A DNA stretch of 64,000 nucleotides from Gammaproteobacteria bacterium. Lineage in GTDB: Bacteria > Pseudomonadota > Gammaproteobacteria > Poriferisulfidales > Poriferisulfidaceae. The stretch is from contig JAPOXW010000027.1 of the NCBI GenBank assembly GCA_026706895.1, forward strand, positions 72,373-136,372, written 5' to 3'. The first letter of the stretch is position 1, and each line of letters begins with the position of its first letter. A program made the translations under genes and the position numbers. A model generated the notes under the pieces. That model was not told the DNA's origin and did not search any database. It saw only the letters and a list, made by a program, of their open reading frames with translations. This document shows, one piece after another, positions 1-64,000 of this stretch.

Positions 1-291
1 AAGCCCGGCGAAGTACGGGTCAGCGCGGTGGAGGAAAACGAGGAACTCCTGTTCTTCGTCTCCGGCGGCATGCTGGAGGTACAGCCGCACCAAGTCACCG
101 TGCTGTCCGACACTGCCATGCGAGGAGCGGATTTGGACGAGGCGAAGGCCGAAGAAGCCAAGAAACGGGCCGAGCAGGCACTGTCCGACCGCAAAGCTGA
201 TTTCGACGAGGCCCGAGCCTTGGCGGAGTTGGCCGAAGCCGCGGCACAGCTGCAAATGATCCAGAAACTGCGCAAGACCGGCCGCGGCTGA
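1..291 (+). CDS. atpC: ATP synthase F1 epsilon subunit (5'-truncated at window edge)
   Basis: The ORF runs in from the window start. The C-terminal helical region (LSDTAM...[14 protein letters not shown]...) is typical of epsilon subunits, and glmU-glmS follow as at the end of the atp operon in gammaproteobacteria. Confidence 0.8.
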
Positions 292-339
292 TTCCCGGGG
301 GCGTAAAATGCCCCCGTTACTATAGATATCGGTTATCTC

Positions 340-1707
340 ATGGGAACCGAAGCTGTCATTCTTGCCGGAGGCATCGGCAAACGCCTAGCGCAAGCCGTAC
401 CGAAACCCCTGCTCGACCTGTGCGGGAGGCCCCTGCTCGGGCACGTCATGGAAACGGCCGCGGCCGCGGCGGACAAGATTCATGTCGTGTACGGCCCCCA
501 GTTGGCGGAGCCGCTTGCCGGGCTGGAAGAGACATCTTCGATCCCTTTCGCGTCTCACCTGCAGCCTGAGCCCCGCGGCACAGCCGACGCACTCGGCTGC
601 GCCCTTCCGGCGATAGAAGATTCCGCCACCGTGATCGTGCTGTGCGCGGATGTCCCGCTGCTGCAACCCGACACCCTCGCCCAGCTGCTGTCCGCCCGCC
701 CCGAGACTGGCCTCGCGCTTCTGACCATGCGCCAAAGCGACAGCCAGCTTGGGCGGATCGTGCGCGGCAATGACGGGCAGGTTCTCGCCATCCGGGAACA
801 CGCCGACGCCACGGAAGAGGAACGCCGTATTGACGAATGCAATACCGGCGTGATGGCGGCAAGCGCGGGACAGTTCCGCGAATGGTGCGCGCGCACCACC
901 GACCGAAACGCCCAAGGGGAGTTCTACCTGACCGACTGCATCGCCGAAGCGGTGCAAGACGGAATCCCCATTGAAACCCGGGAATGCAACCCGATTGAGG
1001 GTCTTGGCGTCAACACGATGCGGGAATTCGCCGTGGTGGCAGAACATTGGCAACAGCAGGCGCGTGAGCGGCTGATGGCGCAAGGCGCCCTGATGGAAGC
1101 GCCCGACACGGTGTGGCTGTCGGCGGGAATGGCACTGGAAGAAGGCGCGGTGGTTCGCATCGGGCCGCATGTCGTATTCCGGGGGTCGGTCCAGTTGGCC
1201 GATGGGATCGATATCGGTCCGTACACGCTGCTGAGAAACTGCAAAATCGGCGCCGATACCAAAATTGAGCCTTTCACCGTCATAGAGGCAGCCCAAGTCG
1301 GTGCACGTTGCCGCATCGGACCCTACGCACGAATCCGACCGGAAACCGAGCTGGCCGAAGGCGTGCAGATCGGGAATTTCGTCGAAGTCAAGAAATCCCG
1401 AATCGGTGAGGGCACCAAGGTCAACCACCTATCGTACGTCGGCGACAGCGAGGTCGGCCGCAGCGTCAACCTCGGGGCGGGCACCATCACCTGCAACTAC
1501 GACGGGGCGCACAAGCACACGACCGTGATCGGGGACGATGTCTTCGTAGGGTCCGGCACCCAGTTGATCGCCCCCGTCAGCATTGGCACCGGCGCGACCA
1601 TCGGGGCCGGCTCGACCATTACCCGGGACACCCCGCCCGGAGAATTGACCCTGTCTCGCAGCAAGCAGAAGACGCACCAGGGCTGGAAGCGTCCGCAGAA
1701 AGACTGA
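340..1707 (+). CDS. glmU: Bifunctional GlcNAc-1-P uridyltransferase / GlcN-1-P acetyltransferase
   Basis: 455 aa. N-terminal nucleotidyltransferase motif (ILAGGIGKRL) and C-terminal left-handed beta-helix hexapeptide repeats. Sits directly upstream of glmS. Confidence 0.93.
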   Translation: MGTEAVILAGGIGKRLAQAVPKPLLDLCGRPLLGHVMETAAAAADKIHVVYGPQLAEPLAGLEETSSIPFASHLQPEPRGTADALGCALPAIEDSATVIVLCADVPLLQPDTLAQLLSARPETGLALLTMRQSDSQLGRIVRGNDGQVLAIREHADATEEERRIDECNTGVMAASAGQFREWCARTTDRNAQGEFYLTDCIAEAVQDGIPIETRECNPIEGLGVNTMREFAVVAEHWQQQARERLMAQGALMEAPDTVWLSAGMALEEGAVVRIGPHVVFRGSVQLADGIDIGPYTLLRNCKIGADTKIEPFTVIEAAQVGARCRIGPYARIRPETELAEGVQIGNFVEVKKSRIGEGTKVNHLSYVGDSEVGRSVNLGAGTITCNYDGAHKHTTVIGDDVFVGSGTQLIAPVSIGTGATIGAGSTITRDTPPGELTLSRSKQKTHQGWKRPQKD

Positions 1708-3542
1708 TGTGCGGAATCGTCGGTGCGGCGGCTCGTCAGGACGTGACATCCGCGTTGCTGGAAGGCCTGAAACGTCTGGAATATCGGGGTTATGATTCCG
1801 CCGGAATCGCTGTGCTCAACGACCACGGCCTGCAGCGTCTGCGCTGCAACGGCAAGGTCGCTGAACTGGTGCAGGAAACCGAATCGACCGGCCTGAGCGG
1901 GCAGGTCGGCATCGCGCATACCCGCTGGGCCACCCATGGCGCGCCCTCGGACCGAAACGCGCATCCTCACGTGGCCGGCATGGACGGGCGCATTGCCGTC
2001 GTACACAACGGGATCATTGAAAACCATGCCGCCCTGAGAAAGCAGCAGCAGGATCGGGGAATCGCGCACGACTCAGACACCGATTCCGAAATCCTGGCCT
2101 GCCAAATTGCCGGGCATCTAAGCGCACAGAATGGCTTGCTAGATGCGGTTCGGGCGGCCGTGGACGAAGTGGAGGGAAGCTTCGCGTTTGGCGTGATCGA
2201 CCGCGAGGACCCAGAGCGAATCATCGGTGCCCGCCGTGGCAGTCCACTGGTTGTAGGGCATGGCGACAGCGGTTACTACCTGGCTTCCGACCCGTTGGCG
2301 CTGGCGGAAGTCTCATCCCAGTACTGCCTGCTGCAGAACGGCGACATCGTGATGATCAGCGAAGGGGAAGCCGTGGTCTGGAACGGGAGCGAAACGGTGG
2401 TCCGGGAGTGGCGGGAATTCCAGGGCACGGAAGTGCAAAGCGGGCTCGGCGACTACGAGCATCACATGCAGAAAGAGATCTTTGAGCAGCCGGATGCCGT
2501 GGCGCAGACACTGGAAGGAAGAATCGAAACCGGGCGGGTCGACGACGGGATTCTCGGCCCGGACGCCGGTACCGTCCTCGATGCAACCCGCGCCGTGCAG
2601 ATCGCCGCCTGCGGAACCAGCTACCACGCCGCGCTGGTGGCGCGCCATTGGCTTGAACGGCATGCGGGAATCCACTGCCAAGTCGAGATCGCCAGCGAAT
2701 TCCGCTACCGCCAGCATGCCCAGGACCCCGGCACCCTGTTCATCGCCATCTCCCAGTCCGGAGAGACGGCGGACACCTTAGCGGCACTGGAGATGGCGAA
2801 TCAGGACCCGAACTACCATGCAACCCTGGCGATCTGCAACGTCGCACACAGTTCCATGGTCCAGGAATCCGACCTGACCCTCCTGACTCACGCCGGACCC
2901 GAGATTGGAGTGGCCTCCACCAAGGCTTTCGTCACGCAATTGACTGCGCTGATGCTGGTGGTGATCCTGCTTGGCCGACGCCGGACACTGGCTCCCGAGG
3001 CGGAATCGGACCTGGTCGCGCAATTGGCCAACCTGCCAACCCGGATCGGCCGGGTGCTTGAATTGGATGCGGGGATCGCGGCCTTGTCGAAACAATTCGC
3101 GAACCGGCACCACGCGTTGTTCCTGGGCCGCGGTTCGCACTATCCGATCGCGATGGAGGGTGCCCTGAAACTGAAGGAGATTTCTTACATCCATGCCGAG
3201 GCCTATGCTGCCGGCGAGCTCAAGCACGGTCCGCTGGCACTGGTGGACGAAGACATGCCCGTGGTGGCGGTCGCACCAAACAACCGCCTACTGGAGAAGC
3301 TCAAGAGCAACTTGGAAGAAGTGCGCGCGCGGGGCGGACGTTTGTACGTATTTGCGGACCGACGTTCAGGATTCCAGAGTGACGATTTGATGACCGTGTT
3401 CGAGCTGGATGCGCCAGAAAACGCGGTGGCACCGATACTGTTTACGGTCCCGCTGCAGTTGCTGGCATACCACTGCGCCAAAATCAAAGAGACCGATATC
3501 GATCAACCCCGCAACCTTGCAAAATCGGTCACGGTTGAATAA
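1707..3542 (+). CDS. glmS: Glutamine--fructose-6-phosphate aminotransferase
   Basis: 611 aa beginning MCGIVG (N-terminal Cys nucleophile) with C-terminal SIS domains. Start overlaps the glmU stop. Confidence 0.95.
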   Translation: MCGIVGAAARQDVTSALLEGLKRLEYRGYDSAGIAVLNDHGLQRLRCNGKVAELVQETESTGLSGQVGIAHTRWATHGAPSDRNAHPHVAGMDGRIAVVHNGIIENHAALRKQQQDRGIAHDSDTDSEILACQIAGHLSAQNGLLDAVRAAVDEVEGSFAFGVIDREDPERIIGARRGSPLVVGHGDSGYYLASDPLALAEVSSQYCLLQNGDIVMISEGEAVVWNGSETVVREWREFQGTEVQSGLGDYEHHMQKEIFEQPDAVAQTLEGRIETGRVDDGILGPDAGTVLDATRAVQIAACGTSYHAALVARHWLERHAGIHCQVEIASEFRYRQHAQDPGTLFIAISQSGETADTLAALEMANQDPNYHATLAICNVAHSSMVQESDLTLLTHAGPEIGVASTKAFVTQLTALMLVVILLGRRRTLAPEAESDLVAQLANLPTRIGRVLELDAGIAALSKQFANRHHALFLGRGSHYPIAMEGALKLKEISYIHAEAYAAGELKHGPLALVDEDMPVVAVAPNNRLLEKLKSNLEEVRARGGRLYVFADRRSGFQSDDLMTVFELDAPENAVAPILFTVPLQLLAYHCAKIKETDIDQPRNLAKSVTVE

Positions 3543-3553
3543 TCGGCAAGGAA

Positions 3554-4003
3554 ATGCTGGACACCAAAATCCCCCCACCGATTGTCGCCATATTTATTGG
3601 TGTCTGCATCTATTTTTCACGGGACTGGCTGCCGCAGTTTGAATCCGACCACCTCTTCTATGCGGGACTAGGCTTTGAGCTTCTAGCCGTCGTGATCAAT
3701 CTCACGGCCATTTTTTCCTTCATCAAGAATAAAACCACGATCAATCCAGTAAAACCCCATACCGCGACCTCGCTGGTGACGACCGGGGTGTTTACATTTT
3801 CCCGAAACCCCATGTACTTGGGGCTGCTGCTGTTCCTTTTCGGTTTTGCGCTTCAAGTCAACGTCATCGGGGGGGTCCCCCTGTTGGTTCTTTTCGTCCT
3901 CTATCTGAACGCGTTTCAAATCCTCCCCGAGGAGCGTGCCATGCTGGAGGTTTTTGGAGATGAATACCGGGAATATATGAAAAAAGTCAGAAGGTGGATG
4001 TAA
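3554..4003 (+). CDS. Membrane methyltransferase family protein (ICMT/PEMT-like)
   Basis: 149 aa with multiple hydrophobic segments and a C-terminal NPMYLG...EE...L..FG.EY motif, as in isoprenylcysteine carboxyl methyltransferase-like proteins. Confidence 0.5.
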   Translation: MLDTKIPPPIVAIFIGVCIYFSRDWLPQFESDHLFYAGLGFELLAVVINLTAIFSFIKNKTTINPVKPHTATSLVTTGVFTFSRNPMYLGLLLFLFGFALQVNVIGGVPLLVLFVLYLNAFQILPEERAMLEVFGDEYREYMKKVRRWM

Positions 4004-4222
4004 GGCGGCAACTAATTGTTGCCCGTTTTTCAAATTTACATAGTCTGTGCAACTGAGTTCCGGATCAGCGAATTTCCTACGGAAGAACTACCTTAGTATT
4101 AACTGCTTTTAACAATTGTTGGCGTTGGTGATTGGCCGAAATAGGCAACTTCTACCGCAGATCGAAAAATTGAAGATGTGCTGAATACACGAAGATAATA
4201 CCCCGCTGTGGGGTAGGCTATC

Positions 4223-4489
4223 TTGGAGTTGATACTGGTATTTATGGGATCCTCGAAATCACTTCACACCTCGCGTTACCAAAAGTTTCTTGTCCGTCTC
4301 CGTCAGGCCAGAGCCGAAGCTGGCATGACACAAGTTGAACTTGCGAAGGCTGTGCGACGCTCGCAAACGTGGGTGTCGAAGTGTGAGTTGGGCGAACGCC
4401 GCGTTGATGCCGTGGAATTAGAAGACATAGCCAAAGCACTCGGGAAACCTATGGAGTGGTTTGGGACCAACGCTGGAGAATCTAAGTGA
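4223..4489 (+). CDS. HTH XRE-family controller (C) protein of the R-M system
   Basis: Small HTH protein (TQVELAKAVRRSQTWVSKCELGERR). Its TGA stop overlaps the GTG start of the next ORF as GTGA. Lies in a low-GC context beside a DNA methyltransferase. Confidence 0.55.
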   Translation: MELILVFMGSSKSLHTSRYQKFLVRLRQARAEAGMTQVELAKAVRRSQTWVSKCELGERRVDAVELEDIAKALGKPMEWFGTNAGESK

Positions 4490-5427
4490 AAACTGACCCT
4501 GCTCAAATTGTGATCCAAGATAACGTCCGCAATATAAAGAAGATGCTATTAGAGTTGATGCTCTATCCACGACGCGATCTGATGAAATGGGCCAGAATTA
4601 CGAAGCAAACACCCAATACGAAAATTGGATACATCGGGCAGCATCTTGCCTCCCTTGTTACGGGTGTTGAGGGAACCAGAACAGGTGCCCGTGGCCATGA
4701 TCTTTCTGATGGTTCCGAAGTAAAATCATGCTCGCGAGTCGATCAACTTGATAAGTGTAATGAGTGCGGTGCCGCAGTGGCTCGTATTGAGGCTGAATGT
4801 CCCAAATGCGGGTCAACTGATGTTAAGCGTAATAACGATTCAAAATGGTTGATCTCCATTAAAAGCCGCCCAGAATTAGATATTTTGCTAAATCATGTTC
4901 CGCGAGTCGTGCTTATACTGAGTGACTATTTGAATTACGAGGAACAAGATTGGGATACTCTACAGTTCCAAGTCTTTGAGATATGGCCCACAGAGGAACG
5001 TCACATCAATTTTAAGAAGCTAATGGAAAATTATTTGTATCGAATATATGAACCGCACATTGAACAGGACCCAAGTAAGACTCCCGCCCCCAAAAATCTT
5101 TGGCCCTATTCATTCCAGTTTTTCATGTGTAATCCCATACGCACGTTCCACTGCATAGCGAAAAATGTTTTGGAAGATCCCCAGCTTGAGGTTTTGGAGT
5201 ACGTTGAACCTTTGACAGACCGAACGACAATTGAACCTATACTGATGCCTTTGTCTGCGCTCAATGACGGCGAAAAAGAACATCTGCACCAATGTATGGG
5301 CGATCATGCTTATGCTTTAGCTGAAAAAAATGGATTGAGCGCTCAACAGCGCTTGAGTTTACTGACACTTCGCGATACTGATTATGCTTCACCCCAGCAG
5401 TCGTCATACCAACGCGGCGTCCGCTGA
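4486..5427 (+). CDS. Putative type II restriction endonuclease
   Basis: 313 aa, translationally coupled to the C protein and convergent with the N6-adenine methyltransferase. Contains a C-x2-C...C-x2-C zinc-ribbon (CNECG...CPKCG). AT-rich codon usage. No family recognised by eye. Confidence 0.4.
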   Translation: MKTDPAQIVIQDNVRNIKKMLLELMLYPRRDLMKWARITKQTPNTKIGYIGQHLASLVTGVEGTRTGARGHDLSDGSEVKSCSRVDQLDKCNECGAAVARIEAECPKCGSTDVKRNNDSKWLISIKSRPELDILLNHVPRVVLILSDYLNYEEQDWDTLQFQVFEIWPTEERHINFKKLMENYLYRIYEPHIEQDPSKTPAPKNLWPYSFQFFMCNPIRTFHCIAKNVLEDPQLEVLEYVEPLTDRTTIEPILMPLSALNDGEKEHLHQCMGDHAYALAEKNGLSAQQRLSLLTLRDTDYASPQQSSYQRGVR

Positions 5428-7311
5428 TTTCAGCAATTTTGAAGCCTCTGTAGTCACCGAGTTCAGTTGAAATGCGAGATCTGCTTCCTTGCGTAGTAGA
5501 TTAGCCACTTCAGTTAGGTCCCGGTGTGGAGATCGTAGATCACAAGGAACTGCGACCTGTAGCAAATCACTTGGGTTGAGGTGCGCGGTTTGCCCACGCA
5601 CACATGCCTGTATATATTTGCGTATGTTTGGATGGCGTAGAACTGCAAGTAAAACAAAAGGATCAACATCTCTAGCTGGCCGAAGTCTAATCATCTCACC
5701 CACAAATGTCACTTCTTTGTAATTCTTTGGAATGTGGGCAACAATGTCCACTTTTTTGGCAATATAGCGCGCCGCATGAGCAGACGAAGTAAGCAAAATA
5801 TCTCCCTTCTGCAAGCTTAAGTTTTGACTCCTGCTACGTTTCGCGCCCTCTACATGCGAGACAAAATTTCGGTCCCGGGGTTCCCAATCAATACCGTGTC
5901 CAGTTAAATTGCCTACCTTCAGTATAAATACTCCATCATCAGTGTATGCGCTTCTACTGGGTGTCCGACCAGTATTTGCCAAATCAACGTATTCCTGCAG
6001 TTCCTTTCCTGCTTGGTTATCATTGCGTCGAAACAAATAGTCGGCGGCGCGTTGGAGGGTTTCCGTCGGTGAAATGTCCGAATAGGTGCTCAACGCTGGT
6101 TCACTAGTTGAATCTATTTCAGTTAATTTTGCCGCTAGTTCGGGCAATTGGCTTGATTCTCTATGCCGGCCAGTTGAGTCAAAGCCAACGTTTGTTATAT
6201 GGCATACGCGGACAGAAACGGCTTTATCCGACCGTTTCTCTGAATGTTTTCGGAAGAATGCTGCAACGGTTGTAGTTTGAGCCCCCGTAGCCGCAAAAGT
6301 CTCAGATGGAAGATCAATGATTGCTGTTAGGTAACCAAGTTGGTCGATTTCAGCTCGTTGTCTACTAATTCGTTCATTCGTGATTACACTTCTAGGTAAT
6401 ATGATTCCAAGCCTACCTCCAGGGCGAAGCAGTCGCAGACATAGTTCAATGAAAAGTATCTCACTAGGGATTTTGATTCTTTCTTGAGTCGCGCCTACCC
6501 CACCAGCATCAAAAAGATCTAAAGTTCCAGAATTGCGAGTTATCGTTACGCCAAATGGTGGATTCGTCAGAATTACATCAATTGAATTTGGTGCCAAACC
6601 TAGGGGAGATGCTTTAGGCCTGCCAAGTTCCCGAAGAGAATCGGCACAGGTTCTATGAAATGAAAGATCAGATCTGTACCCTAAGTTGTGGTCAGCAAGA
6701 AGAAGCATTCGAGGGTTTTTTTCCACACCATATATGGTTGGTGGCTCTTGTGGCGGCTGTCTGAGTGAAAAAAAACGTGCCACTTCAAGCAAGAATGTCC
6801 CTGTACCGCACGCTGGGTCCAGTACAGTTTCATATGGCTTCGGTTCTAGAATCTCAACCATAGAGCGTGCAACTTCTTCAGGGGTGGTAAATATACCTAG
6901 ACCTTTCCGTGAATCAGGGCTTAGGAAAGTTCTTAATGCAGCACTACGGACATCAAGAGATAGGTCGTTCAATTGAACATCAGAAAATAGTTTCTGAAGA
7001 TCCAACAATGTTGTGTCGGATATATTAAATTTCCCTCCCGGCCAAAGTTGCAGAGCCCAAGGCGCGTGAGTAGACAATTTTTCTGAAAAAATCTCGCGAA
7101 TCGATTGAGCAATCTCTTGGGTTGGTTTTCCCAACTCACCCACATCTCTTTGTGTTACCGCATCCGCATGATCTTTATAAAAAAGGAATTTTAGAAGTTC
7201 ATCAAATGCTTCTTGGGGCAGGAGACCTTCAATATCACGCATACGATCGTGGGCTTTCCTATAAAGTAGGCCAAGCGCGCGACTATTCATTTTTGGACCA
7301 CCATAATCCAA
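5404..7311 (-). CDS. N6-adenine DNA methyltransferase (gamma-class, type II R-M)
   Basis: 635 aa. Motif I is LDPACGTGTFL (AdoMet binding) and motif IV is ILTNPPFG (NPPF catalytic). The C-terminal ~300 aa would be the target-recognition domain. AT-rich. Confidence 0.85.
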   Translation of the reverse strand: MDYGGPKMNSRALGLLYRKAHDRMRDIEGLLPQEAFDELLKFLFYKDHADAVTQRDVGELGKPTQEIAQSIREIFSEKLSTHAPWALQLWPGGKFNISDTTLLDLQKLFSDVQLNDLSLDVRSAALRTFLSPDSRKGLGIFTTPEEVARSMVEILEPKPYETVLDPACGTGTFLLEVARFFSLRQPPQEPPTIYGVEKNPRMLLLADHNLGYRSDLSFHRTCADSLRELGRPKASPLGLAPNSIDVILTNPPFGVTITRNSGTLDLFDAGGVGATQERIKIPSEILFIELCLRLLRPGGRLGIILPRSVITNERISRQRAEIDQLGYLTAIIDLPSETFAATGAQTTTVAAFFRKHSEKRSDKAVSVRVCHITNVGFDSTGRHRESSQLPELAAKLTEIDSTSEPALSTYSDISPTETLQRAADYLFRRNDNQAGKELQEYVDLANTGRTPSRSAYTDDGVFILKVGNLTGHGIDWEPRDRNFVSHVEGAKRSRSQNLSLQKGDILLTSSAHAARYIAKKVDIVAHIPKNYKEVTFVGEMIRLRPARDVDPFVLLAVLRHPNIRKYIQACVRGQTAHLNPSDLLQVAVPCDLRSPHRDLTEVANLLRKEADLAFQLNSVTTEASKLLKSADAALV

Positions 7312-7599
7312 GGATACTTCATTTCGTAGGACAATTTATGCGGATATGTATTTTTGGGGCCGAAAGACAAAAAATTAAGTATCAACATCCAACTCGTTGG
7401 GCGCCCAACCAAAAAAAACAGCAATTTAATCCAACTTTTGTCTATCATTATGGGTCCTTTCTCGTGCCCGCAGTAGATTTATGGCAGAAAAGACGTAAAC
7501 ATATCAAGTATTGTAGTACGCACCTTATTTTTAGCTCTACATAACACCTAGAAAGGAAAATAATTGCTGGCAAATCAGATAAATAAACAAAAATCAGTC

Positions 7600-8283
7600 T
7601 CAAGGCATTGGCACATATTCCCAATTGTTAGATTGTTCTGCAGCAGCAGCTCTCTCCTCATCGGTCATCTCTTCTTCTATGCCCCGGATCAAATCTCTGA
7701 TCTCTTTCCGCGTAATCGCACACTGCGCATGGCTCGTTTCGCGATAAAGCGTCCGAGAATCCGTATCACATGCCTCGATCATCTTGAATTCCGAGAGTTT
7801 CCGCACATTGTCGGCAAGCAGCCAGGCGCGAACGATGTCGTAGCGTACGCCGCTGCCTTTCCAGTAATGGCGGGCAAGAAAATAGCGGGCAGCCAGAGCA
7901 TCGTCCCACTGCCGGAAGAACCCGCGCCGATCGGACAATCCAACCAGAATTGCAAGACCCATGCCGTCCCGTTCGGCAAACTGGGCCGCTGCCTTCCGGT
8001 ACCAGTCGACCGCCACCGTATCATCCCGCGCCACGCCTTCACCTAGTTCGTGGAACATGCCCATCCGCAACTGCGCCCACGGGAACCCCTTTTCCGCCGC
8101 TTCCCGGGCAATCACCAGCGCCGACTCCATCTCGTCCTCACGCCACAGGATATCGACCTCCGCCTCGCCGGGATTGGCTTCCAGCGCCCGCGCAGGCGCC
8201 TCCATGACTCCGGCGGTGCAACCAGCCACCAGTGACGCCCAAAGCATCAGGAGGATTGTTCGAGATCCTAAAGACGCGGACAT
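7600..8283 (-). CDS. Sel1/TPR-like repeat lipoprotein
   Basis: Signal peptide with lipobox LVAGC. Repeated W/Y..A...G motifs typical of Sel1-like repeats. Confidence 0.5.
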   Translation of the reverse strand: MSASLGSRTILLMLWASLVAGCTAGVMEAPARALEANPGEAEVDILWREDEMESALVIAREAAEKGFPWAQLRMGMFHELGEGVARDDTVAVDWYRKAAAQFAERDGMGLAILVGLSDRRGFFRQWDDALAARYFLARHYWKGSGVRYDIVRAWLLADNVRKLSEFKMIEACDTDSRTLYRETSHAQCAITRKEIRDLIRGIEEEMTDEERAAAAEQSNNWEYVPMP

Positions 8284-8322
8284 GATTGTTCGGGCAGAAA
8301 ACGCCCGGGGCCGAAAGGAGGG

Positions 8323-8751
8323 CTAGCTCCGGTAGGCCTGTTCGATGGCTTCTTGCCGGTTCTTCTCTTCTGCGCTGAATGCGGCAGTGGGGCGAAGCAG
8401 CAAACGTTCGATCCCGATCGGCGCGCCGGTCGCCTCGCAATAACCGTAAGAGCCGTCTTCGATCCGTCGAAGCGCTTCTTCAATCTTTGGCAACAACTTC
8501 GAATCCCGATTGAGTGCGCGCACCTTCAGGTTGATGTCTTCCTCGACAGAGGCACGATCCAGCTCGTCGCATTCCCGGTGCTCTTCGGACAGCTCCGCCT
8601 TGGCGCGTTCCAGCCGAACGCCCAATTCCTTGCGCAGATCAAGCAGGCGCTGCCGGAAGAATTCCAGCTGCTCGCCGTTCATGTAATCCTTGCGCGGCGC
8701 ACGAAGCAGTTGCTTTTCGGTAAGCATTTTCAAGACTCTTCCTGTGTTCAT
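8323..8751 (-). CDS. dksA: RNA polymerase-binding transcription factor DksA (Cys-poor variant)
   Basis: 142 aa. Aligns with E. coli DksA: DYMNGEQLEFFRQRL matches EYMNEAQLAHFRRIL, and the coiled-coil tip (DELDRA) is present. Only one of the four zinc-finger cysteines is retained (GYCEATG...AFSAEE). Confidence 0.8.
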   Translation of the reverse strand: MNTGRVLKMLTEKQLLRAPRKDYMNGEQLEFFRQRLLDLRKELGVRLERAKAELSEEHRECDELDRASVEEDINLKVRALNRDSKLLPKIEEALRRIEDGSYGYCEATGAPIGIERLLLRPTAAFSAEEKNRQEAIEQAYRS

Positions 8752-8831
8752 GTGATTCAGGTGTTTTGCTGGAAGCCTATTTTACTTCTTGCCGCGATCC
8801 GCGCAAAACACCGCTTGGCAGAAAATACTTC

Positions 8832-9404
8832 TCAGGTCACCGCTTCTGCCGCCTGTGGCCGCAGCAGCGCAGCTTCCACTTCGGCACGCACCTCGGACCC
8901 CTTGAGCGTCTCGATCAGGGTCAATGCAAAGTCAAGCGCCGTACCCGGCCCGCGCGAGGTGATGACCGGACCGTCGACTTCCACCGGCGAACCGGTGAAC
9001 ACGACCTCGCCATAATCTTCCGCATTGATACAGCCCGGGTAGCAGGTCGCCCTGCGTCCGTCCAGCAGGCGGCTGCTTGCCAGGACTTTCGGAGCCGCGC
9101 AGATTGCCGCCACGGCACGGTCCTGGTCGACCTGGCTTCGAAGCAATTCGTGAATGCGGGGATCCGCATCCAGGTGATCAGCCCCGGGCAGGCCGCCGGG
9201 GAGCACCACCATATCAAAGGTTTCGCCCATCGCCTCGTCCAGCGTCGTATCCGGGACAAGTTTGGTCCCGCGCGAGGCCGTTACCGCGCCATCGCTAAGG
9301 CCGGCAGTGACGACTTCGACCCCCGCACGGCGGAGAAGGTCGATCAGGGTGACCGCTTCAAGTTCTTCGCAACCATCCGCCAGCGGAATCAGGACCCGGC
9401 TCAT
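8832..9404 (-). CDS. DJ-1/PfpI family protein (YajL-like)
   Basis: 190 aa with AICAAP nucleophile-elbow cysteine. Start ATG overlaps the ctp stop. Confidence 0.8.
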   Translation of the reverse strand: MSRVLIPLADGCEELEAVTLIDLLRRAGVEVVTAGLSDGAVTASRGTKLVPDTTLDEAMGETFDMVVLPGGLPGADHLDADPRIHELLRSQVDQDRAVAAICAAPKVLASSRLLDGRRATCYPGCINAEDYGEVVFTGSPVEVDGPVITSRGPGTALDFALTLIETLKGSEVRAEVEAALLRPQAAEAVT

Positions 9405-10654
9405 TGGGAGCGGGCCGCCTGCTTGGCTTGTCTCAATTTTCCGTACTTGAGCAACTCGAGCGCAGCCTGCACCTGGTTATCCTCAAGAATCGTCTCTTTA
9501 ATCGACTGGTTTGAGTTTTCCGATTCGTCTTTCTCCGGCGCGACGAATTCCACCTCGTAGTCCGGCTCGATCCCCTCCTCATGGATCGTCTGTCCGGACG
9601 GCGTGTAGTAGCGCGCCGTGGTCAGCTTGAGTGCAGCATTCTGGTTGTTCAGCGGCACCAGGGTCTGCACCGATCCCTTGCCGAACGTGCGTGTGCCAAG
9701 CAACTTCGCCCGCCCGTTGTCCCGCAAGGCGCCAGCCACGATTTCGGAGGCCGAGGCCGACCCCCCGTTGATCAGCACGACGACCGGCACGCCACCCGTC
9801 TGATCGCCGCTGCCAGCATGTTCCTGGACATTCGACTTCTCCGTGCGCCCTCGGGTGGAAACAATCAATTGCTTATGACTTAAGAAAGCATCCGAAATCT
9901 CGATTGCCGCAGTAAACAACCCTCCCGGGTTATTGCGAAGATCCAGGACGATTCCTTGCAGTTCGTGATCCGATTCGTCCTGCAGCTGCTCCAACTGATC
10001 CATGAAATCAGCGCTGGTGCGGAGCTGGAAGTTGCTGATGCGGAGGTAGGCGTAACCGGGTTCCAAGACCTGCCCGCGCACGCTCTGCACTTTAATGATG
10101 GCCCGAGTGATCTCCACCTCGAAAGACTCCTCGGCATCCTCGCGGGAAACGGTCAGGGTAATGGTGGTCCCGGGCTTTCCGCGCATGATCTGCACGGCAT
10201 CATGCAGGGTCAGGTCGTGCACCGGCTCCCCGTCCAGTTCCAGAATCATGTCGCCGCTGAGGATTCCCGCGCGCTGAGCCGGCGTGTCGTCAATCGGCGA
10301 GACGACCTTGACCGCGCTGTCGTCCTTGTCCTTGGTGACCACGATGCCGAGTCCGCCGAACTCCCCGGAAGTCGTGACTTCCCAATCATCCAGTTCCTCG
10401 CGGTCCAGGTAAGTCGTGTAAGGGTCGAGCTTGGAGGCCATGCCGCGCACGGCGTTGCGCATCAGGGTGCTGTCGTCGACTTCATCGACGTACTGGCGCT
10501 TGATCAGTGCGAAGGCCTCGGAAAAGTTGCGCAGTTCCTGCAGCGAGACGGATGCCTGACTGTCCGGCTTCGCGATAACTGCATGACCCAATGCGCCCGC
10601 AACCACCAACAACAGGGCCGGAATTAGCAGTCCAGAGGGGGGAATTTTGGGCAT
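9401..10654 (-). CDS. ctpA: Carboxy-terminal processing protease (S41)
   Basis: PDZ domain plus S41 protease core (GGLFTAAIEISDAF...SASASEI). Start chosen at MPKIPPSGLL, followed by a signal peptide. Confidence 0.85.
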   Translation of the reverse strand: MPKIPPSGLLIPALLLVVAGALGHAVIAKPDSQASVSLQELRNFSEAFALIKRQYVDEVDDSTLMRNAVRGMASKLDPYTTYLDREELDDWEVTTSGEFGGLGIVVTKDKDDSAVKVVSPIDDTPAQRAGILSGDMILELDGEPVHDLTLHDAVQIMRGKPGTTITLTVSREDAEESFEVEITRAIIKVQSVRGQVLEPGYAYLRISNFQLRTSADFMDQLEQLQDESDHELQGIVLDLRNNPGGLFTAAIEISDAFLSHKQLIVSTRGRTEKSNVQEHAGSGDQTGGVPVVVLINGGSASASEIVAGALRDNGRAKLLGTRTFGKGSVQTLVPLNNQNAALKLTTARYYTPSGQTIHEEGIEPDYEVEFVAPEKDESENSNQSIKETILEDNQVQAALELLKYGKLRQAKQAARSQ

Positions 10655-10827
10655 AATCCCTGAAAAAATAGCGGAAAAGGCATTGTAGAGCAATACTTGA
10701 ATGCGTCAAACCTCCACTTATCGGCCCCAAGCGATAGAGAAAGCCGGTTACAGGCCGGGATGACGGCCTGTAGCCCAGATAAAACTAATGGTATGTGCGA
10801 ATTTTCTAATGTTAGAATGTTTCGGCC

Positions 10828-11154
10828 ATGGCCGCCCGGATCCCCGTGCCCGAACCCCTACATGCGCTTGACGACGATATCGAACGCGCCTGCCACGCGG
10901 TCAAGGGGCTTTCGCATCCGATCCGGCTCAAAGTCCTCTGCGTGCTGGGCGACAGCGAAATGTCGGTCAACGATCTGGCGGCCGCCTGCGAAACCTCGCA
11001 AAGCAATATCTCGCAGCACCTGAGCATCCTCCGACAATGCGGCATCCTGTCCACCCGCAAGGAAGCCAACTTCGTGCACTACCGGATCAACGATCCGCGC
11101 ATGATCCAGTTGATGAACCTGATGCGTGACATGTTCTGTTCTCAGGCACACTGA
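10828..11154 (+). CDS. ArsR/SmtB family transcriptional regulator
   Basis: 108 aa winged-helix HTH (HPIRLKVLCVL...SQSNISQHLSILRQCGIL). Confidence 0.8.
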   Translation: MAARIPVPEPLHALDDDIERACHAVKGLSHPIRLKVLCVLGDSEMSVNDLAAACETSQSNISQHLSILRQCGILSTRKEANFVHYRINDPRMIQLMNLMRDMFCSQAH

Positions 11155-11165
11155 ATATCGGCTTA

Positions 11166-11591
11166 ATGCAGGAATATTTAGACTTCGCGATGCGCCACCC
11201 GTTCCTGATGGGAGCGGTCACGGCATTGATCGCCATGATTGCGGTGACCGAAATACGCCGCTTGTCGCGTCGATACAAGGAGATTACCGCCGCGCAAGCC
11301 GTGCAACTGATGAACCGGGAATCGGCATGGCTACTGGACGTACGGGAAGACCAGGAAGTCAAGGGCAGCGTCATTCCGAATTCCCAGCACATCGCGCTCA
11401 GCGAACTGCCTAAGCGTATCGGGGAGCTGAAAGGACAGGAGGGGCCGGTGATCGCCTATTGCCGGACCGGGATGCAGGCGCATCGAGCCTGCAAGATGCT
11501 GGTGCGAGAGGGATTGGACCCCGTCTACAACCTGAAAGGCGGGATTGGCGGCTGGCAGGAAGCCGGGATGCCGCTGGAGGCCAGTCCGTGA
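11166..11591 (+). CDS. Rhodanese-domain membrane protein (YibN-like)
   Basis: N-terminal TM segment plus rhodanese domain with active-site loop CRTGMQA. Precedes grxC-secB-gpsA as in E. coli. Confidence 0.8.
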   Translation: MQEYLDFAMRHPFLMGAVTALIAMIAVTEIRRLSRRYKEITAAQAVQLMNRESAWLLDVREDQEVKGSVIPNSQHIALSELPKRIGELKGQEGPVIAYCRTGMQAHRACKMLVREGLDPVYNLKGGIGGWQEAGMPLEASP

Positions 11592-11860
11592 GTCGGCCCG
11601 AAGTCGTGCTTTACACGGGCCCCGCCTGCCCGTACTGCGACCGCGCCAAGATGCTGCTGGAACGCAAGGGAGTCTCCTATCAGGAAATCCGCGTGGATCG
11701 GGACCCCGGGGAATTCTCTACCATGCTGGAGCGTAGCGGCGGGTGCCGGTCCGTGCCGCAAATTTTCATCGGGGACTACCACGTGGGCGGTTTCGACGAC
11801 ATGTCCGCACTCAATTTGGAAGGCAAGTTGGATCCATTGCTGGCGGGAGAGCCGGCGTGA
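11588..11860 (+). CDS. grxC: Glutaredoxin 3
   Basis: CPYC active site (YTGPACPYCDRAK). GTG start overlaps the rhodanese stop as GTGA. Confidence 0.85.
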   Translation: MSRPEVVLYTGPACPYCDRAKMLLERKGVSYQEIRVDRDPGEFSTMLERSGGCRSVPQIFIGDYHVGGFDDMSALNLEGKLDPLLAGEPA

Positions 11861-11910
11861 CGAAGAAATCTGCCTCCCTCTCCGGCAAAGGCGCAACCCG
11901 GACGAGACGC

Positions 11911-12384
11911 ATGCAATTCGTAGAACACCATGGCAGTTCGACGTTTGCGGTCGAGCACATCTGCCTGCGCCACGCCGAGTTCAAGACGGTGCGCGAACCC
12001 GGGGAGCTTGTTGAGGGCCAGTTCGAAACCAAGGCGCGGATCAGCAACGAAACGGTCTCGTTGGATGACGACCGCCATTCGGTCTCCCTGATCGTCAACG
12101 TGACGCGGCTGGAAGATGAGACGGAGGTATTCAGTTGCGAGGTCTGCTATACCGGCGTTTTCCTGATCCAGGGCTTGTCCGAGGAGAAAGGTCATGAACT
12201 GCTGATGACCCGGTGTCTGGACATGCTCTACCCTTACATCAGTTCGACGATCGCGCAACTGGCAAGCCAGGCCGGTTTCCAGGGCCTGCAACTCGTTCCC
12301 ATCAGTTTCGGGGCGTTGTACCGGAGCGAGCAGCGCGAAAAACAGCAGTGGGAAGACATCCAGGACAAGGTGGTTCGCCACTGA
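11911..12384 (+). CDS. secB: Protein-export chaperone SecB
   Basis: 157 aa from the ATG at 11911. Aligns with E. coli SecB: TFAVEH.C...EF with TFQIQRIYTKDISFE, ETEVFSCEVCYTGVFLIQG with ETAFLCEVQQGGIFSIAG, and LYPY/VPISFGALY. Confidence 0.8.
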   Translation: MQFVEHHGSSTFAVEHICLRHAEFKTVREPGELVEGQFETKARISNETVSLDDDRHSVSLIVNVTRLEDETEVFSCEVCYTGVFLIQGLSEEKGHELLMTRCLDMLYPYISSTIAQLASQAGFQGLQLVPISFGALYRSEQREKQQWEDIQDKVVRH

Positions 12385-12394
12385 CATTCCCGGC

Positions 12395-13387
12395 ATGAAA
12401 ATTTCGATTCTGGGGCAGGGCGCATGGGGCACGGCGCTCGCCTTTCACGTATCCCAGGCCCATGCGGTGCGCTGGTGGGGCCGCGACTCGGCCCGATGCC
12501 GGACACTGGCGAGCACTCGATTGAACGAGGCCGCCCTCCCGGGTTGCGTCATCCCGGATTCCATCCAGATCACGGAAGACATCCAGGCCTGCGTGGAGGA
12601 CTGCGACTGGGTCGTCATGGCCGTACCGGCTGCGGCAACAGCCGAAGTCGCCGCACAACTGCAACCGGTCTCCCGGTTCGGGCTGATCTGGACCTGCAAG
12701 GGAATGGATCCGGACAGCGGCCGGATGCCCGGTGAGATCCTGGATGACGTCTTGGGTCCGGGAACGCAGCGCGCCATCCTGTCAGGGCCTTCTTTCGCGG
12801 ACGACCTTGCGGCAGGGCTGCCGGCAGCCGCGGTCATGGCAGCGACAGACCCAGAGGTCGCCGAGGCAGCCGCCACGGTGTTTCATCATGGCCCGTTTCG
12901 AATCTATCCGGGAACGGACCCGGTCGGTGTCCAACTCGGCGGCGCAGTGAAAAACGTTCTGGCGATCGCCGCCGGCATTGCGCACGGACTGCGGCTCGGC
13001 GACAGTGCCCGCGCCGCGTTGATCACCCGCGGCATCAACGAAATGATGGTGCTGGGCAAGGCACTGGGAGCGAATCAGTCCACCTTGTCCGGCCTGTCCG
13101 GTCTGGGTGATCTTGTGTTGACCTGCTCCAGCGCCCATTCGCGCAATTTCCGCTTGGGCCAACTGATCGGCGAAGGTCAATCGGTTGAACAGGCCAGCAC
13201 TACAATCGGGCAGGTCACCGAGGGGCGGCACACCGCCCTCGCGTTGTCTCGGCTAAGCCAGGATCATGGACTGGAACTGCCCATCTGCGAACAGGTTCGG
13301 CAGGTGCTGGCGGGGGCTATCCGCCCAGCCCAAGCGGTCGAGGCCTTGCTGACACGTCCGGCCAAGTTCGAGGTTCTGCATGCCTGA
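12395..13387 (+). CDS. gpsA: NAD(P)H-dependent glycerol-3-phosphate dehydrogenase
   Basis: MKISILGQGAWGTALA Rossmann N-terminus. Conserved position after secB. Confidence 0.9.
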   Translation: MKISILGQGAWGTALAFHVSQAHAVRWWGRDSARCRTLASTRLNEAALPGCVIPDSIQITEDIQACVEDCDWVVMAVPAAATAEVAAQLQPVSRFGLIWTCKGMDPDSGRMPGEILDDVLGPGTQRAILSGPSFADDLAAGLPAAAVMAATDPEVAEAAATVFHHGPFRIYPGTDPVGVQLGGAVKNVLAIAAGIAHGLRLGDSARAALITRGINEMMVLGKALGANQSTLSGLSGLGDLVLTCSSAHSRNFRLGQLIGEGQSVEQASTTIGQVTEGRHTALALSRLSQDHGLELPICEQVRQVLAGAIRPAQAVEALLTRPAKFEVLHA

Positions 13388-14333
13388 CAAAGACCCGCTT
13401 TCCATCGATTTTTCCGGCCTGTCCCTGAAGACCCCTCTGGTCCTGCTCTCGGGCTGCGTCGGTTTCGGCGACGAGTACACCCGGGTCGAAGGCTTTTCGC
13501 ACGACGAGATTGGAGCGATTTGTCTCAAGGGAACCACTCTCGAACCCCGCCTGGGCAACCGGCCGCACCGATTGGCGGAAACCCCGGACGGCCTGCTGAA
13601 CTCGATTGGTCTGCAGAATCCCGGCGTGGATGCGGTCATCCGCGATGTGCTGCCGACCCTGGATTTCTCCGCCACCCGCTTCCTCGCCAACGTGTCTGGA
13701 GCCACCGTCGAGGAATACGCTGAGGTCACACGGCGCTTCGACGACTCCCCGATCGACGGCATCGAGGTCAACATCTCGTGCCCCAACGTCAAGGCCGGCG
13801 GCATGGAATTCGGCAATGACCCGAAAATGTCGGCGGTCGTGGTTGATGCCTGCCGAAAGGCGACCCCCAAGCCGCTGATTATCAAAATGTCGCCGAATCA
13901 GACCGACATCCGTGCCAATACGCGCGCCTGCCTGGAAGCGGGAGCTGACGCATTCGCGGTCATCAACACGGTCTCCGGCATGGCCATCGACGCCGAGTCC
14001 CGTTCCGCCGTGCTGGGTGCAAAACAGGGAGGATTATCCGGGCCTGCCATCAAACCCATCGCCCTCCTCAAGGTGCATGAGGTCTACCAGGAAACCGTAG
14101 CCCACGGCATTCCGATCATCGGTCAAGGGGGCGTGGTTTCGACAACGGACGCGCTGGAATTCCTGATTGCTGGCGCTTCGGCGGTGGGGATCGGCACCGG
14201 GCTGTTCTACGACCCGTTGGCCTGCCGTTCGATCAACGGGGGTATTCGCGACTACCTGCTGCGCCACGACCTTGGTTCGGTTGCGGAACTGACTGGCACC
14301 TTGGATTTCAGCGACGCTCAGTCTTCCGAATAG
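13380..14333 (+). CDS. Dihydroorotate dehydrogenase family protein (class 1-like)
   Basis: SIGLQNPG, NISCPN and GGL TIM-barrel flavoenzyme motifs of the class 1 DHOD/DHPD catalytic subunit family. Confidence 0.65.
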   Translation: MPDKDPLSIDFSGLSLKTPLVLLSGCVGFGDEYTRVEGFSHDEIGAICLKGTTLEPRLGNRPHRLAETPDGLLNSIGLQNPGVDAVIRDVLPTLDFSATRFLANVSGATVEEYAEVTRRFDDSPIDGIEVNISCPNVKAGGMEFGNDPKMSAVVVDACRKATPKPLIIKMSPNQTDIRANTRACLEAGADAFAVINTVSGMAIDAESRSAVLGAKQGGLSGPAIKPIALLKVHEVYQETVAHGIPIIGQGGVVSTTDALEFLIAGASAVGIGTGLFYDPLACRSINGGIRDYLLRHDLGSVAELTGTLDFSDAQSSE

Positions 14334-15178
14334 CCAAGCCGCTCAAGCAGACCCTGCAGCGAATCATCGCTGCTGTAATGCAGCACCAAGTTGCCGCCTT
14401 TTCTCCCGGGACGGAGGGTGACCGGGCACCCCAGATGATCTGACAGCCGTTGCTGGAGTCGCGTTAAATCCGGATCCGGCTCCGAATCGCTGGAAGATTT
14501 GGTTTTCTTGGTTTTCTGCGCCCGGCGCTCCGTCGCCCGAACCGACAAGTCCTCGTCCTGAATGGCTTGCGCCAGTTTTTTCTGGCGATTGACCGGCAAT
14601 GGCACTAAGACCCGGGCATGCCCCATGCTGATCTTGCCGTCCCGAACCAGCTGTTGGACTTCCGGGCAAAGTTCGAGCAAGCGAATCAGGTTGGTGACGG
14701 TGGCGCGCGCCCGGCCGACCTGCTCGGCGACTTGCTCGTGAGTCTGATCCAGGCGTTCGGCCAACCCGCGCAACGCCTGGGCCTCATCGATGGGATTGAG
14801 GTCTTCCCGCTGGATGTTTTCGATCAGGGTAATCGTCGCGGCCTCGTCGTCGGACAAGTCGCGGACGATCGCCGGCAGGGATTCGAGTCCAGCGGCACGG
14901 GCGGCGCGTAGCCTCCGCTCTCCCGCCACCAGTTCGTATTGCCCTCCGACCCGGCGCACCACAACCGGTTGGATCGCGCCACGCTCTTTCAGCGAGGCAG
15001 CCAAGGACTCGATCGCTTGATCGTCGAATTGAGTTCGCGGCTGGTACGGACTCGTACGCAACCGACTCAGCGGGATGTCCTGAAGTTCCGAATCGTCGCG
15101 TTTATCAACCGGCTCGGGCCGAGAACTCAGCAGGACGTCGACCCCTGCTCCCAAGCGGCGTTTCGGAGGATTGCTCAT
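14318..15178 (-). CDS. parB: Chromosome partitioning protein ParB
   Basis: ParB box GERRLRAA and HTH region. Lies downstream of parA. Confidence 0.9.
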   Translation of the reverse strand: MSNPPKRRLGAGVDVLLSSRPEPVDKRDDSELQDIPLSRLRTSPYQPRTQFDDQAIESLAASLKERGAIQPVVVRRVGGQYELVAGERRLRAARAAGLESLPAIVRDLSDDEAATITLIENIQREDLNPIDEAQALRGLAERLDQTHEQVAEQVGRARATVTNLIRLLELCPEVQQLVRDGKISMGHARVLVPLPVNRQKKLAQAIQDEDLSVRATERRAQKTKKTKSSSDSEPDPDLTRLQQRLSDHLGCPVTLRPGRKGGNLVLHYSSDDSLQGLLERLGYSED

Positions 15179-15954
15179 AGGGTGAAACCGGATTCGGAGC
15201 GTTCGCGGCGCAGGATTTCGCCTGCCAACATCAGATATGCGACAGCACCCCGGCTCGACGGGTCGTAGGACGAGACCGGCCGCCCATGACTGGGAGCTTC
15301 GGCCAACGTGACATTGCGAGGGATCATGGTGCGATAAACCTGTCCGCCAAAATGTTCTACAAGTGCTTCGGAAACTTCGCGGGATAGTTTGTTGCGTGGG
15401 TCGTACATGGTACGCAGGATTCCCGCAATGGCAAGTTTCCGGTTCGCTTGACGGGAAATCTGGGTGATGGTGTCAAGCAAAGCGCTCAACCCCTCCAAAG
15501 CGTAGAACTCGCACTGGGTCGGCACGATCACACGGTCGGCAACCACCAGGGCGTTGATCGTCAGGATGTTCAACGACGGAGGGCAATCGACGAGAATGTA
15601 GTCGTCCGTGCGATCAACCAGCGCCTCACGCAGCCGGTACTCGCGCTGGTCTTCCGCCACGAGCCGCACTTCGGCTTCGGTCAGGTCGGGTCCGGCCGGC
15701 ACCAGGTCGAATCCCCCGTGGGGCGCAGCCATGCGCACTTCGGCAATCGAAGCGCCTTCCAGCAGAACATCCGCGCAGCTTTGCGCCAAGTCGTTCTTGT
15801 TCAAGCCGCAACCGGTCGTGGCATTGCCCTGGGGGTCCAGGTCGACCAGCAAGACCTTTTTGCCGGCAGAGGTCAGCGAAGCCGCCAAGTTGATGGCAGT
15901 GGTGGTTTTACCGACTCCGCCTTTCTGGTTGCAGATGGCGAATACCTGGGTCAT
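15175..15954 (-). CDS. parA: Chromosome partitioning ATPase ParA/Soj
   Basis: Start chosen at MTQVFAICNQKGGVGKTTT (deviant Walker A). Its ATG overlaps the rsmG stop as ATGA. Confidence 0.9.
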   Translation of the reverse strand: MTQVFAICNQKGGVGKTTTAINLAASLTSAGKKVLLVDLDPQGNATTGCGLNKNDLAQSCADVLLEGASIAEVRMAAPHGGFDLVPAGPDLTEAEVRLVAEDQREYRLREALVDRTDDYILVDCPPSLNILTINALVVADRVIVPTQCEFYALEGLSALLDTITQISRQANRKLAIAGILRTMYDPRNKLSREVSEALVEHFGGQVYRTMIPRNVTLAEAPSHGRPVSSYDPSSRGAVAYLMLAGEILRRERSESGFTL

Positions 15955-16613
15955 GAGCCCTCCGCGGCGGCATCCGAAGGGCGAAGCACAACCACCGTTC
16001 GGGTCGAAGAGCCGGCAGTCGATTTCTCCAGCTTCATGACCGAAGCGTTCCACCCTTGCGGAAGCTCATGCAGTTCCCGTTCGACGTTCAGACCTTTTGG
16101 AAACAAGTAAACTCCCTCTGTACCGATCAGGTGTTCGCTGCATCGGACAAGTTCCCCCAGCGAACCCACTGCCCGAGCCATGATGCATTCGAACGGGGCG
16201 CCCTGGTAATGCCCAACTTCGCCCGTGACGACCTCGACATTAGGCAGATCCAGTTCCAACTTTACCTGTCGGACGAAGCGGGTTTTCTTGCGGCTGCGGT
16301 CGAGCAGCACGAATTGACGTTCGGGATGGACCACGGCCAGTGGCAAGCCCGGCAACCCGGCGCCAGTGCCAAAATCCAGAATCCGGCATGCATCGGGCGG
16401 AAGAAAATTGGAAAGCACGAGAGAATCCAAGAGGTGCCGCGGCACGATTTCCGGCAGGGTGCGAGCGCCGATCAGGTTGTAGGCCCGGTTCCACTGCGCG
16501 ACAAGCCTACAGTAAGTCGACAGGGTCTTGATTTGCGACGAGGAGAGATCCAGCTCGGAGATTCCCCGAATGCCTGCCTTCAATTGGCGCTCTAATACGC
16601 TTTCCGACGGCAA
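15951..16613 (-). CDS. rsmG: 16S rRNA (guanine527-N7)-methyltransferase RsmG (GidB)
   Basis: Aligns with E. coli RsmG (WNRAYNL, DxGxGxGxPG AdoMet motif in DFGTGAGLPGLPLA). The start is uncertain: I chose the TTG at 16613, while the ORF extends in-frame to 16700. Confidence 0.8.
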   Translation of the reverse strand: MPSESVLERQLKAGIRGISELDLSSSQIKTLSTYCRLVAQWNRAYNLIGARTLPEIVPRHLLDSLVLSNFLPPDACRILDFGTGAGLPGLPLAVVHPERQFVLLDRSRKKTRFVRQVKLELDLPNVEVVTGEVGHYQGAPFECIMARAVGSLGELVRCSEHLIGTEGVYLFPKGLNVERELHELPQGWNASVMKLEKSTAGSSTRTVVVLRPSDAAAEGS

Positions 16614-16701
16614 ACCGGAAGTCGCGGAAACGGTCCGAGAACGGCGCGTTTGACGAGAAGGCTCCCGGGCACGGGAAGGAAGGGCCCTGCCTTCCCCCAT
16701 G

Positions 16702-18534
16702 TCAGAGAACCTGTTGCCGGGTGCCGTCGGCCTTCAAGTGGATCTTCAGGATCGCGACGGCGGCAGGCGTCACTCCGGGAATACGTGCAGCCTGCCCTAG
16801 CGTGGCGGGCCGGCAATGGCTCAACTTTTCTCGCGCCTCGTGGGACAAGGCGGTGATCGACCGGTAGTCGATTCCTTCCGGCAAGCGGCGGGTCTCATCC
16901 TGCTTGAGCCGTTCGATCTCGTGTCGATGCCGACGGATATATCCTTCGTAGCGCAGTTCGATCTCCGCCTGACGACCGATCTCGGGGCTGGCCGGCTCGT
17001 ATGCCGGAAGCATCGAGACGGCTTCCGCATAGTTCGTTTCGGGACGCCGCAGAACATCGGCCAAACTGTCTTCGCCCAGCCGAGTAGCCCGCAATCGTCC
17101 CAATTCCTGCTCCAGCGAATCACGCCGCTTGCAGAAAAGATCCCAGTGCGCGTCGCAGACCAAGCCCAACTTGCGCCCGGTCTCGGTCAGGCGCAGATCG
17201 GCATTGTCCTCCCGAAGGGTCAAGCGGTATTCGGCGCGGCTGGTGAACATGCGGTACGGCTCATCCACGCCCCGGGTAATCAGGTCATCGACCAGAACGC
17301 CGGCATAGGCCTCGTCGCGGCGCGGCCACCAAGCCTCGCGGCCCAAGCTTTGGGTCGCCGCGTTATAACCTGCAAGCAATCCCTGCGCCGCTGCTTCTTC
17401 GTAACCGGTTGTGCCGTTGATCTGTCCTGCCAGATACAGGCCGGGCAGGGCCTTGCACTGCAAGGTCGGGCGCAATTGCCGCGGATCGAAGAAATCGTAT
17501 TCGATGGCATAGCCGTAACGTGTCAGCTGCACTTCCTCAAACCCCGGAATGGTCCGGACGAACTGTTCTTGCACTTCGGCAGGCAGGCTGGTGGAGATCC
17601 CATTGGGATAAATCACGTCGGTATCCAGGCCTTCGGGCTCGATAAATACTTGGTGGGACGGTCGTTCGGCAAAACGAACCACTTTGTCCTCGACCGAGGG
17701 ACAATAGCGCGGCCCACGGCTGTCAATGGCCCCCGTATGCATCGGCGACTGGTGCAAATGTGCGCGAATCAGTTCGTGAGTAGCCTCTGTCGTCCGGGTC
17801 AGATGGCAGGACACCTGCCGCGGGTGCACATCCGGCGGGCTGAACCGGGACAAAGGCGGCGGCGGGATTTCGCCTGGCTGGACAGAAGTCTTGACCCAAT
17901 CAATGGTTTGGCCGTCCAAACGGGGAGGGGTTCCGGTCTTGAGCCGCCCGACATCGGGCAACAGTTCACGCAACCGGTGCGCGAGGAGCAGGGACGGAGG
18001 GTCTCCGGCCCGACCTCCCTGAGTCTGTTCAGCCCCGATATGAATCGCGCCATCCAGGAATGTGCCGGTGGACAACACCACCGCAGACGCCTCGATGCGG
18101 TCGCCTTCTTCGGTGAGAATACCGCCTACCTTGCCGTCCCGCACGATCAGGTCGCCAACCGCAATTGATCGAACCTCCAGGTTTTGGGCTTCGGTAACGA
18201 AGCCCTGGATCGCCTCGCGGTAGAGCTTGCGATCAGTCTGAGCGCGGGTGGCGTGTACCGCGGGGCCTTTTCTCCGGTTAAGCACTCGGACATGAATGCC
18301 GGCACGATCCGCTGCCTGCGCCATCACCCCGCCCAGCGCATCAATTTCACGCACCAGATGGCTCTTCCCGATACCGCCAATCGCCGGGTTGCAGCTCATT
18401 TGTCCGATTCCGTCGAAACGGTGAGTCAAAAGCAGGGTGCGCGCGCCGGTGCGCGCAGACGCAAGCGCCGCCTCCACGCCGGCGTGGCCGCCGCCGATGA
18501 CTAGAACGTCCCAAATGCGATTTGTGGCTGTCAT
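16702..18534 (-). CDS. mnmG: tRNA uridine 5-carboxymethylaminomethyl modification enzyme MnmG (GidA)
   Basis: 610 aa with FAD-binding N-terminus ([15 protein letters not shown]) and the conserved MnmG core. Upstream of rsmG-parAB. Confidence 0.95.
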
Positions 18535-18651
18535 TGCGCCACTTAATATACTGCCAATCCCGAAATGGAAGGCGTTGATTTTGGCTTTTGCAAAAAGTAC
18601 GCAACGAAGTTACTCGAATTCCCGGATGTTTTCCAAGAAAATTGATAGAAG

Positions 18652-18718
18652 AGTGTCAATAAGTGTCAACAATCCAGTTTCTGACAGATTTTGACAGATA
18701 AGTGTCAATAAGTGTCAA
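18652..18718. repeat. Iteron array: four copies of GTGTCAA (as two GTGTCAA-TAA-GTGTCAA units) flanking two TGACAGAT copies
   Basis: Read directly from sequence. AGTGTCAATAAGTGTCAA occurs at 18652-18669 and 18701-18718. TGACAGAT occurs at 18682-18689 and 18692-18699. Flanking AAAATTGATAG repeats lie at 18638-18648 and 18727-18737. Confidence 0.7.
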
Positions 18719-18719
18719 A

Positions 18720-18748
18720 TTTATAAAAATTGATAGTTATGGTATAAT
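18720..18748 (+). promoter_or_regulatory. Sigma70-type promoter for the Fic gene with extended -10
   Basis: -35 TTTATA (18720-18725), a 17-nt spacer, TGG then TATAAT (18740-18748). About 35 nt upstream of the Fic ATG. Confidence 0.45.
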
Positions 18749-18783
18749 GTGGCCATCAGTCACAGTAATAACCATTCGACTCC

Positions 18784-20136
18784 ATGAAAAGACCTGAAAA
18801 GGCCCCCTCAATAGAAGATCTCGTGAAGAAGATTCAGCCTGAGGACATGAATAGGCTGTTTTCTCAAGGAAATATTGCGGTCCTTCCTACTATTGCCGGA
18901 AAATACCTGCACTGGTCCGAACTGAGACACAGAACACCACCCGAAGGGCTAGATCACAAGCTTTGGTGGCTGAAGATAAAAGTCGCGCGGGGGCATGCAA
19001 GGAAAGAAATACTCCTGAAAGACGCAGGCGGAGTACATTTCAGTTTTTGCATCCCCGATTCAGTATTGGAGACGCTGCACAAAATCGACGGCCAGGCGGC
19101 AGGTCGAATCGCTATACCGGAGCAAGTCACCAATCCGGAAACAAGAGATCGTTACATCATAAATTCTCTTATTGAAGAAGCCATAAATTCAAGTCAGTTG
19201 GAAGGAGCCTCGACCTCCAGGAAAATCGCGTCGAACATGCTGAGGTCGGGGCGCAATCCCAAAAGTCAGGATGAACGAATGATTCTGAACAACTACATGG
19301 CTATGAATTTTGTCCGGCAGGTTAAAAACGAAAAATTAACGCCGGAACTAGTCTTGGAACTGCACAGGATTGTCACCGACCGGACGTTGGAGAACACTGA
19401 CGCAGCCGGAAAGCTGCAAACGAGCGACGATGTGAGGGTCGGTGTTTACGATGTCAAAAGTGGGCGCCGATTGCATGCACCCCCTCCCGCGAGCCAGTTG
19501 CAAAGTCGGTTGGAGGAATTGTGTGAATTCGCGAACGAGCAACATGTGGATTCAAATTTTCTGCATCCTATCGTCAAGGCAATCATCCTGCACTTCTGGA
19601 TCGGTTTTGATCACCCATTTGAGGATGGGAATGGAAGATTGGCACGCGCATTGTTTTATTGGTGGGTGCTGAAGCAGAATTATTGGCTATTCGAATTTCT
19701 ATCCATATCAAGAAATATCAAGGAGGCTCCTGCACAGTACGGATATGCCTACCTGTACTCGGAAACTGATGAAAATGACTTGACGTACTTTATCGTCCAC
19801 CAGTTAAAAGTCATCATGTCGTCAATTTCGGATTTAGAAGAATACCTGAACAGAAAGATTGAACAGGTACATGCCTTGGAAAATAAACTGAAGAACGCTG
19901 GCCAATTCAACCATAGACAATTAGCGTTGCTCAGTCACGCGATTCGAGGAAATAGTGATGGATACACCTTTAGGTCTCACCAAACAAGCCACAACATAGT
20001 TCGTGCAACGGCACGCGCAGATTTACTCTCTCTAGAGGAGCACGGGCTGCTCTTCAAAGGAGGCAAAAGGAGCGGAGCAATCGTGTTCTACCCAGCAGAA
20101 GATATAGATGAAAGAATCGACAGTTTGTCAGACTAA
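18784..20136 (+). CDS. Fic family protein (class II, auto-inhibited AMPylase-type)
   Basis: 450 aa. Fic motif HPFEDGNGRLAR matches HPFx[DE]GNGR. An N-terminal inhibitory-helix-like motif SSQLEG matches [ST]xxxE[GN]. Strongly AT-rich relative to flanking genes. Confidence 0.85.
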   Translation: MKRPEKAPSIEDLVKKIQPEDMNRLFSQGNIAVLPTIAGKYLHWSELRHRTPPEGLDHKLWWLKIKVARGHARKEILLKDAGGVHFSFCIPDSVLETLHKIDGQAAGRIAIPEQVTNPETRDRYIINSLIEEAINSSQLEGASTSRKIASNMLRSGRNPKSQDERMILNNYMAMNFVRQVKNEKLTPELVLELHRIVTDRTLENTDAAGKLQTSDDVRVGVYDVKSGRRLHAPPPASQLQSRLEELCEFANEQHVDSNFLHPIVKAIILHFWIGFDHPFEDGNGRLARALFYWWVLKQNYWLFEFLSISRNIKEAPAQYGYAYLYSETDENDLTYFIVHQLKVIMSSISDLEEYLNRKIEQVHALENKLKNAGQFNHRQLALLSHAIRGNSDGYTFRSHQTSHNIVRATARADLLSLEEHGLLFKGGKRSGAIVFYPAEDIDERIDSLSD

Positions 20137-20250
20137 GATCCCCGCAGGTTTCTATATGCCGCATTTTTGCGAATTTTGGCGCCTCAATAGATTTCGGAGC
20201 ATCAACTATCGACCTAAAAAAATGTCCAATATAATATATTTTATAATTAT

Positions 20251-20275
20251 ACTTTTATCGGACTTTTATCGGACT
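20251..20275. repeat. Tandem 11-bp direct repeat ACTTTTATCGG x2.3
   Basis: Seen directly, immediately upstream of the ORF starting at 20282. Confidence 0.6.
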
Positions 20276-20281
20276 AACTAA

Positions 20282-20767
20282 ATGCGCCAGGAACGGCATA
20301 AATTATTGTCTAGGCTTGAAAAGCTAGGGCGGCCTGCACTAATTTCAGAACTGCGTGAAGGATTCCGTGTCAATGATCGAACCTTGCGCCGTTGGTTGCT
20401 CGCGCTATGCGACGAAGGAGAGGTCGAGGCGACCGGGTCCAACAAGGGAAGGCGGTACCGACTCGCAGCACCGCCGAAGACGGATCCGCAAATCGAGGAT
20501 GGGACCCTTGATGGACTGCAGCAGGAATTGCTGCGCGAAGCAATCCGCGACACCGTCTACGGACGCACCCTGACAATCCTCCTCACGGAGCGTATTCGGA
20601 CCCTTCTTCCGGCCCCGGTCCGCCCGGGTTTCATCGATAACACTCTGCAACGCCTTCAATCGGTGACAAGCCGGGAAGCAGAATCCCTCGGAATCTCACC
20701 GGAGACATTCGAACGCTGGCGCCATCTACAATGCTCAATCGAATCCGGGCAACAAGCCGCGGATTGA
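20282..20767 (+). CDS. Hypothetical winged-helix DNA-binding protein
   Basis: 161 aa. N-terminal segment LISELREGFRVNDRTLRRWLLALCDEGEVEATG resembles a wHTH. No family assigned. Confidence 0.4.
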   Translation: MRQERHKLLSRLEKLGRPALISELREGFRVNDRTLRRWLLALCDEGEVEATGSNKGRRYRLAAPPKTDPQIEDGTLDGLQQELLREAIRDTVYGRTLTILLTERIRTLLPAPVRPGFIDNTLQRLQSVTSREAESLGISPETFERWRHLQCSIESGQQAAD

Positions 20768-20780
20768 CCCGAATCCCACC

Positions 20781-21485
20781 ATGACTCTCCGCTTTCTCTC
20801 TATCGAGCACGTGCCACAAGAGGGAGTGGGCACAATTTCTTCATATATTCAAGAGCTTGGTGGAAGCCTAGCCCGGCACAGGCAATACCAGCGACAATCC
20901 CTGTCCGCTTCCCACGACGACTACGACGTGCTGGTGGCAATGGGAGGACCGATGGGTGTATACGACTCCGATCAGTATCCCTGGCTCAAAGGCGAACTGC
21001 GCTTCATCCGCGAAGCGGTTGACCAAGGCAAACACGTCCTAGGGATCTGTCTCGGCGCCCAGATCATCGCCAGAGCCTTAGACGCGGAGGTTCGAAAGAA
21101 TCCCTGCACGGAAATCGGTTGGTTCCCGGTTCACTTCGAGGACGCATTCCTGAAAACCCGGCTCGGGCAGGGACTTGATCGGCAAATGGACGTCTTGCAC
21201 TGGCACGGAGACACATTCTCCATTCCTCCGAGCGCAGTACCTGTTGCGAACAGCGAGGCCTGCGCCAACCAGGGATTTCTGTACGAGGGGAGAGTGCTGG
21301 GGCTTCAGTTCCACCTGGAGATGGGAACGGAAGAAGTGGGCGTGATGATTGAGCATTTCAAGGATGAACTGGTGCCCGACAAATTCGTCCAGAGCGGTAA
21401 AGAGATTCGGGCACGAACCGAGGAATGCGCCGCGCCAGCACGGCAGGTCTTATTCTCTATCTTGGATGGATGGTTGGAACGTTAG
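20781..21485 (+). CDS. Class I glutamine amidotransferase-like protein
   Basis: 234 aa with GICLGAQ nucleophile elbow and downstream His (HWHGDTF). Confidence 0.7.
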   Translation: MTLRFLSIEHVPQEGVGTISSYIQELGGSLARHRQYQRQSLSASHDDYDVLVAMGGPMGVYDSDQYPWLKGELRFIREAVDQGKHVLGICLGAQIIARALDAEVRKNPCTEIGWFPVHFEDAFLKTRLGQGLDRQMDVLHWHGDTFSIPPSAVPVANSEACANQGFLYEGRVLGLQFHLEMGTEEVGVMIEHFKDELVPDKFVQSGKEIRARTEECAAPARQVLFSILDGWLER

Positions 21486-21568
21486 ACCGAGAAGTCTTTG
21501 AAAGAGACTTTTTCATCAACAAGTCAACTAGCTTTCCCGCGCATCCTTTTCTCTGCACGGGATCCAAG

Positions 21569-21605
21569 AAAAACGCCCAGCCGAAGCTGGGCGTTTAATT
21601 TTTGA
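21569..21605. terminator. Bidirectional rho-independent terminator
   Basis: AAAAACGCCCAGC-GAAGCTGGGCGTTTAATTTTT. A GC stem flanked by an A-run and a T-run, between convergent genes. Confidence 0.55.
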
Positions 21606-21628
21606 GGCTAGTTTTACGTTCGACTGAA

Positions 21629-22168
21629 TTACTCCGATGACAGCATTCCACCGACTTTACCGGAGATCATGCCAAAGACGGCGCCAACGACAACGGATAT
21701 CGCGACGACGACCAAGGCGTTTGAAGTACCAGCAGAGCTCAAGGCTTCCATAGTGAATGCGCCCTCAGTCTGCAGCGCATAGGCTGCAACACTTGCATAG
21801 CCCAAAACACTTGCCGGGATTGAGGAGAAGTACTCGACATGAGCCAACAGGCACATAACTAAGACACTTCCAGCCACTACGACTCCTGCCCAGATGGGAA
21901 CAGTCAACGTTTCGCCTAGTGGGATCGATAGGATAACGAGTAACGCTACCCAAGCGACTACTGCACCAAGAATACCGCACACAATTGTGTTTTGCAGTGC
22001 TTTTTGGTCTCCCCCTATTGCGAAATAACAGGCCCAAGCTATGAAAGCTACCCAAATGAGGACGATTCCGGATAATGGACCCAAACTTAGTGCCGTTGCG
22101 ACACCACCTAAAACACCAATGCTGACCGATAATGCGACAAGACTTGACATGGTCATACCTCCTGTCAA
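21629..22168 (-). CDS. Inner-membrane protein (DUF1097/YcdZ-like)
   Basis: 179 aa, almost entirely hydrophobic helices. The family call is tentative. Confidence 0.45.
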   Translation of the reverse strand: MTGGMTMSSLVALSVSIGVLGGVATALSLGPLSGIVLIWVAFIAWACYFAIGGDQKALQNTIVCGILGAVVAWVALLVILSIPLGETLTVPIWAGVVVAGSVLVMCLLAHVEYFSSIPASVLGYASVAAYALQTEGAFTMEALSSAGTSNALVVVAISVVVGAVFGMISGKVGGMLSSE

Positions 22169-22456
22169 ATTGTTTTATCGACCGCGTCCGGCTAGATCTA
22201 ACGTACAGCCGAACGGCGATCTACCCCGTATTGTACATGGTATGGATTTCCGTAAGTACCACTTTCGAAAGGGTCAATTCGGACGTCAATCGTGCCGGGA
22301 AAAATCCTAAGCGCAACTCTCTGGTTTTCCCGTTTCGCAATACCGATTACAGACCAAAACCTATCAACATCCCCATCTCTCTAGGCACCGGAAAAAGTGT
22401 GTGGTTGACATTGGCGGCAGTTGACCTATGATGCGCACCCGGTTGCAATTCCGACC

Positions 22457-22591
22457 ATGAAACGAACCTTTCAGCCCAACAATTTGCGCCGCAAGCGGAC
22501 GCACGGATTCCGTGCCCGCATGCGGACTCGTGCCGGGCGCGCCATTCTTAACGCCCGGCGCCGCCGCGGTCGTGCGCGACTCATCCCCTGA
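22457..22591 (+). CDS. rpmH: 50S ribosomal protein L34
   Basis: 44 aa: [44 protein letters not shown]. Not in the ORF track because it is under 60 aa. Upstream TTGACA-(16/17)-TATGAT promoter at ~22411-22439. Confidence 0.9.
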
Positions 22592-22952
22592 GCCGGAAGA
22601 AGCCCCCGGGCGATTCTCTTTCCCGCGCAGCCGTAGGCTGGTTCATTCGCATCAGTTCCAGAATGTCTACCGGCACCGGAAGGCTAAGCGTGCGCATGGC
22701 CGCATCGTTTCTTGCGTGTGGATGCCGAACGGACAACCGGCAGCACGCCTGGGGCTCGCCGTCTCGAAACGCGCGCTGCGACGCAGCTCTGCCCGCAACA
22801 CGTTCAAACGCCTGGTACGGGAACACTTCCGGCTCCACCCTCTGTCCGGGATGGACTTGATCGTCAGCTGCCGCCGAGACGTTCGCCCCCCGCTTGACCG
22901 GCGGGCGATCCGTCTTGAACTTGCCGACCTTTGGGACAGGATCAGGCCATGA
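22572..22952 (+). CDS. rnpA: RNase P protein component
   Basis: Aligns with E. coli RnpA ([32 protein letters not shown] matches [24 protein letters not shown]). The start is uncertain: I chose the GTG at 22572, overlapping the rpmH 3' end. Confidence 0.8.
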
Positions 22953-23182
22953 CCCGTCTTCTCATCGGCCTGTTGCGCGCCTACCAGTACCTGCTTAGTC
23001 CGTTTTTCGGACAGCATTGCAGGTTTACGCCAACCTGTTCGCAATATGCCATCGACGCTTTGCGCGAACATGGCCCCTGGCGCGGCAGCATGCTCGCGGC
23101 AAGGCGCGTACTGCGTTGCCATCCCTGGCATCCGGGCGGAATGGATCCAGTGCCGGAACGGAGGCGTACCCATGGGTGGTGA
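22931..23182 (+). CDS. yidD: Membrane protein insertion efficiency factor YidD
   Basis: 83 aa: [30 protein letters not shown], the canonical YidD sequence. Confidence 0.85.
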
Positions 23183-24866
23183 TCCCCGGCTGTTCCTGTA
23201 CGGCGCCCTCGCCATCATGCTGTTCCTAGTCTGGCAGACCTGGGAACTGGAGAAGGCTCCTCCTTCTGTGCCCTCGCAAGCTTCGCAGCAGCAGCCGGCT
23301 CCGGCGGAAGGGACTTCGGACATGCCGGCACCCCGAGCGGAAGACATGCCCGAGGCCCGGCAGGCCGAGCCTGCCGACGATCTTCCAAACGAAGCATTGC
23401 CCGAGCGCCGTGACTGGATCAAGGTGCGTACCGATGTGCTGGACCTGCGGATCGATACCGTGGGCGGAAACGTCATGCAAGCAGACCTTCCCCTGTACCC
23501 GGTCTCTCTCGAAAAGCCGGACGTTCCCACGCGGCTCTTGTATGTCGGCAATGAAAAATACGTCGTGCAGAGTGGGCTGACGCACGACACGAGCGGCGAT
23601 CTGGATCTCAGCCACCGGGCACCCAGCCATCATTCGCCCTACCAGGCTGACCGGCTGCGATACGATTTTTCCGAGGCGACCGAACCGGAAACCGTCACCC
23701 TGCGTTGGGACGGACCGGACGGCATCCAGGTGCTCAAGCATTTCCACTTCACGCCGGGTCAATATCTAGTCGACGTCACGCACGAAGTACGTAACCAGGG
23801 AGCGGAAGACTGGGTCGGGCGGCAATACCGCCAGTTGCGACGCAGTGCCGGTCGTGCGCCGGACCGAACCTCGCTCCTGTTCGGCAACACCGAGGCCATT
23901 TCCTTCATTGGCGCGGCCTATCACGATTCCGAGACCTATCACAAGTTGTCGTTCGAGGACATGGACGAGGAGCCGTTCAGTGCAAATCTGATGGACGGAT
24001 GGGTGGCCATGCTGCAGCACTATTTCGTTTCCGCCTGGGTGCCTCCGCGCGGGGATGTCGAACGGTACTACACCCGGGTCGTGCGCGGAGGACGTTATCC
24101 TGAATACATCATCGGCATGCATTCGCCTGCCCAGCGCATCGCGCCCGGAGCCAGCACCCGATTTTCCTCGCAACTGTACGTCGGACCGAAAGAGCAAAAC
24201 AAGCTCAAGGAGATTGCCGATGGCCTGGAATTGACCGTAGACTATGGCATCCTCACGATCCTGTCGAAACCCTTGTTCTGGGTTCTGGACAATATCTACT
24301 GGCTGACCGGCAACTGGGGCTGGTCGATCGTGCTGCTGACGGTCCTGATCAAACTCGTGTTCTACAAACTGTCCGAGACCAGTTACCGATCGATGGCGAA
24401 AATGCGCAAGTTCGCACCGCGGGTGCAGCAGTTGCGCGAACGCTACGGCGGCGACCGCGTGAAGATGAACGAGGCGATGATGAAGATGTACCGGGAGGAG
24501 AAGGTCAACCCGCTGGGCGGCTGCTGGCCGATCCTCGTGCAGATCCCGGTCTTCATCGCGCTGTACTGGGTGCTTCTGGAAAGCGTGGAGCTGCGGCAGG
24601 CTCCGTTCATCGCCTGGATTCATGACTTGTCGGTGCGCGACCCGTACTATGTCCTCCCGGTGCTGATGGGTGCGAGCATGGTCGTACAGACCAAGCTCAA
24701 CCCGACCCCCCCGGACCCGTTTCAGGCCAAGTTGATGATGGCGTTGCCGATCGTGTTCACGGTCTTCTTCCTGTTCTTCCCGGCCGGGCTGGTCCTGTAC
24801 TGGCTGGTCAACAACCTGCTCTCGATTGCCCAACAGTGGTTCATCATCCGGCGCATGGACGCGTAG
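23172..24866 (+). CDS. yidC: Membrane protein insertase YidC
   Basis: Start at [11 protein letters not shown] (TM1). Large periplasmic domain, then the conserved C-terminal five-TM core ([20 protein letters not shown]..., [17 protein letters not shown]). Confidence 0.9.
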
Positions 24867-24879
24867 TGCCGCAACCGGC

Positions 24880-26214
24880 ATGAATTCCGGCGACACGATC
24901 GTCGCTTTGTCCACCCCGCCCGGGCGCGGCGCACTCGCCCTGATCCGTGCGAGTGGCCCCCAAGTTCCGGACCTGACCCGCCAACTCAATGATGGGGTGC
25001 TTCCCGCACCTCGTGCCGCTTCTCTTCGGGTGCTTCATGACACCGAAGGCCGCACGTTGGATCAGGGCGTGCTGACGTTCTACCCGGCCCCCGCTTCGGC
25101 CACCGGCGAAGACGTATTGGAAATCTCCTGCCATGGTGCACCCGCAGTAGTCGAGGCTTTGCTGTCCCGGTTGCGTTCGTTGGGCGCGCGCCCGGCCGAA
25201 CCCGGCGAATTCAGCCGCCGGGCATTCGAGGCCGGAAAGATGGACCTGGCTCAGGCCCAGGCAGTCGCCGATCTTGTCGCCGCAACCACGGGGCGGGCGG
25301 CTCGATGTGCTGCAAGGGTGCTAAAAGGCGATATTTCACGCGAAATATCATCTATCTTGCAGGAAATAGTCGATATCAGGGTCTATATTGAAGGAGCTTT
25401 GGATTTTCCCGACGAAGACGTGGACTGGTTGGCGGAATCCGATTTCGGCACCCGGCTATCAGCACTTTCGGACAAGGTGGAACAATTGGTTCGTCGGGCA
25501 CGGCAGGGGCGGACGGTCGCCACGGGAATTCGCCTGGCGCTGCTCGGCCCGCCCAATGTCGGCAAGTCCAGCCTGCTTAATCATTTCACCGGTACCGACA
25601 CGGCAATCGTAACCGCGCAACCGGGCACGACCCGGGACGTGCTGACGGCCTCGTTCCAGATCGATGGCATTCCATTGATCCTGGCCGACACCGCGGGCAT
25701 TCGCGCGGCGGAGGCCGAAGCGGAGGTCGAAGGAATCCGCCGCAGCTGGCGCGCCGCCGAGGAAGCCGACCTGATCTTGCAGATGTTCGATGCCCATGCC
25801 GGCTGGAGCGAAGACGATGAAGAAATAAAGAATCGCTTGCCGGAACTCCCTGCTTTAACCTTGGCCAACAAGTGCGACTTGCTGCCCGACGGAATCCCCA
25901 GGTCCGGGCCCAAAGAAGCCATCCGCCTGTCGGCGAAATTCGGCCATGGGATCGAAACGCTTAAAGGACAAATCATCCACCTGCTGGAACTTGAAAATGC
26001 GCTGGAGGAAGACGAGTTCATGGCGCACCAGCGGCAGATCGACGCCCTGCTCGAAACCGGCAAAACACTGAAGCGCGCCACCCAGGCCCAGGGCGGCGAA
26101 CTGATTGCGGAAGAACTTCGCCTCGCGCAGGAGGCCCTGGGCGCCTTGACCGGCGAATTCACTGCCGACGACCTGCTCGGGGAAATCTTCAGCCGGTTCT
26201 GCATCGGAAAATGA
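24880..26214 (+). CDS. mnmE: tRNA modification GTPase MnmE (TrmE)
   Basis: Start at MNSGDTIVALSTPPGRGA. G-domain GPPNVGKSSLLN and C-terminal CIGK motif. Confidence 0.9.
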   Translation: MNSGDTIVALSTPPGRGALALIRASGPQVPDLTRQLNDGVLPAPRAASLRVLHDTEGRTLDQGVLTFYPAPASATGEDVLEISCHGAPAVVEALLSRLRSLGARPAEPGEFSRRAFEAGKMDLAQAQAVADLVAATTGRAARCAARVLKGDISREISSILQEIVDIRVYIEGALDFPDEDVDWLAESDFGTRLSALSDKVEQLVRRARQGRTVATGIRLALLGPPNVGKSSLLNHFTGTDTAIVTAQPGTTRDVLTASFQIDGIPLILADTAGIRAAEAEAEVEGIRRSWRAAEEADLILQMFDAHAGWSEDDEEIKNRLPELPALTLANKCDLLPDGIPRSGPKEAIRLSAKFGHGIETLKGQIIHLLELENALEEDEFMAHQRQIDALLETGKTLKRATQAQGGELIAEELRLAQEALGALTGEFTADDLLGEIFSRFCIGK

Positions 26215-26367
26215 AAATCTTGTCTCTCGTCATAAGTCGGCAACAGCAAATCTCCATACTCTCCCGGTACCACATCCGCGGCTGGCTGCTTCACAAAGCC
26301 AGCGAGCAGTAGAATACATACCTAATTTTAACGCCTCCGCCAGCGCTGGCGGAGCCTCGTTCTTCCG

Positions 26368-27825
26368 ATGATCACCGGCTCTTTCATTTTCTTCCTCGCC
26401 CTGTTCCTGGGCATCGGGCTGTACGCGCACCTGCACTCGCGCCACAGCCACCGCGACTACCTGCTGGCCAACCAGGAAACCCCGCCCTGGCTCGCGGGGC
26501 TTTCGGCCGGCGCGACCGCCAACAGCGGCTACATGTTCACCGGCCTGATCGGCTACGCCTATCTAGTCGGCCTGCCCTCCATCTGGCTGGGGCTCGGGAT
26601 GATCCTCGGCGACATCGTCGCCTCGTCCTTCGTCCACCGCCGCCTGCGTGCGGTCACGAACATGGGACAAGCCGAGACCTATGCCGGCATCCTGAGCCAC
26701 TGGAACGGGACGGATTTTCGGTTGTACCGTCACCTGGCCGGATTCGTGTCCCTGATCTTCCTGTCCACGTACGCCGCGGCACAGTTCGTGGCCGGCAGCA
26801 AGGCGTTGCATGTGTTGTTCGGCTGGGAGGAATTCGTCGGCGCCCTGATCGGCGCGGGAATCGTGGCGAGCTACAGCTGGGCCGGAGGAATCCGCGCTTC
26901 CATCTGGACGGATGCCCTGCAGGCCATCGTCATGATGGTGGCGATGATCGTGCTGCTCGTGATCGCGCTTGACTTCGTGGGCGGGATATCCGCGGCCTGG
27001 ATTGCGCTGGACGCGGTCTCTCCCACGCACCTGGACCTGGTCCCCCCGGACCTTCAGTTCGGCGCGCTGGGTCCGTTGCTGTTCGGCCTGGGCTGGATCG
27101 TCGCGGGGTTCTGCGTTGTGGGTCAGCCGCACATCATGGTGCGCTTCATGACGCTGGACCGCCCGGAGAACACCAATCGGGCGCGCGTCTACTACTACGC
27201 TTGGACGTTCCTGTTCGGCCTGGTGGCCAATGCCGTCGGCCTGCTGACCCGGATCCTCCTTCCCCCCGATGTCGTGTTCGATGCCGAACTGGCGTTGCCG
27301 ACCGTGGCGCTCGACTTGCTTCCGGGAATCCTGGTGGGGGTCGTGATCGCGGGGATGTTCGCGGCCACCCTGTCGACGGCCGACTCCCTGATCCTGAGTT
27401 GCGCGGCAAACCTGACCGATGATTTTGCCCCAGAAGACCGCCTGCCCCTGGTCATCGTCAGGGGCGGCACGCTCCTGATGACGGGGGTGGCCCTGGCCAT
27501 CGCCCTGTCCGGGGATCAGAGTGTCTTCACGCTGGTGATGCTCGCCTGGTCCATGATGGGGGCGGTGTTCGCTCCCCTGATTACCGTGTACGCATTGGGC
27601 GGGCGACCGAACCAGCCGCTGGCGATCGCCATGCTGGTCTCGGCTGTCGCCTGCGTCGTGCTCTGGCAGATGACCCCGGAACTCGCGCTCTACTACAAGG
27701 GGTTCCTCGGCTTCATGGTCGGCCTGGTGGTGTACCTGATCGGGAGCCGTCTCGGTCTGACCCTCGGAAAGCCCGATACGGCCAGGGATTCTTTCCTGCA
27801 CCATGCCGAAACCGAGAGGCATTGA
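26368..27825 (+). CDS. Sodium:solute symporter (SSS) family transporter
   Basis: 485 aa polytopic membrane protein with an SSS-family N-terminal signature (TANSGYMFTGLIGYAY). Substrate unknown. Confidence 0.7.
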   Translation: MITGSFIFFLALFLGIGLYAHLHSRHSHRDYLLANQETPPWLAGLSAGATANSGYMFTGLIGYAYLVGLPSIWLGLGMILGDIVASSFVHRRLRAVTNMGQAETYAGILSHWNGTDFRLYRHLAGFVSLIFLSTYAAAQFVAGSKALHVLFGWEEFVGALIGAGIVASYSWAGGIRASIWTDALQAIVMMVAMIVLLVIALDFVGGISAAWIALDAVSPTHLDLVPPDLQFGALGPLLFGLGWIVAGFCVVGQPHIMVRFMTLDRPENTNRARVYYYAWTFLFGLVANAVGLLTRILLPPDVVFDAELALPTVALDLLPGILVGVVIAGMFAATLSTADSLILSCAANLTDDFAPEDRLPLVIVRGGTLLMTGVALAIALSGDQSVFTLVMLAWSMMGAVFAPLITVYALGGRPNQPLAIAMLVSAVACVVLWQMTPELALYYKGFLGFMVGLVVYLIGSRLGLTLGKPDTARDSFLHHAETERH

Positions 27826-27846
27826 ACCGAAAGTGCGGCCCTAGTC

Positions 27847-28494
27847 TCACGAAACTGACGCCCCGTTCTCTCCCAAGTATGTGCGCAAGGCGTCGCGAGC
27901 CGCTTCAAGACCAAGGCCGGTGCGAGCCGATACCAGGCTGATCGGCAGTTCGTTCCAATCCTGAAGCGCTTTCCGCAAATCGATCAGGGTACGTTGCGCC
28001 CTGGACCGCGACAACTTGTCCGCCTTGTTCAGCAAGACATGCACGGGCAAACCCACGGCACTGCACCATTCCAGCAACTGCTGATCGCTGTCTCGCAGCG
28101 GGTGACGGATATCCATGAGCAGCATCAGGCGAACCAGGCTTTGCCGGCCTCGAAGATATCCCTCCACCATGCGTTGCCAACCCGCACGCTCGGCCTTGGA
28201 CGCACGCGCGAAACCATAGCCCGGCAGATCCACCAAGCGGCGTGTTTCGTCCACGCCAAAAAAATGGAGCAGGCGAGTTCGACCTGGGGCCGCACTGGTC
28301 CGCGCCAGGGCGCGCCGTTCGCAAAGAGCATTAATCACGCTCGATTTGCCGACATTGGATCGTCCGGCAAAAGCCACTTCCACTCCCTGGTCCGGTGGGC
28401 AGTCCCCCACCCGGGGATGCCCAGAGAGGTAGGCAGTCTGGCGCAGATCCAAAATCCGCGGGGAACCCTTAGTCAACCTGTCACCGCCCTGCAA
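27847..28494 (-). CDS. engB: Ribosome biogenesis GTP-binding protein EngB/YihA
   Basis: GRSNVGKSSVINAL G1 motif. Conserved engB/cytochrome c4-dsbA/polA neighbourhood. Confidence 0.85.
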   Translation of the reverse strand: MQGGDRLTKGSPRILDLRQTAYLSGHPRVGDCPPDQGVEVAFAGRSNVGKSSVINALCERRALARTSAAPGRTRLLHFFGVDETRRLVDLPGYGFARASKAERAGWQRMVEGYLRGRQSLVRLMLLMDIRHPLRDSDQQLLEWCSAVGLPVHVLLNKADKLSRSRAQRTLIDLRKALQDWNELPISLVSARTGLGLEAARDALRTYLGENGASVS

Positions 28495-28506
28495 TTCGAC
28501 CGAATT

Positions 28507-28962
28507 TCACGACTCTGACTCGTGAAGGAATTGTACGATCCTGTCTACCGCCTCGTCGGGCGACAGTTCTACCGTGTTGACGTGCAGCTCCGGGGGCTCG
28601 TAGGGAGAGTCGATGCCGGTGAAATGCGGCAGTTCGCCCCTTCGGGCCTTTGCCCGCTCCGAGCGAAACGGAGAGATGATGGCGACGATGGCAACCAGGC
28701 CGGCGTCCACCATCAGCTTGGCGACTTCGGAGATCCGGCGAATGTTCTCCGCCCGGTCAACAAGCGTAAAGTCGAGATCCCGGCTCAGTCCGAGGCGGAC
28801 ATTGTCCCCGTCCAAGAGGTACGTATGCCGGCCCAGGGCCTCGAGTTTTCCCTCCAACAGGCTCGCAATCGTCGACTTGCCGGCGCATGGCAGGCCTGTC
28901 AGCCAGAGGACGCAAGGCTGTTGATTCAAGGCATGCGCCCGCATGTCTTTGTTGATGCTCAT
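28507..28962 (-). CDS. cysC: Adenylyl-sulfate kinase
   Basis: [13 protein letters not shown]-loop, LDGDNVR, and an ISPF..R segment typical of APS kinases. Short at 151 aa. Confidence 0.7.
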
Positions 28963-29087
28963 CCGAAGCTTTGTCCCCGATCACGGAAAGCCCATTCTAG
29001 CGATATCCCTAGGTCACGCCTCGGTTTCCGAGAGAACGATTTTGCTACAATGGCGCGCCTGTACGGAATACCCTTCCCGCATCACCA

Positions 29088-29717
29088 ATGGCTCGGCACT
29101 GGATCTGGGCGACGCTTGCGCCCAGCATCGTTTTCATGGCATTCCCGGCTTTCGCCGAGGGCAACCCCGTCACTGGGCAGGTCCGTGCGGCAGTTTGCGC
29201 GGCCTGCCACGGCATCGACGGGAACAGCATCAATCCGGAATGGCCCAGTCTGGCCGGGCAGGGCGCTGCTTACATGGTGACCCAGTTGAAACGATTCCAG
29301 TCCGGCGACCGCGAAAACGTTTTGATGCAACCGCAGGCCGCCCTGCTGTCCGAACAGGATATTCTGGACGTGTCTGCCTTTTACGCAACGCAAACACCCA
29401 AGATCGGCGTTGCCCAAGCCGACACCAAAACCTTGGAGTTGGGCGAACTGGTCTATCGCGGCGGCATTCTCGACCGGAACATACCGGCCTGCATCTCCTG
29501 CCATGGCCCGAACGGTGCCGGCAACGACCCCGCCGAGTTCCCGCGCCTGGCCGGCCAACACGCGACCTATACCATCCTGCAACTGAAATCCTTCCGCGAG
29601 GGATTCGAGGCGCATAAGCTTCACACTCGACAGAATCCCATGATGAACGAGGTGGCAGCCAAAATGACCGATGAGGAAATCGAGGCTGTTGCGCACTATA
29701 TTTCCGGCTTGTATTGA
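29088..29717 (+). CDS. Dihaem cytochrome c4
   Basis: Signal peptide plus two CxxCH haem-binding motifs (CAACHG, CISCHG). Confidence 0.85.
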   Translation: MARHWIWATLAPSIVFMAFPAFAEGNPVTGQVRAAVCAACHGIDGNSINPEWPSLAGQGAAYMVTQLKRFQSGDRENVLMQPQAALLSEQDILDVSAFYATQTPKIGVAQADTKTLELGELVYRGGILDRNIPACISCHGPNGAGNDPAEFPRLAGQHATYTILQLKSFREGFEAHKLHTRQNPMMNEVAAKMTDEEIEAVAHYISGLY

Positions 29718-30358
29718 TGACTCCCTTGCGACTCGCCGCGCTCGGTCTGGCGAGCCTGTTGACAGCCACTGCGCCCGCCCACGAAACCGCAGATCACCCC
29801 GACCATAAGTTCGAAGAGGGCCAGCACTACGCTGTGCTGGAAAATATCCCGCCCGCCGAAGTGCCGGAGGGAAAAACCGAACTGATCGAATTCTTCTGGT
29901 ACGGATGCCCGCACTGCTACAGGTTGGAGCCGTTGCTCAAGCCTTGGCTTGAAGAGCGAACCGACACGGTTCACGTGCGGCTCGTCCCGGCCGTCTTCAG
30001 TGCGCGATGGGTGGTGGGTGCCCGGGTGTACTACACCTTGGAATTGATGGATCGATTGGACTTGCACCCCGTCGTCTTCAACCTCGTGCATGAGCAAGAC
30101 CGCCCGCTGCAGAGTGGCGAGGGGATCGGGCGCATGCTGGAAATCTTCGAAATCGATCCGGCGACTTTCGCAGAAACGTTTCGCTCGCAGGCGGTCACCG
30201 ATCGACTGGAAGAGGCGCGGGAATTGCCTAAGACCTACGGCATCGACGGTGTGCCGGCTCTAGCAGTAGACGGACGATACCGGATCACGACCCGAAACGC
30301 GACCAATTACCAGATGCTTCTGGACATCGCGGATTTTCTGATTCACGAAAAGCCTTGA
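29714..30358 (+). CDS. dsbA: Thiol:disulfide interchange protein DsbA
   Basis: Signal peptide. CPHC active site (FFWYGCPHCY). Confidence 0.85.
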   Translation: MMTPLRLAALGLASLLTATAPAHETADHPDHKFEEGQHYAVLENIPPAEVPEGKTELIEFFWYGCPHCYRLEPLLKPWLEERTDTVHVRLVPAVFSARWVVGARVYYTLELMDRLDLHPVVFNLVHEQDRPLQSGEGIGRMLEIFEIDPATFAETFRSQAVTDRLEEARELPKTYGIDGVPALAVDGRYRITTRNATNYQMLLDIADFLIHEKP

Positions 30359-30598
30359 GCCTACGGCTCACCGGCTTCTGAAAAGCAAACAGCCGACCTA
30401 GGCGGCATACTGGCTTCAAAGGGGAAGGTGGCTCCGGCGCAAACAGAGGGCTTTGAACCGGAGCCGGACCGTACCCGACAGGGGATCCCGGATACGGTGA
30501 TAACTATTGAGAGTAGACCCGAACCGAAAGGTTCCGTCCTCTCAGTTCGTAGTGTACCGCATACTCCACTTTCCCCAAAATACTTGCCCGTACTCCGG

Positions 30599-33316
30599 TC
30601 AATGTGCCTGATCCCAGTTGTCGCCGGAGCAAATATCGACCACCATTGGCACGTCCAGTTTGCCAACTCCCTCCATTCTTTCCCTGAGACCGTCGGCGAT
30701 CTCCTCGATTTTCTCGCTCGGGACCTCTGCGACCAGTTCGTCGTGCACCTGGAGAATGAGAGCGCAGTCCGGGTGCTCTGCCTTTAACCATCCGTGCACG
30801 TCGATCATGGCCTGCTTGATGATGTCCGCCGCAGTCCCCTGCATGGGGGCATTGATCGCGGTGCGTTCCGCATACATGCGCTGGTTGTAGTTGCGTGAAG
30901 AAATGCCGTCGACATGCAACCGACGGCCGAGCACCGTCTCCACGTAACCCCGTTCGCGTGCCTGTTCGCGCGTCTGGTTCATGTAGTTGAGGACTTCCGG
31001 GTAACGCTCGAAATAGGTTTTCACGTAATCTTCCGCCTGGTTCCGGCCGATGCGCAGTTGCCGGGCAAGGCCAAACCCGCTCATGCCGTACATCAATCCG
31101 AAATTGATGGCTTTCGCCGTGCGCCGCTGATCTGACGTGACCGCATCATGAGCGATCCCGAATATTTCCGCGGCCGTGGCCCGGTGTACGTCACTTTTTT
31201 CCCGGAAGGCCTGGCACAAGGTCGGGTCCTTCGAGATGTGGGCCATGATGCGAAGTTCGATCTGCGAATAGTCGGCCGCAATCAGGACACATCCCGGGCG
31301 CGCGACGAAGGCCTGGCGAACCCGCCGGCCCTGTTCCGTTCGGATCGGGATGTTCTGCAGGTTCGGGTCGGACGAAGACAACCGCCCGGTCGCCGTGACC
31401 GCCTGGTGGAACGAAGTATGCAAGCGCCCGGTTTCGGGGTTGATCATCTGCGGCAGTTTGCCGACATAAGTCGACAGCAGCTTGGTCTGTTGCCGGTAAT
31501 TCAGAATCATGCCCGGCAAAACATCCAACGCCGCCAGTTCCTCCAGCACGTCCTCCGCCGTGGACGGCGCACCTTTGGGGGTCTTCCGTAACGGCTCCAA
31601 GCCACGTTCTTCAAACAGCACCTTCTGCAATTCCTGGGTCGAGTTCAGATTCAGCTCACGCCCGCACTCGCGGGTTATTTCCTCCTTCAGCGCCTCCAGA
31701 TCTTTTTCCAATTCTTCCGACTGCTTCTGCAAGGTTTCCGTGTCAATCAACACGCCAACCCGTTCCATGTCTTCCAACACCCTGATCAAGGGCAACTCCA
31801 ACTGTTCATAGACTGTCTGGAGAGTCGGGGCTTTCTGCAGGCGGGGCCATAAAGTCCGGTGCAGGCGCAGCGTCATGTCCGCATCTTCGGCGGCATACTG
31901 GCTGGCCTGATCGATCGGCACCTCGTCGAAACCGATCTGCTTCTTCCCCGTTCCCGTGACCTCGCTGTAGCGAATGGTTTCCTCGTTCAGATACATCCGG
32001 GACAGATTGTCCAGGCTGTGTCGGCTGGCCGTCGAGTTGTACACATACGATTCGAGCATGCTGTCGTGCATCGGGCCGCTGACAGTGGCGTCATGACGCC
32101 GCAGGACCGCCAAGTCGTATTTGAAGTGATGCCCGATCTTGGCCAGCTTCGAGTCGGTCAGCAACGGCTGCAACCGCTCCAGCACTTGCTCCTGACCCAG
32201 TTGCGTCGGAGATCCCAGCGCCGTATGGCGAAGCGGAATATAGGCAGCTTCTCCCGGTGCAGTCGCAAGAGAGATCCCGACCAGTGCGGCGCGCTGAGGA
32301 TCCAAGCTGGTGGTTTCGGTATCCAGTGCAAAAGTGCCGGCTTTCCGTGCGGCAGCCACCCATCGATCCAGATCCTCCATGGTCAGGATCGTGGAATAGT
32401 TTCTCCCGCGGCCCTCCTGGGACGCCCCGTTAGGACTTTCGGCAGTGGCATCCTTGGAGGCGTGCAACTCTCGAAGGAACGAGCGTAAATCATGCTCCTT
32501 GTACAAGGTCTCAAGCCGCGCAAAATCGAGAGGGCGACGCGCCAGGTCGCGAGGCGACTGGTCCAGTTCGAGATCGACCCGAATTGTGACCAGCTTTCGG
32601 TACAGCGGCAAGTCGTCCAGGCTGGCCCGTAAATTCTCACCGGACTTTCCCTTGATTGAGTCCACGTTTTCAATGAGATTTTCCAGTGAACCGTATTCCC
32701 GAAGCCATCTGGCCGACGTTTTCGGGCCCACTTTCGAAACTCCCGGGATGTTGTCCACCGCATCACCGGCCAGTGTCTGGTAGTCGATGAATTGATCGGG
32801 GCGCACTTCGAATTTCTCCATCACCCGGGCCGCATCCATGGGCGGACGGTCGATATCGATCAGGGTCACGTGTTCCGTGACCAGTTGCGCCATGTCCTTG
32901 TCGCTGGAGAGGATGAGCACGTCCAAGCCCGCGGCCTCGCCCTTATGTGCCAAGGTGCCGATGACGTCGTCGGCCTCAACGCCCGGCACGACCAGCAAGG
33001 GCAAGCCCAACGCCTCGATGATCTGCTTCAGGGGCTCGATTTGCGCCCTCAGTTCCGGTTCCATTGGTTTCCGGTTGGCCTTGTACTCTGGATATAGATC
33101 GTGACGGAAGTTTTTCCCTGGGGCATCCATGACCACCGCGACATAAGCCGGAGTCGTCAGGCGCAACTGTCTTTGCAGGGTGTTGACTACACCGAAGATG
33201 GCGCCGGTTGGACGTCCCCGGTGATCCGTCAGGCTGGCGTGTACGTGGTAGGAGCGGTGCAGGTAGGCAGAACCGTCGACCAGCAACAGGTTGGGCCGCG
33301 GTTGGGGGTCAGCCAT
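30599..33316 (-). CDS. polA: DNA polymerase I
   Basis: 906 aa from MADPQPRPNLLLVDGS (5'-3' exonuclease domain), then 3'-5' exonuclease and polymerase domains (RRTAKAINFGLMYG, QVHDELV). Confidence 0.92.
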   Translation of the reverse strand: MADPQPRPNLLLVDGSAYLHRSYHVHASLTDHRGRPTGAIFGVVNTLQRQLRLTTPAYVAVVMDAPGKNFRHDLYPEYKANRKPMEPELRAQIEPLKQIIEALGLPLLVVPGVEADDVIGTLAHKGEAAGLDVLILSSDKDMAQLVTEHVTLIDIDRPPMDAARVMEKFEVRPDQFIDYQTLAGDAVDNIPGVSKVGPKTSARWLREYGSLENLIENVDSIKGKSGENLRASLDDLPLYRKLVTIRVDLELDQSPRDLARRPLDFARLETLYKEHDLRSFLRELHASKDATAESPNGASQEGRGRNYSTILTMEDLDRWVAAARKAGTFALDTETTSLDPQRAALVGISLATAPGEAAYIPLRHTALGSPTQLGQEQVLERLQPLLTDSKLAKIGHHFKYDLAVLRRHDATVSGPMHDSMLESYVYNSTASRHSLDNLSRMYLNEETIRYSEVTGTGKKQIGFDEVPIDQASQYAAEDADMTLRLHRTLWPRLQKAPTLQTVYEQLELPLIRVLEDMERVGVLIDTETLQKQSEELEKDLEALKEEITRECGRELNLNSTQELQKVLFEERGLEPLRKTPKGAPSTAEDVLEELAALDVLPGMILNYRQQTKLLSTYVGKLPQMINPETGRLHTSFHQAVTATGRLSSSDPNLQNIPIRTEQGRRVRQAFVARPGCVLIAADYSQIELRIMAHISKDPTLCQAFREKSDVHRATAAEIFGIAHDAVTSDQRRTAKAINFGLMYGMSGFGLARQLRIGRNQAEDYVKTYFERYPEVLNYMNQTREQARERGYVETVLGRRLHVDGISSRNYNQRMYAERTAINAPMQGTAADIIKQAMIDVHGWLKAEHPDCALILQVHDELVAEVPSEKIEEIADGLRERMEGVGKLDVPMVVDICSGDNWDQAH

Positions 33317-33406
33317 ATCGGGAAAGAGGTGTGGCGATGCAAAGGAATTACCCATATCATATAACGGCCTTCGCACCCCAAGGATCACTGTATTCCGATA
33401 CCCGCC

Positions 33407-33823
33407 ATGGTCGCCCCGCCCACCCTGCGCGACATCGAGGCGATGGCCGATCAGGCATTCGCTGAAATCCCGGATGAACTGGCACGCCACGCTACCGCGG
33501 TTGCCATCCATGTGTGTGATTTCCCCGACGAGGAGACATGCCGGGCAATGGAATTGGACAGCCCGTTCGACCTTCTCGGGCTTTACCACGGTGTCAGCCT
33601 GGATCAGAAATCAGTGGACGACCTGCCGCAGGACTTGGATCATGTCTACCTGTACCGGCGCCCGATACTGGAATACTGGGAAGAGCAAGGCGGTGACCTG
33701 GCGGATCTGGTCCGCCAGATACTGCTGCACGAAATCGGCCATCACTTCGGCTTCTCGGATGCGGAAATGGACCACATCTGCGCACAGGCACGCCGGGAAA
33801 CAAAAGGAACAACAGCGGACTGA
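33407..33823 (+). CDS. Zincin-like metallopeptidase family protein
   Basis: 138 aa with HEIGHHFG, which matches HExxH. Confidence 0.55.
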   Translation: MVAPPTLRDIEAMADQAFAEIPDELARHATAVAIHVCDFPDEETCRAMELDSPFDLLGLYHGVSLDQKSVDDLPQDLDHVYLYRRPILEYWEEQGGDLADLVRQILLHEIGHHFGFSDAEMDHICAQARRETKGTTAD

Positions 33824-33904
33824 ACGGATGAACTTCCGGCGTGAGCCGCGTGGCTTTCTGCGCGCGCCGATGCGGTACGATAAAGCGCTCATTCTCAACT
33901 TTCC

Positions 33905-34420
33905 ATGTTTGATTTTCTCGCTGCCATCGACCGGGCGCTGAGCACCTTATGCGCCTGGACGGGCAGGGCCGTGGCCTGGTTGACGCTGGCCATGGTGCTC
34001 CTGACCGCCACCGTGGTGATCTTGCGCTACGGGTTTGGATTCGGTCGAATCTACCTGCAGGAAATCATCACGTACCTCCACGCGACCGTGTTCATGCTGG
34101 CCGCGGCCTGGACCCTGCGTCTTGACGGACATGTGCGCGTAGACGTGCTGTACCGCTCCCTGAAGCCGCGCACGCAGGCCTGGGTGGACCTGCTCGGTTC
34201 AGTATTCCTGCTGCTGCCGACCGCGGGCCTGTTGCTTTGGCTGTCCTACGACTATGCGGAAAAGGCTTGGGAACTGCAGGAAGCGTCGCGTGAAACAGAC
34301 GGCCTGCCGTTTCTGTACATCCTGAAGGCCGTCATCCCGGTCGCGTCGGGACTGCTGGTCCTGCAAGGAGCGGCGGACATCCTGCAACGAGCCAGGCAAT
34401 TGGCGGGAGGTCAGGAATGA
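33905..34420 (+). CDS. TRAP transporter small permease (DctQ-like)
   Basis: 171 aa, 4-TM. Its stop overlaps the start of the large permease. Confidence 0.7.
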   Translation: MFDFLAAIDRALSTLCAWTGRAVAWLTLAMVLLTATVVILRYGFGFGRIYLQEIITYLHATVFMLAAAWTLRLDGHVRVDVLYRSLKPRTQAWVDLLGSVFLLLPTAGLLLWLSYDYAEKAWELQEASRETDGLPFLYILKAVIPVASGLLVLQGAADILQRARQLAGGQE

Positions 34421-35790
34421 CCTGGGCGCTGACGCTGTTCGGGCTGGTCGTGCTGGTGCTGATGGCCGGCTATCCGGTCGCATTCACGCTGGCCGGGGTC
34501 TCCCTGCTGGTCGCGGCAGTGGCCACGGCGGCGGGAGTCTTTGATCCGGCCCTGCTGCTGACGCTGCCATCGAGAGTGTTCGGCATCATGACCAACGACA
34601 TCCTCATCGCGGCTCCTCTGTTCATCTTCATGGGAGTGACCCTGCAGCGTTCGAGAGTCGCCGAGGACCTGCTGGATACGATGAGTCGATTGTGCGGGGC
34701 ATTGCCCGGCGGGCTGGGCCTGTCGGTCATGGTGGTTGGAGTCCTGCTGGCGGCGAGCACCGGCATCGTCGGTGCAACGGTGGTCACGCTGGGCCTGCTG
34801 GCCCTGCCCAGCATGCTGCAGCGCGGCTACGACCCGCCAGTCGCCTGCGGCGCCATATGCGCGTCCGGCACCTTGGGGCAGATCATTCCGCCTTCGATCG
34901 TCCTGGTCCTGCTGGGCGACGTGATGTCTTCCGCTTTCCAGAAAGCCCAATTGGATATGGGCATCTTTTCGCCGCAGACGGTTTCGGTCGCGGACCTTTT
35001 CGCGGGGGCTATGCTCCCGGGACTGGCGCTGGTCGGGCTGTACGTGGCTTACCTGCTGTTCACCGCCTGGCGCAACCCCGAGCGCCTGCCTTCAGGATCC
35101 CAGGATTCCAAGACTCATGAACTCTCGGTCAGCGAAGTCCTGGGCGTACTGGTAGCCCCATTGGCCCTGATCGTCACGGTACTTGGAGCCATTCTGGCAG
35201 GGTTTGCCACGCCGACGGAAGCGGCTTCCCTGGGAGCGGTCGGCAGCCTTCTGCTCGCACGCCGCGAAGGGCCCGTAACCCTGGATATGCTGCGCGGCAT
35301 CACGCGGGATACGGCGCGAGTTACCAGCATGGTGTTCATGGTGCTGATCGGCGCCTCGATTTTCTCGCTGGTATTTCGCGGCCTCGGCGGCGATGATCTG
35401 GTACACGAGTGGCTCTCCAATCTGCCTGGCGGCGTGATTGGCGCCATGGTGGCAGTCATGTTGCTGATGTTTCTGCTTGGCTTCGTGCTGGATTTCATCG
35501 AAATTACTTACGTGGTAGTGCCCTTGGTCGGGCCCGTGCTCTTGATGATGGGACTGGACCCGATCTGGCTCGGCGTGATGATCGCGATCAACCTGCAGAC
35601 ATCTTTCCTGACTCCGCCGTTCGGTTTCGCCTTGTTTTACTTGCGCGGCGTTGCGCCCGACACCGTGGCCACGGTACAGATCTACCGCGGCGTGATGCCG
35701 TTCATTGCCCTGCAGGTACTGATGCTGGCCATTCTCGCGCTATGGCCGGAACTGGCAACTTGGTTGCCACAACAGATTTTCGGATATTGA
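34417..35790 (+). CDS. TRAP transporter large permease (DctM-like)
   Basis: 457 aa polytopic membrane protein with DctM-family architecture. Confidence 0.8.
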   Translation: MTWALTLFGLVVLVLMAGYPVAFTLAGVSLLVAAVATAAGVFDPALLLTLPSRVFGIMTNDILIAAPLFIFMGVTLQRSRVAEDLLDTMSRLCGALPGGLGLSVMVVGVLLAASTGIVGATVVTLGLLALPSMLQRGYDPPVACGAICASGTLGQIIPPSIVLVLLGDVMSSAFQKAQLDMGIFSPQTVSVADLFAGAMLPGLALVGLYVAYLLFTAWRNPERLPSGSQDSKTHELSVSEVLGVLVAPLALIVTVLGAILAGFATPTEAASLGAVGSLLLARREGPVTLDMLRGITRDTARVTSMVFMVLIGASIFSLVFRGLGGDDLVHEWLSNLPGGVIGAMVAVMLLMFLLGFVLDFIEITYVVVPLVGPVLLMMGLDPIWLGVMIAINLQTSFLTPPFGFALFYLRGVAPDTVATVQIYRGVMPFIALQVLMLAILALWPELATWLPQQIFGY

Positions 35791-35807
35791 GGGAACGCGT
35801 CCCGGGA

Positions 35808-36401
35808 TTAGTACGGTGTTTCCAGAATCATCTGCATGGTCTGCAGACCGGTAACCACCAGTACAGCATATATCGCGCCCGTACCCATGATGATTATGCG
35901 CTTTTGCCGAAACATGTCCTCATTCATCATCGGGCCGATCAGCATCCAGGTCGCGGCAGCCAGATTGGCACCGAAGAAGCCGTAATAAGTCGCAAGTTCG
36001 CCAAATGCCGCCTGTTCACTGGCGACTATGTAGGAGCCCCAGACAGCCACAGCCGCTCCAATATAAGTCCCGATCCGGATGATAGTGGCAGAAATCATCC
36101 CGGTCGGCTGCAGCAATACCAGCAGGCCGAAGACCGAGATTATCCACCACCAGATCAGGTTGGTCGCGTGAGGTGCGTATTCGGGGTTCTTGAACATCGA
36201 AATGGCAATCATGACGTACGTCAGTCCGCTGATTGACATGGCCAAACGGAGAATCCATATATCCGTCTCGCGCATGCGGACGAAGGAACTAGCTATCCAG
36301 AGCGCGGCCACAAAATTGAGCAGGCACGACGCATAGTAAATGACAGAATGTACAAGGGATGGGGTCGCCAGAAATTCGTTCATTGCCGGGATTCCGTTCA
36401 A
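35808..36401 (-). CDS. Hypothetical integral membrane protein
   Basis: 197 aa with 5-6 predicted TM helices. No family recognised. Confidence 0.4.
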   Translation of the reverse strand: MNGIPAMNEFLATPSLVHSVIYYASCLLNFVAALWIASSFVRMRETDIWILRLAMSISGLTYVMIAISMFKNPEYAPHATNLIWWWIISVFGLLVLLQPTGMISATIIRIGTYIGAAVAVWGSYIVASEQAAFGELATYYGFFGANLAAATWMLIGPMMNEDMFRQKRIIIMGTGAIYAVLVVTGLQTMQMILETPY

Positions 36402-36426
36402 GCCTCGAAAGCGGACTTATTCTACA

Positions 36427-37521
36427 CTACCGCGTATCCAGATACGCCTGTTCGGAAATGGCCGTCCAGTCCCGTACCCGCGCGTAAAACGACTGGTAAC
36501 TGTCGTAAACCCGCCGGGTGAATTCGCCGGTTTCAGCCACTTCCGCAATGACCGCCTCGGCATGTTCCCGCAGTGCGCTCAGCACTTCCGGGGGGAATTG
36601 GCGGAGCTCGACTTCGTATTTCTCAACCAGCGCCTTCAGCGCATCATTGTTATGCGCAGTGAAATCAGCCATCATGTCTTGGTTGGTGGCCCGGGCGGCA
36701 TTCTGCACAATGGCCTGAAGGTCTTTTGGCAACGCCTCGAACGCCGGGCGGTGAACCAATCCTTCCAGCGTCGTCCCGGGTTCGTGCCAGCCGGGATAGT
36801 AGTAGTACTTCGCCGCACGGTGCAGCCCGAATGCCAGGTCGTTCCATGGGCCAACCCATTCGGTCGCGTCGATCGCCCCGGTCTGCAGCGACACCAGAAG
36901 CTCTTTGCCACTGAGATTCACCGGCGTGCCGCCGACCCGGCGCAATACCTCGCCGCCTAAGCCCGGGATGCGCATGCGCAGGCCCTGCAGGTCTTCGAGC
37001 CCCCGGATCTCACGCTTGAACCACCCACCCATCTGGACCATGGTGTTTCCTGCCGCCAGCGGAACCACGTCGAACGGAGCATATGCTTCCTCCCATAGTT
37101 CCATGCCCCCTCCCTTGTACAACCAGCCGTTCATCTCATTGGCGGTCATGCCGAACGGCATGGTGGAGAAGAACTGGAACGCCGGGTTCTTGCCTTTCCA
37201 GTAGTAGGCCGCGCCGTGGCCCATCTGTGCCGCGCCTTGGCTGACCGCATCGAACACCTCGAACGCCGGCACCAGTTCGCCCGCTCCGTACACCTGCACC
37301 TGCAGGCGCCCGCCGGACATCTCGCCAATCGCCTGCGCCAGGAATTCCGCGCCAGTGCCAAGGCCGGGAAAGTTCTTCGGCCAAGTCGTCACCATTTTCC
37401 AGTGCAGAGGCTCATCAGCGCTCGCCCGGCCCGCCAAGCCCAACCCGGCTGCCGCAACCGCCGCGCCTGTGCCCAGGAACTCCCGTCTTTGCATCTCACT
37501 CTTCCTGCTTCTTCTCGTCAA
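36427..37521 (-). CDS. TRAP transporter solute-binding protein (DctP-like), Tat-exported
   Basis: Twin-arginine signal (RREFLGTGAAVAAAGLGLA), then DctP-family SBP sequence. Confidence 0.8.
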   Translation of the reverse strand: MTRRSRKSEMQRREFLGTGAAVAAAGLGLAGRASADEPLHWKMVTTWPKNFPGLGTGAEFLAQAIGEMSGGRLQVQVYGAGELVPAFEVFDAVSQGAAQMGHGAAYYWKGKNPAFQFFSTMPFGMTANEMNGWLYKGGGMELWEEAYAPFDVVPLAAGNTMVQMGGWFKREIRGLEDLQGLRMRIPGLGGEVLRRVGGTPVNLSGKELLVSLQTGAIDATEWVGPWNDLAFGLHRAAKYYYYPGWHEPGTTLEGLVHRPAFEALPKDLQAIVQNAARATNQDMMADFTAHNNDALKALVEKYEVELRQFPPEVLSALREHAEAVIAEVAETGEFTRRVYDSYQSFYARVRDWTAISEQAYLDTR

Positions 37522-37599
37522 TTGCTCAAGATGAAATTCTTTCCATACATGGTCAGATGGAACTGTGTCAAGGAATCCGTGCCGAGTAGCACATCGTGA

Positions 37600-37821
37600 T
37601 TAACTGGTTGGTATGGAAGCAACCAAGCCTACTTCTTCCGCAACTTTCTCAGAAACCAAGGTTCGTTGCGCCCCGGTGCCCAGAAGTGAAGGATATGAGT
37701 TTTTAGGCGGGCCGTTGCTGCCCGGAACCGAGGTCGCAGAAGCAAGAATTATTTGACCGTTTTTAACTTCCCCCACGAAAGTCGGCATCCCTACACTCCC
37801 TGCGTGGAGGTGGGAACACAC
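37600..37821 (-). pseudogene. Retropepsin-like aspartyl protease remnant (truncated, active-site Asp not preserved)
   Basis: 73-aa ORF with LLGTGAQRTLVSEKVAEEVGL, resembling the bacterial clan-AA DTGA loop but with Asp replaced. It is far shorter than the ~120-aa domain and overlaps the upstream ORF out of frame. AT-rich. Confidence 0.25.
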
Positions 37822-38066
37822 ATCGTGAATATTCCAAGAGATACCGGAGGCTCCCCAATTTTCTGAATTGAGAAGTTTCCTAGGCCATATCTCTCACATC
37901 CAATGTCGTAAGCATCGCCACTGTCGTTATAGACAGCCACCATTTCACCGTCGTGGAGCAACGCGACACGTCCGGGCTCTTTTGATTCCAACCTGCTTCT
38001 CACCGCCTCATATGCCTTGCGGTTTTTTTCAAGCTGATCATCAACATTGGGTTTTGTCTTATTCAT
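37791..38066 (-). CDS. Small hypothetical protein (DUF5678-like), AT-rich
   Basis: 91 aa from the ATG preceded by GGGGGAA. The VALLHDGEMVAVYNDSGDAY segment is reminiscent of DUF5678, but the assignment is weak. Confidence 0.3.
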   Translation of the reverse strand: MNKTKPNVDDQLEKNRKAYEAVRSRLESKEPGRVALLHDGEMVAVYNDSGDAYDIGCERYGLGNFSIQKIGEPPVSLGIFTMCVPTSTQGV

Positions 38067-38178
38067 CAATTCCCCCGCCTTGACTTTAGGATTGTACCGT
38101 AAATTAGCATATGTTTCGGTTGGTTGTTGACGGTCAGCAACCCTTACCAGACAGACCAAACTCAGCCAATCTTCCCTC

Positions 38179-40356
38179 CTACCGGCATTCCAACTTCGCG
38201 TAGTCGTACATGAGCCATTTGACGCCGACGTCCTCGAAGCGTACCTGAACCCGCAAATGCGGCGGCCGACCTTCGTATTCTACGATGACCCCGGGGCCGA
38301 ACTTCGGATGCGCCACCGGTGTGCCCGGACCGGGCACGTCCAGGTTGGCGGGAGGGGTCGGGCGGGTCGCCCCGAATCTGGCCAGGAACGCGGAGGCAGG
38401 CGGAACAAAGTCTCGCGGCACCTCGGTCACTGTGTGTTCGTCGGGCAACTCCTGAAGAAAGCGCGACGGAATCAGGCCCGAGGAAGTTCGCCCAAAGATC
38501 AGCCGTTCGTAGGCATGCGTCAAGACCAACTGCTGCCGGGCACGTGTTATGCCCACGTAACAAAGCCGGCGTTCCTCTTCCAGCGGGGAGTCCTCTCGTG
38601 TCATCGGCAGGATGCCGTCTTCCAACCCAACAATGAACACCAGCGGAAACTCCAGCCCCTTGGCCATGTGCAGGGTCATCAACTGAACCGCATTCCCGGG
38701 CACGCCCTCGCCCCGCTCACCCGCTTCCAGCGCCGTGCTGTCCAAAAATGCTTCCATCAGGCCGGGGCTTTCGCCTTCATCAGGTTCCCAGTTATCCTCG
38801 AACGCCGCGGCGGAATTCACCAGTTCCCCCAGATTCTCGCTGCGCACCTCTTCCAACTCCCGGTCAGTCTCTTGATACATATCCAATAACCCGGATTGAT
38901 CCAGGATGCGTCGGATGGTTTCCGCCAATCCGCGCCCTTCGGTTTCCTTACGCAGAGCCTCCAGGCATTGCTCGAATTCCGCCAGCGCCCGGCCCGCGCG
39001 CGAAGTGGACTGGCTCTTGACCTGCTCCTGCGCCGCCGCAAACAGCGATTCGCCAGCGGCAGAAGCAGTCGTGCGCACGGCTTCAACCGTCCCTGCGCCA
39101 ATACCCCGGGGCGGAACATTGCACACCCGCTGCCAGGCAACATCGTCATTCGGGTTCAGGCACAGTCGCAGATAGGCCAGAGTGTCTTTCACCTCGCGGC
39201 GCTCGAAGAATCGGATGCCCCCGTACACCCGATAGGGGATTTGCCGGTTGTTCAGGTTCGTCTCGAAGGGCTGTGACTGCCGATTCGTGCGGTAGAGCAC
39301 GGCACACTCGTCCCACCGTCCCCCGTCTTCCACCCACTGTTTGATCTTTCCGATGACGTAGTTGGCTTCCGCCCCTCCGGTCGGTGCGCTGAACACGGTG
39401 ATCGGATCTTGTTCGGCCCGGTCGGTCCACAACCGCTTTTTTAACCGGTCGTAGTTGTTCCCGATCAACGCATTGGCCGCCTCAAGCACCGGGCTGGTGG
39501 AGCGGTAATTCTGCTCCAACGGCCAGACCTGGACATTCTTGTGGTTTTTCTGGAAGTCGAGGATATGCCTTGGGCGCGCTCCCCTCCAGCCATAGATCGA
39601 TTGGTCGTCGTCTCCGACTACGAACAACGGGCGTTCGCCGCCCGCCAGCAGTTTCAGCCAAGCATTCTGCAAATCGTCCACATCCTGGAATTCATCCACC
39701 AGCAGGTGGCGAAACCGCCTCTGGTAATACTGCTGCACAGGGGAATGTTCGCGCAACAGTTCGACGCAGCGCAGCAGCAGTTCATCGAAATCTACCAAGC
39801 CGCTCTGTTCGCAACGCCGCTCGTATCGCTCCATAACCGGGAGACGAGCTTGTTCCCGATCGCTTTCGGGCTCGATATGGCGGGCGCGCAGGCCCTCTCC
39901 CTTCTTCAGGCTGATCCACCGAATGGCGTCGGCGACATCGCGCGCCTTGCGCGGCTGGTCAAGGTCTCGAAGAATCTGACGAATCAGGGTTTTCTGATCC
40001 TCTCGATCCAAGATCTGGAAGTTCCCGAGCAACCCGGCCTCGTCATGAAAGCGCAACAGCATCCTGCGGGCCAGCGCATGGAACGTCCCGACCCACAGAC
40101 CGCCCGCGGGCTGCCCCCGCAACCGTTCGATGCGCTCCCGCATCTCGGTCGCCGCCTTGTTGGTAAATGTAACCGTCAGAATTTCTTTCGGCTGGATGTC
40201 CTGCGTCTTCACCAACCAGGCGAAACGGTGAGTCAGCACCCGGGTCTTACCCGAGCCGGCGCCCGCCAGCACCAGAGTGCAGTAATCCGAATCCGATGTG
40301 ACCGCGTTGCGCTGCGCCTTGTTTAAGTCATCCAGGATCGGGTCCGCCGGGGTCAT
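38179..40356 (-). CDS. uvrD: ATP-dependent DNA helicase (UvrD/Rep family; size fits UvrD)
   Basis: 725 aa from [12 protein letters not shown]. Motif I is [11 protein letters not shown], with further SF1 motifs. The C-terminus is UvrD-like. Start overlaps the ubiB stop as ATGA. Confidence 0.85.
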
Positions 40357-41897
40357 CCGCCCCCCCAGTGCAGGAATGCCAACCAGCCAGACATTGCCAA
40401 CGCCGCGATTGCGACAGCTGCCAGCCAGAGGCGGGTGTGTTTGAGCTTGCGCCGGGAAGTTTCGAGTCTCGTTTGAAGCGCCGGCGAAGGATCCGGCGGT
40501 GGAGTGGCCGGAGGATCTCCAAGGAAATGCTCGACCATCTGCGGGAGGCGATGGCGCACAAGCCGAACCAGCGCAAACAACCCGGTCTGCTCGCTCACCC
40601 AGCGATCCATGAAAGGCTTGGCGGTAGTCCACAGGTCTAGATCCGGGTACAGTTCGCGACCGACACCTTCGATATTGACCAGAGTTTTCTGCAGCAGCAG
40701 CAGTTGCGGCTGCACTTCCATCTGGAAGCGGCTCGCAGTCTGGAACAGCCGCAACAGCAGGTTCGCGAACGAAATCTCGGAAAACGGCCGCTGGAAGATC
40801 GGCTCGCATACCGTGCGGATAGCCGCTTCGAAATCCGCGACCCGGGTCCCGGGCGGCACCCAACCGGATTCCACGTGCAATTCCGCCACCCGTCGGTAGT
40901 CGTTGTTGAAGAAGGCCGCTAGGTTGAACGCCAGGTAGCGCTGATCGGAAGCCGACAGCGATCCCATGATGCCAAAATCCACCGCACTGTATTTCGGCGA
41001 CTCCGGAGTCTCCCGGGAGATGAAGATGTTGCCGGGATGCATGTCGGCATGGAAGAAATTGTGGTCGAACACCTGGGTGAAGAAAATCTCCACGCCCCGC
41101 TCGGCCAAGCATTTCAGGTCGACTCCATGACGCACCAATTCCTCGCGGTCCGAGATCTGGATCCCGTAGATGCGCTCCATGGTCATGACGTCCCGGGCGG
41201 TGTAGTCCCAGAACACTTCCGGCACGTAAAGCAGTTCGCTGTTCTCGAAGTTGCGGCGCAGTTGGCTGGCATTGGCAGCTTCGCGCGTCAGATCCAGCTC
41301 GTCAAAAATAACGCCTTCGTATTCGGTCACCAGATCTACCGGATGCAAGCGCCGGGATCCCTCCCAGACTCGTTCGAGAAACCGGGCCAATCGGTACATC
41401 ATCCGGATGTCGCGGCGAATCGTCTTCTCGATCCCGGGACGCAGCACCTTGACGATGACGTCGGTATCACCCAGGCGCGCCGCGTGGACCTGGGCTACCG
41501 AGGCGGAGGCGAGCGGCGTGGTGTCGAACTGGCTGAACATCTCCTGTATCGGGCGTTCCAACGACTGCTCGATGACCTTGCGCGCCGCCTCCCCGTCGAA
41601 TGGCGGCACCCGATCCTGAAGCAGGGCCAGTTCGTCGGCCAAGTCAGTGGGAAGCAAGTCGCGCCGGGTCGACAGCATCTGCCCAAACTTGACGAAAATG
41701 GGCCCCAGGTCTTCCAGCGCGCGCCGAATGCGCTCCGCCTGCGGCCTGCGCAACCGGCGGAACCAGTTCCAGGGCAGCAAATAAAGCAGTGCACGTCCCA
41801 GCCGGAACCGGGACAGGGCGATTTCATCGAGGCCGTGGTGCAGCAGCACCCACGGGATATAAAGCGGTCGCGCGAGAATGCGCCCTTGTCCGTTCAT
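40353..41897 (-). CDS. ubiB: Ubiquinone biosynthesis protein UbiB (ABC1 atypical kinase)
   Basis: 514 aa ABC1/ADCK-like kinase fold ([23 protein letters not shown]) with a C-terminal TM anchor. Confidence 0.9.
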
Positions 41898-42460
41898 GGC
41901 TGGATGCGGTCAATCCGCATTTCAAACCGCTCCAGGTCATCGCGCAGCCGGTCCACCTCGCGCACGAAGCGGTCGAGTTCGGAGGAGCTCGGCAGCAAGC
42001 CCGATTCCTCGTGCAGGTAGTCCCGGGCATTGCTTTCGGCCGCCCCGCCGAAATTACGGGCCACCTGCCGGCATTCCTCAAGGGTTCGCATCATCAGCCG
42101 GGCCGGCACGTCGCCAACGGCGCGCGACAGCAGTTCCTCCCAGTCGATATCCAAGGCGGCCAGAAAGTCGCGCAAATCCTGTGCGATCTCGCCCTCACCC
42201 TCCAGGTGGATCCCGTCGGCCCGGTCGCTGAGCACGTACCGGACGAAGGCCGCCAGATGCCCACGGACCGCAAGGTCTGCCTCTTCTCCCGGAGATTCCA
42301 GAGTCAATTTCCCGTCGTCGATGTGCAATCCGATGGAAGGCAGCGGCAGGAGTTCCAGCCGAATCGTGCGCCGGCCCATCGCACGCAGACGCTTCTGCGA
42401 CTCTTCGTCGGTGCGCAGGGCCTGGTCGATGAGGGCGGAAAGTGAAGCAAACATAAGCAT
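41894..42460 (-). CDS. ubiJ: Ubiquinone biosynthesis accessory factor UbiJ (SCP2 domain)
   Basis: 188 aa sitting immediately upstream of and overlapping ubiB, as yigP/ubiJ does in E. coli. N-terminal SCP2-like region. Confidence 0.65.
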
Positions 42461-42524
42461 ACAGCCGCTCTTGGAGCGACGGTCTCTTGTTTCAGATTAT
42501 AGATTGAGGATTCCAGTGGAGAAT

Positions 42525-43440
42525 TCAGACCACCCTTGGTCGTATCAGAATCTTTTGAGGCGAGGTTCGCGGCTGGCTATCTGTCGCATGACCAGCGTGA
42601 TCTTCTCCGCCTGCGGGTAGGCTGCGGCAAGCTTCTCCAGGAATCGGGCCCAGTCTGTTTTCGTCCTGCGCACGGTGACTTGGGTCATCCGCTTTCCCGC
42701 CAAGGGTTCGGTGGCCAGGAACACGGTGCCCGTGCCGAGACGGCGGTACTCGTAGTCCTGACGGGCATCCCGGCCCGGGCTCATCGGTATCGGCACGCGG
42801 GTCTCCCCGATCAGCTGGCGTGGCGTCTCGTCCATGCACACCACCGGAAAGGCCGGATCGTACGGACGACGGTACACCTCGAGCACCCGCTCCATGGCCG
42901 CCACGAAATGGCCATTGCCCTGCGGCGGAATCACCCAGCCGACCCGTCGCCAAGGCTTGAGTTCGTTTTTTTTAGCACGCGACGCACCGTCTCGTAGGAG
43001 ATGCTCTCGACATAACCCAGCTCCACCGCCCGGTCCGCCAACAGCCGCAAGGACCACTGGGCATGCCCCGAGGGAGGCGCCGTGCAACTCAAGGCCACCA
43101 GGCGCGCCTCGAACTCCCCGTCCGCCTTGCGCAGGTAAGTCGGCCGCTTGCCTTGGCGACCGCCCAGGGCCGCTTCCAGTCCCTCTTCGACAAAGCGCTT
43201 CTTCACCCGGTCCACCTTGCGAAGGCTGACCCGCAGGATGCCCGCGATCGATTCCCCGGTCGTCTGGCGTTCATTGAACTTCCCTGCATCGCAGTTCAGG
43301 AGAATCAAGGCGTTGATCACTTTCTGGGAAGCGTGAGAACCCTTGCGCGTCATCTCGCCCAGGTCCGATCGCTCCGACTGATCCAGGGTTACTACATAGC
43401 GTTTCATGGCTGCCCTTCCCTCCATGCAGGATAACACGGC
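42525..43440 (-). mobile_element. IS630-family insertion sequence remnant (two-ORF transposase, 3'-truncated)
   Basis: OrfA (42931-43437) has an HTH N-terminus. OrfB (42545-43087) carries the start of the DDE domain but ends prematurely. An A8 slippery run on the coding strand (T8 on plus at 42966-42973) falls in the orfA/orfB overlap, as at IS630 programmed -1 frameshift sites. Confidence 0.75.
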
Positions 43441-43520
43441 GGGATTTTAGCACCAACTATACGACATTAGATAGATGACATGACACTAGGTGTTATCTGT
43501 AGTATATTTACCCACGATCT

Positions 43521-44711
43521 GTGCACATTTCCCCCCGAACAATGTACTTACAAAGAACAGAGGATTTGAGAAACGAGATTGTTGGCATCCTCCGCCTACA
43601 GGGCTATACCGTTACTGACCATGCCTTTCACTTAGTCGATCCTGGCAAGGAAAAAATGAGGAACCTTCATTCTAGAGCCCGAGCAGAAAAAATCTGCCGG
43701 CACATCAATTTCATGCAGTCACGTGCCTGTAAAGTCAAAGAATTCATGCTTAACAGCGATGAGGTACAGATTGACAAGATCGCCCCCCGGATTATTGAAG
43801 TTCGTGCCAACTCAATCTATGTAGATTTGTTTCGATGGTGGAACCTAGCTTGGTGGAGCCTGCCATATGAACGGACTTATGGAAGACAAATGCGGTTTAT
43901 CGTCTGGGATGAATATCATAATGCGCCAATCGGGTTGATTGGATTGCAAAGTCCGATTTTGCGCTGGAACGTTCGAGACGAACATCTTGGCCTCGCTCCG
44001 GACAAAAGGGATTATTGGATTAACCAATCCATGAATGCGCAACGATTAGGCGCGTTGCCCCCATATAACAAATTCCTCGGCGGAAAACTCGTCGCTTATC
44101 TCATGATGTCTGATGAGATTCGTAAACAGTATCGGGAAAAATACAAAAACCGTGAAACAATCATGATGAAAAGGATGATCCCCCCTCATTTGCTGTTTAT
44201 TACCACAACTGGTGCATACGGGAAAAGCAGTGTTTATAACCGGTTGCGATTCAATGAGAGTCGAGTCTGTGAATTCATCGGCTACAGTCGGGGAAACGGT
44301 TCTTTCCACATACCTGACACACTATATGAAAGTTTGATACATCATCTCGATAAAAATGGGGTCAAAGTAGGTCGGGCTTTCGGTAGCGGTCCTTCTGCAA
44401 AGATCAAAAACATAGACCGGTCAATGCGTCTTTTGGGCTTTAGAAAAGGTAGCAGTCACGGCATCAAGCGCGCTGTCTACTTATTTTCTTTCGTCCAGAA
44501 CCTCCAATCAGTGATTCAGCACAATGAAACACCAATTTGGGAACAGCGTAATATCGATGAATTGACGCAATATTGGAAAGACCGGTGGGCGATAAAAAGA
44601 AATGGTGGCTATCCGAAGGAAAAACTAAGATTCAGGAAGGAAGAGTTCATGTGCTCAATGAAACAGGATTGGGAGCGTTGCAAAAAGTTAATTGAGAGCA
44701 ATCTACCATGA
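43521..44711 (+). CDS. Hypothetical protein, first gene of an AT-rich three-gene module ending in NurA-like and HerA-like genes
   Basis: 396 aa, AT-rich, with no TM segments or signal peptide. No family recognised by eye. Its stop overlaps the next ORF's start as ATGA. Confidence 0.5.
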   Translation: MHISPRTMYLQRTEDLRNEIVGILRLQGYTVTDHAFHLVDPGKEKMRNLHSRARAEKICRHINFMQSRACKVKEFMLNSDEVQIDKIAPRIIEVRANSIYVDLFRWWNLAWWSLPYERTYGRQMRFIVWDEYHNAPIGLIGLQSPILRWNVRDEHLGLAPDKRDYWINQSMNAQRLGALPPYNKFLGGKLVAYLMMSDEIRKQYREKYKNRETIMMKRMIPPHLLFITTTGAYGKSSVYNRLRFNESRVCEFIGYSRGNGSFHIPDTLYESLIHHLDKNGVKVGRAFGSGPSAKIKNIDRSMRLLGFRKGSSHGIKRAVYLFSFVQNLQSVIQHNETPIWEQRNIDELTQYWKDRWAIKRNGGYPKEKLRFRKEEFMCSMKQDWERCKKLIESNLP

Positions 44712-45898
44712 CGCAGGAAAATAAAGGCTATGCCTACCTGCCCGAAGATCTTCTAGTGCAAATACTTGGGAAAATCCCTGAAACCGCCGACCGGTTGGCA
44801 ACAAGTATTGAATTAAATAATGAGCAGGCAACCGCCGCCCGGAGGGTTCTGAAGGAAAGGGATCTGATCAGAGTCTGTCCCGACGGAAATCATACGGAAT
44901 CCATGATGGCAGCTGATGGGGCCTGTATCGTAGAACACAAAACCAGCGCAGACATTTTGCTTGCCATTGCGGTGGGAGTGGATGGCCTTTCTGATGAAGA
45001 TTCGTCAACATGGCCAGAAGGAGAAAGGCAATATCAGCACTGGCAAGCGGTCTTGCCCCATCATGTTGCCAATCCGAGATTGTCACAGGGGATTATGTTC
45101 TTGATGGAACTCAGCATACTTGCTGGAAATGATCGCGAAGTCAAAATCATGGATGGGTCGCATTTGACTTCCATACTCAAACTCAACAGCCTCTTGAGCG
45201 CCAATGATCAGGATGCGGCAGATCAACCATATGTCCAAGCACTTTCGGATTTCTTACACGAGAATTACGAAAAAGTGATTCCAGACATTCCGAATATAAT
45301 TCGTGACGCTTTTTCCGATAGTGCGGTGGTTGGATTGACCAAATATTCTTCTTCCCGCGAGATTATTGATACAGTTTTACGAGAGACACAAATCGATATG
45401 GACGATAAAGTGTTTATGTCAATCGTCCTGAATGAGAACGAATATACGAAACCGCTCACAGTTGGACAATGCCGCAAGGAACGAGGTATGTGGAAAAACG
45501 TACACATGAAATGCAATCTGGAGATTGAGGGGGTAGACAATGACTCGGAACTAAATCCATGTCTGGAAGAGGCTATTGCCCCATTCAAGATAACGGATAA
45601 TCACGAATCAGAACTTTACTTTTGCTATTACAAGCCGAATTCATACTCATCAGCTCACAGGATTGAAATCAAACAGGAACTTGCGCTTGATTCAGGAAAA
45701 TTGGAAAAAATGTTCCGGAGTGTCAAGCGTCAAATTATCTCTCCAGAAATCAGGGAGCCATACCCCCAGTACCTAGCAGACATCATAGCCAAAAACATCT
45801 CTTTCGGTATGGAAGCGATAAATCAGGCTATCAGCCACAACCCGACTCTTAATACCCAGAAGAATTTTGATTTGATTTTTCCTTACCGCACTAACTGA
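44708..45898 (+). CDS. Probable NurA-family nuclease
   Basis: 396 aa. Assigned mainly by its conserved pairing immediately upstream of a HerA-type ATPase, plus DG[SL] acidic motifs (VGVDGLSDED, KIMDGSHL). Fold not verified. Confidence 0.4.
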   Translation: MTQENKGYAYLPEDLLVQILGKIPETADRLATSIELNNEQATAARRVLKERDLIRVCPDGNHTESMMAADGACIVEHKTSADILLAIAVGVDGLSDEDSSTWPEGERQYQHWQAVLPHHVANPRLSQGIMFLMELSILAGNDREVKIMDGSHLTSILKLNSLLSANDQDAADQPYVQALSDFLHENYEKVIPDIPNIIRDAFSDSAVVGLTKYSSSREIIDTVLRETQIDMDDKVFMSIVLNENEYTKPLTVGQCRKERGMWKNVHMKCNLEIEGVDNDSELNPCLEEAIAPFKITDNHESELYFCYYKPNSYSSAHRIEIKQELALDSGKLEKMFRSVKRQIISPEIREPYPQYLADIIAKNISFGMEAINQAISHNPTLNTQKNFDLIFPYRTN

Positions 45899-45920
45899 AA
45901 AACAAACGTTCACGACTAAC

Positions 45921-47627
45921 ATGAATATTATTTCTATTCTTGAAAGCGATAATGAACCGCTGGGAGTAGTCGGTTCTCCGAGCAGTTCTTTTGAGGCAAT
46001 TGTTGATATAAAAGAAGTGAGCGAGTCAAGCAAACTGTTGGGAGAACTGGTATGTTTTCAGGTCCCAGAAGGCGACAATCAAGTGCTTGTCCTCGGCCAG
46101 ATTACTGAAATCGAGACCAGAAACAGATGGCATGAGGAACCGTCATTTAAGGGAATCATCAAGCGGCACGGGAATCTGCCCAATCTGAGCGGTGTTGCCG
46201 ACAATCGAATCGCCAAAATTAATGTCCAATCCAGTTTCATCCTGGCCGGTGATTCTCCGCAGGCACATAAACTTGCAAACTCTCCTACAACTGGCACTCC
46301 CGTGAAGAAAATAAGCAACACCATCATGGAAGAACTCATGAGGCAATATGAGGGCCATCTTGTCTGCCTTGGGACTGCCTACGACACGGATGTCAAAGTG
46401 CCATTCTGGTTCAGACATTTTGGCAGTCCGAGTGATGGAGGAGGGGGCGACGCTTATCACATTGGGGTTTTTGGTCGAACCGGGTCCGGCAAAACAACAA
46501 CTGCCGCTAACATGATTCTAGGATACGCCCGGAATAGGGAAAACATGAGTATTTTGATACTTGACCCACAAGAGCAATTTTATGAAGACAACAATGTACT
46601 ACCCGGAGGAAACAAATTCGAGGATGCAATAAAGCAAACCGGGATGCAGTTCAAAAAGTACAAGGTCCCAGAGGATATCGCCTTGCCCAATGATGAAAAA
46701 TTGTTCAGCGAACTGCTTTTGAATTACAACTTTGTAAGAAGGGCATTCAGATTGCACTCTTCGGAGAAACAGACGCTGATGGCGGAATCGATACAAGACT
46801 ACATTACAGGAAGAATGAATGATCCCAGTTTCATAATCGGAGATGAAAATAGTGATACTCTTCTTGCCAAGATGGTTCAAAAATTCAATGACGATGAAAA
46901 ATATCTTAAAAATGTCTATTCAAGCGGCCAGTACTTCAACAATCTAAAGAGACGAATTGAGAGCATGGTGGGGGACAGTGTAGATTCTGAAGCAAAGCAA
47001 ATATGGGCGCATGTCTGTAGCCTATTTAAATCTGATGGGAAAAAGGGGCTAGCTCAAGTGGTCGAATCAGTGGTAGGCAAGCCAAACAATCTTATTGTGC
47101 TCAACATCTCGGGAAGGCATGCCACAAGCGGGATGGAGTCCCTCCAAACACTCTTCATCAAGATTATCGAAGATGCCGTGAAGAAAAGGGGGGCAGATCT
47201 ATATGCCCAAGGAAGCCAAGCAAACTGTCTAGTCGTGCTAGACGAGGCTCACCGGTTTATCAGCACATACAGCTACGACCAAGAACTCAAGGACTTGACT
47301 ACTAGCATCGTTGATGCTGTCCGGACTACGCGGAAATATGGAATTGGCTATATGTTCATTACACAAACCATTGATTCGCTCCACGAGGAAATCAGAAGAC
47401 AGATCAGAATTTTTGCATTTGGGTATGGGCTCACGAGCGGTTCGGAGTTTCGCAAGATACAAGACACCATCAATGACGATACAGGGGCTAAATTTTACCG
47501 GTCCTTCATTGATCCATCGAGTAACAACAAGTTTCCGTTTATGTTTTATGGTCCGATTTCCCCTCTTTCCTTCACGGGAACACCTCTTTTTCTGGAAGTG
47601 GGCAAACAAATCAAGGACTTCCCTTAG
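45921..47627 (+). CDS. HerA-type (FtsK/HerA superfamily, DUF87) ATPase/helicase
   Basis: 568 aa. N-terminal HAS-barrel-like region. Walker A is GVFGRTGSGKTTTAANM and Walker B is CLVVLDEAHRF. The RKYGIGYMFITQ arginine-finger/sensor block is typical of HerA/VirB4-like ATPases. Confidence 0.8.
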   Translation: MNIISILESDNEPLGVVGSPSSSFEAIVDIKEVSESSKLLGELVCFQVPEGDNQVLVLGQITEIETRNRWHEEPSFKGIIKRHGNLPNLSGVADNRIAKINVQSSFILAGDSPQAHKLANSPTTGTPVKKISNTIMEELMRQYEGHLVCLGTAYDTDVKVPFWFRHFGSPSDGGGGDAYHIGVFGRTGSGKTTTAANMILGYARNRENMSILILDPQEQFYEDNNVLPGGNKFEDAIKQTGMQFKKYKVPEDIALPNDEKLFSELLLNYNFVRRAFRLHSSEKQTLMAESIQDYITGRMNDPSFIIGDENSDTLLAKMVQKFNDDEKYLKNVYSSGQYFNNLKRRIESMVGDSVDSEAKQIWAHVCSLFKSDGKKGLAQVVESVVGKPNNLIVLNISGRHATSGMESLQTLFIKIIEDAVKKRGADLYAQGSQANCLVVLDEAHRFISTYSYDQELKDLTTSIVDAVRTTRKYGIGYMFITQTIDSLHEEIRRQIRIFAFGYGLTSGSEFRKIQDTINDDTGAKFYRSFIDPSSNNKFPFMFYGPISPLSFTGTPLFLEVGKQIKDFP

Positions 47628-47636
47628 CACAAAACA

Positions 47637-48416
47637 ATGCCTATTTACAACCGTCTGCTTCTTCTGGGTCTGCTGGCTTCACTCGGTGGAATCATACATG
47701 CCGCAGATTTGCCGTTCTCCTTGGGCGCGGACTCCGGGCTGCAGATCGCCGTGCGACTGATTCCGGACAAGACCCCAGAAGAACCGTCATCGGACGGCAG
47801 TATCGAGGAAGAGGGCGCGGAATCTCCGGAACAGGCGGAAGAAGGTGCGCCTTCCGCACAAACTCCCGGTGTCCCGGCCTCACAGGAGGACCGCGGCGAA
47901 GATCAAGGCCTTTTGGAGAGTCCGGAAGAGGGTCAGCCGGCCGCAGGCCAGGAAACCGCCGGTGAAACCGAAGGTCCCGGTATCGAAGACGGGCTCGAAA
48001 GGGAACCGGAACTTGCGGAACAGGCCAGTATCGAAGAAGGGCAAGAGAAGGATCTGTCCCGAATCGAGGCCGTGTTGAACCGTGTTGACCAGATCCTGCT
48101 GGACGCGCGAACCCGAGCCCGCAAAGAGCGGGAAGGAACAGTCGATGGCGAAGGGACAGCAGAAGAAGATTTGCCGGATTGGGAGACACAGGGCGAAGGC
48201 GAAGGGGAAGCTGCGGAGGAAGGAGCCGAACGCGGCGGAGTCGCCGAGGGCCAGGTCCCCGGCGATGTCCCGACCGGCAAGACGCGTCCGACTCACGGCT
48301 ACGAGGGTGACGACGACATCGTGACCCGGCAGGTCTGCGAACTGGCGCAACGGGAGGAAGATCCCGAGGTCCGCAAACAGCTGGAGCAAAAATGCAAGAG
48401 CCTGCGAGACAGTTAA
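47637..48416 (+). CDS. Secreted acidic low-complexity protein (first gene of the envelope operon)
   Basis: Signal peptide MPIYNRLLLLGLLASLGGIIHA, then a Glu/Gly/Pro-rich disordered region and a C-terminal Cys pair. Host-like GC. Its stop overlaps the next ORF. Confidence 0.5.
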   Translation: MPIYNRLLLLGLLASLGGIIHAADLPFSLGADSGLQIAVRLIPDKTPEEPSSDGSIEEEGAESPEQAEEGAPSAQTPGVPASQEDRGEDQGLLESPEEGQPAAGQETAGETEGPGIEDGLEREPELAEQASIEEGQEKDLSRIEAVLNRVDQILLDARTRARKEREGTVDGEGTAEEDLPDWETQGEGEGEAAEEGAERGGVAEGQVPGDVPTGKTRPTHGYEGDDDIVTRQVCELAQREEDPEVRKQLEQKCKSLRDS

Positions 48417-49576
48417 CCCTGATGGCCTTGCTGCTGGCCTTCGCCAGCGGATGCCAGACCGGCATGTCCGGCATCACCGGGGGCCTGTTCGAAGCATCGT
48501 CGGAAGAGCCGGCCGTCGAGCCGGTGCCGGAAGAATGGTATCTGGATGCCGGCATTATCCGGTTCAAGGGGGAAGTCGACCAAAAGGAAGTCGCCGAGGG
48601 GGACGTGTTCCCCCAGGTGCGGAAAGCCGAAACCCTGTACTTTCCCCAGCAGTTGCGCCAAGCGATGCTGCGCGGGGGTGGCTGGCGGCATGTGTGGGTG
48701 GTGCCGGAACGCGCCGTTCCGGACCTGCGCATCGAGGGCGCGATCCTGAAATCGAACGGCTCCGAACTGGATCTGAAAATCCTTGCCACCGACTCGACCG
48801 GCGAGCAGTGGCTCGATCGCGTCTATCGCCATGAATTCAGCGAAACCGATTACGCCGGCGAAGATCGGGCCCGGCCGATGGAGGCCCTGTTCGACCAGAT
48901 CGCAAAAGATCTCCTGGTCGAACGCGACCGCAAGGGAGTAGCGGCCATGAAGGAGATCCGCGCCGTGGCGGAACTGCGGTTCGCGGAGGAATTCGCACCG
49001 CAGGCGTTCGAACGTTACGTCAATGAAGATAAGGGCCGCACGCGCTTGGTTTCGCTGCCGGCCGAAGAAGACACGTTGTACCAGCTGGTGCTGCAAATCA
49101 AGGAGCGCGACGACCTCTTCATCGAGACCCTGCAGCAATACTCGGAGGGTTTTTCGGAAAAGATCGATGCGTCGTATCGGGACTGGGCACGGCAGAGCTT
49201 CTACGAACGCCGTGCGCATGACGAGGGAGTTGCCGCCAGCGTAACGCAGGGGCTTCTGAGCGCCCTGGCCATCATTGGCGGAGTCGTGGTGGCGGCCGAC
49301 TCAGGGTCTTCCCCGGAAGCCCGCCAGCTTGGCCAAGTGCTGGTGGGGGCCGGCGCCTACGGCGCCTATGATGCCTACCAGGACTACGAAGCAACGGAAA
49401 TCCACGAGGCCGCGCTCAAGGAGCTCGGGCAGTCGCTCGACCTGGAGGTGGAACCTCAGGTCGTGCAAGTAGAGAACCAGACACGCACGCTTACCGGGTC
49501 GGTCGAAGACCAGTACCAGCAGTGGCACGAAATCCTGAACGAAATCTACCTGTCGGAACGTGGCGCCCTGAACTGA
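48392..49576 (+). CDS. Lipoprotein of unknown function
   Basis: Signal peptide with lipobox (LLLAFASGC). 394 aa with no recognised domain. Translationally coupled on both sides. Confidence 0.55.
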   Translation: MQEPARQLTLMALLLAFASGCQTGMSGITGGLFEASSEEPAVEPVPEEWYLDAGIIRFKGEVDQKEVAEGDVFPQVRKAETLYFPQQLRQAMLRGGGWRHVWVVPERAVPDLRIEGAILKSNGSELDLKILATDSTGEQWLDRVYRHEFSETDYAGEDRARPMEALFDQIAKDLLVERDRKGVAAMKEIRAVAELRFAEEFAPQAFERYVNEDKGRTRLVSLPAEEDTLYQLVLQIKERDDLFIETLQQYSEGFSEKIDASYRDWARQSFYERRAHDEGVAASVTQGLLSALAIIGGVVVAADSGSSPEARQLGQVLVGAGAYGAYDAYQDYEATEIHEAALKELGQSLDLEVEPQVVQVENQTRTLTGSVEDQYQQWHEILNEIYLSERGALN

Positions 49577-50301
49577 TTTCGGTTGCACTGGCGCTGGCGG
49601 CGGGACTGGCCGCAGGAACCGCCGCGGCCGAGAGCATCCAGGATCAGGCGCTTCGTGCCATGCTTGATTCGAACTGGGCCCGGGCGGTCGAGTTGTGGGC
49701 GGAAGTGGACGGGCGACGAGCCCGGGAATACCTTCAGCAGGCTCGGGCGGAACTCCAGTTTCAGCGAACCCGGTCCCTGCTGAACGAGGCCCGTGCAGCC
49801 CGACAGAAAGAAGACTGGGCGGCGGCCGATGCCGCCTACCTCAAGGCGCTGGCCATCTCCCCCCATTTGAAGTCGGCGCACCAAGGCCGAGAACAGGTTG
49901 CCCTGTACATCGAGGCATACCGGCGGCTGGATGCATTGAAACTGCCGGAAGGCCTCTACGACAAAGTCATCCGCGCCCGAGCGAAAGAGTGGCTTGCCTT
50001 CATCCGAGAAAAACAACTCGATGACCGGAAGATAGACAAGGCCCGCACGGGACTTGTCGAGGCATTGAAGCTTGCGCAAACCCCGGTCTCCCTGATCCTG
50101 ACTTCGGACAACCAGTCCGAGATTGAAATTTACGGCATCGGGAAACTCGGACGGCTCGAACGCCAGACCCTGAAGTTGGTCCCGGGCGATTACATCGTCG
50201 TCGCCAACCGACCCGGATACCGAGATACGCGCGCGACGTTGAGAATACGCCCTGGTAAGGCTCTTACCCTGGACATTCGATGCACGGAGTCGATCCGGTG
50301 A
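49522..50301 (+). CDS. Secreted protein with C-terminal PEGA domain
   Basis: N-terminal hydrophobic signal-like segment, a helical/TPR-like middle, and a C-terminal PEGA-type beta-sandwich motif (LKLVPGDYIVVANRPGYRDTRATLRIRPGK). Confidence 0.5.
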   Translation: MARNPERNLPVGTWRPELISVALALAAGLAAGTAAAESIQDQALRAMLDSNWARAVELWAEVDGRRAREYLQQARAELQFQRTRSLLNEARAARQKEDWAAADAAYLKALAISPHLKSAHQGREQVALYIEAYRRLDALKLPEGLYDKVIRARAKEWLAFIREKQLDDRKIDKARTGLVEALKLAQTPVSLILTSDNQSEIEIYGIGKLGRLERQTLKLVPGDYIVVANRPGYRDTRATLRIRPGKALTLDIRCTESIR

Positions 50302-52115
50302 TTCTCGAGCACGAACCGATCCAGGCCAAACCATATCGGCCGCCCAAGCGGGAAAGGCGCCGCAAGCGACCTTCGGCCCCCCGATTTCGCGGGGCGGGAC
50401 TGGCGATTCTGATCCTGGCACTGATAACGGCAGGCGCCTGGTACGCCATGGAACAAGCGCAACTCATCAGCTTCGAGACCGACCCCGCAACCGCCACGGT
50501 GCATCTCGAGAGCCCGCACATGATGATGAACGGGCAAGCCTTGCTCTGGCGCGGGCAACATGTCGCGAATGTGGAAGCAGAAGGCCACCATCCCCGGCAG
50601 ATCGAATTCCAGGCGGGTGGAGACGCGCCGCGCACCGTGCAGGTCACTCTGGACCCCTTGCCGGGCAAACTCCGGGTCTCCACGACCCCTGAAACCGAGG
50701 GGGAAGTCCGGGTCGACGGCGAACACGCCGGGAAGATCGGAGAAATACTGGAGGATTTCTCTCCGGGCCGGCATGTCGTGCAGGTCAGTGTGGAGGGCTT
50801 CGAAATGCACCGGCAAACGGTAGAAATCGAGGGATACGGCCAATTGACCGAGATCGAGATTTCGCTCCAGAAAGTCGCGGAACCCGCCTTGTTGACGATT
50901 TCCAGTACCCCCGAGGCCGCGGACATATTGATCGATGGCACCTGGCGGGGGCGGACCCCGAAACGGGTCGTATTGACCCCGGGGGCCAAGGTGGAAGTCG
51001 CCCTGTTATTTCCTGGCCATACCCCGGATCGGCAGACTCTAGAGTTGAAGTCCGGCCGGCAAAACCACGCAGTGACCCTGACGCCGCGACTCGGCGCCCT
51101 TGAACTCTGGCCGATGCCGGCCAATGCGACGGTCCGGATCGGCGGGCAGGTGGAACTTCGGCGCCAGTTGCAGTTGACGCAGCGAACCCATACCGTGGAG
51201 GTTTCCGCGCCGGGCTATGTAACGAAGAAATACACCGTGGTGCCTCATCCGGACACCCCGAAGCAGCTTTTCGCCGTCTTGCAGTCGCAAGCGAAGGTCG
51301 AACAATCCCGGCGCCAGAAGCATGAACAGGATCTCGGGCTGGTCTTCGTCGAGTTCCAGCCCCGCGACTCGTTCGAACTCGCGACCACGCGCCGCCGAAT
51401 CCCGGTGCGCCTAACCCGACCATTCGCGATCATGGACAAGGAAGTCACCAACGCCCTATACCGACGCTACCGGGCCGAACATGATTCCGGAGAAGTGTTC
51501 GGCAAGCGCCTGGGCCGCCCAAGCCAACCCGTGGTGCGGATCAGCTGGGCGGATGCGGCATTGTTCGCGAACTGGATGAGCGGGCGGGCGGGGGTTGCGC
51601 CGTTCTACCGGGTGCGCGACGGGAAAATCGTGGGATTCGACGCGCAGGCAACCGGATACCGGCTGCCGAGTGAGGCCGAATGGGTCTGGTTGACCCGTTC
51701 CGGAAAGCGGTATGCCTGGGGCGACTTCATGCCGCCCCCGGACCGGTTCGGCAATCTGGCGGACGCTTCCGCCTCCGACATCGTGCAGCCGACGCTGGAA
51801 GGATACAACGACGGGTACGCCGTCAGTGCCGACGTCGGAAGCTTCCCGCCTTCGGGCCAGGGGTTGTATGATTTGCCGGGCAACGTGGCGGAATGGATGC
51901 ACGACGTGTTTCTCGACAAGCTGCGGGTCTCGGCCCGCCCGGAGACGGAGCGAGTCAACCCGCTGGGCGAGGCCAGCGGGCGGTTCTATGTCATCCGGGG
52001 ATTCAGCTGGCGCGACGGCGGGCGCAAGGAGTTGAGCCTGAACAACCGCCGCTACGACCGCGATCCCAAGGACGATGTGGGATTTCGGCTGGCTTATTAC
52101 CTGGACAAGCCATGA
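50280..52115 (+). CDS. Membrane-anchored PEGA-repeat protein with C-terminal FGE-sulfatase domain
   Basis: 611 aa with a basic N-terminus and one TM helix (AGLAILILALITAGAWYAM). Three or four PEGA repeats (e.g. ISSTPEAADILIDGTWRGRTPKRVVLTPGAKVEV). The FGE-sulfatase hallmarks are RISWADAALFANW, YRLPSEAEWVWL, GNVAEWMHD, RVIRGFSW and DVGFRLA. Confidence 0.8.
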   Translation: MHGVDPVILEHEPIQAKPYRPPKRERRRKRPSAPRFRGAGLAILILALITAGAWYAMEQAQLISFETDPATATVHLESPHMMMNGQALLWRGQHVANVEAEGHHPRQIEFQAGGDAPRTVQVTLDPLPGKLRVSTTPETEGEVRVDGEHAGKIGEILEDFSPGRHVVQVSVEGFEMHRQTVEIEGYGQLTEIEISLQKVAEPALLTISSTPEAADILIDGTWRGRTPKRVVLTPGAKVEVALLFPGHTPDRQTLELKSGRQNHAVTLTPRLGALELWPMPANATVRIGGQVELRRQLQLTQRTHTVEVSAPGYVTKKYTVVPHPDTPKQLFAVLQSQAKVEQSRRQKHEQDLGLVFVEFQPRDSFELATTRRRIPVRLTRPFAIMDKEVTNALYRRYRAEHDSGEVFGKRLGRPSQPVVRISWADAALFANWMSGRAGVAPFYRVRDGKIVGFDAQATGYRLPSEAEWVWLTRSGKRYAWGDFMPPPDRFGNLADASASDIVQPTLEGYNDGYAVSADVGSFPPSGQGLYDLPGNVAEWMHDVFLDKLRVSARPETERVNPLGEASGRFYVIRGFSWRDGGRKELSLNNRRYDRDPKDDVGFRLAYYLDKP

Positions 52116-52330
52116 AACGGTTCTGGTGGGTATCCCTGTACGCGGCGACGTCTCTGGCGTGGGCCGAAGAGCCTCCTGCACCGCAAGCGGAAGACGAGGA
52201 GCGCGAAGTCATCGAAGTCCTGACCGAAGAGGACCTCAAGCGGGAAATCCCACAGATCACGCTCAAGCAATTGACCCCGAAAGAAACCATTTCCCTTGAT
52301 CAAGCCGTGGATATGCCCAGTGACATTTGA
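52112..52330 (+). CDS. Small secreted acidic protein
   Basis: 72 aa. Signal peptide MKRFWWVSLYAATSLAWA then an acidic tail. ATG overlaps the upstream stop as ATGA. Confidence 0.4.
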   Translation: MKRFWWVSLYAATSLAWAEEPPAPQAEDEEREVIEVLTEEDLKREIPQITLKQLTPKETISLDQAVDMPSDI

Positions 52331-53201
52331 ATTGAACAATCTGACCGGGCGCTGGCGCGAACACGAAGTGTTCTGGCAATTGCTGGCATTAGCGGTGTCG
52401 TTCGTGCTGGTGCATGCAGCATATGAACTGGTGGTGCGACCCGTCGCCTACGAGGAACTGCAACGTCAGGCCGTCGCCGAGGAACAAGCCGAAATCGCAT
52501 CGCCAACGCTCGGCGCACGGGTCTCCGTGGTCGTCAAGGACTACGAGCAGGAAGCCTGTTTTGTCGCCCTGTTCTGGGCGCTCGCCATCATGTGGATGAA
52601 GCTGATGAAGCTGCGCTTCGCGCGAAGGCTGCTGAGCCAGCGTGGCCGACAAAACGAGGAAAGTTTCCTGGAAACCCGGGAAACCGATCTGGTCCTGCCT
52701 CAGGCGCACGACCGGGCGCGTTTCACCGACGTGCGAGAGCATGTGCGAATGCAAGGCTACGGCAGTACCGTGCTCTATCGGGCTGCCGATGCCTGTCTGG
52801 ATCGCTTCTTCACGACGCATTCCGTATCGGACGCCACTGCGGCCATGAAGGCCAGTTGCGAGATGGAGTCGGACCGGCAGGACACCGAACTGGCGCTGGT
52901 GCGCTACCTGACCTGGGCCATTCCGTCGCTTGGATTCATCGGCACGGTGCGCGGGATCGGTGCAGCCCTGGGGCAGGCCGAAGAAGCCACGCGCGGCAAC
53001 ATCGGACCGGTGACGGAAAGCCTTGGCGTGGCATTCAATTCAACGTTTGTCGCCCTGCTGATCAGCCTGTTCATCATGCTGCTGCTGCACAAACTGCAGG
53101 AAGCCCAGGAGTCGCTGGTACTGGATGCCCAGGAGCATTGCCAGCACCACCTGCTGCGTTACCTGCGGGAGCGGACGCGGACGGATGAGCCTTCTTCTTA
53201 G
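52296..53201 (+). CDS. MotA/TolQ/ExbB-family proton channel protein
   Basis: 301 aa, three TM helices. The C-terminal signature LTWAIPSLGFIGTVRGIGAALG...IGPVTESLGVAFNSTFVALLISLF aligns with ExbB/TolQ (GLFGTVWGI...APGIAEAL.ATAIGL.AAIP). The start is approximate and overlaps the upstream ORF. Confidence 0.8.
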   Translation: MIKPWICPVTFELNNLTGRWREHEVFWQLLALAVSFVLVHAAYELVVRPVAYEELQRQAVAEEQAEIASPTLGARVSVVVKDYEQEACFVALFWALAIMWMKLMKLRFARRLLSQRGRQNEESFLETRETDLVLPQAHDRARFTDVREHVRMQGYGSTVLYRAADACLDRFFTTHSVSDATAAMKASCEMESDRQDTELALVRYLTWAIPSLGFIGTVRGIGAALGQAEEATRGNIGPVTESLGVAFNSTFVALLISLFIMLLLHKLQEAQESLVLDAQEHCQHHLLRYLRERTRTDEPSS

Positions 53202-54096
53202 GATCGACAGCTACGCGCTGGCACAGCCCGACGGCACCGACTGGCGGGTCGAGTGGTGCCTTGCCCATCGGGATTCAAAAGACGGTTGGCGATTCGGTAA
53301 AGACGCCGGTGAACGGCTGCAGCCCCGACGCACCGACAACGAAAACAACGAATACCTGGAAACACCGGAGACGGTAGAAGGCCAAGGCACATCGAATAGC
53401 GACCTTGCGTATCTACAGTTACGGGGATTCCTGCCGGAAGAGGAAAACTCGATCGATCTTTCGGTGAGCGGAGGAATCGACCGGTCCCGGCTCGAATGTC
53501 TGCTGGGTGTTCTGGAAGCCTTGAGCTACACACCCCGAAGTGTATTCCCGACCGCGCTGCTGGCGGCCCGGAACCTTGAGCCCGGACGCTACGGCATTAT
53601 TGAACTTGGACGCAGCCGCAGTTGGATCAGTGCCGTTGACGTCCAGCCGGGTCGTGCGCGACTGGAATCGGTCCAGGATTACGGGGATTTCGGCTTCTAT
53701 CACCTCTTCACCCAATGGGTGGAGAACGCGGCGGAAGCCTTCGCCGCCCAGCACCGTTTCGACATACATCGCAACCTCGCGACAAACCGCGGACAACTGT
53801 TCGAACAAATGTGCCAAGGCTTCGCCGGGAAATCCGGACAGATCCAGCTCAATCTGGATTCCCGGCCCGTGACGCTGGACGAAAAAGTCTTTCAAGCCCG
53901 CTGGCCGAAGTCTTCTCTCGACACGGAGGGGCTGGGCCTCCTGCTGCTGCCTCCTCTGACACGGGCGTTGCCGCTGCCGGAACAGGGGTTGGATCTCCCT
54001 CTCTGTGCCAACCCCGCGCCTCGGGCCGTCTTCAACCTGGACGCCTCCGTGCCGGAAGACGGACAAGCCCACCGTTGCGTGGCTCTCTCCTGCTGA
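53185..54096 (+). CDS. Hypothetical soluble protein embedded between the ExbB-like and ExbD-like genes
   Basis: About 304 aa from MSLLLRIDSY. No TM segment and no recognised domain. Coupled to both neighbours. Confidence 0.45.
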   Translation: MSLLLRIDSYALAQPDGTDWRVEWCLAHRDSKDGWRFGKDAGERLQPRRTDNENNEYLETPETVEGQGTSNSDLAYLQLRGFLPEEENSIDLSVSGGIDRSRLECLLGVLEALSYTPRSVFPTALLAARNLEPGRYGIIELGRSRSWISAVDVQPGRARLESVQDYGDFGFYHLFTQWVENAAEAFAAQHRFDIHRNLATNRGQLFEQMCQGFAGKSGQIQLNLDSRPVTLDEKVFQARWPKSSLDTEGLGLLLLPPLTRALPLPEQGLDLPLCANPAPRAVFNLDASVPEDGQAHRCVALSC

Positions 54097-55140
54097 ATGT
54101 CCAGACGCCGCCGCAGCCGTTTCCTGAACCCGTTCGGCCTAGCTTTCCTGGATGTCATGTCCTGCGGGCTGGGGGCTGCGGTCCTGTTGTTCCTGATTAT
54201 CGACCACAACCTAACCGAACTGGCGCAGGCATCGGAGAGCGGCGAGGGAGATGTGCAACTGCTGGAGCAATCGATCCAGGAACAGGAAGAACTGATCACC
54301 GAGCACCGCAGACAGATGCGGCAACTGCAGCGCGAGCTGGAAAGCCTGGCACAGCAGCGCGTGGCCGCCATCACCACCCAAGCCGAACTTCGCGCCCGCC
54401 AACCGAAGGCGTCCGATACGGCTCGACTTGAACGTGAACTGCGCGAGCGCAAGAAGAAACTCCAAGAAGCGGAGAAAAGCAAGCAACTGAGGGCGAAAGA
54501 AGGAGAAGGGCAACGCCAGTACGTAGCCGGCTTCCGAGTCGAGGGCCGTCGCATTCTGATCCTGTTGGATCGATCGGCCAGCATGCAGGACGAGCGAATC
54601 GCCACGATCATCCGAAACAAGTTTCTCCCGGTGAAATACCAGATCGAGAGCTACAAGTGGCGCTGGGCGCGTTCCATCCTCGAGTGGGTTCTCTCGCACC
54701 TGCCGCAAGAGGCGCAATACCAGGTCTGGGGGTTCAGCACGACGGCAGCGCCAGCGTTGCCGAAGAGCGGGTGGATTCCGGCAAAAGACGGGAAACGGAT
54801 GGAAGAGGTGGTTTCGGCCGTGCAGGGCTGGGTCCCCTCAGGAGGAACCCGCCTCGATACGACCCTCAAGAAGATCGCCCAGATCAAGCCAAGGCCGGAC
54901 GCGGTCTATCTGATTACGGACGGCCTGCCGACGCAGGGAAAATCCTGGTTCAAGAAAAACCGGGTCAGCCCTTCCCGGCGCATGGAGTTTTTCCGAGAAG
55001 CAACGGGAAGCATCGCAGGCCCGCCTTTCAACATCGTCCTGCTTCCGCTTGAAGGCGATCCGGCGGCAGCCGGGGCTTACTGGGGATTTGCGATGAGGAC
55101 GAACGGGCAATTCCTGGCCCCGGCGGAGGACTGGCCATGA
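54097..55140 (+). CDS. ExbD/TolR-like TM anchor, coiled coil and periplasmic vWA domain protein (paralog 1)
   Basis: N-terminus RRRRSRFLNPFGLAFLDVMSCGLGAAVLLFLII matches the ExbD/TolR TM helix with conserved Asp (cf. PLIDVMLVLLIIFM). A long coiled coil follows. The vWA MIDAS motif is LLDRSASM (DxSxS), followed by YLITDG. Confidence 0.7.
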   Translation: MSRRRRSRFLNPFGLAFLDVMSCGLGAAVLLFLIIDHNLTELAQASESGEGDVQLLEQSIQEQEELITEHRRQMRQLQRELESLAQQRVAAITTQAELRARQPKASDTARLERELRERKKKLQEAEKSKQLRAKEGEGQRQYVAGFRVEGRRILILLDRSASMQDERIATIIRNKFLPVKYQIESYKWRWARSILEWVLSHLPQEAQYQVWGFSTTAAPALPKSGWIPAKDGKRMEEVVSAVQGWVPSGGTRLDTTLKKIAQIKPRPDAVYLITDGLPTQGKSWFKKNRVSPSRRMEFFREATGSIAGPPFNIVLLPLEGDPAAAGAYWGFAMRTNGQFLAPAEDWP

Positions 55141-56102
55141 GGCGCGTCCGCCGGCAAGCCGACAACCGTTTGTCGTTCCTTGACGTGGTCAGCTGCGGGT
55201 TCGGGGCCATGGTGTTGCTGATCCTGATTACCAAAAACACCGTGGGCGAGCCGGTCGAAGACCTTCGAGCCCAAATCGAAGCGCTGCAAGAACAACTCGC
55301 ACGCGTCATCCAAGTCCGGGCAAGTCTGGCGGCCGAACAATTTTCGGCGCAAGCCCGGGTACACGCCCAGCAGGAGAAACTGCAGGACGACCGGAGGGCC
55401 GTAGAAGAAGCGCGGCAGGCGAGCGCCAGCGCCCAGGCGCAGGCCTTGATCGAAGCAGACCTGAAGAGCGCTCTGCAGCGCCTCAACGAAGAAATGCGGC
55501 GGCTGAACCTGACTGCATCCGAATCGGACGTGATCGGCGGCATCCCGGCCGACAGCGAATACATCATCTTTATCGTCGACACGTCCGGCAGCATGAAACG
55601 GTTTGCCTGGAAGGCCGCCAGACAGCAGTTGGTGGCCCTACTGGACGCCTACCCGAAAGTGCGCGGACTCCAGGTGATGAACGACATGGGCGCATACATG
55701 TTCAGCGGCTACCAGGGGCGCTGGATCCCGGACACGCCCGCACGGCGGAAGATCCTCCTGCAGCGTTTTGATTCCTGGCATTCGTACAGCAATTCGAGCC
55801 CCGTCGAAGGCATCCTGGAAGCCATCAAGCGGTTCCGCATGAAGTCCGACAAGATCAGCCTGTACATCTTCGGCGACGAATACACCGGCGAGTCGATCCA
55901 GTGGGTCATCGACACGGTCGAGGATCTCAACCACCGGGATGGGAAGCGGCAGGTCCGCATTCATGCGGTCGGGTTCTTCACCCGCGCGCAGATCGAGAAG
56001 ATCGACCCGAAATATGCCGACACGACAAGCCGATTCGCGGCATTGATGCGGGAGTTGACCCGGCGCAACGGAGGGACTTTCCTAGGCGTCGAAGTGGACT
56101 GA
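55137..56102 (+). CDS. ExbD/TolR-like TM anchor, coiled coil and periplasmic vWA domain protein (paralog 2)
   Basis: N-terminus LSFLDVVSCGFGAMVLLILI (ExbD-like, conserved Asp), then a coiled coil. The vWA MIDAS motif is IFIVDTSGSM (DxSxS). Start overlaps the paralog-1 stop. Confidence 0.7.
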   Translation: MRRVRRQADNRLSFLDVVSCGFGAMVLLILITKNTVGEPVEDLRAQIEALQEQLARVIQVRASLAAEQFSAQARVHAQQEKLQDDRRAVEEARQASASAQAQALIEADLKSALQRLNEEMRRLNLTASESDVIGGIPADSEYIIFIVDTSGSMKRFAWKAARQQLVALLDAYPKVRGLQVMNDMGAYMFSGYQGRWIPDTPARRKILLQRFDSWHSYSNSSPVEGILEAIKRFRMKSDKISLYIFGDEYTGESIQWVIDTVEDLNHRDGKRQVRIHAVGFFTRAQIEKIDPKYADTTSRFAALMRELTRRNGGTFLGVEVD

Positions 56103-56116
56103 CTCCTTGAGAATGC

Positions 56117-56192
56117 TGGTGGACCCAGGGGGAATCGAACCCGCCGTTACTGCCGTGAAAGGGCAGTGTGCTAACCGCTACACTATGGGTCC
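56117..56192 (-). tRNA. tRNA-Glu (anticodon UUC)
   Basis: Reverse complement is GGACCCATAGTGTAGCGGTTAGCACACTGCCCTTTCACGGCAGTAACGGCGGGTTCGATTCCCCCTGGGTCCACCA. Cloverleaf with anticodon loop CTTTCAC, T-loop GGTTCGATTCC and an encoded CCA. Confidence 0.85.
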
Positions 56193-56328
56193 TACACAGA
56201 AAGAAACGCCTCCAGAGGAGGCGTCGGGCCAGCGATACTCTCACTAGCGGGGAAGCGTATTGTAGCGCGCTTTTTCTACCTAAATCTAGTCAGAGTCAGC
56301 CTACGCAGTCTCAGCCTAAATCCGAGAA

Positions 56329-57069
56329 TCACGCAGCAAGCGGAACGAAATCTCCGCTGGCCATTGGTTCATGCTCAACCCAGCGGCCGCTCATTTCAAT
56401 CAGAACGTGCTGGCTCAACGGTGCGGGTTGCGGGTTGACCTTTACCACATGTGCGGAATATGTCGGAGACTCGGTCATTGCGTCAACAATATTTTCCATA
56501 AGGTAGCGCGGAATCCAGCCAATCGCGTGGTGGTGCTTCGTTTGAATTTGCACAACCGGCCGAGTCGCCAAGTCGGTCTGTTCCAAGGCGATATGTAGCT
56601 CTTCTCCTTTTTTTAATTGGTCAATCCTCTGAAGAGCCGATGCGCTTGCGTCTTGCAAGCCCTGCAGCAGGAAACGGCATGTGAAACTTCCGTCTTTATC
56701 TTTCTCGATTTTCGGAAAGACTTCATAAAAATCCGTAACGCGACGACCACCATTTACCGACAAAATTTCGACGGAGTCTGCGCTTTCCGGCAGATCAAGG
56801 CAGTCAAGATATTGCGCGCGGGCTGGCCTGCCTCTGGCAATGACCCGGTTCCTGAAAATAGCAAAAAGCTCGGGAGATTGATAGTCCCCTTTCATGTCCG
56901 GAAAGTCGTACAGCGGAGGGAACCCGACTTCCCGGCTCGCCCGTTCTGCGCCAGCCGTGTATCGGAACCGGAACCGGGGCAAATCGGTCTCTGCATCCAG
57001 CCTTCCGATCGGAAACCAGTGCCGACGTTCTTTGTCGCGCCAACCCAGGTACATAGTTTGCTCATTCAC
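56329..57069 (-). CDS. Hypothetical protein between ubiE and tRNA-Glu
   Basis: 246 aa with host-like GC and no TM. No family recognised. Starts 10 nt after the ubiE stop. Confidence 0.4.
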   Translation of the reverse strand: MNEQTMYLGWRDKERRHWFPIGRLDAETDLPRFRFRYTAGAERASREVGFPPLYDFPDMKGDYQSPELFAIFRNRVIARGRPARAQYLDCLDLPESADSVEILSVNGGRRVTDFYEVFPKIEKDKDGSFTCRFLLQGLQDASASALQRIDQLKKGEELHIALEQTDLATRPVVQIQTKHHHAIGWIPRYLMENIVDAMTESPTYSAHVVKVNPQPAPLSQHVLIEMSGRWVEHEPMASGDFVPLAA

Positions 57070-57079
57070 CGGCCAGATT

Positions 57080-57811
57080 TCAGTCGATCCGCGTTCCGCG
57101 GTGAATAGCTACGATCCCGGCGCTCAGATTGAAATACTGGCAGGATGCGAACCCCGCGGCGCGCATCATTTCTCGCAGAGTCCGTTGATCCGGATGCACG
57201 GCGATGGATTCCGCCAGATAGCGATAACTGTCGCGATCCCCGGCCACCAGTTCGCCCAGTTTCGGCACGGCCTGGTGTGTGTACGCATGGTAGAACGGCT
57301 CCAGCCAAGCAGCCGGTTGGGAGAATTCGAGCACGACCGCTAACCCTCCGGGACGCAGCACCCGGTGCATCTCTTTCAGGCAGGCCGAGGGATTCGTGAA
57401 GTTGCGCAGGCCGAACCCGACCAAAACCCGGTCGAACGACTCCGATTCGAAAGGAAGCGCTACCGCATTTCCCTGCACGACCGGAATATCCGTCAAACCT
57501 TCGTCCAGCAGCCGGTCCCGGCCCTGGGTCAGCATGCCGCTGCTGAAGTCGTATAGGACCACCTGTCCTTCCGGGCCGACCTTCGAGCGAACCAGCCGAG
57601 CCAAATCGCCGGTGCCGCCAGCGAGATCCAGCACGTGCTGACCCTCCCGGAGTTGCGCGAGCAGCGCAAACGTGCGTTTCCAGACCCGGTGCAGCCCGAA
57701 CGACATCAAGTCATTCATCAGGTCGTAGCGGAACGCCACCGACTCGAACACCTCGTTTACAAGACGGGTTTTTTCGTCCGGCTCAACCTCCCGGTAGCCA
57801 AAGCGCGCCAT
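57080..57811 (-). CDS. ubiE: Ubiquinone/menaquinone C-methyltransferase UbiE
   Basis: 243 aa. N-terminus VFESVAFRYDLMNDLMSFGLHRVWKR and AdoMet motif VLDLAGGTGDL. Confidence 0.9.
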   Translation of the reverse strand: MARFGYREVEPDEKTRLVNEVFESVAFRYDLMNDLMSFGLHRVWKRTFALLAQLREGQHVLDLAGGTGDLARLVRSKVGPEGQVVLYDFSSGMLTQGRDRLLDEGLTDIPVVQGNAVALPFESESFDRVLVGFGLRNFTNPSACLKEMHRVLRPGGLAVVLEFSQPAAWLEPFYHAYTHQAVPKLGELVAGDRDSYRYLAESIAVHPDQRTLREMMRAAGFASCQYFNLSAGIVAIHRGTRID

Positions 57812-57815
57812 AGGA

Positions 57816-58181
57816 CTAATTCTCCGTGACCTTCCGCTCGACTCCGGCTTCTTTCAAGCGGTCCAGGTAACGCTGCCAGCGCATCTCAAAATCACGGCCC
57901 AGTTCGTACAGGTAGTCCCAGGAATAAATGCCCGTGTCATGGCCGTCGCTGAACACCAGTTTCACCGCATAGTGGCCAACCGGCTCGATCGCATCGATGG
58001 CGACGTCTTCCTTGCCGACCTGCAGGGTTTCCTCTCCCGGACCGTGGCCCATGACTTCGGCCGAAGGTGAATGCACCCGAAGGTATTCGCAACTCAGACG
58101 AAAGCGCTCTTCGCCGAACGCGAGTTCCAGGACCCGGGAACGTTGATGCAAATGCAGTTCTGTCGGAGTGTTTTGACTCAT
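57816..58181 (-). CDS. DUF971 (gamma-butyrobetaine hydroxylase-like N-terminal domain) protein
   Basis: 121 aa from MSQNTPTELHL. Motifs LSCEYLRVHSPSAEV and GIYSWDYLYELG. Confidence 0.6.
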   Translation of the reverse strand: MSQNTPTELHLHQRSRVLELAFGEERFRLSCEYLRVHSPSAEVMGHGPGEETLQVGKEDVAIDAIEPVGHYAVKLVFSDGHDTGIYSWDYLYELGRDFEMRWQRYLDRLKEAGVERKVTEN

Positions 58182-58207
58182 TCGTGTATTCTGCCGGAAA
58201 TTAGAAG

Positions 58208-59137
58208 CTAATCCCGCCGCCTTGCTCGCGGATGCGCGGAATCGTAGGTCTGGGCTAGGTGCTGATAATCGAGGTGTGTGTAAATCTGCGTGGTGCTGAT
58301 GCGGCGGTGCCCCAGCAATTCCTGCACGGCACGCAGGTCGCCGGATGATTCCAGCAGATGGCTGGCGAAAGAATGGCGGAACAGGTGGGGATGCAGGGCC
58401 TGATCGCTCCCTGAAGCACAACCAAACTGGTGCAGGCGCATCTGTACGTTGCGGGCCGACAGGCGTCGCCCCCGCTGACTCACAAACAACGCGGTCTCTT
58501 CGGGATGCGCCATCTTCGGGCGCACATCAAGCCAGCCGCGCAAAGCCTTCAGCGCCATGCGCCCGACCGGAAGCTTTCGCTCCACCCGACCTTTCCCGAG
58601 AACCAGAACTTCCCCTGCCGCCATGTCCAGGTCATTGCAATCCAGCCCCACCAGTTCGGACAGGCGCATGCCACTGGAATACAGGAGCTCGAACATGGCC
58701 AAGTCGCGGTACCCCAGCGGGCCGTTCGGCGTCGAATCCAGCAAGCGCATCACGGCATCGACATCCAGCACTTTGGGAAGCGTCCGGGGCTGCCGGGGGG
58801 CGCGAACCCCGCTCGCTGGATTGTCCGCCCGGCGCTGGGTCGCCACCAGATGATCGTAGAATCCGCGCAACGCCGACAGGACGCGCTGGATTGACCGCGG
58901 GGACCGCCCCTGCCGGAACAAATGCGCGGCATAGCGCTGAACGTCGCCTTCATGCGCCTCGCCAGGCTCGACCGACTGTTCGCCAAGCCAACGGATGAAC
59001 TGCCGAATATCGCTGGTGTAGCCAGCGACAGTATGTACCGAGTAATTGCGCTCCCAGCGCAACTTGGCCTGGAATTCCTCCAACCACTTTTTCGTATCTT
59101 CTGCGAACTCGCTCATGGAGATCTCCGGGGCTCGCAA
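58208..59137 (-). CDS. xerC: Tyrosine site-specific recombinase XerC
   Basis: 309 aa with tyrosine recombinase catalytic residues (R...HxxR...Y, as in LFRHSFASHLL and IYTHL). Sits in the conserved dapF-yigA-xerC arrangement. Confidence 0.85.
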   Translation of the reverse strand: MRAPEISMSEFAEDTKKWLEEFQAKLRWERNYSVHTVAGYTSDIRQFIRWLGEQSVEPGEAHEGDVQRYAAHLFRQGRSPRSIQRVLSALRGFYDHLVATQRRADNPASGVRAPRQPRTLPKVLDVDAVMRLLDSTPNGPLGYRDLAMFELLYSSGMRLSELVGLDCNDLDMAAGEVLVLGKGRVERKLPVGRMALKALRGWLDVRPKMAHPEETALFVSQRGRRLSARNVQMRLHQFGCASGSDQALHPHLFRHSFASHLLESSGDLRAVQELLGHRRISTTQIYTHLDYQHLAQTYDSAHPRARRRD

Positions 59138-59796
59138 AACCGATCAATTAGGGCTGCCGTGAGATCGGCTACGTGTAGAAGCAGAGTGGTATCGCCTTCA
59201 CGGTCGATGCCCGGCGGCAGTTCCCGGCAGAGTATCCCGAAGCGCCGTCTTCGCTTCAGGGGCGCAATGACCAAGGTGTCCGAATCCGCGCTTGATTTCG
59301 GCCATAGCATCAGCACGGTTTCGCGATCCGTCAGGATCTGCGGGCCCTTCCGGAAAACCGTCATGATCGCGCGAATCAGGGGCGGGTGTTCGGGAATCTT
59401 GTATTTGGCGGCAATGCGTGGAATTTCCGGCCGCAGCCGAATTGCCCACCCGGCGTTCGGAAAATGGCGAAGCAGGCGCTTTTCCTGTGCCTGAATCGCA
59501 GCCCCTATGGAGCTTGGACGATCTTGCAGGCTTTCCGCCGCCAAAATCAGGGCATGGTCGATCAACTTCTGGTTGCGGCCAGCCATCTGGAACATGGCTT
59601 CCAGATGTGCATTATGTTCTCGCAGCCGGCGGGCTTGGTACGCCTGAAACGAAATGGTCCCGTCCGAATCCTGAGGCAACTGCATCTGCTCCAGCAGTTC
59701 CGGCCGGCCGGCTAGAAAATTAGGGTGTTTTTCGAGCCAAGCCTGAACCTGTGCCGCGGACAGCTCACGTGACGCAGATTCGGATTTCGGGCTCAT
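59113..59796 (-). CDS. DUF484 family protein (YigA-like)
   Basis: Start at MSPKSESASRELSAAQVQAWLEKHPNFL. Lies between dapF and xerC as E. coli yigA does. Confidence 0.7.
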   Translation of the reverse strand: MSPKSESASRELSAAQVQAWLEKHPNFLAGRPELLEQMQLPQDSDGTISFQAYQARRLREHNAHLEAMFQMAGRNQKLIDHALILAAESLQDRPSSIGAAIQAQEKRLLRHFPNAGWAIRLRPEIPRIAAKYKIPEHPPLIRAIMTVFRKGPQILTDRETVLMLWPKSSADSDTLVIAPLKRRRRFGILCRELPPGIDREGDTTLLLHVADLTAALIDRFCEPRRSP

Positions 59797-60623
59797 AATT
59801 CCACGGAACCAGTATAGGCATACTCCGCACTGCCCCGCAACACCACCGGCTGACCTTCGCCTTCCCAATGCACCTGAAGGTCTCCGCCGGGAAGCGACAC
59901 CACGACATCCTCCTGGAGTTCTCCCGCCAGCCGGCCTGCGACCACTGCCGCGCAAGCCCCGGTGCCGCAACCCGGGGTCTCGCCGACCCCGCGCTCCCAT
60001 ACCCGCAGCCGGATGTGCCGAGGCGTGGAGATTTCCATGAAACCCACATTGGCATGCCGGGGAAATCTCGGATGGGTCTCGATCCGGGGCCCCAGAATGT
60101 TCACCGGCGCACTGCCGATCGCATCAACGGTCAGCACTGCGTGCGGATTGCCCATGGAAACCGCGGCAATCGAATATTCCTTTCCACCCACCTCCAGGAT
60201 GTAAACGGGGTGTCGGCCTCGATTCGAAAAGGGAATTTCGTCCGGTTCCAGCCTCGGAACGCCCATATTGACGCTCACCGAGCCATCATCATGCAGTTGC
60301 AGCATGACTTCTCCCGAAGGCGCGCGCGCGCGCTGGTTCGAGGCATCCGCATACTTCCGGTCGGCGGCATAACGGCCCAGGCAGCGTGCGCCATTGCCGC
60401 ATTGTTCCACTGACTGGCCGTCGGCATTGTAGATCCGGTAGGAGAAGTGGATGTCGGGGTCCGGGTCCGGGGTCAGGAACAACACCTGATCGCACCCGAT
60501 CCCGACACGGCGGTCCGCGAGTCTCCGCAATTGGGCTACCGTCAGGGAAACCTCACGATCCCAGGCATCCAGGACGACGAAGTCGTTGCCCAGACTGTGC
60601 ATTTTGGTGAAATCTAGTCGCAT
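59793..60623 (-). CDS. dapF: Diaminopimelate epimerase
   Basis: MRLDFTKMHSLGNDFVVLD N-terminus. Both catalytic Cys regions are present (CGNGARC, GCGTGACA). Confidence 0.9.
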   Translation of the reverse strand: MRLDFTKMHSLGNDFVVLDAWDREVSLTVAQLRRLADRRVGIGCDQVLFLTPDPDPDIHFSYRIYNADGQSVEQCGNGARCLGRYAADRKYADASNQRARAPSGEVMLQLHDDGSVSVNMGVPRLEPDEIPFSNRGRHPVYILEVGGKEYSIAAVSMGNPHAVLTVDAIGSAPVNILGPRIETHPRFPRHANVGFMEISTPRHIRLRVWERGVGETPGCGTGACAAVVAGRLAGELQEDVVVSLPGGDLQVHWEGEGQPVVLRGSAEYAYTGSVEL

Positions 60624-60750
60624 CGGTGCATTTTACTTGCTTGAGACGGCAAGTTTAGGCATTTCAGGCGATCGGTTGCTGAACTTGACTCAGCATCGAA
60701 CAAAGTGTATCTTACTCTTGTCTTACATTGTTTCAACCTTGTGAACTGCG

Positions 60751-61026
60751 ATGCCCCGGCATGAACCACTCACCACCACCGTCTCGACAAAGGGCCAGGT
60801 CGTCCTGCCCAAAGTCATCCGCAGGGCATTGCGCTGGAGAACTGGAACGCGGCTGATCGTGGAAAACACCACCAAGGGCGTCTTGCTCAGGCCGGATTCC
60901 GCATTTGCCTCGACACGACCGGAGGATGTCTTCGGATGCCTTGCCTTCGACGGCCCGCCCAAATCCCTTGCCGAAATGGAGGCCGGGATCCTGACGGAAG
61001 CGAAGCGGCGCCATGCAGGCGATTGA
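60751..61026 (+). CDS. AbrB/MazE-type antitoxin (VapB-like)
   Basis: 91 aa. SpoVT/AbrB swapped-hairpin N-terminus (VSTKGQVVLPKVIRRAL). Overlaps the downstream PIN gene. Confidence 0.65.
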   Translation: MPRHEPLTTTVSTKGQVVLPKVIRRALRWRTGTRLIVENTTKGVLLRPDSAFASTRPEDVFGCLAFDGPPKSLAEMEAGILTEAKRRHAGD

Positions 61027-61399
61027 CACCAATGTCGTGGTCCGCTACCTGACCGGGGACGACCCCGATCAGGCCACCCGTGCGAGAGGGATTATCGACA
61101 TGGAAGAGGTTTTTGTCTGCACGACCGTCCTGCTTGAAACCGCCTGGGTGTTGCGTAGCGTTTACGGCTTTGCCGGAGAGGAAGTCGCGGTGGCCTTACG
61201 CGCCTTCTCAGGGCTGCCGAGTGTTGCGGTGGAAGACCCCGCCCTGCTCGCCGTGGCACTTGATCGTGCAGAAAAAGGCATGGACTTCGCCGACGCGCTG
61301 CACCTCGGGGCAGCCGCCCACTGCGAGATGATGTTCACGTTTGACCGCCAGTTCATCGAAACAGCGAAAGACGCTCCGGTCAGGGTGGCGGAACCCTAA
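61013..61399 (+). CDS. PIN-domain toxin VapC
   Basis: 128 aa beginning MQAIDTNVVVRYL, with acidic residues at conserved PIN positions. Confidence 0.75.
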   Translation: MQAIDTNVVVRYLTGDDPDQATRARGIIDMEEVFVCTTVLLETAWVLRSVYGFAGEEVAVALRAFSGLPSVAVEDPALLAVALDRAEKGMDFADALHLGAAAHCEMMFTFDRQFIETAKDAPVRVAEP

Positions 61400-61555
61400 G
61401 CTCCGTTTCGGCTGTAGCAGCCGATGTGCCGCGCCGGACAATGAAATGCTTTGGGAACGACACACTAGAAGATTCCCTTTAGTATTCGCACAACAGTTTG
61501 CCAGACCGTCGGGATTTGGCTAGAATACGCGCCCCCTGACGGTTCAATCCTCCTC

Positions 61556-61867
61556 ATGTACGCAGTCATCGAAACCGGCGGCAAGCAATACCGTGTCCAG
61601 CCCGGCGACATCATCCGGGTGGAGCGGCTTGCGGGCGAGCCTGGCGACAAGATCGAATTCGACCGCGTGCTGCTGGTGGCGGACAAGAAAAAAACCCATA
61701 TCGGCACGCCGCATGTGGAAGGGGGACGCGTCGCCGCTCAAGTGACCAGCCACGGCCGAGCGCCGAAGATCGAGGTGGTCAAATTCCGGCGGCGGAAGAA
61801 CTCCCGAACCCGCACCGGGCACCGTCAGCATTGGACCGAACTCGAAATTAAAGACATCCAGGTGTGA
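61556..61867 (+). CDS. rplU: 50S ribosomal protein L21
   Basis: [18 protein letters not shown], the canonical L21 N-terminus. Confidence 0.9.
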
Positions 61868-61874
61868 GGCGACA

Positions 61875-62135
61875 ATGGCACACAAGAAATCAGGCGGCAG
61901 TTCCAGGAACGGACGCGATTCCGAGTCCAAGCGGCTTGGCGTAAAGCGCTTCGGCGGCCAGCAGGTTCGCGCCGGAACCATTCTGGTGCGTCAGCGCGGC
62001 ACTCGCTACCGGCCTGGGTCTTTCGTCGGCTGCGGCCGCGACCACACCCTGTTCGCCAAGGTAGACGGAACCGTAGAATTCCGCTCCCGCGGGCGCGAAA
62101 GTCGCACGTACGTATCGGTCAATCCGGCCGGATAA
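61875..62135 (+). CDS. rpmA: 50S ribosomal protein L27
   Basis: [28 protein letters not shown], the canonical L27 sequence. Confidence 0.9.
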
Positions 62136-62220
62136 TCCATCCGGCCTGGCCTTCCGGCATACCCAAGTGCCGGAATTCCTGAAATAAAATCGCCGGCCGA
62201 AAGGATTTTCGGCGTGGGAA

Positions 62221-63552
62221 TTATGTAGCAGAATCCGCAAGGGATTCTTTGCCCATTTCTTGACGCTTCCCAGGCCGACTGTGGCAGGGTGCCCCGCCGG
62301 TGTCGCCACCTCCACGTCCAGTCGCCCCATTCCCGAAGGCCAAGATATTCAATGCGGCGTTCACGTCCGCATCGTCCGCGTGCCCGCAAGCGGTGCACTT
62401 GAAGTCCGTTTGTTTCCGGCTGTCCTGGTCGACATGCCCGCACTGGTGGCAGGTCTGGCTGGTGTACGCCGGATTGACACGGCGCACTTCCATTTTGTAG
62501 TTCAGGCACAACTCCAAGGTGCCCCATGCGCTGGCCAGAATCTGCCGGTTCAGTACAGACTTTGAACCGACGTTCTTGCCGGGTTTCTCTCTCGTGCCTT
62601 TGGCCGATTTCGTCATGCCCCGGATATTCAGCTGTTCCACGTAGGCGACATCGTATTTGGAGGCGATGTCCTTGCTGACGTGGTGCCCCCAGTTCTTCCG
62701 GGCGAAGCGTTCCGCCGCGCAAGCCTTCTGGTGTTTTATCTGGATCCGCAGATACCGATTGGAGGGTTGGTAGCGGGGCTTGCCTTGAGACCTCGGCCCG
62801 CAGAGATTCTTTTGATCCTTCCAATAGACCTCGCGCTTGCGTGCCATTGACCGCTCATACCGTTTGCGTTTGGCCACTTTCTTCTCCAGGTCCGGCCCCC
62901 CGTGCTTCGTCCCGTCCGACAGTACCGCCAGCCGGCCCTCGGCGATATTCCGGTCGATGCCCACTTCCTTGATGGAATGGGGAAGACTGGCTTGTGCCTC
63001 CACTTCGTACACTAGGTAGGCGTACCAGTTGCCACATTCGTACTTGACCGTGCCGGACTTGAACTCGCCGTCCGGATATGGGTTGTTGCCGGCCATCTTC
63101 ATCCAGCCGACCTTCTGCACGTACAGGCTTCCCCCCGCCACCTTTGCCGAAACATAGTTAATCGGAAACGAAGGCGTGGTTGTCCACTTGCCGTGGAGCT
63201 GCGGAAGCTGGCGATTCAGTTTCCCGCCTGTTTCCAAGTCCTTGAAGAACGCCTGGTAAGTCCTCTCGATGGGTTGGAGCGAACTCTTGACGATGTACGC
63301 CGAATAGCCCTGCAACCACGGGTAACTGTGCTTCCTAAGTACCGTGAAAGTCCGGCCCAATCCCTGCGTGGGGATGGTTTTCGTCGACATGTAATGGAAG
63401 TTGCATTCACCATAATATTCATAGTCATCCCTGAGCTTCCCGACCATGTGGTTCCAGACGAACCGGCAGGCTCCAGCAGTGCCGTGCAGTTGTTGATTCT
63501 TTCTTGCAGAACCCGGATGCAGGCGGTAGCGGACGGTGCGGTGGACGGGCAT
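62221..63552 (-). CDS. tnpB: IS200/IS605-family TnpB (OrfB) RNA-guided endonuclease
   Basis: 443 aa. C-terminal RuvC-III region and zinc finger (CHQCGHVDQDSRKQTDFKCTACGHADDADVNAALNI) typical of IS605 OrfB/TnpB. No tnpA seen. Inserted between rpmA and obgE. Confidence 0.85.
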   Translation of the reverse strand: MPVHRTVRYRLHPGSARKNQQLHGTAGACRFVWNHMVGKLRDDYEYYGECNFHYMSTKTIPTQGLGRTFTVLRKHSYPWLQGYSAYIVKSSLQPIERTYQAFFKDLETGGKLNRQLPQLHGKWTTTPSFPINYVSAKVAGGSLYVQKVGWMKMAGNNPYPDGEFKSGTVKYECGNWYAYLVYEVEAQASLPHSIKEVGIDRNIAEGRLAVLSDGTKHGGPDLEKKVAKRKRYERSMARKREVYWKDQKNLCGPRSQGKPRYQPSNRYLRIQIKHQKACAAERFARKNWGHHVSKDIASKYDVAYVEQLNIRGMTKSAKGTREKPGKNVGSKSVLNRQILASAWGTLELCLNYKMEVRRVNPAYTSQTCHQCGHVDQDSRKQTDFKCTACGHADDADVNAALNILAFGNGATGRGGGDTGGAPCHSRPGKRQEMGKESLADSAT

Positions 63553-63565
63553 GGGCAGATTATGA

Positions 63566-64000
<435 letters not shown>

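Follow-up and report, generated by a model that had tools for sequence, protein, structure and literature searches.

Two tandem vWA genes in a conserved nine-gene cluster

The window, by which we mean the whole 64,000-nucleotide stretch of DNA analysed here, belongs to Ca. Porisulfidus, a sponge symbiont with a reduced genome. Two tandem open reading frames lie on its + strand, vWA paralog 1 (54097..55140, 347 aa) and vWA paralog 2 (55137..56102, 321 aa); a preliminary description of the locus had placed them exactly there. The frames overlap by 4 bp (ATGA), an arrangement that suggests translational coupling. BLASTP aligns the two proteins over 287 aa at 23% identity (E=2e-11), and hhalign, given the alignments of their respective orthologs, joins them with 99.5% probability (E=2.8e-22) across 252 columns that run from the N-terminus into the vWA domain. 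As judged from these alignments, they are end-to-end paralogs. Measured against the relative L007, dN/dS is about 0.08 for each, and both genes are thus under strong purifying selection. A search of 1.84 billion proteins returned 464 cluster representatives at E<=1e-30. Because of this low dN/dS and the number of representatives, we conclude that both frames are real genes. Scans for promoters and terminators gave matches no more numerous than in shuffled sequence.

The pair is accompanied by seven further genes, all on the + strand. The first (47637..48416, 259 aa) encodes a very acidic protein with a signal peptide and 64 Asp+Glu residues, in which conservation is confined to a Cys-containing C-terminal helix (DDDIVTRQVCELA...). 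It is followed by a putative lipoprotein (48392..49576, 394 aa) with a lipobox-like N-terminus, LLAFASGC, and a hydrophobic Gly-rich segment at residues 284-305; this product is conserved in 32/33 loci and gave no family match. The next gene (49522..50301, 259 aa), conserved upstream in 36/36 loci, specifies an envelope protein with an N-terminal signal or anchor, a TPR-like helical region and a PEGA-like C-terminus.

The largest product is a bitopic inner-membrane protein of 611 aa (50280..52115), in which a basic cytoplasmic N-terminus is followed by a TM segment at residues 39-57, then by PEGA repeats and finally by a domain with the FGE-sulfatase fold. The sequence is entirely free of cysteine and hence lacks the catalytic cysteine pair, which rules out its being a formylglycine-generating enzyme. 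Its match to PorK/GldK is as good as that to true FGEs, the PorK match covering residues 411-604 (E 9e-13). We considered whether the protein might be a T9SS PorK/GldK and rejected this: it scores 68.9 bits against the GldK equivalog model (cutoff 350), it is TM-anchored without a lipobox, and no porL, porM or porN genes are present. What it shares with PorK/GldK is the fold-level FGE domain only. A small acidic protein with a signal peptide (52112..52330, 72 aa) comes next, and its C-terminal (M/F)-P-x-D-I motif is common to the positional equivalents at the related loci L015, L017 and L019. Between these genes and the vWA pair lie a TolQ-like gene, to which we return below, and a gene for a cytoplasmic protein of 303 aa (53185..54096). 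The latter has no TM segment and no Pfam match, and modelling predicts an ASKHA fold (Hsp70 nucleotide-binding-domain / MreB-like); its position between the TolQ-like gene and the vWA pair is kept in 60/62 relatives.

The same gene order is found in the genome loci of relatives. Among the relatives sampled, paralog 2 lies directly downstream of paralog 1 at all 64 of 64 loci, and the TolQ-like gene is upstream of the pair at 57/58. Two lipoprotein genes follow the cluster in 45/58 relatives and are absent in the present instance. The cluster is retained in Ca. Porisulfidus genomes of 1.6-2.0 Mb. Directly upstream of it in this window is a low-GC island of the DruA/NurA/HerA type; at L019 this island is missing from the same site, and the cluster directly follows the ubiB-side genes. 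A homolog (P0085) is present in Pseudohongiella acticola, a culturable carrier (locus PHACT_08540).

A membrane helix with an invariant Asp, a helical stalk and a vWA head

Each paralog has a single hydrophobic segment (residues 17-35 in paralog 1, 14-32 in paralog 2), preceded by an Arg-rich N-terminus. The TM helix covers about residues 15-36 in paralog 1, with Asp19 (nt 54151-54153) and Cys23, and about residues 12-32 in paralog 2, with Asp16 (nt 55182-55184) and Cys20. These Asp and Cys residues are invariant, and the membrane Asp is indeed kept in both proteins, as had been claimed. They form part of an invariant FLD-x3-C-G-x-G-A motif within the helix that is almost identical between the paralogs. 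In the form [FL]LD-x3-C-[GSA]-x-G-[AS], the motif recurs in 80/80 paralog-1 and 67/67 paralog-2 orthologs at an overall identity of only 33-41%, and an acidic residue occupies the middle of the helix in 147/147 sequences. This block is the most highly conserved along the whole protein.

The helix had been labelled an ExbD TM, and as a statement of homology the label is not supported. The Pfam ExbD profile (PF02472) matched neither paralog at E<=0.1. A profile of 13 N-termini, run against all PDB chains, recovered no chain of ExbD, TolR or MotB. When the TM HMM was compared with E. coli ExbD, TolR and MotB, the sequences of which were entered by hand, scores were about 0 bits, and 205-691 of 1000 shuffles did as well. 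HMMER does set the family Asp on ExbD D25 and TolR D23, at scores of about 0 bits that are equalled by 20-69% of shuffles. Only a short F-[LI]-D-V-M / L-L-D-V motif aligns at the Asp. The full-length profile matched only coiled-coil proteins in the PDB, for example ATP synthase subunit b, and paralog 2 alone had no PDB match. With the family profile unmatched and no ExbD or TolR chain recovered, we do not assign either paralog to the ExbD/TolR family.

Beyond the membrane, both proteins continue into a helical stalk of about 100 residues, which occupies residues 37-139 in paralog 1 and extends to about residue 130 in paralog 2. In an AF2 monomer model of paralog 1, helices run from 13 to 45, 51 to 100 and 108 to 139. 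Over the N-terminal 49 residues the pLDDT is 35-43, and the TM helix is accordingly helical at low confidence; over residues 150-347, which make up the head, it exceeds 90. Foldseek places this head closest to the vWA domains of ITIH1, 4fx5, BatB (3ibs), CLCA1 and alpha2delta among PDB structures (E 1e-7 to 1e-5, prob 1.00). Pfam gathering thresholds are passed by paralog 1 (VWA_2, 29.8 bits; VWA_3, 28.2 bits) and by paralog 2 (VWA, 27.9 bits). The modelled structure thus confirms the vWA fold of paralog 1, and the Pfam match of paralog 2, together with its 99.5% hhalign link to paralog 1, implies that its head is of the same kind.

The MIDAS signature DxSxS is intact in both heads. In paralog 1 it reads D158-x-S160-x-S162 (DRSAS, residues 158-162, from nt 54568), followed by GGT at 249-251 and T274-D275; in paralog 2 it reads D148-T-S150-G-S152 (DTSGS, residues 148-152, from nt 55578), followed by SNSSP at 218-222 and G246-D247. 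Conservation extends to the later Thr/Ser and Asp positions, and a C-terminal D-W-P is invariant in paralog 1. Between paralogs, the distance from the Asp to the MIDAS co-varies (r=0.80, n=68 loci that are not phylogenetically independent). Taken with the Pfam, AF2 and Foldseek results, this motif conservation shows that the preliminary description was correct in the architecture it gave both proteins, a TM segment with Asp, a helical stalk and a MIDAS-containing vWA domain; its proposal of a vWA fold, in particular, is well supported.

A proposed ion-driven motor and its alternatives

The TolQ-like gene (52296..53201, + strand) lies 0.9 kb upstream of the pair and encodes a channel subunit of the MotA/TolQ/ExbB family, 301 aa long if counted from the TTG at 52296; translation may really begin a few codons downstream. 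The protein matches Pfam MotA_ExbB (PF01618) with 45.9 bits (cutoff 22.9, E 5.8e-12). When it is aligned to TolQ (8odt) and MotA (8gqy), the GTVxGI motif and the TM3 Thr fall in register, corresponding to Thr217 in GFIGTVRGI (nt 52944-52946) and Thr250 in AFNSTF (nt 53043-53045). Both pore Thr motifs are present in 60/60 orthologs. The protein has four hydrophobic segments, the extra one relative to TolQ being at the N-terminus. It is far from TolQ and MotA in sequence (PDB E 0.2; NCBIfam TolQ 27 bits against a cutoff of 221), and with NCBIfam scores under cutoff we do not regard it as an equivalog of TolQ, MotA or PomA. None of the nine cluster ORFs matched ExbD, TolR or MotB at E<=0.1, and because the genes abut or overlap, the cluster has no room for a further one. 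It is conceivable that the TolQ-like ring works with a canonical TolR or ExbD whose gene lies in another part of the genome.

We propose, with a probability of about 0.65, that the vWA paralogs are the two central (axle) subunits of an ion-driven 5:2-type motor whose ring is the 52296-53201 product. The earlier idea that they plug an ExbB-like ring fits with the ring gene bearing both Thr upstream, the lack of ExbD or TolR in the cluster, and co-occurrence of the three genes in 57/58 to 64/64 of the relatives sampled. Sequences, folds, motifs, conservation and synteny are what the analysis shows directly; assembly into a single complex, the 5:2 stoichiometry, the use of ions, a ligand and the cellular role are what we infer from them.

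In such a motor, each vWA protein would be anchored N-in by one TM helix traversing the pore of the presumed pentameric ring. Inside the ring, the helix Asp would lie beside the two conserved Thr and take up and release protons (or Na+). The stalk, roughly 13-15 nm long if extended, would hold the head in the periplasm, and contacts between the stalks would most likely join the two paralogs into a heterodimer. Through a metal-coordinated acidic residue, the heads would bind a partner located in the periplasm or close to the outer membrane. Such a contact could keep the axle fixed, as in MotB with its peptidoglycan-binding domain, or could send rotation or a pulling force outward, as in GldM/PorM or TonB/TolA. 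Candidate partners within the cluster are the two acidic secreted proteins, the lipoprotein and the PorK-like PEGA/FGE-fold protein; the Hsp70/actin-fold protein, being cytoplasmic, may influence the motor from within the cell.

We suggest more tentatively, rating it at somewhat below even odds, that the vWA pair and the TolQ-like ring supply just the drive for a larger, as yet undescribed machine spanning the envelope, to which the whole conserved cluster of nine to twelve genes would contribute. The Hsp70/actin-fold protein would then gate or position the motor, the PorK-like protein and the lipoproteins would form the periplasmic or outer-membrane-proximal partner structure, and the MIDAS heads would engage the acidic secreted proteins. 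Because the cluster is kept in genomes of 1.6-2.0 Mb, the role of such a machine would be a core rather than an accessory one in the envelope. It would be a functional analogue of PorKLMN or Agl-Glt built from unrelated parts.

Obligate co-occurrence and co-varying stalk lengths lead us to infer that paralogs 1 and 2 form a heterodimer. Known motors have homodimeric axles, MotB, ExbD, TolR and GldM among them, and on this precedent each paralog might serve the same motor role as its own homodimer, giving two motor species that share one ring; the near-identical TM motifs mean that either paralog could fill both pore positions. We consider this unlikely in view of the strict co-occurrence at 64/64 loci, the 4-bp overlap with the translational coupling it suggests, and the correlation of 0.80 between stalk lengths. 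Moreover, such genes are described as occurring 'predominantly in heterologous pairs' (PMC12204202).

A second reading is that the pair forms a bitopic scaffold resembling PilN/PilO or GspL/GspM, with its cytoplasmic tails held by the actin/Hsp70-fold protein as with PilM. This would agree with the ASKHA-fold gene immediately upstream of the pair and with the make-up of the vWA proteins, each of which is bitopic and has a coiled-coil stalk. The TolQ-like protein would then work with a distant TolR/ExbD or alone. Paralog 2 has a weak GspM-family match (E 0.02), but this spans only the TM and the coiled coil and is far under cutoff. Left unexplained are the invariant mid-TM acidic residue (147/147) and the absence of TolR or ExbD beside a ring gene with both Thr. 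This makes a scaffold improbable, more so than homodimeric axles.

A third reading takes the N-termini as export signals and the products as free or lipid-anchored periplasmic vWA proteins of the BatA/BatB or YfbK type, unrelated to the channel. A Cys after small residues (VMSC / VVSC) does look superficially lipobox-like, and the structural matches of the head include BatB. However, what would be the h-region has an Asp at -4, and the hydrophobic stretch lies for the most part downstream of the Cys; because this Asp is inside the N-terminal hydrophobic motif, the lipobox rule is broken. The helix is followed by no AXA-type site, its motif is the best-conserved part of the protein, unlike signal peptides, and no MoxR ATPase or DUF58 gene accompanies the pair, unlike in Bat operons. 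The same observations favour TM anchors for the N-termini, and we consider export signals very improbable. Neither of the two outcomes that the preliminary description had named as refuting it, cleavable N-termini or an unsupported vWA fold, has materialised. Least credible of all is the reading of the cluster as a Zorya-like anti-phage system around a MotA/ExbB-type channel. In its favour are Zorya itself, a 5:2 motor serving in defence, and the upstream DruA/NurA/HerA-type island. Against it, PADLOC found no significant match (the best, ZorA, at E 0.033, the rest coiled-coil noise), the island is missing at the L019 site, the products are predicted to be envelope or secreted proteins except for the ASKHA-fold one, with no nuclease or other effector, and synteny is stable over divergent genomes. 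A likeness of the stalks to ZorA tails, also put forward earlier, has the wrong topology, because in ZorA the tail extends the pentamer subunit on the cytoplasmic side.

Comparison with known systems

Several ion-driven 5:2 motors are known, among them the flagellar stators and the Ton, Tol, T9SS/gliding and Zorya systems, and each new class has revealed another way to spend membrane energy outside the cytoplasm. Because a MIDAS adhesion module is fused directly to the proposed axle, nature provides here a simple case in which to ask if the axle turns or is held fixed, and what it is that a motor-driven vWA head pulls on. The invariant residues are now listed: Asp19/Asp16, Cys23/Cys20, the MIDAS residues and ring Thr217/Thr250.

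As tandem TM-anchored vWA paralogs, the two proteins resemble BatA and BatB, and BatB (3ibs) is one of the best structural matches of the head. Bat operons contain MoxR ATPase, DUF58 and TPR genes and no MotA/ExbB gene, and we know of no conserved TM Asp motif in BatA or BatB. With MotA-MotB and PomA-PomB, the proposed motor would share a 5:2-type ring with an Asp axle and a periplasmic domain that binds a fixed envelope structure, and its ring subunit may cross the membrane four times, like MotA; it differs in having no OmpA-like peptidoglycan-binding domain, plug helix motif or flagellar context. As in GldLM and PorLM, a dimeric axle would itself reach far into the periplasm with an extension that presumably serves as the output, and as with PorK/GldK, a non-enzymatic FGE-sulfatase-fold protein is encoded beside the motor genes. 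Axle and ring, however, have no sequence relation to GldM and GldL, the FGE-fold protein is TM-anchored with PEGA repeats rather than a lipoprotein, and there are no other T9SS genes.

The likeness to ExbB-ExbD and TolQ-TolR consists in a MotA_ExbB ring with both pore Thr, a partner with one N-in TM segment whose Asp is near the cytoplasmic third, and the local F-x-D-V-M / L-L-D-V similarity at that Asp. In contrast, the vWA paralogs lack the ExbD/TolR periplasmic domain and their TM similarity is not significant; the vWA output is fused to the axle here, whereas TonB and TolA are separate; the axle is a pair of paralogs; and one more hydrophobic segment is present at the N-terminus of the ring subunit.

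The closest relationship is to the 'TPH-vWA' family, proposed computationally in 2025 (PMC12204202, Mol Biol Evol 2025), which comprises TM-tethered vWA proteins with a conserved Asp, in heterologous pairs beside tolQ-like genes without tolR. In an independent AF3 model of such a gene trio, the two Asp lie together within the pentamer, encircled by its Thr ring, which speaks for the motor proposed here. The vWA pair matches this TPH-vWA / tolQ-like family by the features described, rather than by sequence comparison with its exemplar from Idiomarina loihiensis. Because of this match, the design idea is not new, and the suggestion that an ExbD-vWA fusion was undescribed has been superseded. In a literature search that included experimental follow-up, only PMC12204202 described TolQ-like/vWA systems, the other matches being unrelated, and the motor design is so far a computational proposal only. 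What we add is a defined set of conserved partner genes and the strong selection on the system in a minimal symbiont genome. The other seven conserved cluster genes go unmentioned in the text of PMC12204202, and the present instance differs in coming from a reduced-genome sponge symbiont and in lacking the two downstream lipoprotein genes. It shares with the family a proteobacterial host, a heterologous pair of proteins with a single TM, a conserved Asp and a C-terminal vWA domain, and a closely linked tolQ-like gene whose product has the conserved Thr ring, with tolR, exbD and motB all missing alongside.

Architecture and ancestry of the two vWA genes

The vWA pair closes a tightly packed plus-strand cluster that starts at 47637. 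Paralog 1 (54097-55140, plus strand, 347 aa) and paralog 2 (55137-56102, plus strand, 321 aa) have exactly the coordinates given in the preliminary description and overlap by 4 bp; a tRNA-Glu gene (56117-56192, minus) comes next, on the opposite strand. In each protein an Arg-rich N-terminal stretch precedes a single hydrophobic segment (residues 17-35 in paralog 1, 14-32 in paralog 2) containing an aspartate: Asp19 in the motif LAFLDVMSCGLGA and Asp16 in the motif LSFLDVVSCGFGA, respectively. In Pfam searches both proteins exceed the gathering cut-offs, paralog 1 for VWA_2 (29.8 bits) and for VWA_3 (28.2 bits), paralog 2 for VWA (27.9 bits), and both have a DxSxS MIDAS, DRSAS at 158-162 and DTSGS at 148-152.

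AF2, given a 30-sequence alignment, models paralog 1 with pLDDT >90 at residues 150-347 and with three helices (13-45, 51-100 and 108-139) N-terminal of the vWA domain. The first 49 residues are helical at low confidence, which is to be expected when a TM helix is modelled apart from its partners. When the model was searched against the PDB with Foldseek, the top matches were solely vWA domains (ITIH1, 4fx5, BatB, CLCA1, calcium-channel alpha2delta and LapA vWFA; E 1e-7 to 1e-5, probability 1.00). The vWA fold on which the preliminary description had staked its proposal is thus present in paralog 1, and the Pfam matches, motifs, hydrophobic segments and model together bear out a TM-Asp, helical stalk and vWA/MIDAS architecture in both proteins. 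The two share 23% identity over 287 residues (E 2e-11), and comparing the profiles of their orthologs gives an end-to-end alignment (99.5% probability, E 2.8e-22), so that, judged by sequence, they are old paralogs with one common architecture. Each gene is under purifying selection (dN/dS ~0.08).

Members of the family carry no annotation beyond 'VWA domain-containing protein'; a search of 1.84 billion cluster representatives yielded 464 of them at E<=1e-30. The preliminary description knew of no published ExbD-vWA fusion; a computational proposal reports vWA proteins with a TolR/ExbD-like trans-pore helix and conserved Asp, 'predominantly in heterologous pairs' and chiefly in Proteobacteria and Verrucomicrobia, which AF3 puts within a TolQ-like pentamer beside a Thr ring and whose function is given as unknown (PMC12204202). 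Compared with that description, whose exemplar comes from Idiomarina, our pair has every feature named. The original hypothesis thus arrived independently, and well, at a kind of system already on record rather than at a new one: the arrangement is genuine and was largely read correctly, although the heterodimer is putative and ExbD homology not demonstrable. Further literature searches turned up neither experiments building on that paper nor another account of a TolQ-like/vWA family. In what is so far a computationally known family, the conserved nine-gene context most deserves follow-up.

A conserved membrane helix

The hydrophobic segment is the best conserved block in the whole vWA protein. 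L15, F17, L18, D19, M21, C23, G24 and G26 are invariant in the 30-sequence paralog 1 alignment (down to 36% identity), and [FL]LD-x3-C-[GSA]-x-G-[AS] occurs in 80/80 paralog-1 and 67/67 paralog-2 orthologs from 80 metagenomic loci at 33-41% identity. Conservation of this degree is not a property of signal peptides. Moreover, no AXA-type site follows the segment, its Asp breaks the lipobox rule, and most of its hydrophobic residues lie C-terminal of the Cys. A cleavable signal or lipoprotein signal is very unlikely on these grounds, and we conclude that the sequence specifies a functional N-in TM helix, the anchor originally proposed. Each vWA protein has a single cysteine, near-invariant in orthologs (Cys23, codon 54163-54165; Cys20, codon 55194-55196), four residues or one helical turn past the TM Asp and followed by G-x-G. 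To our knowledge, this D-x3-C-G-x-G signature is absent from the E. coli ExbD, TolR and MotB helices.

The label 'ExbD-TM' survives as to TM Asp and topology; as to homology, it cannot be demonstrated. Pfam ExbD matched neither protein, and a profile of the vWA N-termini recovered no ExbD/TolR/MotB chain from the PDB. Against the N-termini of E. coli ExbD, TolR and MotB, that profile scored ~0 bits, equalled by 205, 691 and 279 of 1000 shuffles; at these ~0-bit scores, HMMER sets the family Asp on D25 of ExbD (FIDVM) and D23 of TolR (LLDV). Hence the likeness is limited to a short motif and topology: the helix probably works like that of ExbD/TolR/MotB, while family membership is not demonstrable.

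The presumed ring gene and its cluster

The ring gene (52296-53201, plus strand) belongs to the MotA/TolQ/ExbB family (Pfam 45.9 bits, E 5.8e-12); its product is about equidistant from TolQ, MotA and PomA and an equivalog of none. In alignments to TolQ (8odt) and MotA (8gqy), its GFIGTVRGI and AFNSTF motifs fall on the two pore threonines (Thr217 and Thr250), and both are retained in 60/60 ring orthologs. None of the nine cluster ORFs matched ExbD/TolR/MotB, and the gene junctions are too tight for an additional gene.

Synteny of the entire cluster extends to Ca. Porisulfidus (the closest genomes, from sponge symbionts that oxidise sulfur and have 1.6-2.0 Mb chromosomes), to other gammaproteobacterial MAGs, and to more distantly related loci (31-47% identity). 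Of the 80 metagenomic loci, which are nearest relatives from a scan and neither a random nor a phylogenetically independent sample, those with sufficient flanking sequence carry paralog 2 immediately downstream of paralog 1 (64/64), the TolQ-like gene (57/58), the intervening 303-aa gene (60/62), and the PEGA/FGE-fold (40/40), TPR/PEGA-like (36/36) and lipoprotein (32/33) genes. Two extra downstream lipoprotein genes occur in 45/58 and 42/55 loci, encoding 209-231 aa in the larger clusters (related loci L015, 12106-13427, and L017, 12157-13564). Larger versions also have an upstream TPR protein (L015, 510-1742) whose C-terminus weakly resembles TonB_C, at a sub-threshold E of 0.0026. The Porisulfidus-type cluster in the window lacks this gene and both lipoprotein genes.

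The 303-aa protein encoded between ring gene and vWA pair (53185-54096, plus strand), without Pfam match or TM segment, shows homology (hhalign 96.6%) to the 442-aa protein at the equivalent position in distant clusters. It is modelled as a two-lobed ASKHA fold (pTM 0.81), with Hsp70 nucleotide-binding domains and MreB as best PDB matches (E 3e-10); by eye, its core phosphate-binding and adenosine motifs appear degenerate. Distant relatives have 442-445 aa (L015, 8683-10011; L017, 8662-9999), and their extra ~140 C-terminal residues end in a stretch that, again by eye, resembles an FHA motif (L-x-NG-x-V...GD-x-I-x-V). A 611-aa TM-anchored protein (50280-52115) has PEGA repeats and, by Pfam search, an FGE-sulfatase-fold domain, but its complete lack of cysteine excludes it as an FGE. 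Among PDB chains, PorK/GldK (E 9e-13, residues 411-604) and true FGEs (E 2e-13, 459-577) match it about equally well. The remaining genes encode two very acidic secreted proteins, one putative lipoprotein and one TPR/PEGA-like protein. The small secreted protein 5' of the ring gene (52112-52330, plus strand) is poorly conserved overall and always ends in (M/F)-P-x-D-I (also L015, 7643-7864; L017, 7459-7743; L019, 8013-8255), a motif that may serve for docking or as a MIDAS ligand.

A three-gene low-GC island (43521-47627, plus strand, 0.44-0.48) of DruA-like (Pfam DruA 213 bits), NurA-domain and HerA/DUF87-type ATPase genes separates the ubiB/SCP2 genes from the cluster's first gene. The related locus L019 lacks it at the same site; its role is probably anti-phage, and it does not belong to the motor cluster. 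A second low-GC patch (4486-7311, 0.46) is a restriction-modification island, in which a MamI-type restriction endonuclease is encoded together with an N6-adenine methyltransferase. Elsewhere are a Fic-domain protein (18784-20136, plus), a VapBC-like pair of MazE/AbrB-type antitoxin and PIN-domain toxin (60751-61399, plus), and, between tRNA-Glu and ubiE, a 246-aa ORF (56329-57069, minus) without Pfam match at E<=0.001.

Proposed pairing and likeness to known motors

Several observations lead us to infer that the paralogs form a heterodimer: their obligate co-occurrence, the 4-bp gene overlap, and TM motifs that are near-identical while the heads have diverged. In addition, Asp-to-MIDAS distances co-vary between the paralogs (139-156 versus 132-146 residues, r=0.80, n=68 non-independent loci), as expected with in-register stalk pairing. 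Two homodimeric motor species are a possible alternative. In the proposed motor, both TM helices would sit inside the pentameric ring, and ion flow via the Asp/Thr site would drive relative rotation. The stalks (~90-100 helical residues, ~13-15 nm extended) would bring the heads with their MIDAS close to the peptidoglycan and outer membrane, where they might grip an acidic residue of a partner via a metal ion. By analogy, the heads may fix the axle, as in MotB, or transmit force, as in GldM/TonB; the sequence is compatible with either. Because tests of T9SS membership failed, we draw a further resemblance as analogy only: in combining a ring, an axle whose long output part is periplasmic, and an adjoining non-enzymatic FGE-fold protein, the cluster recalls PorK-PorL-PorM.
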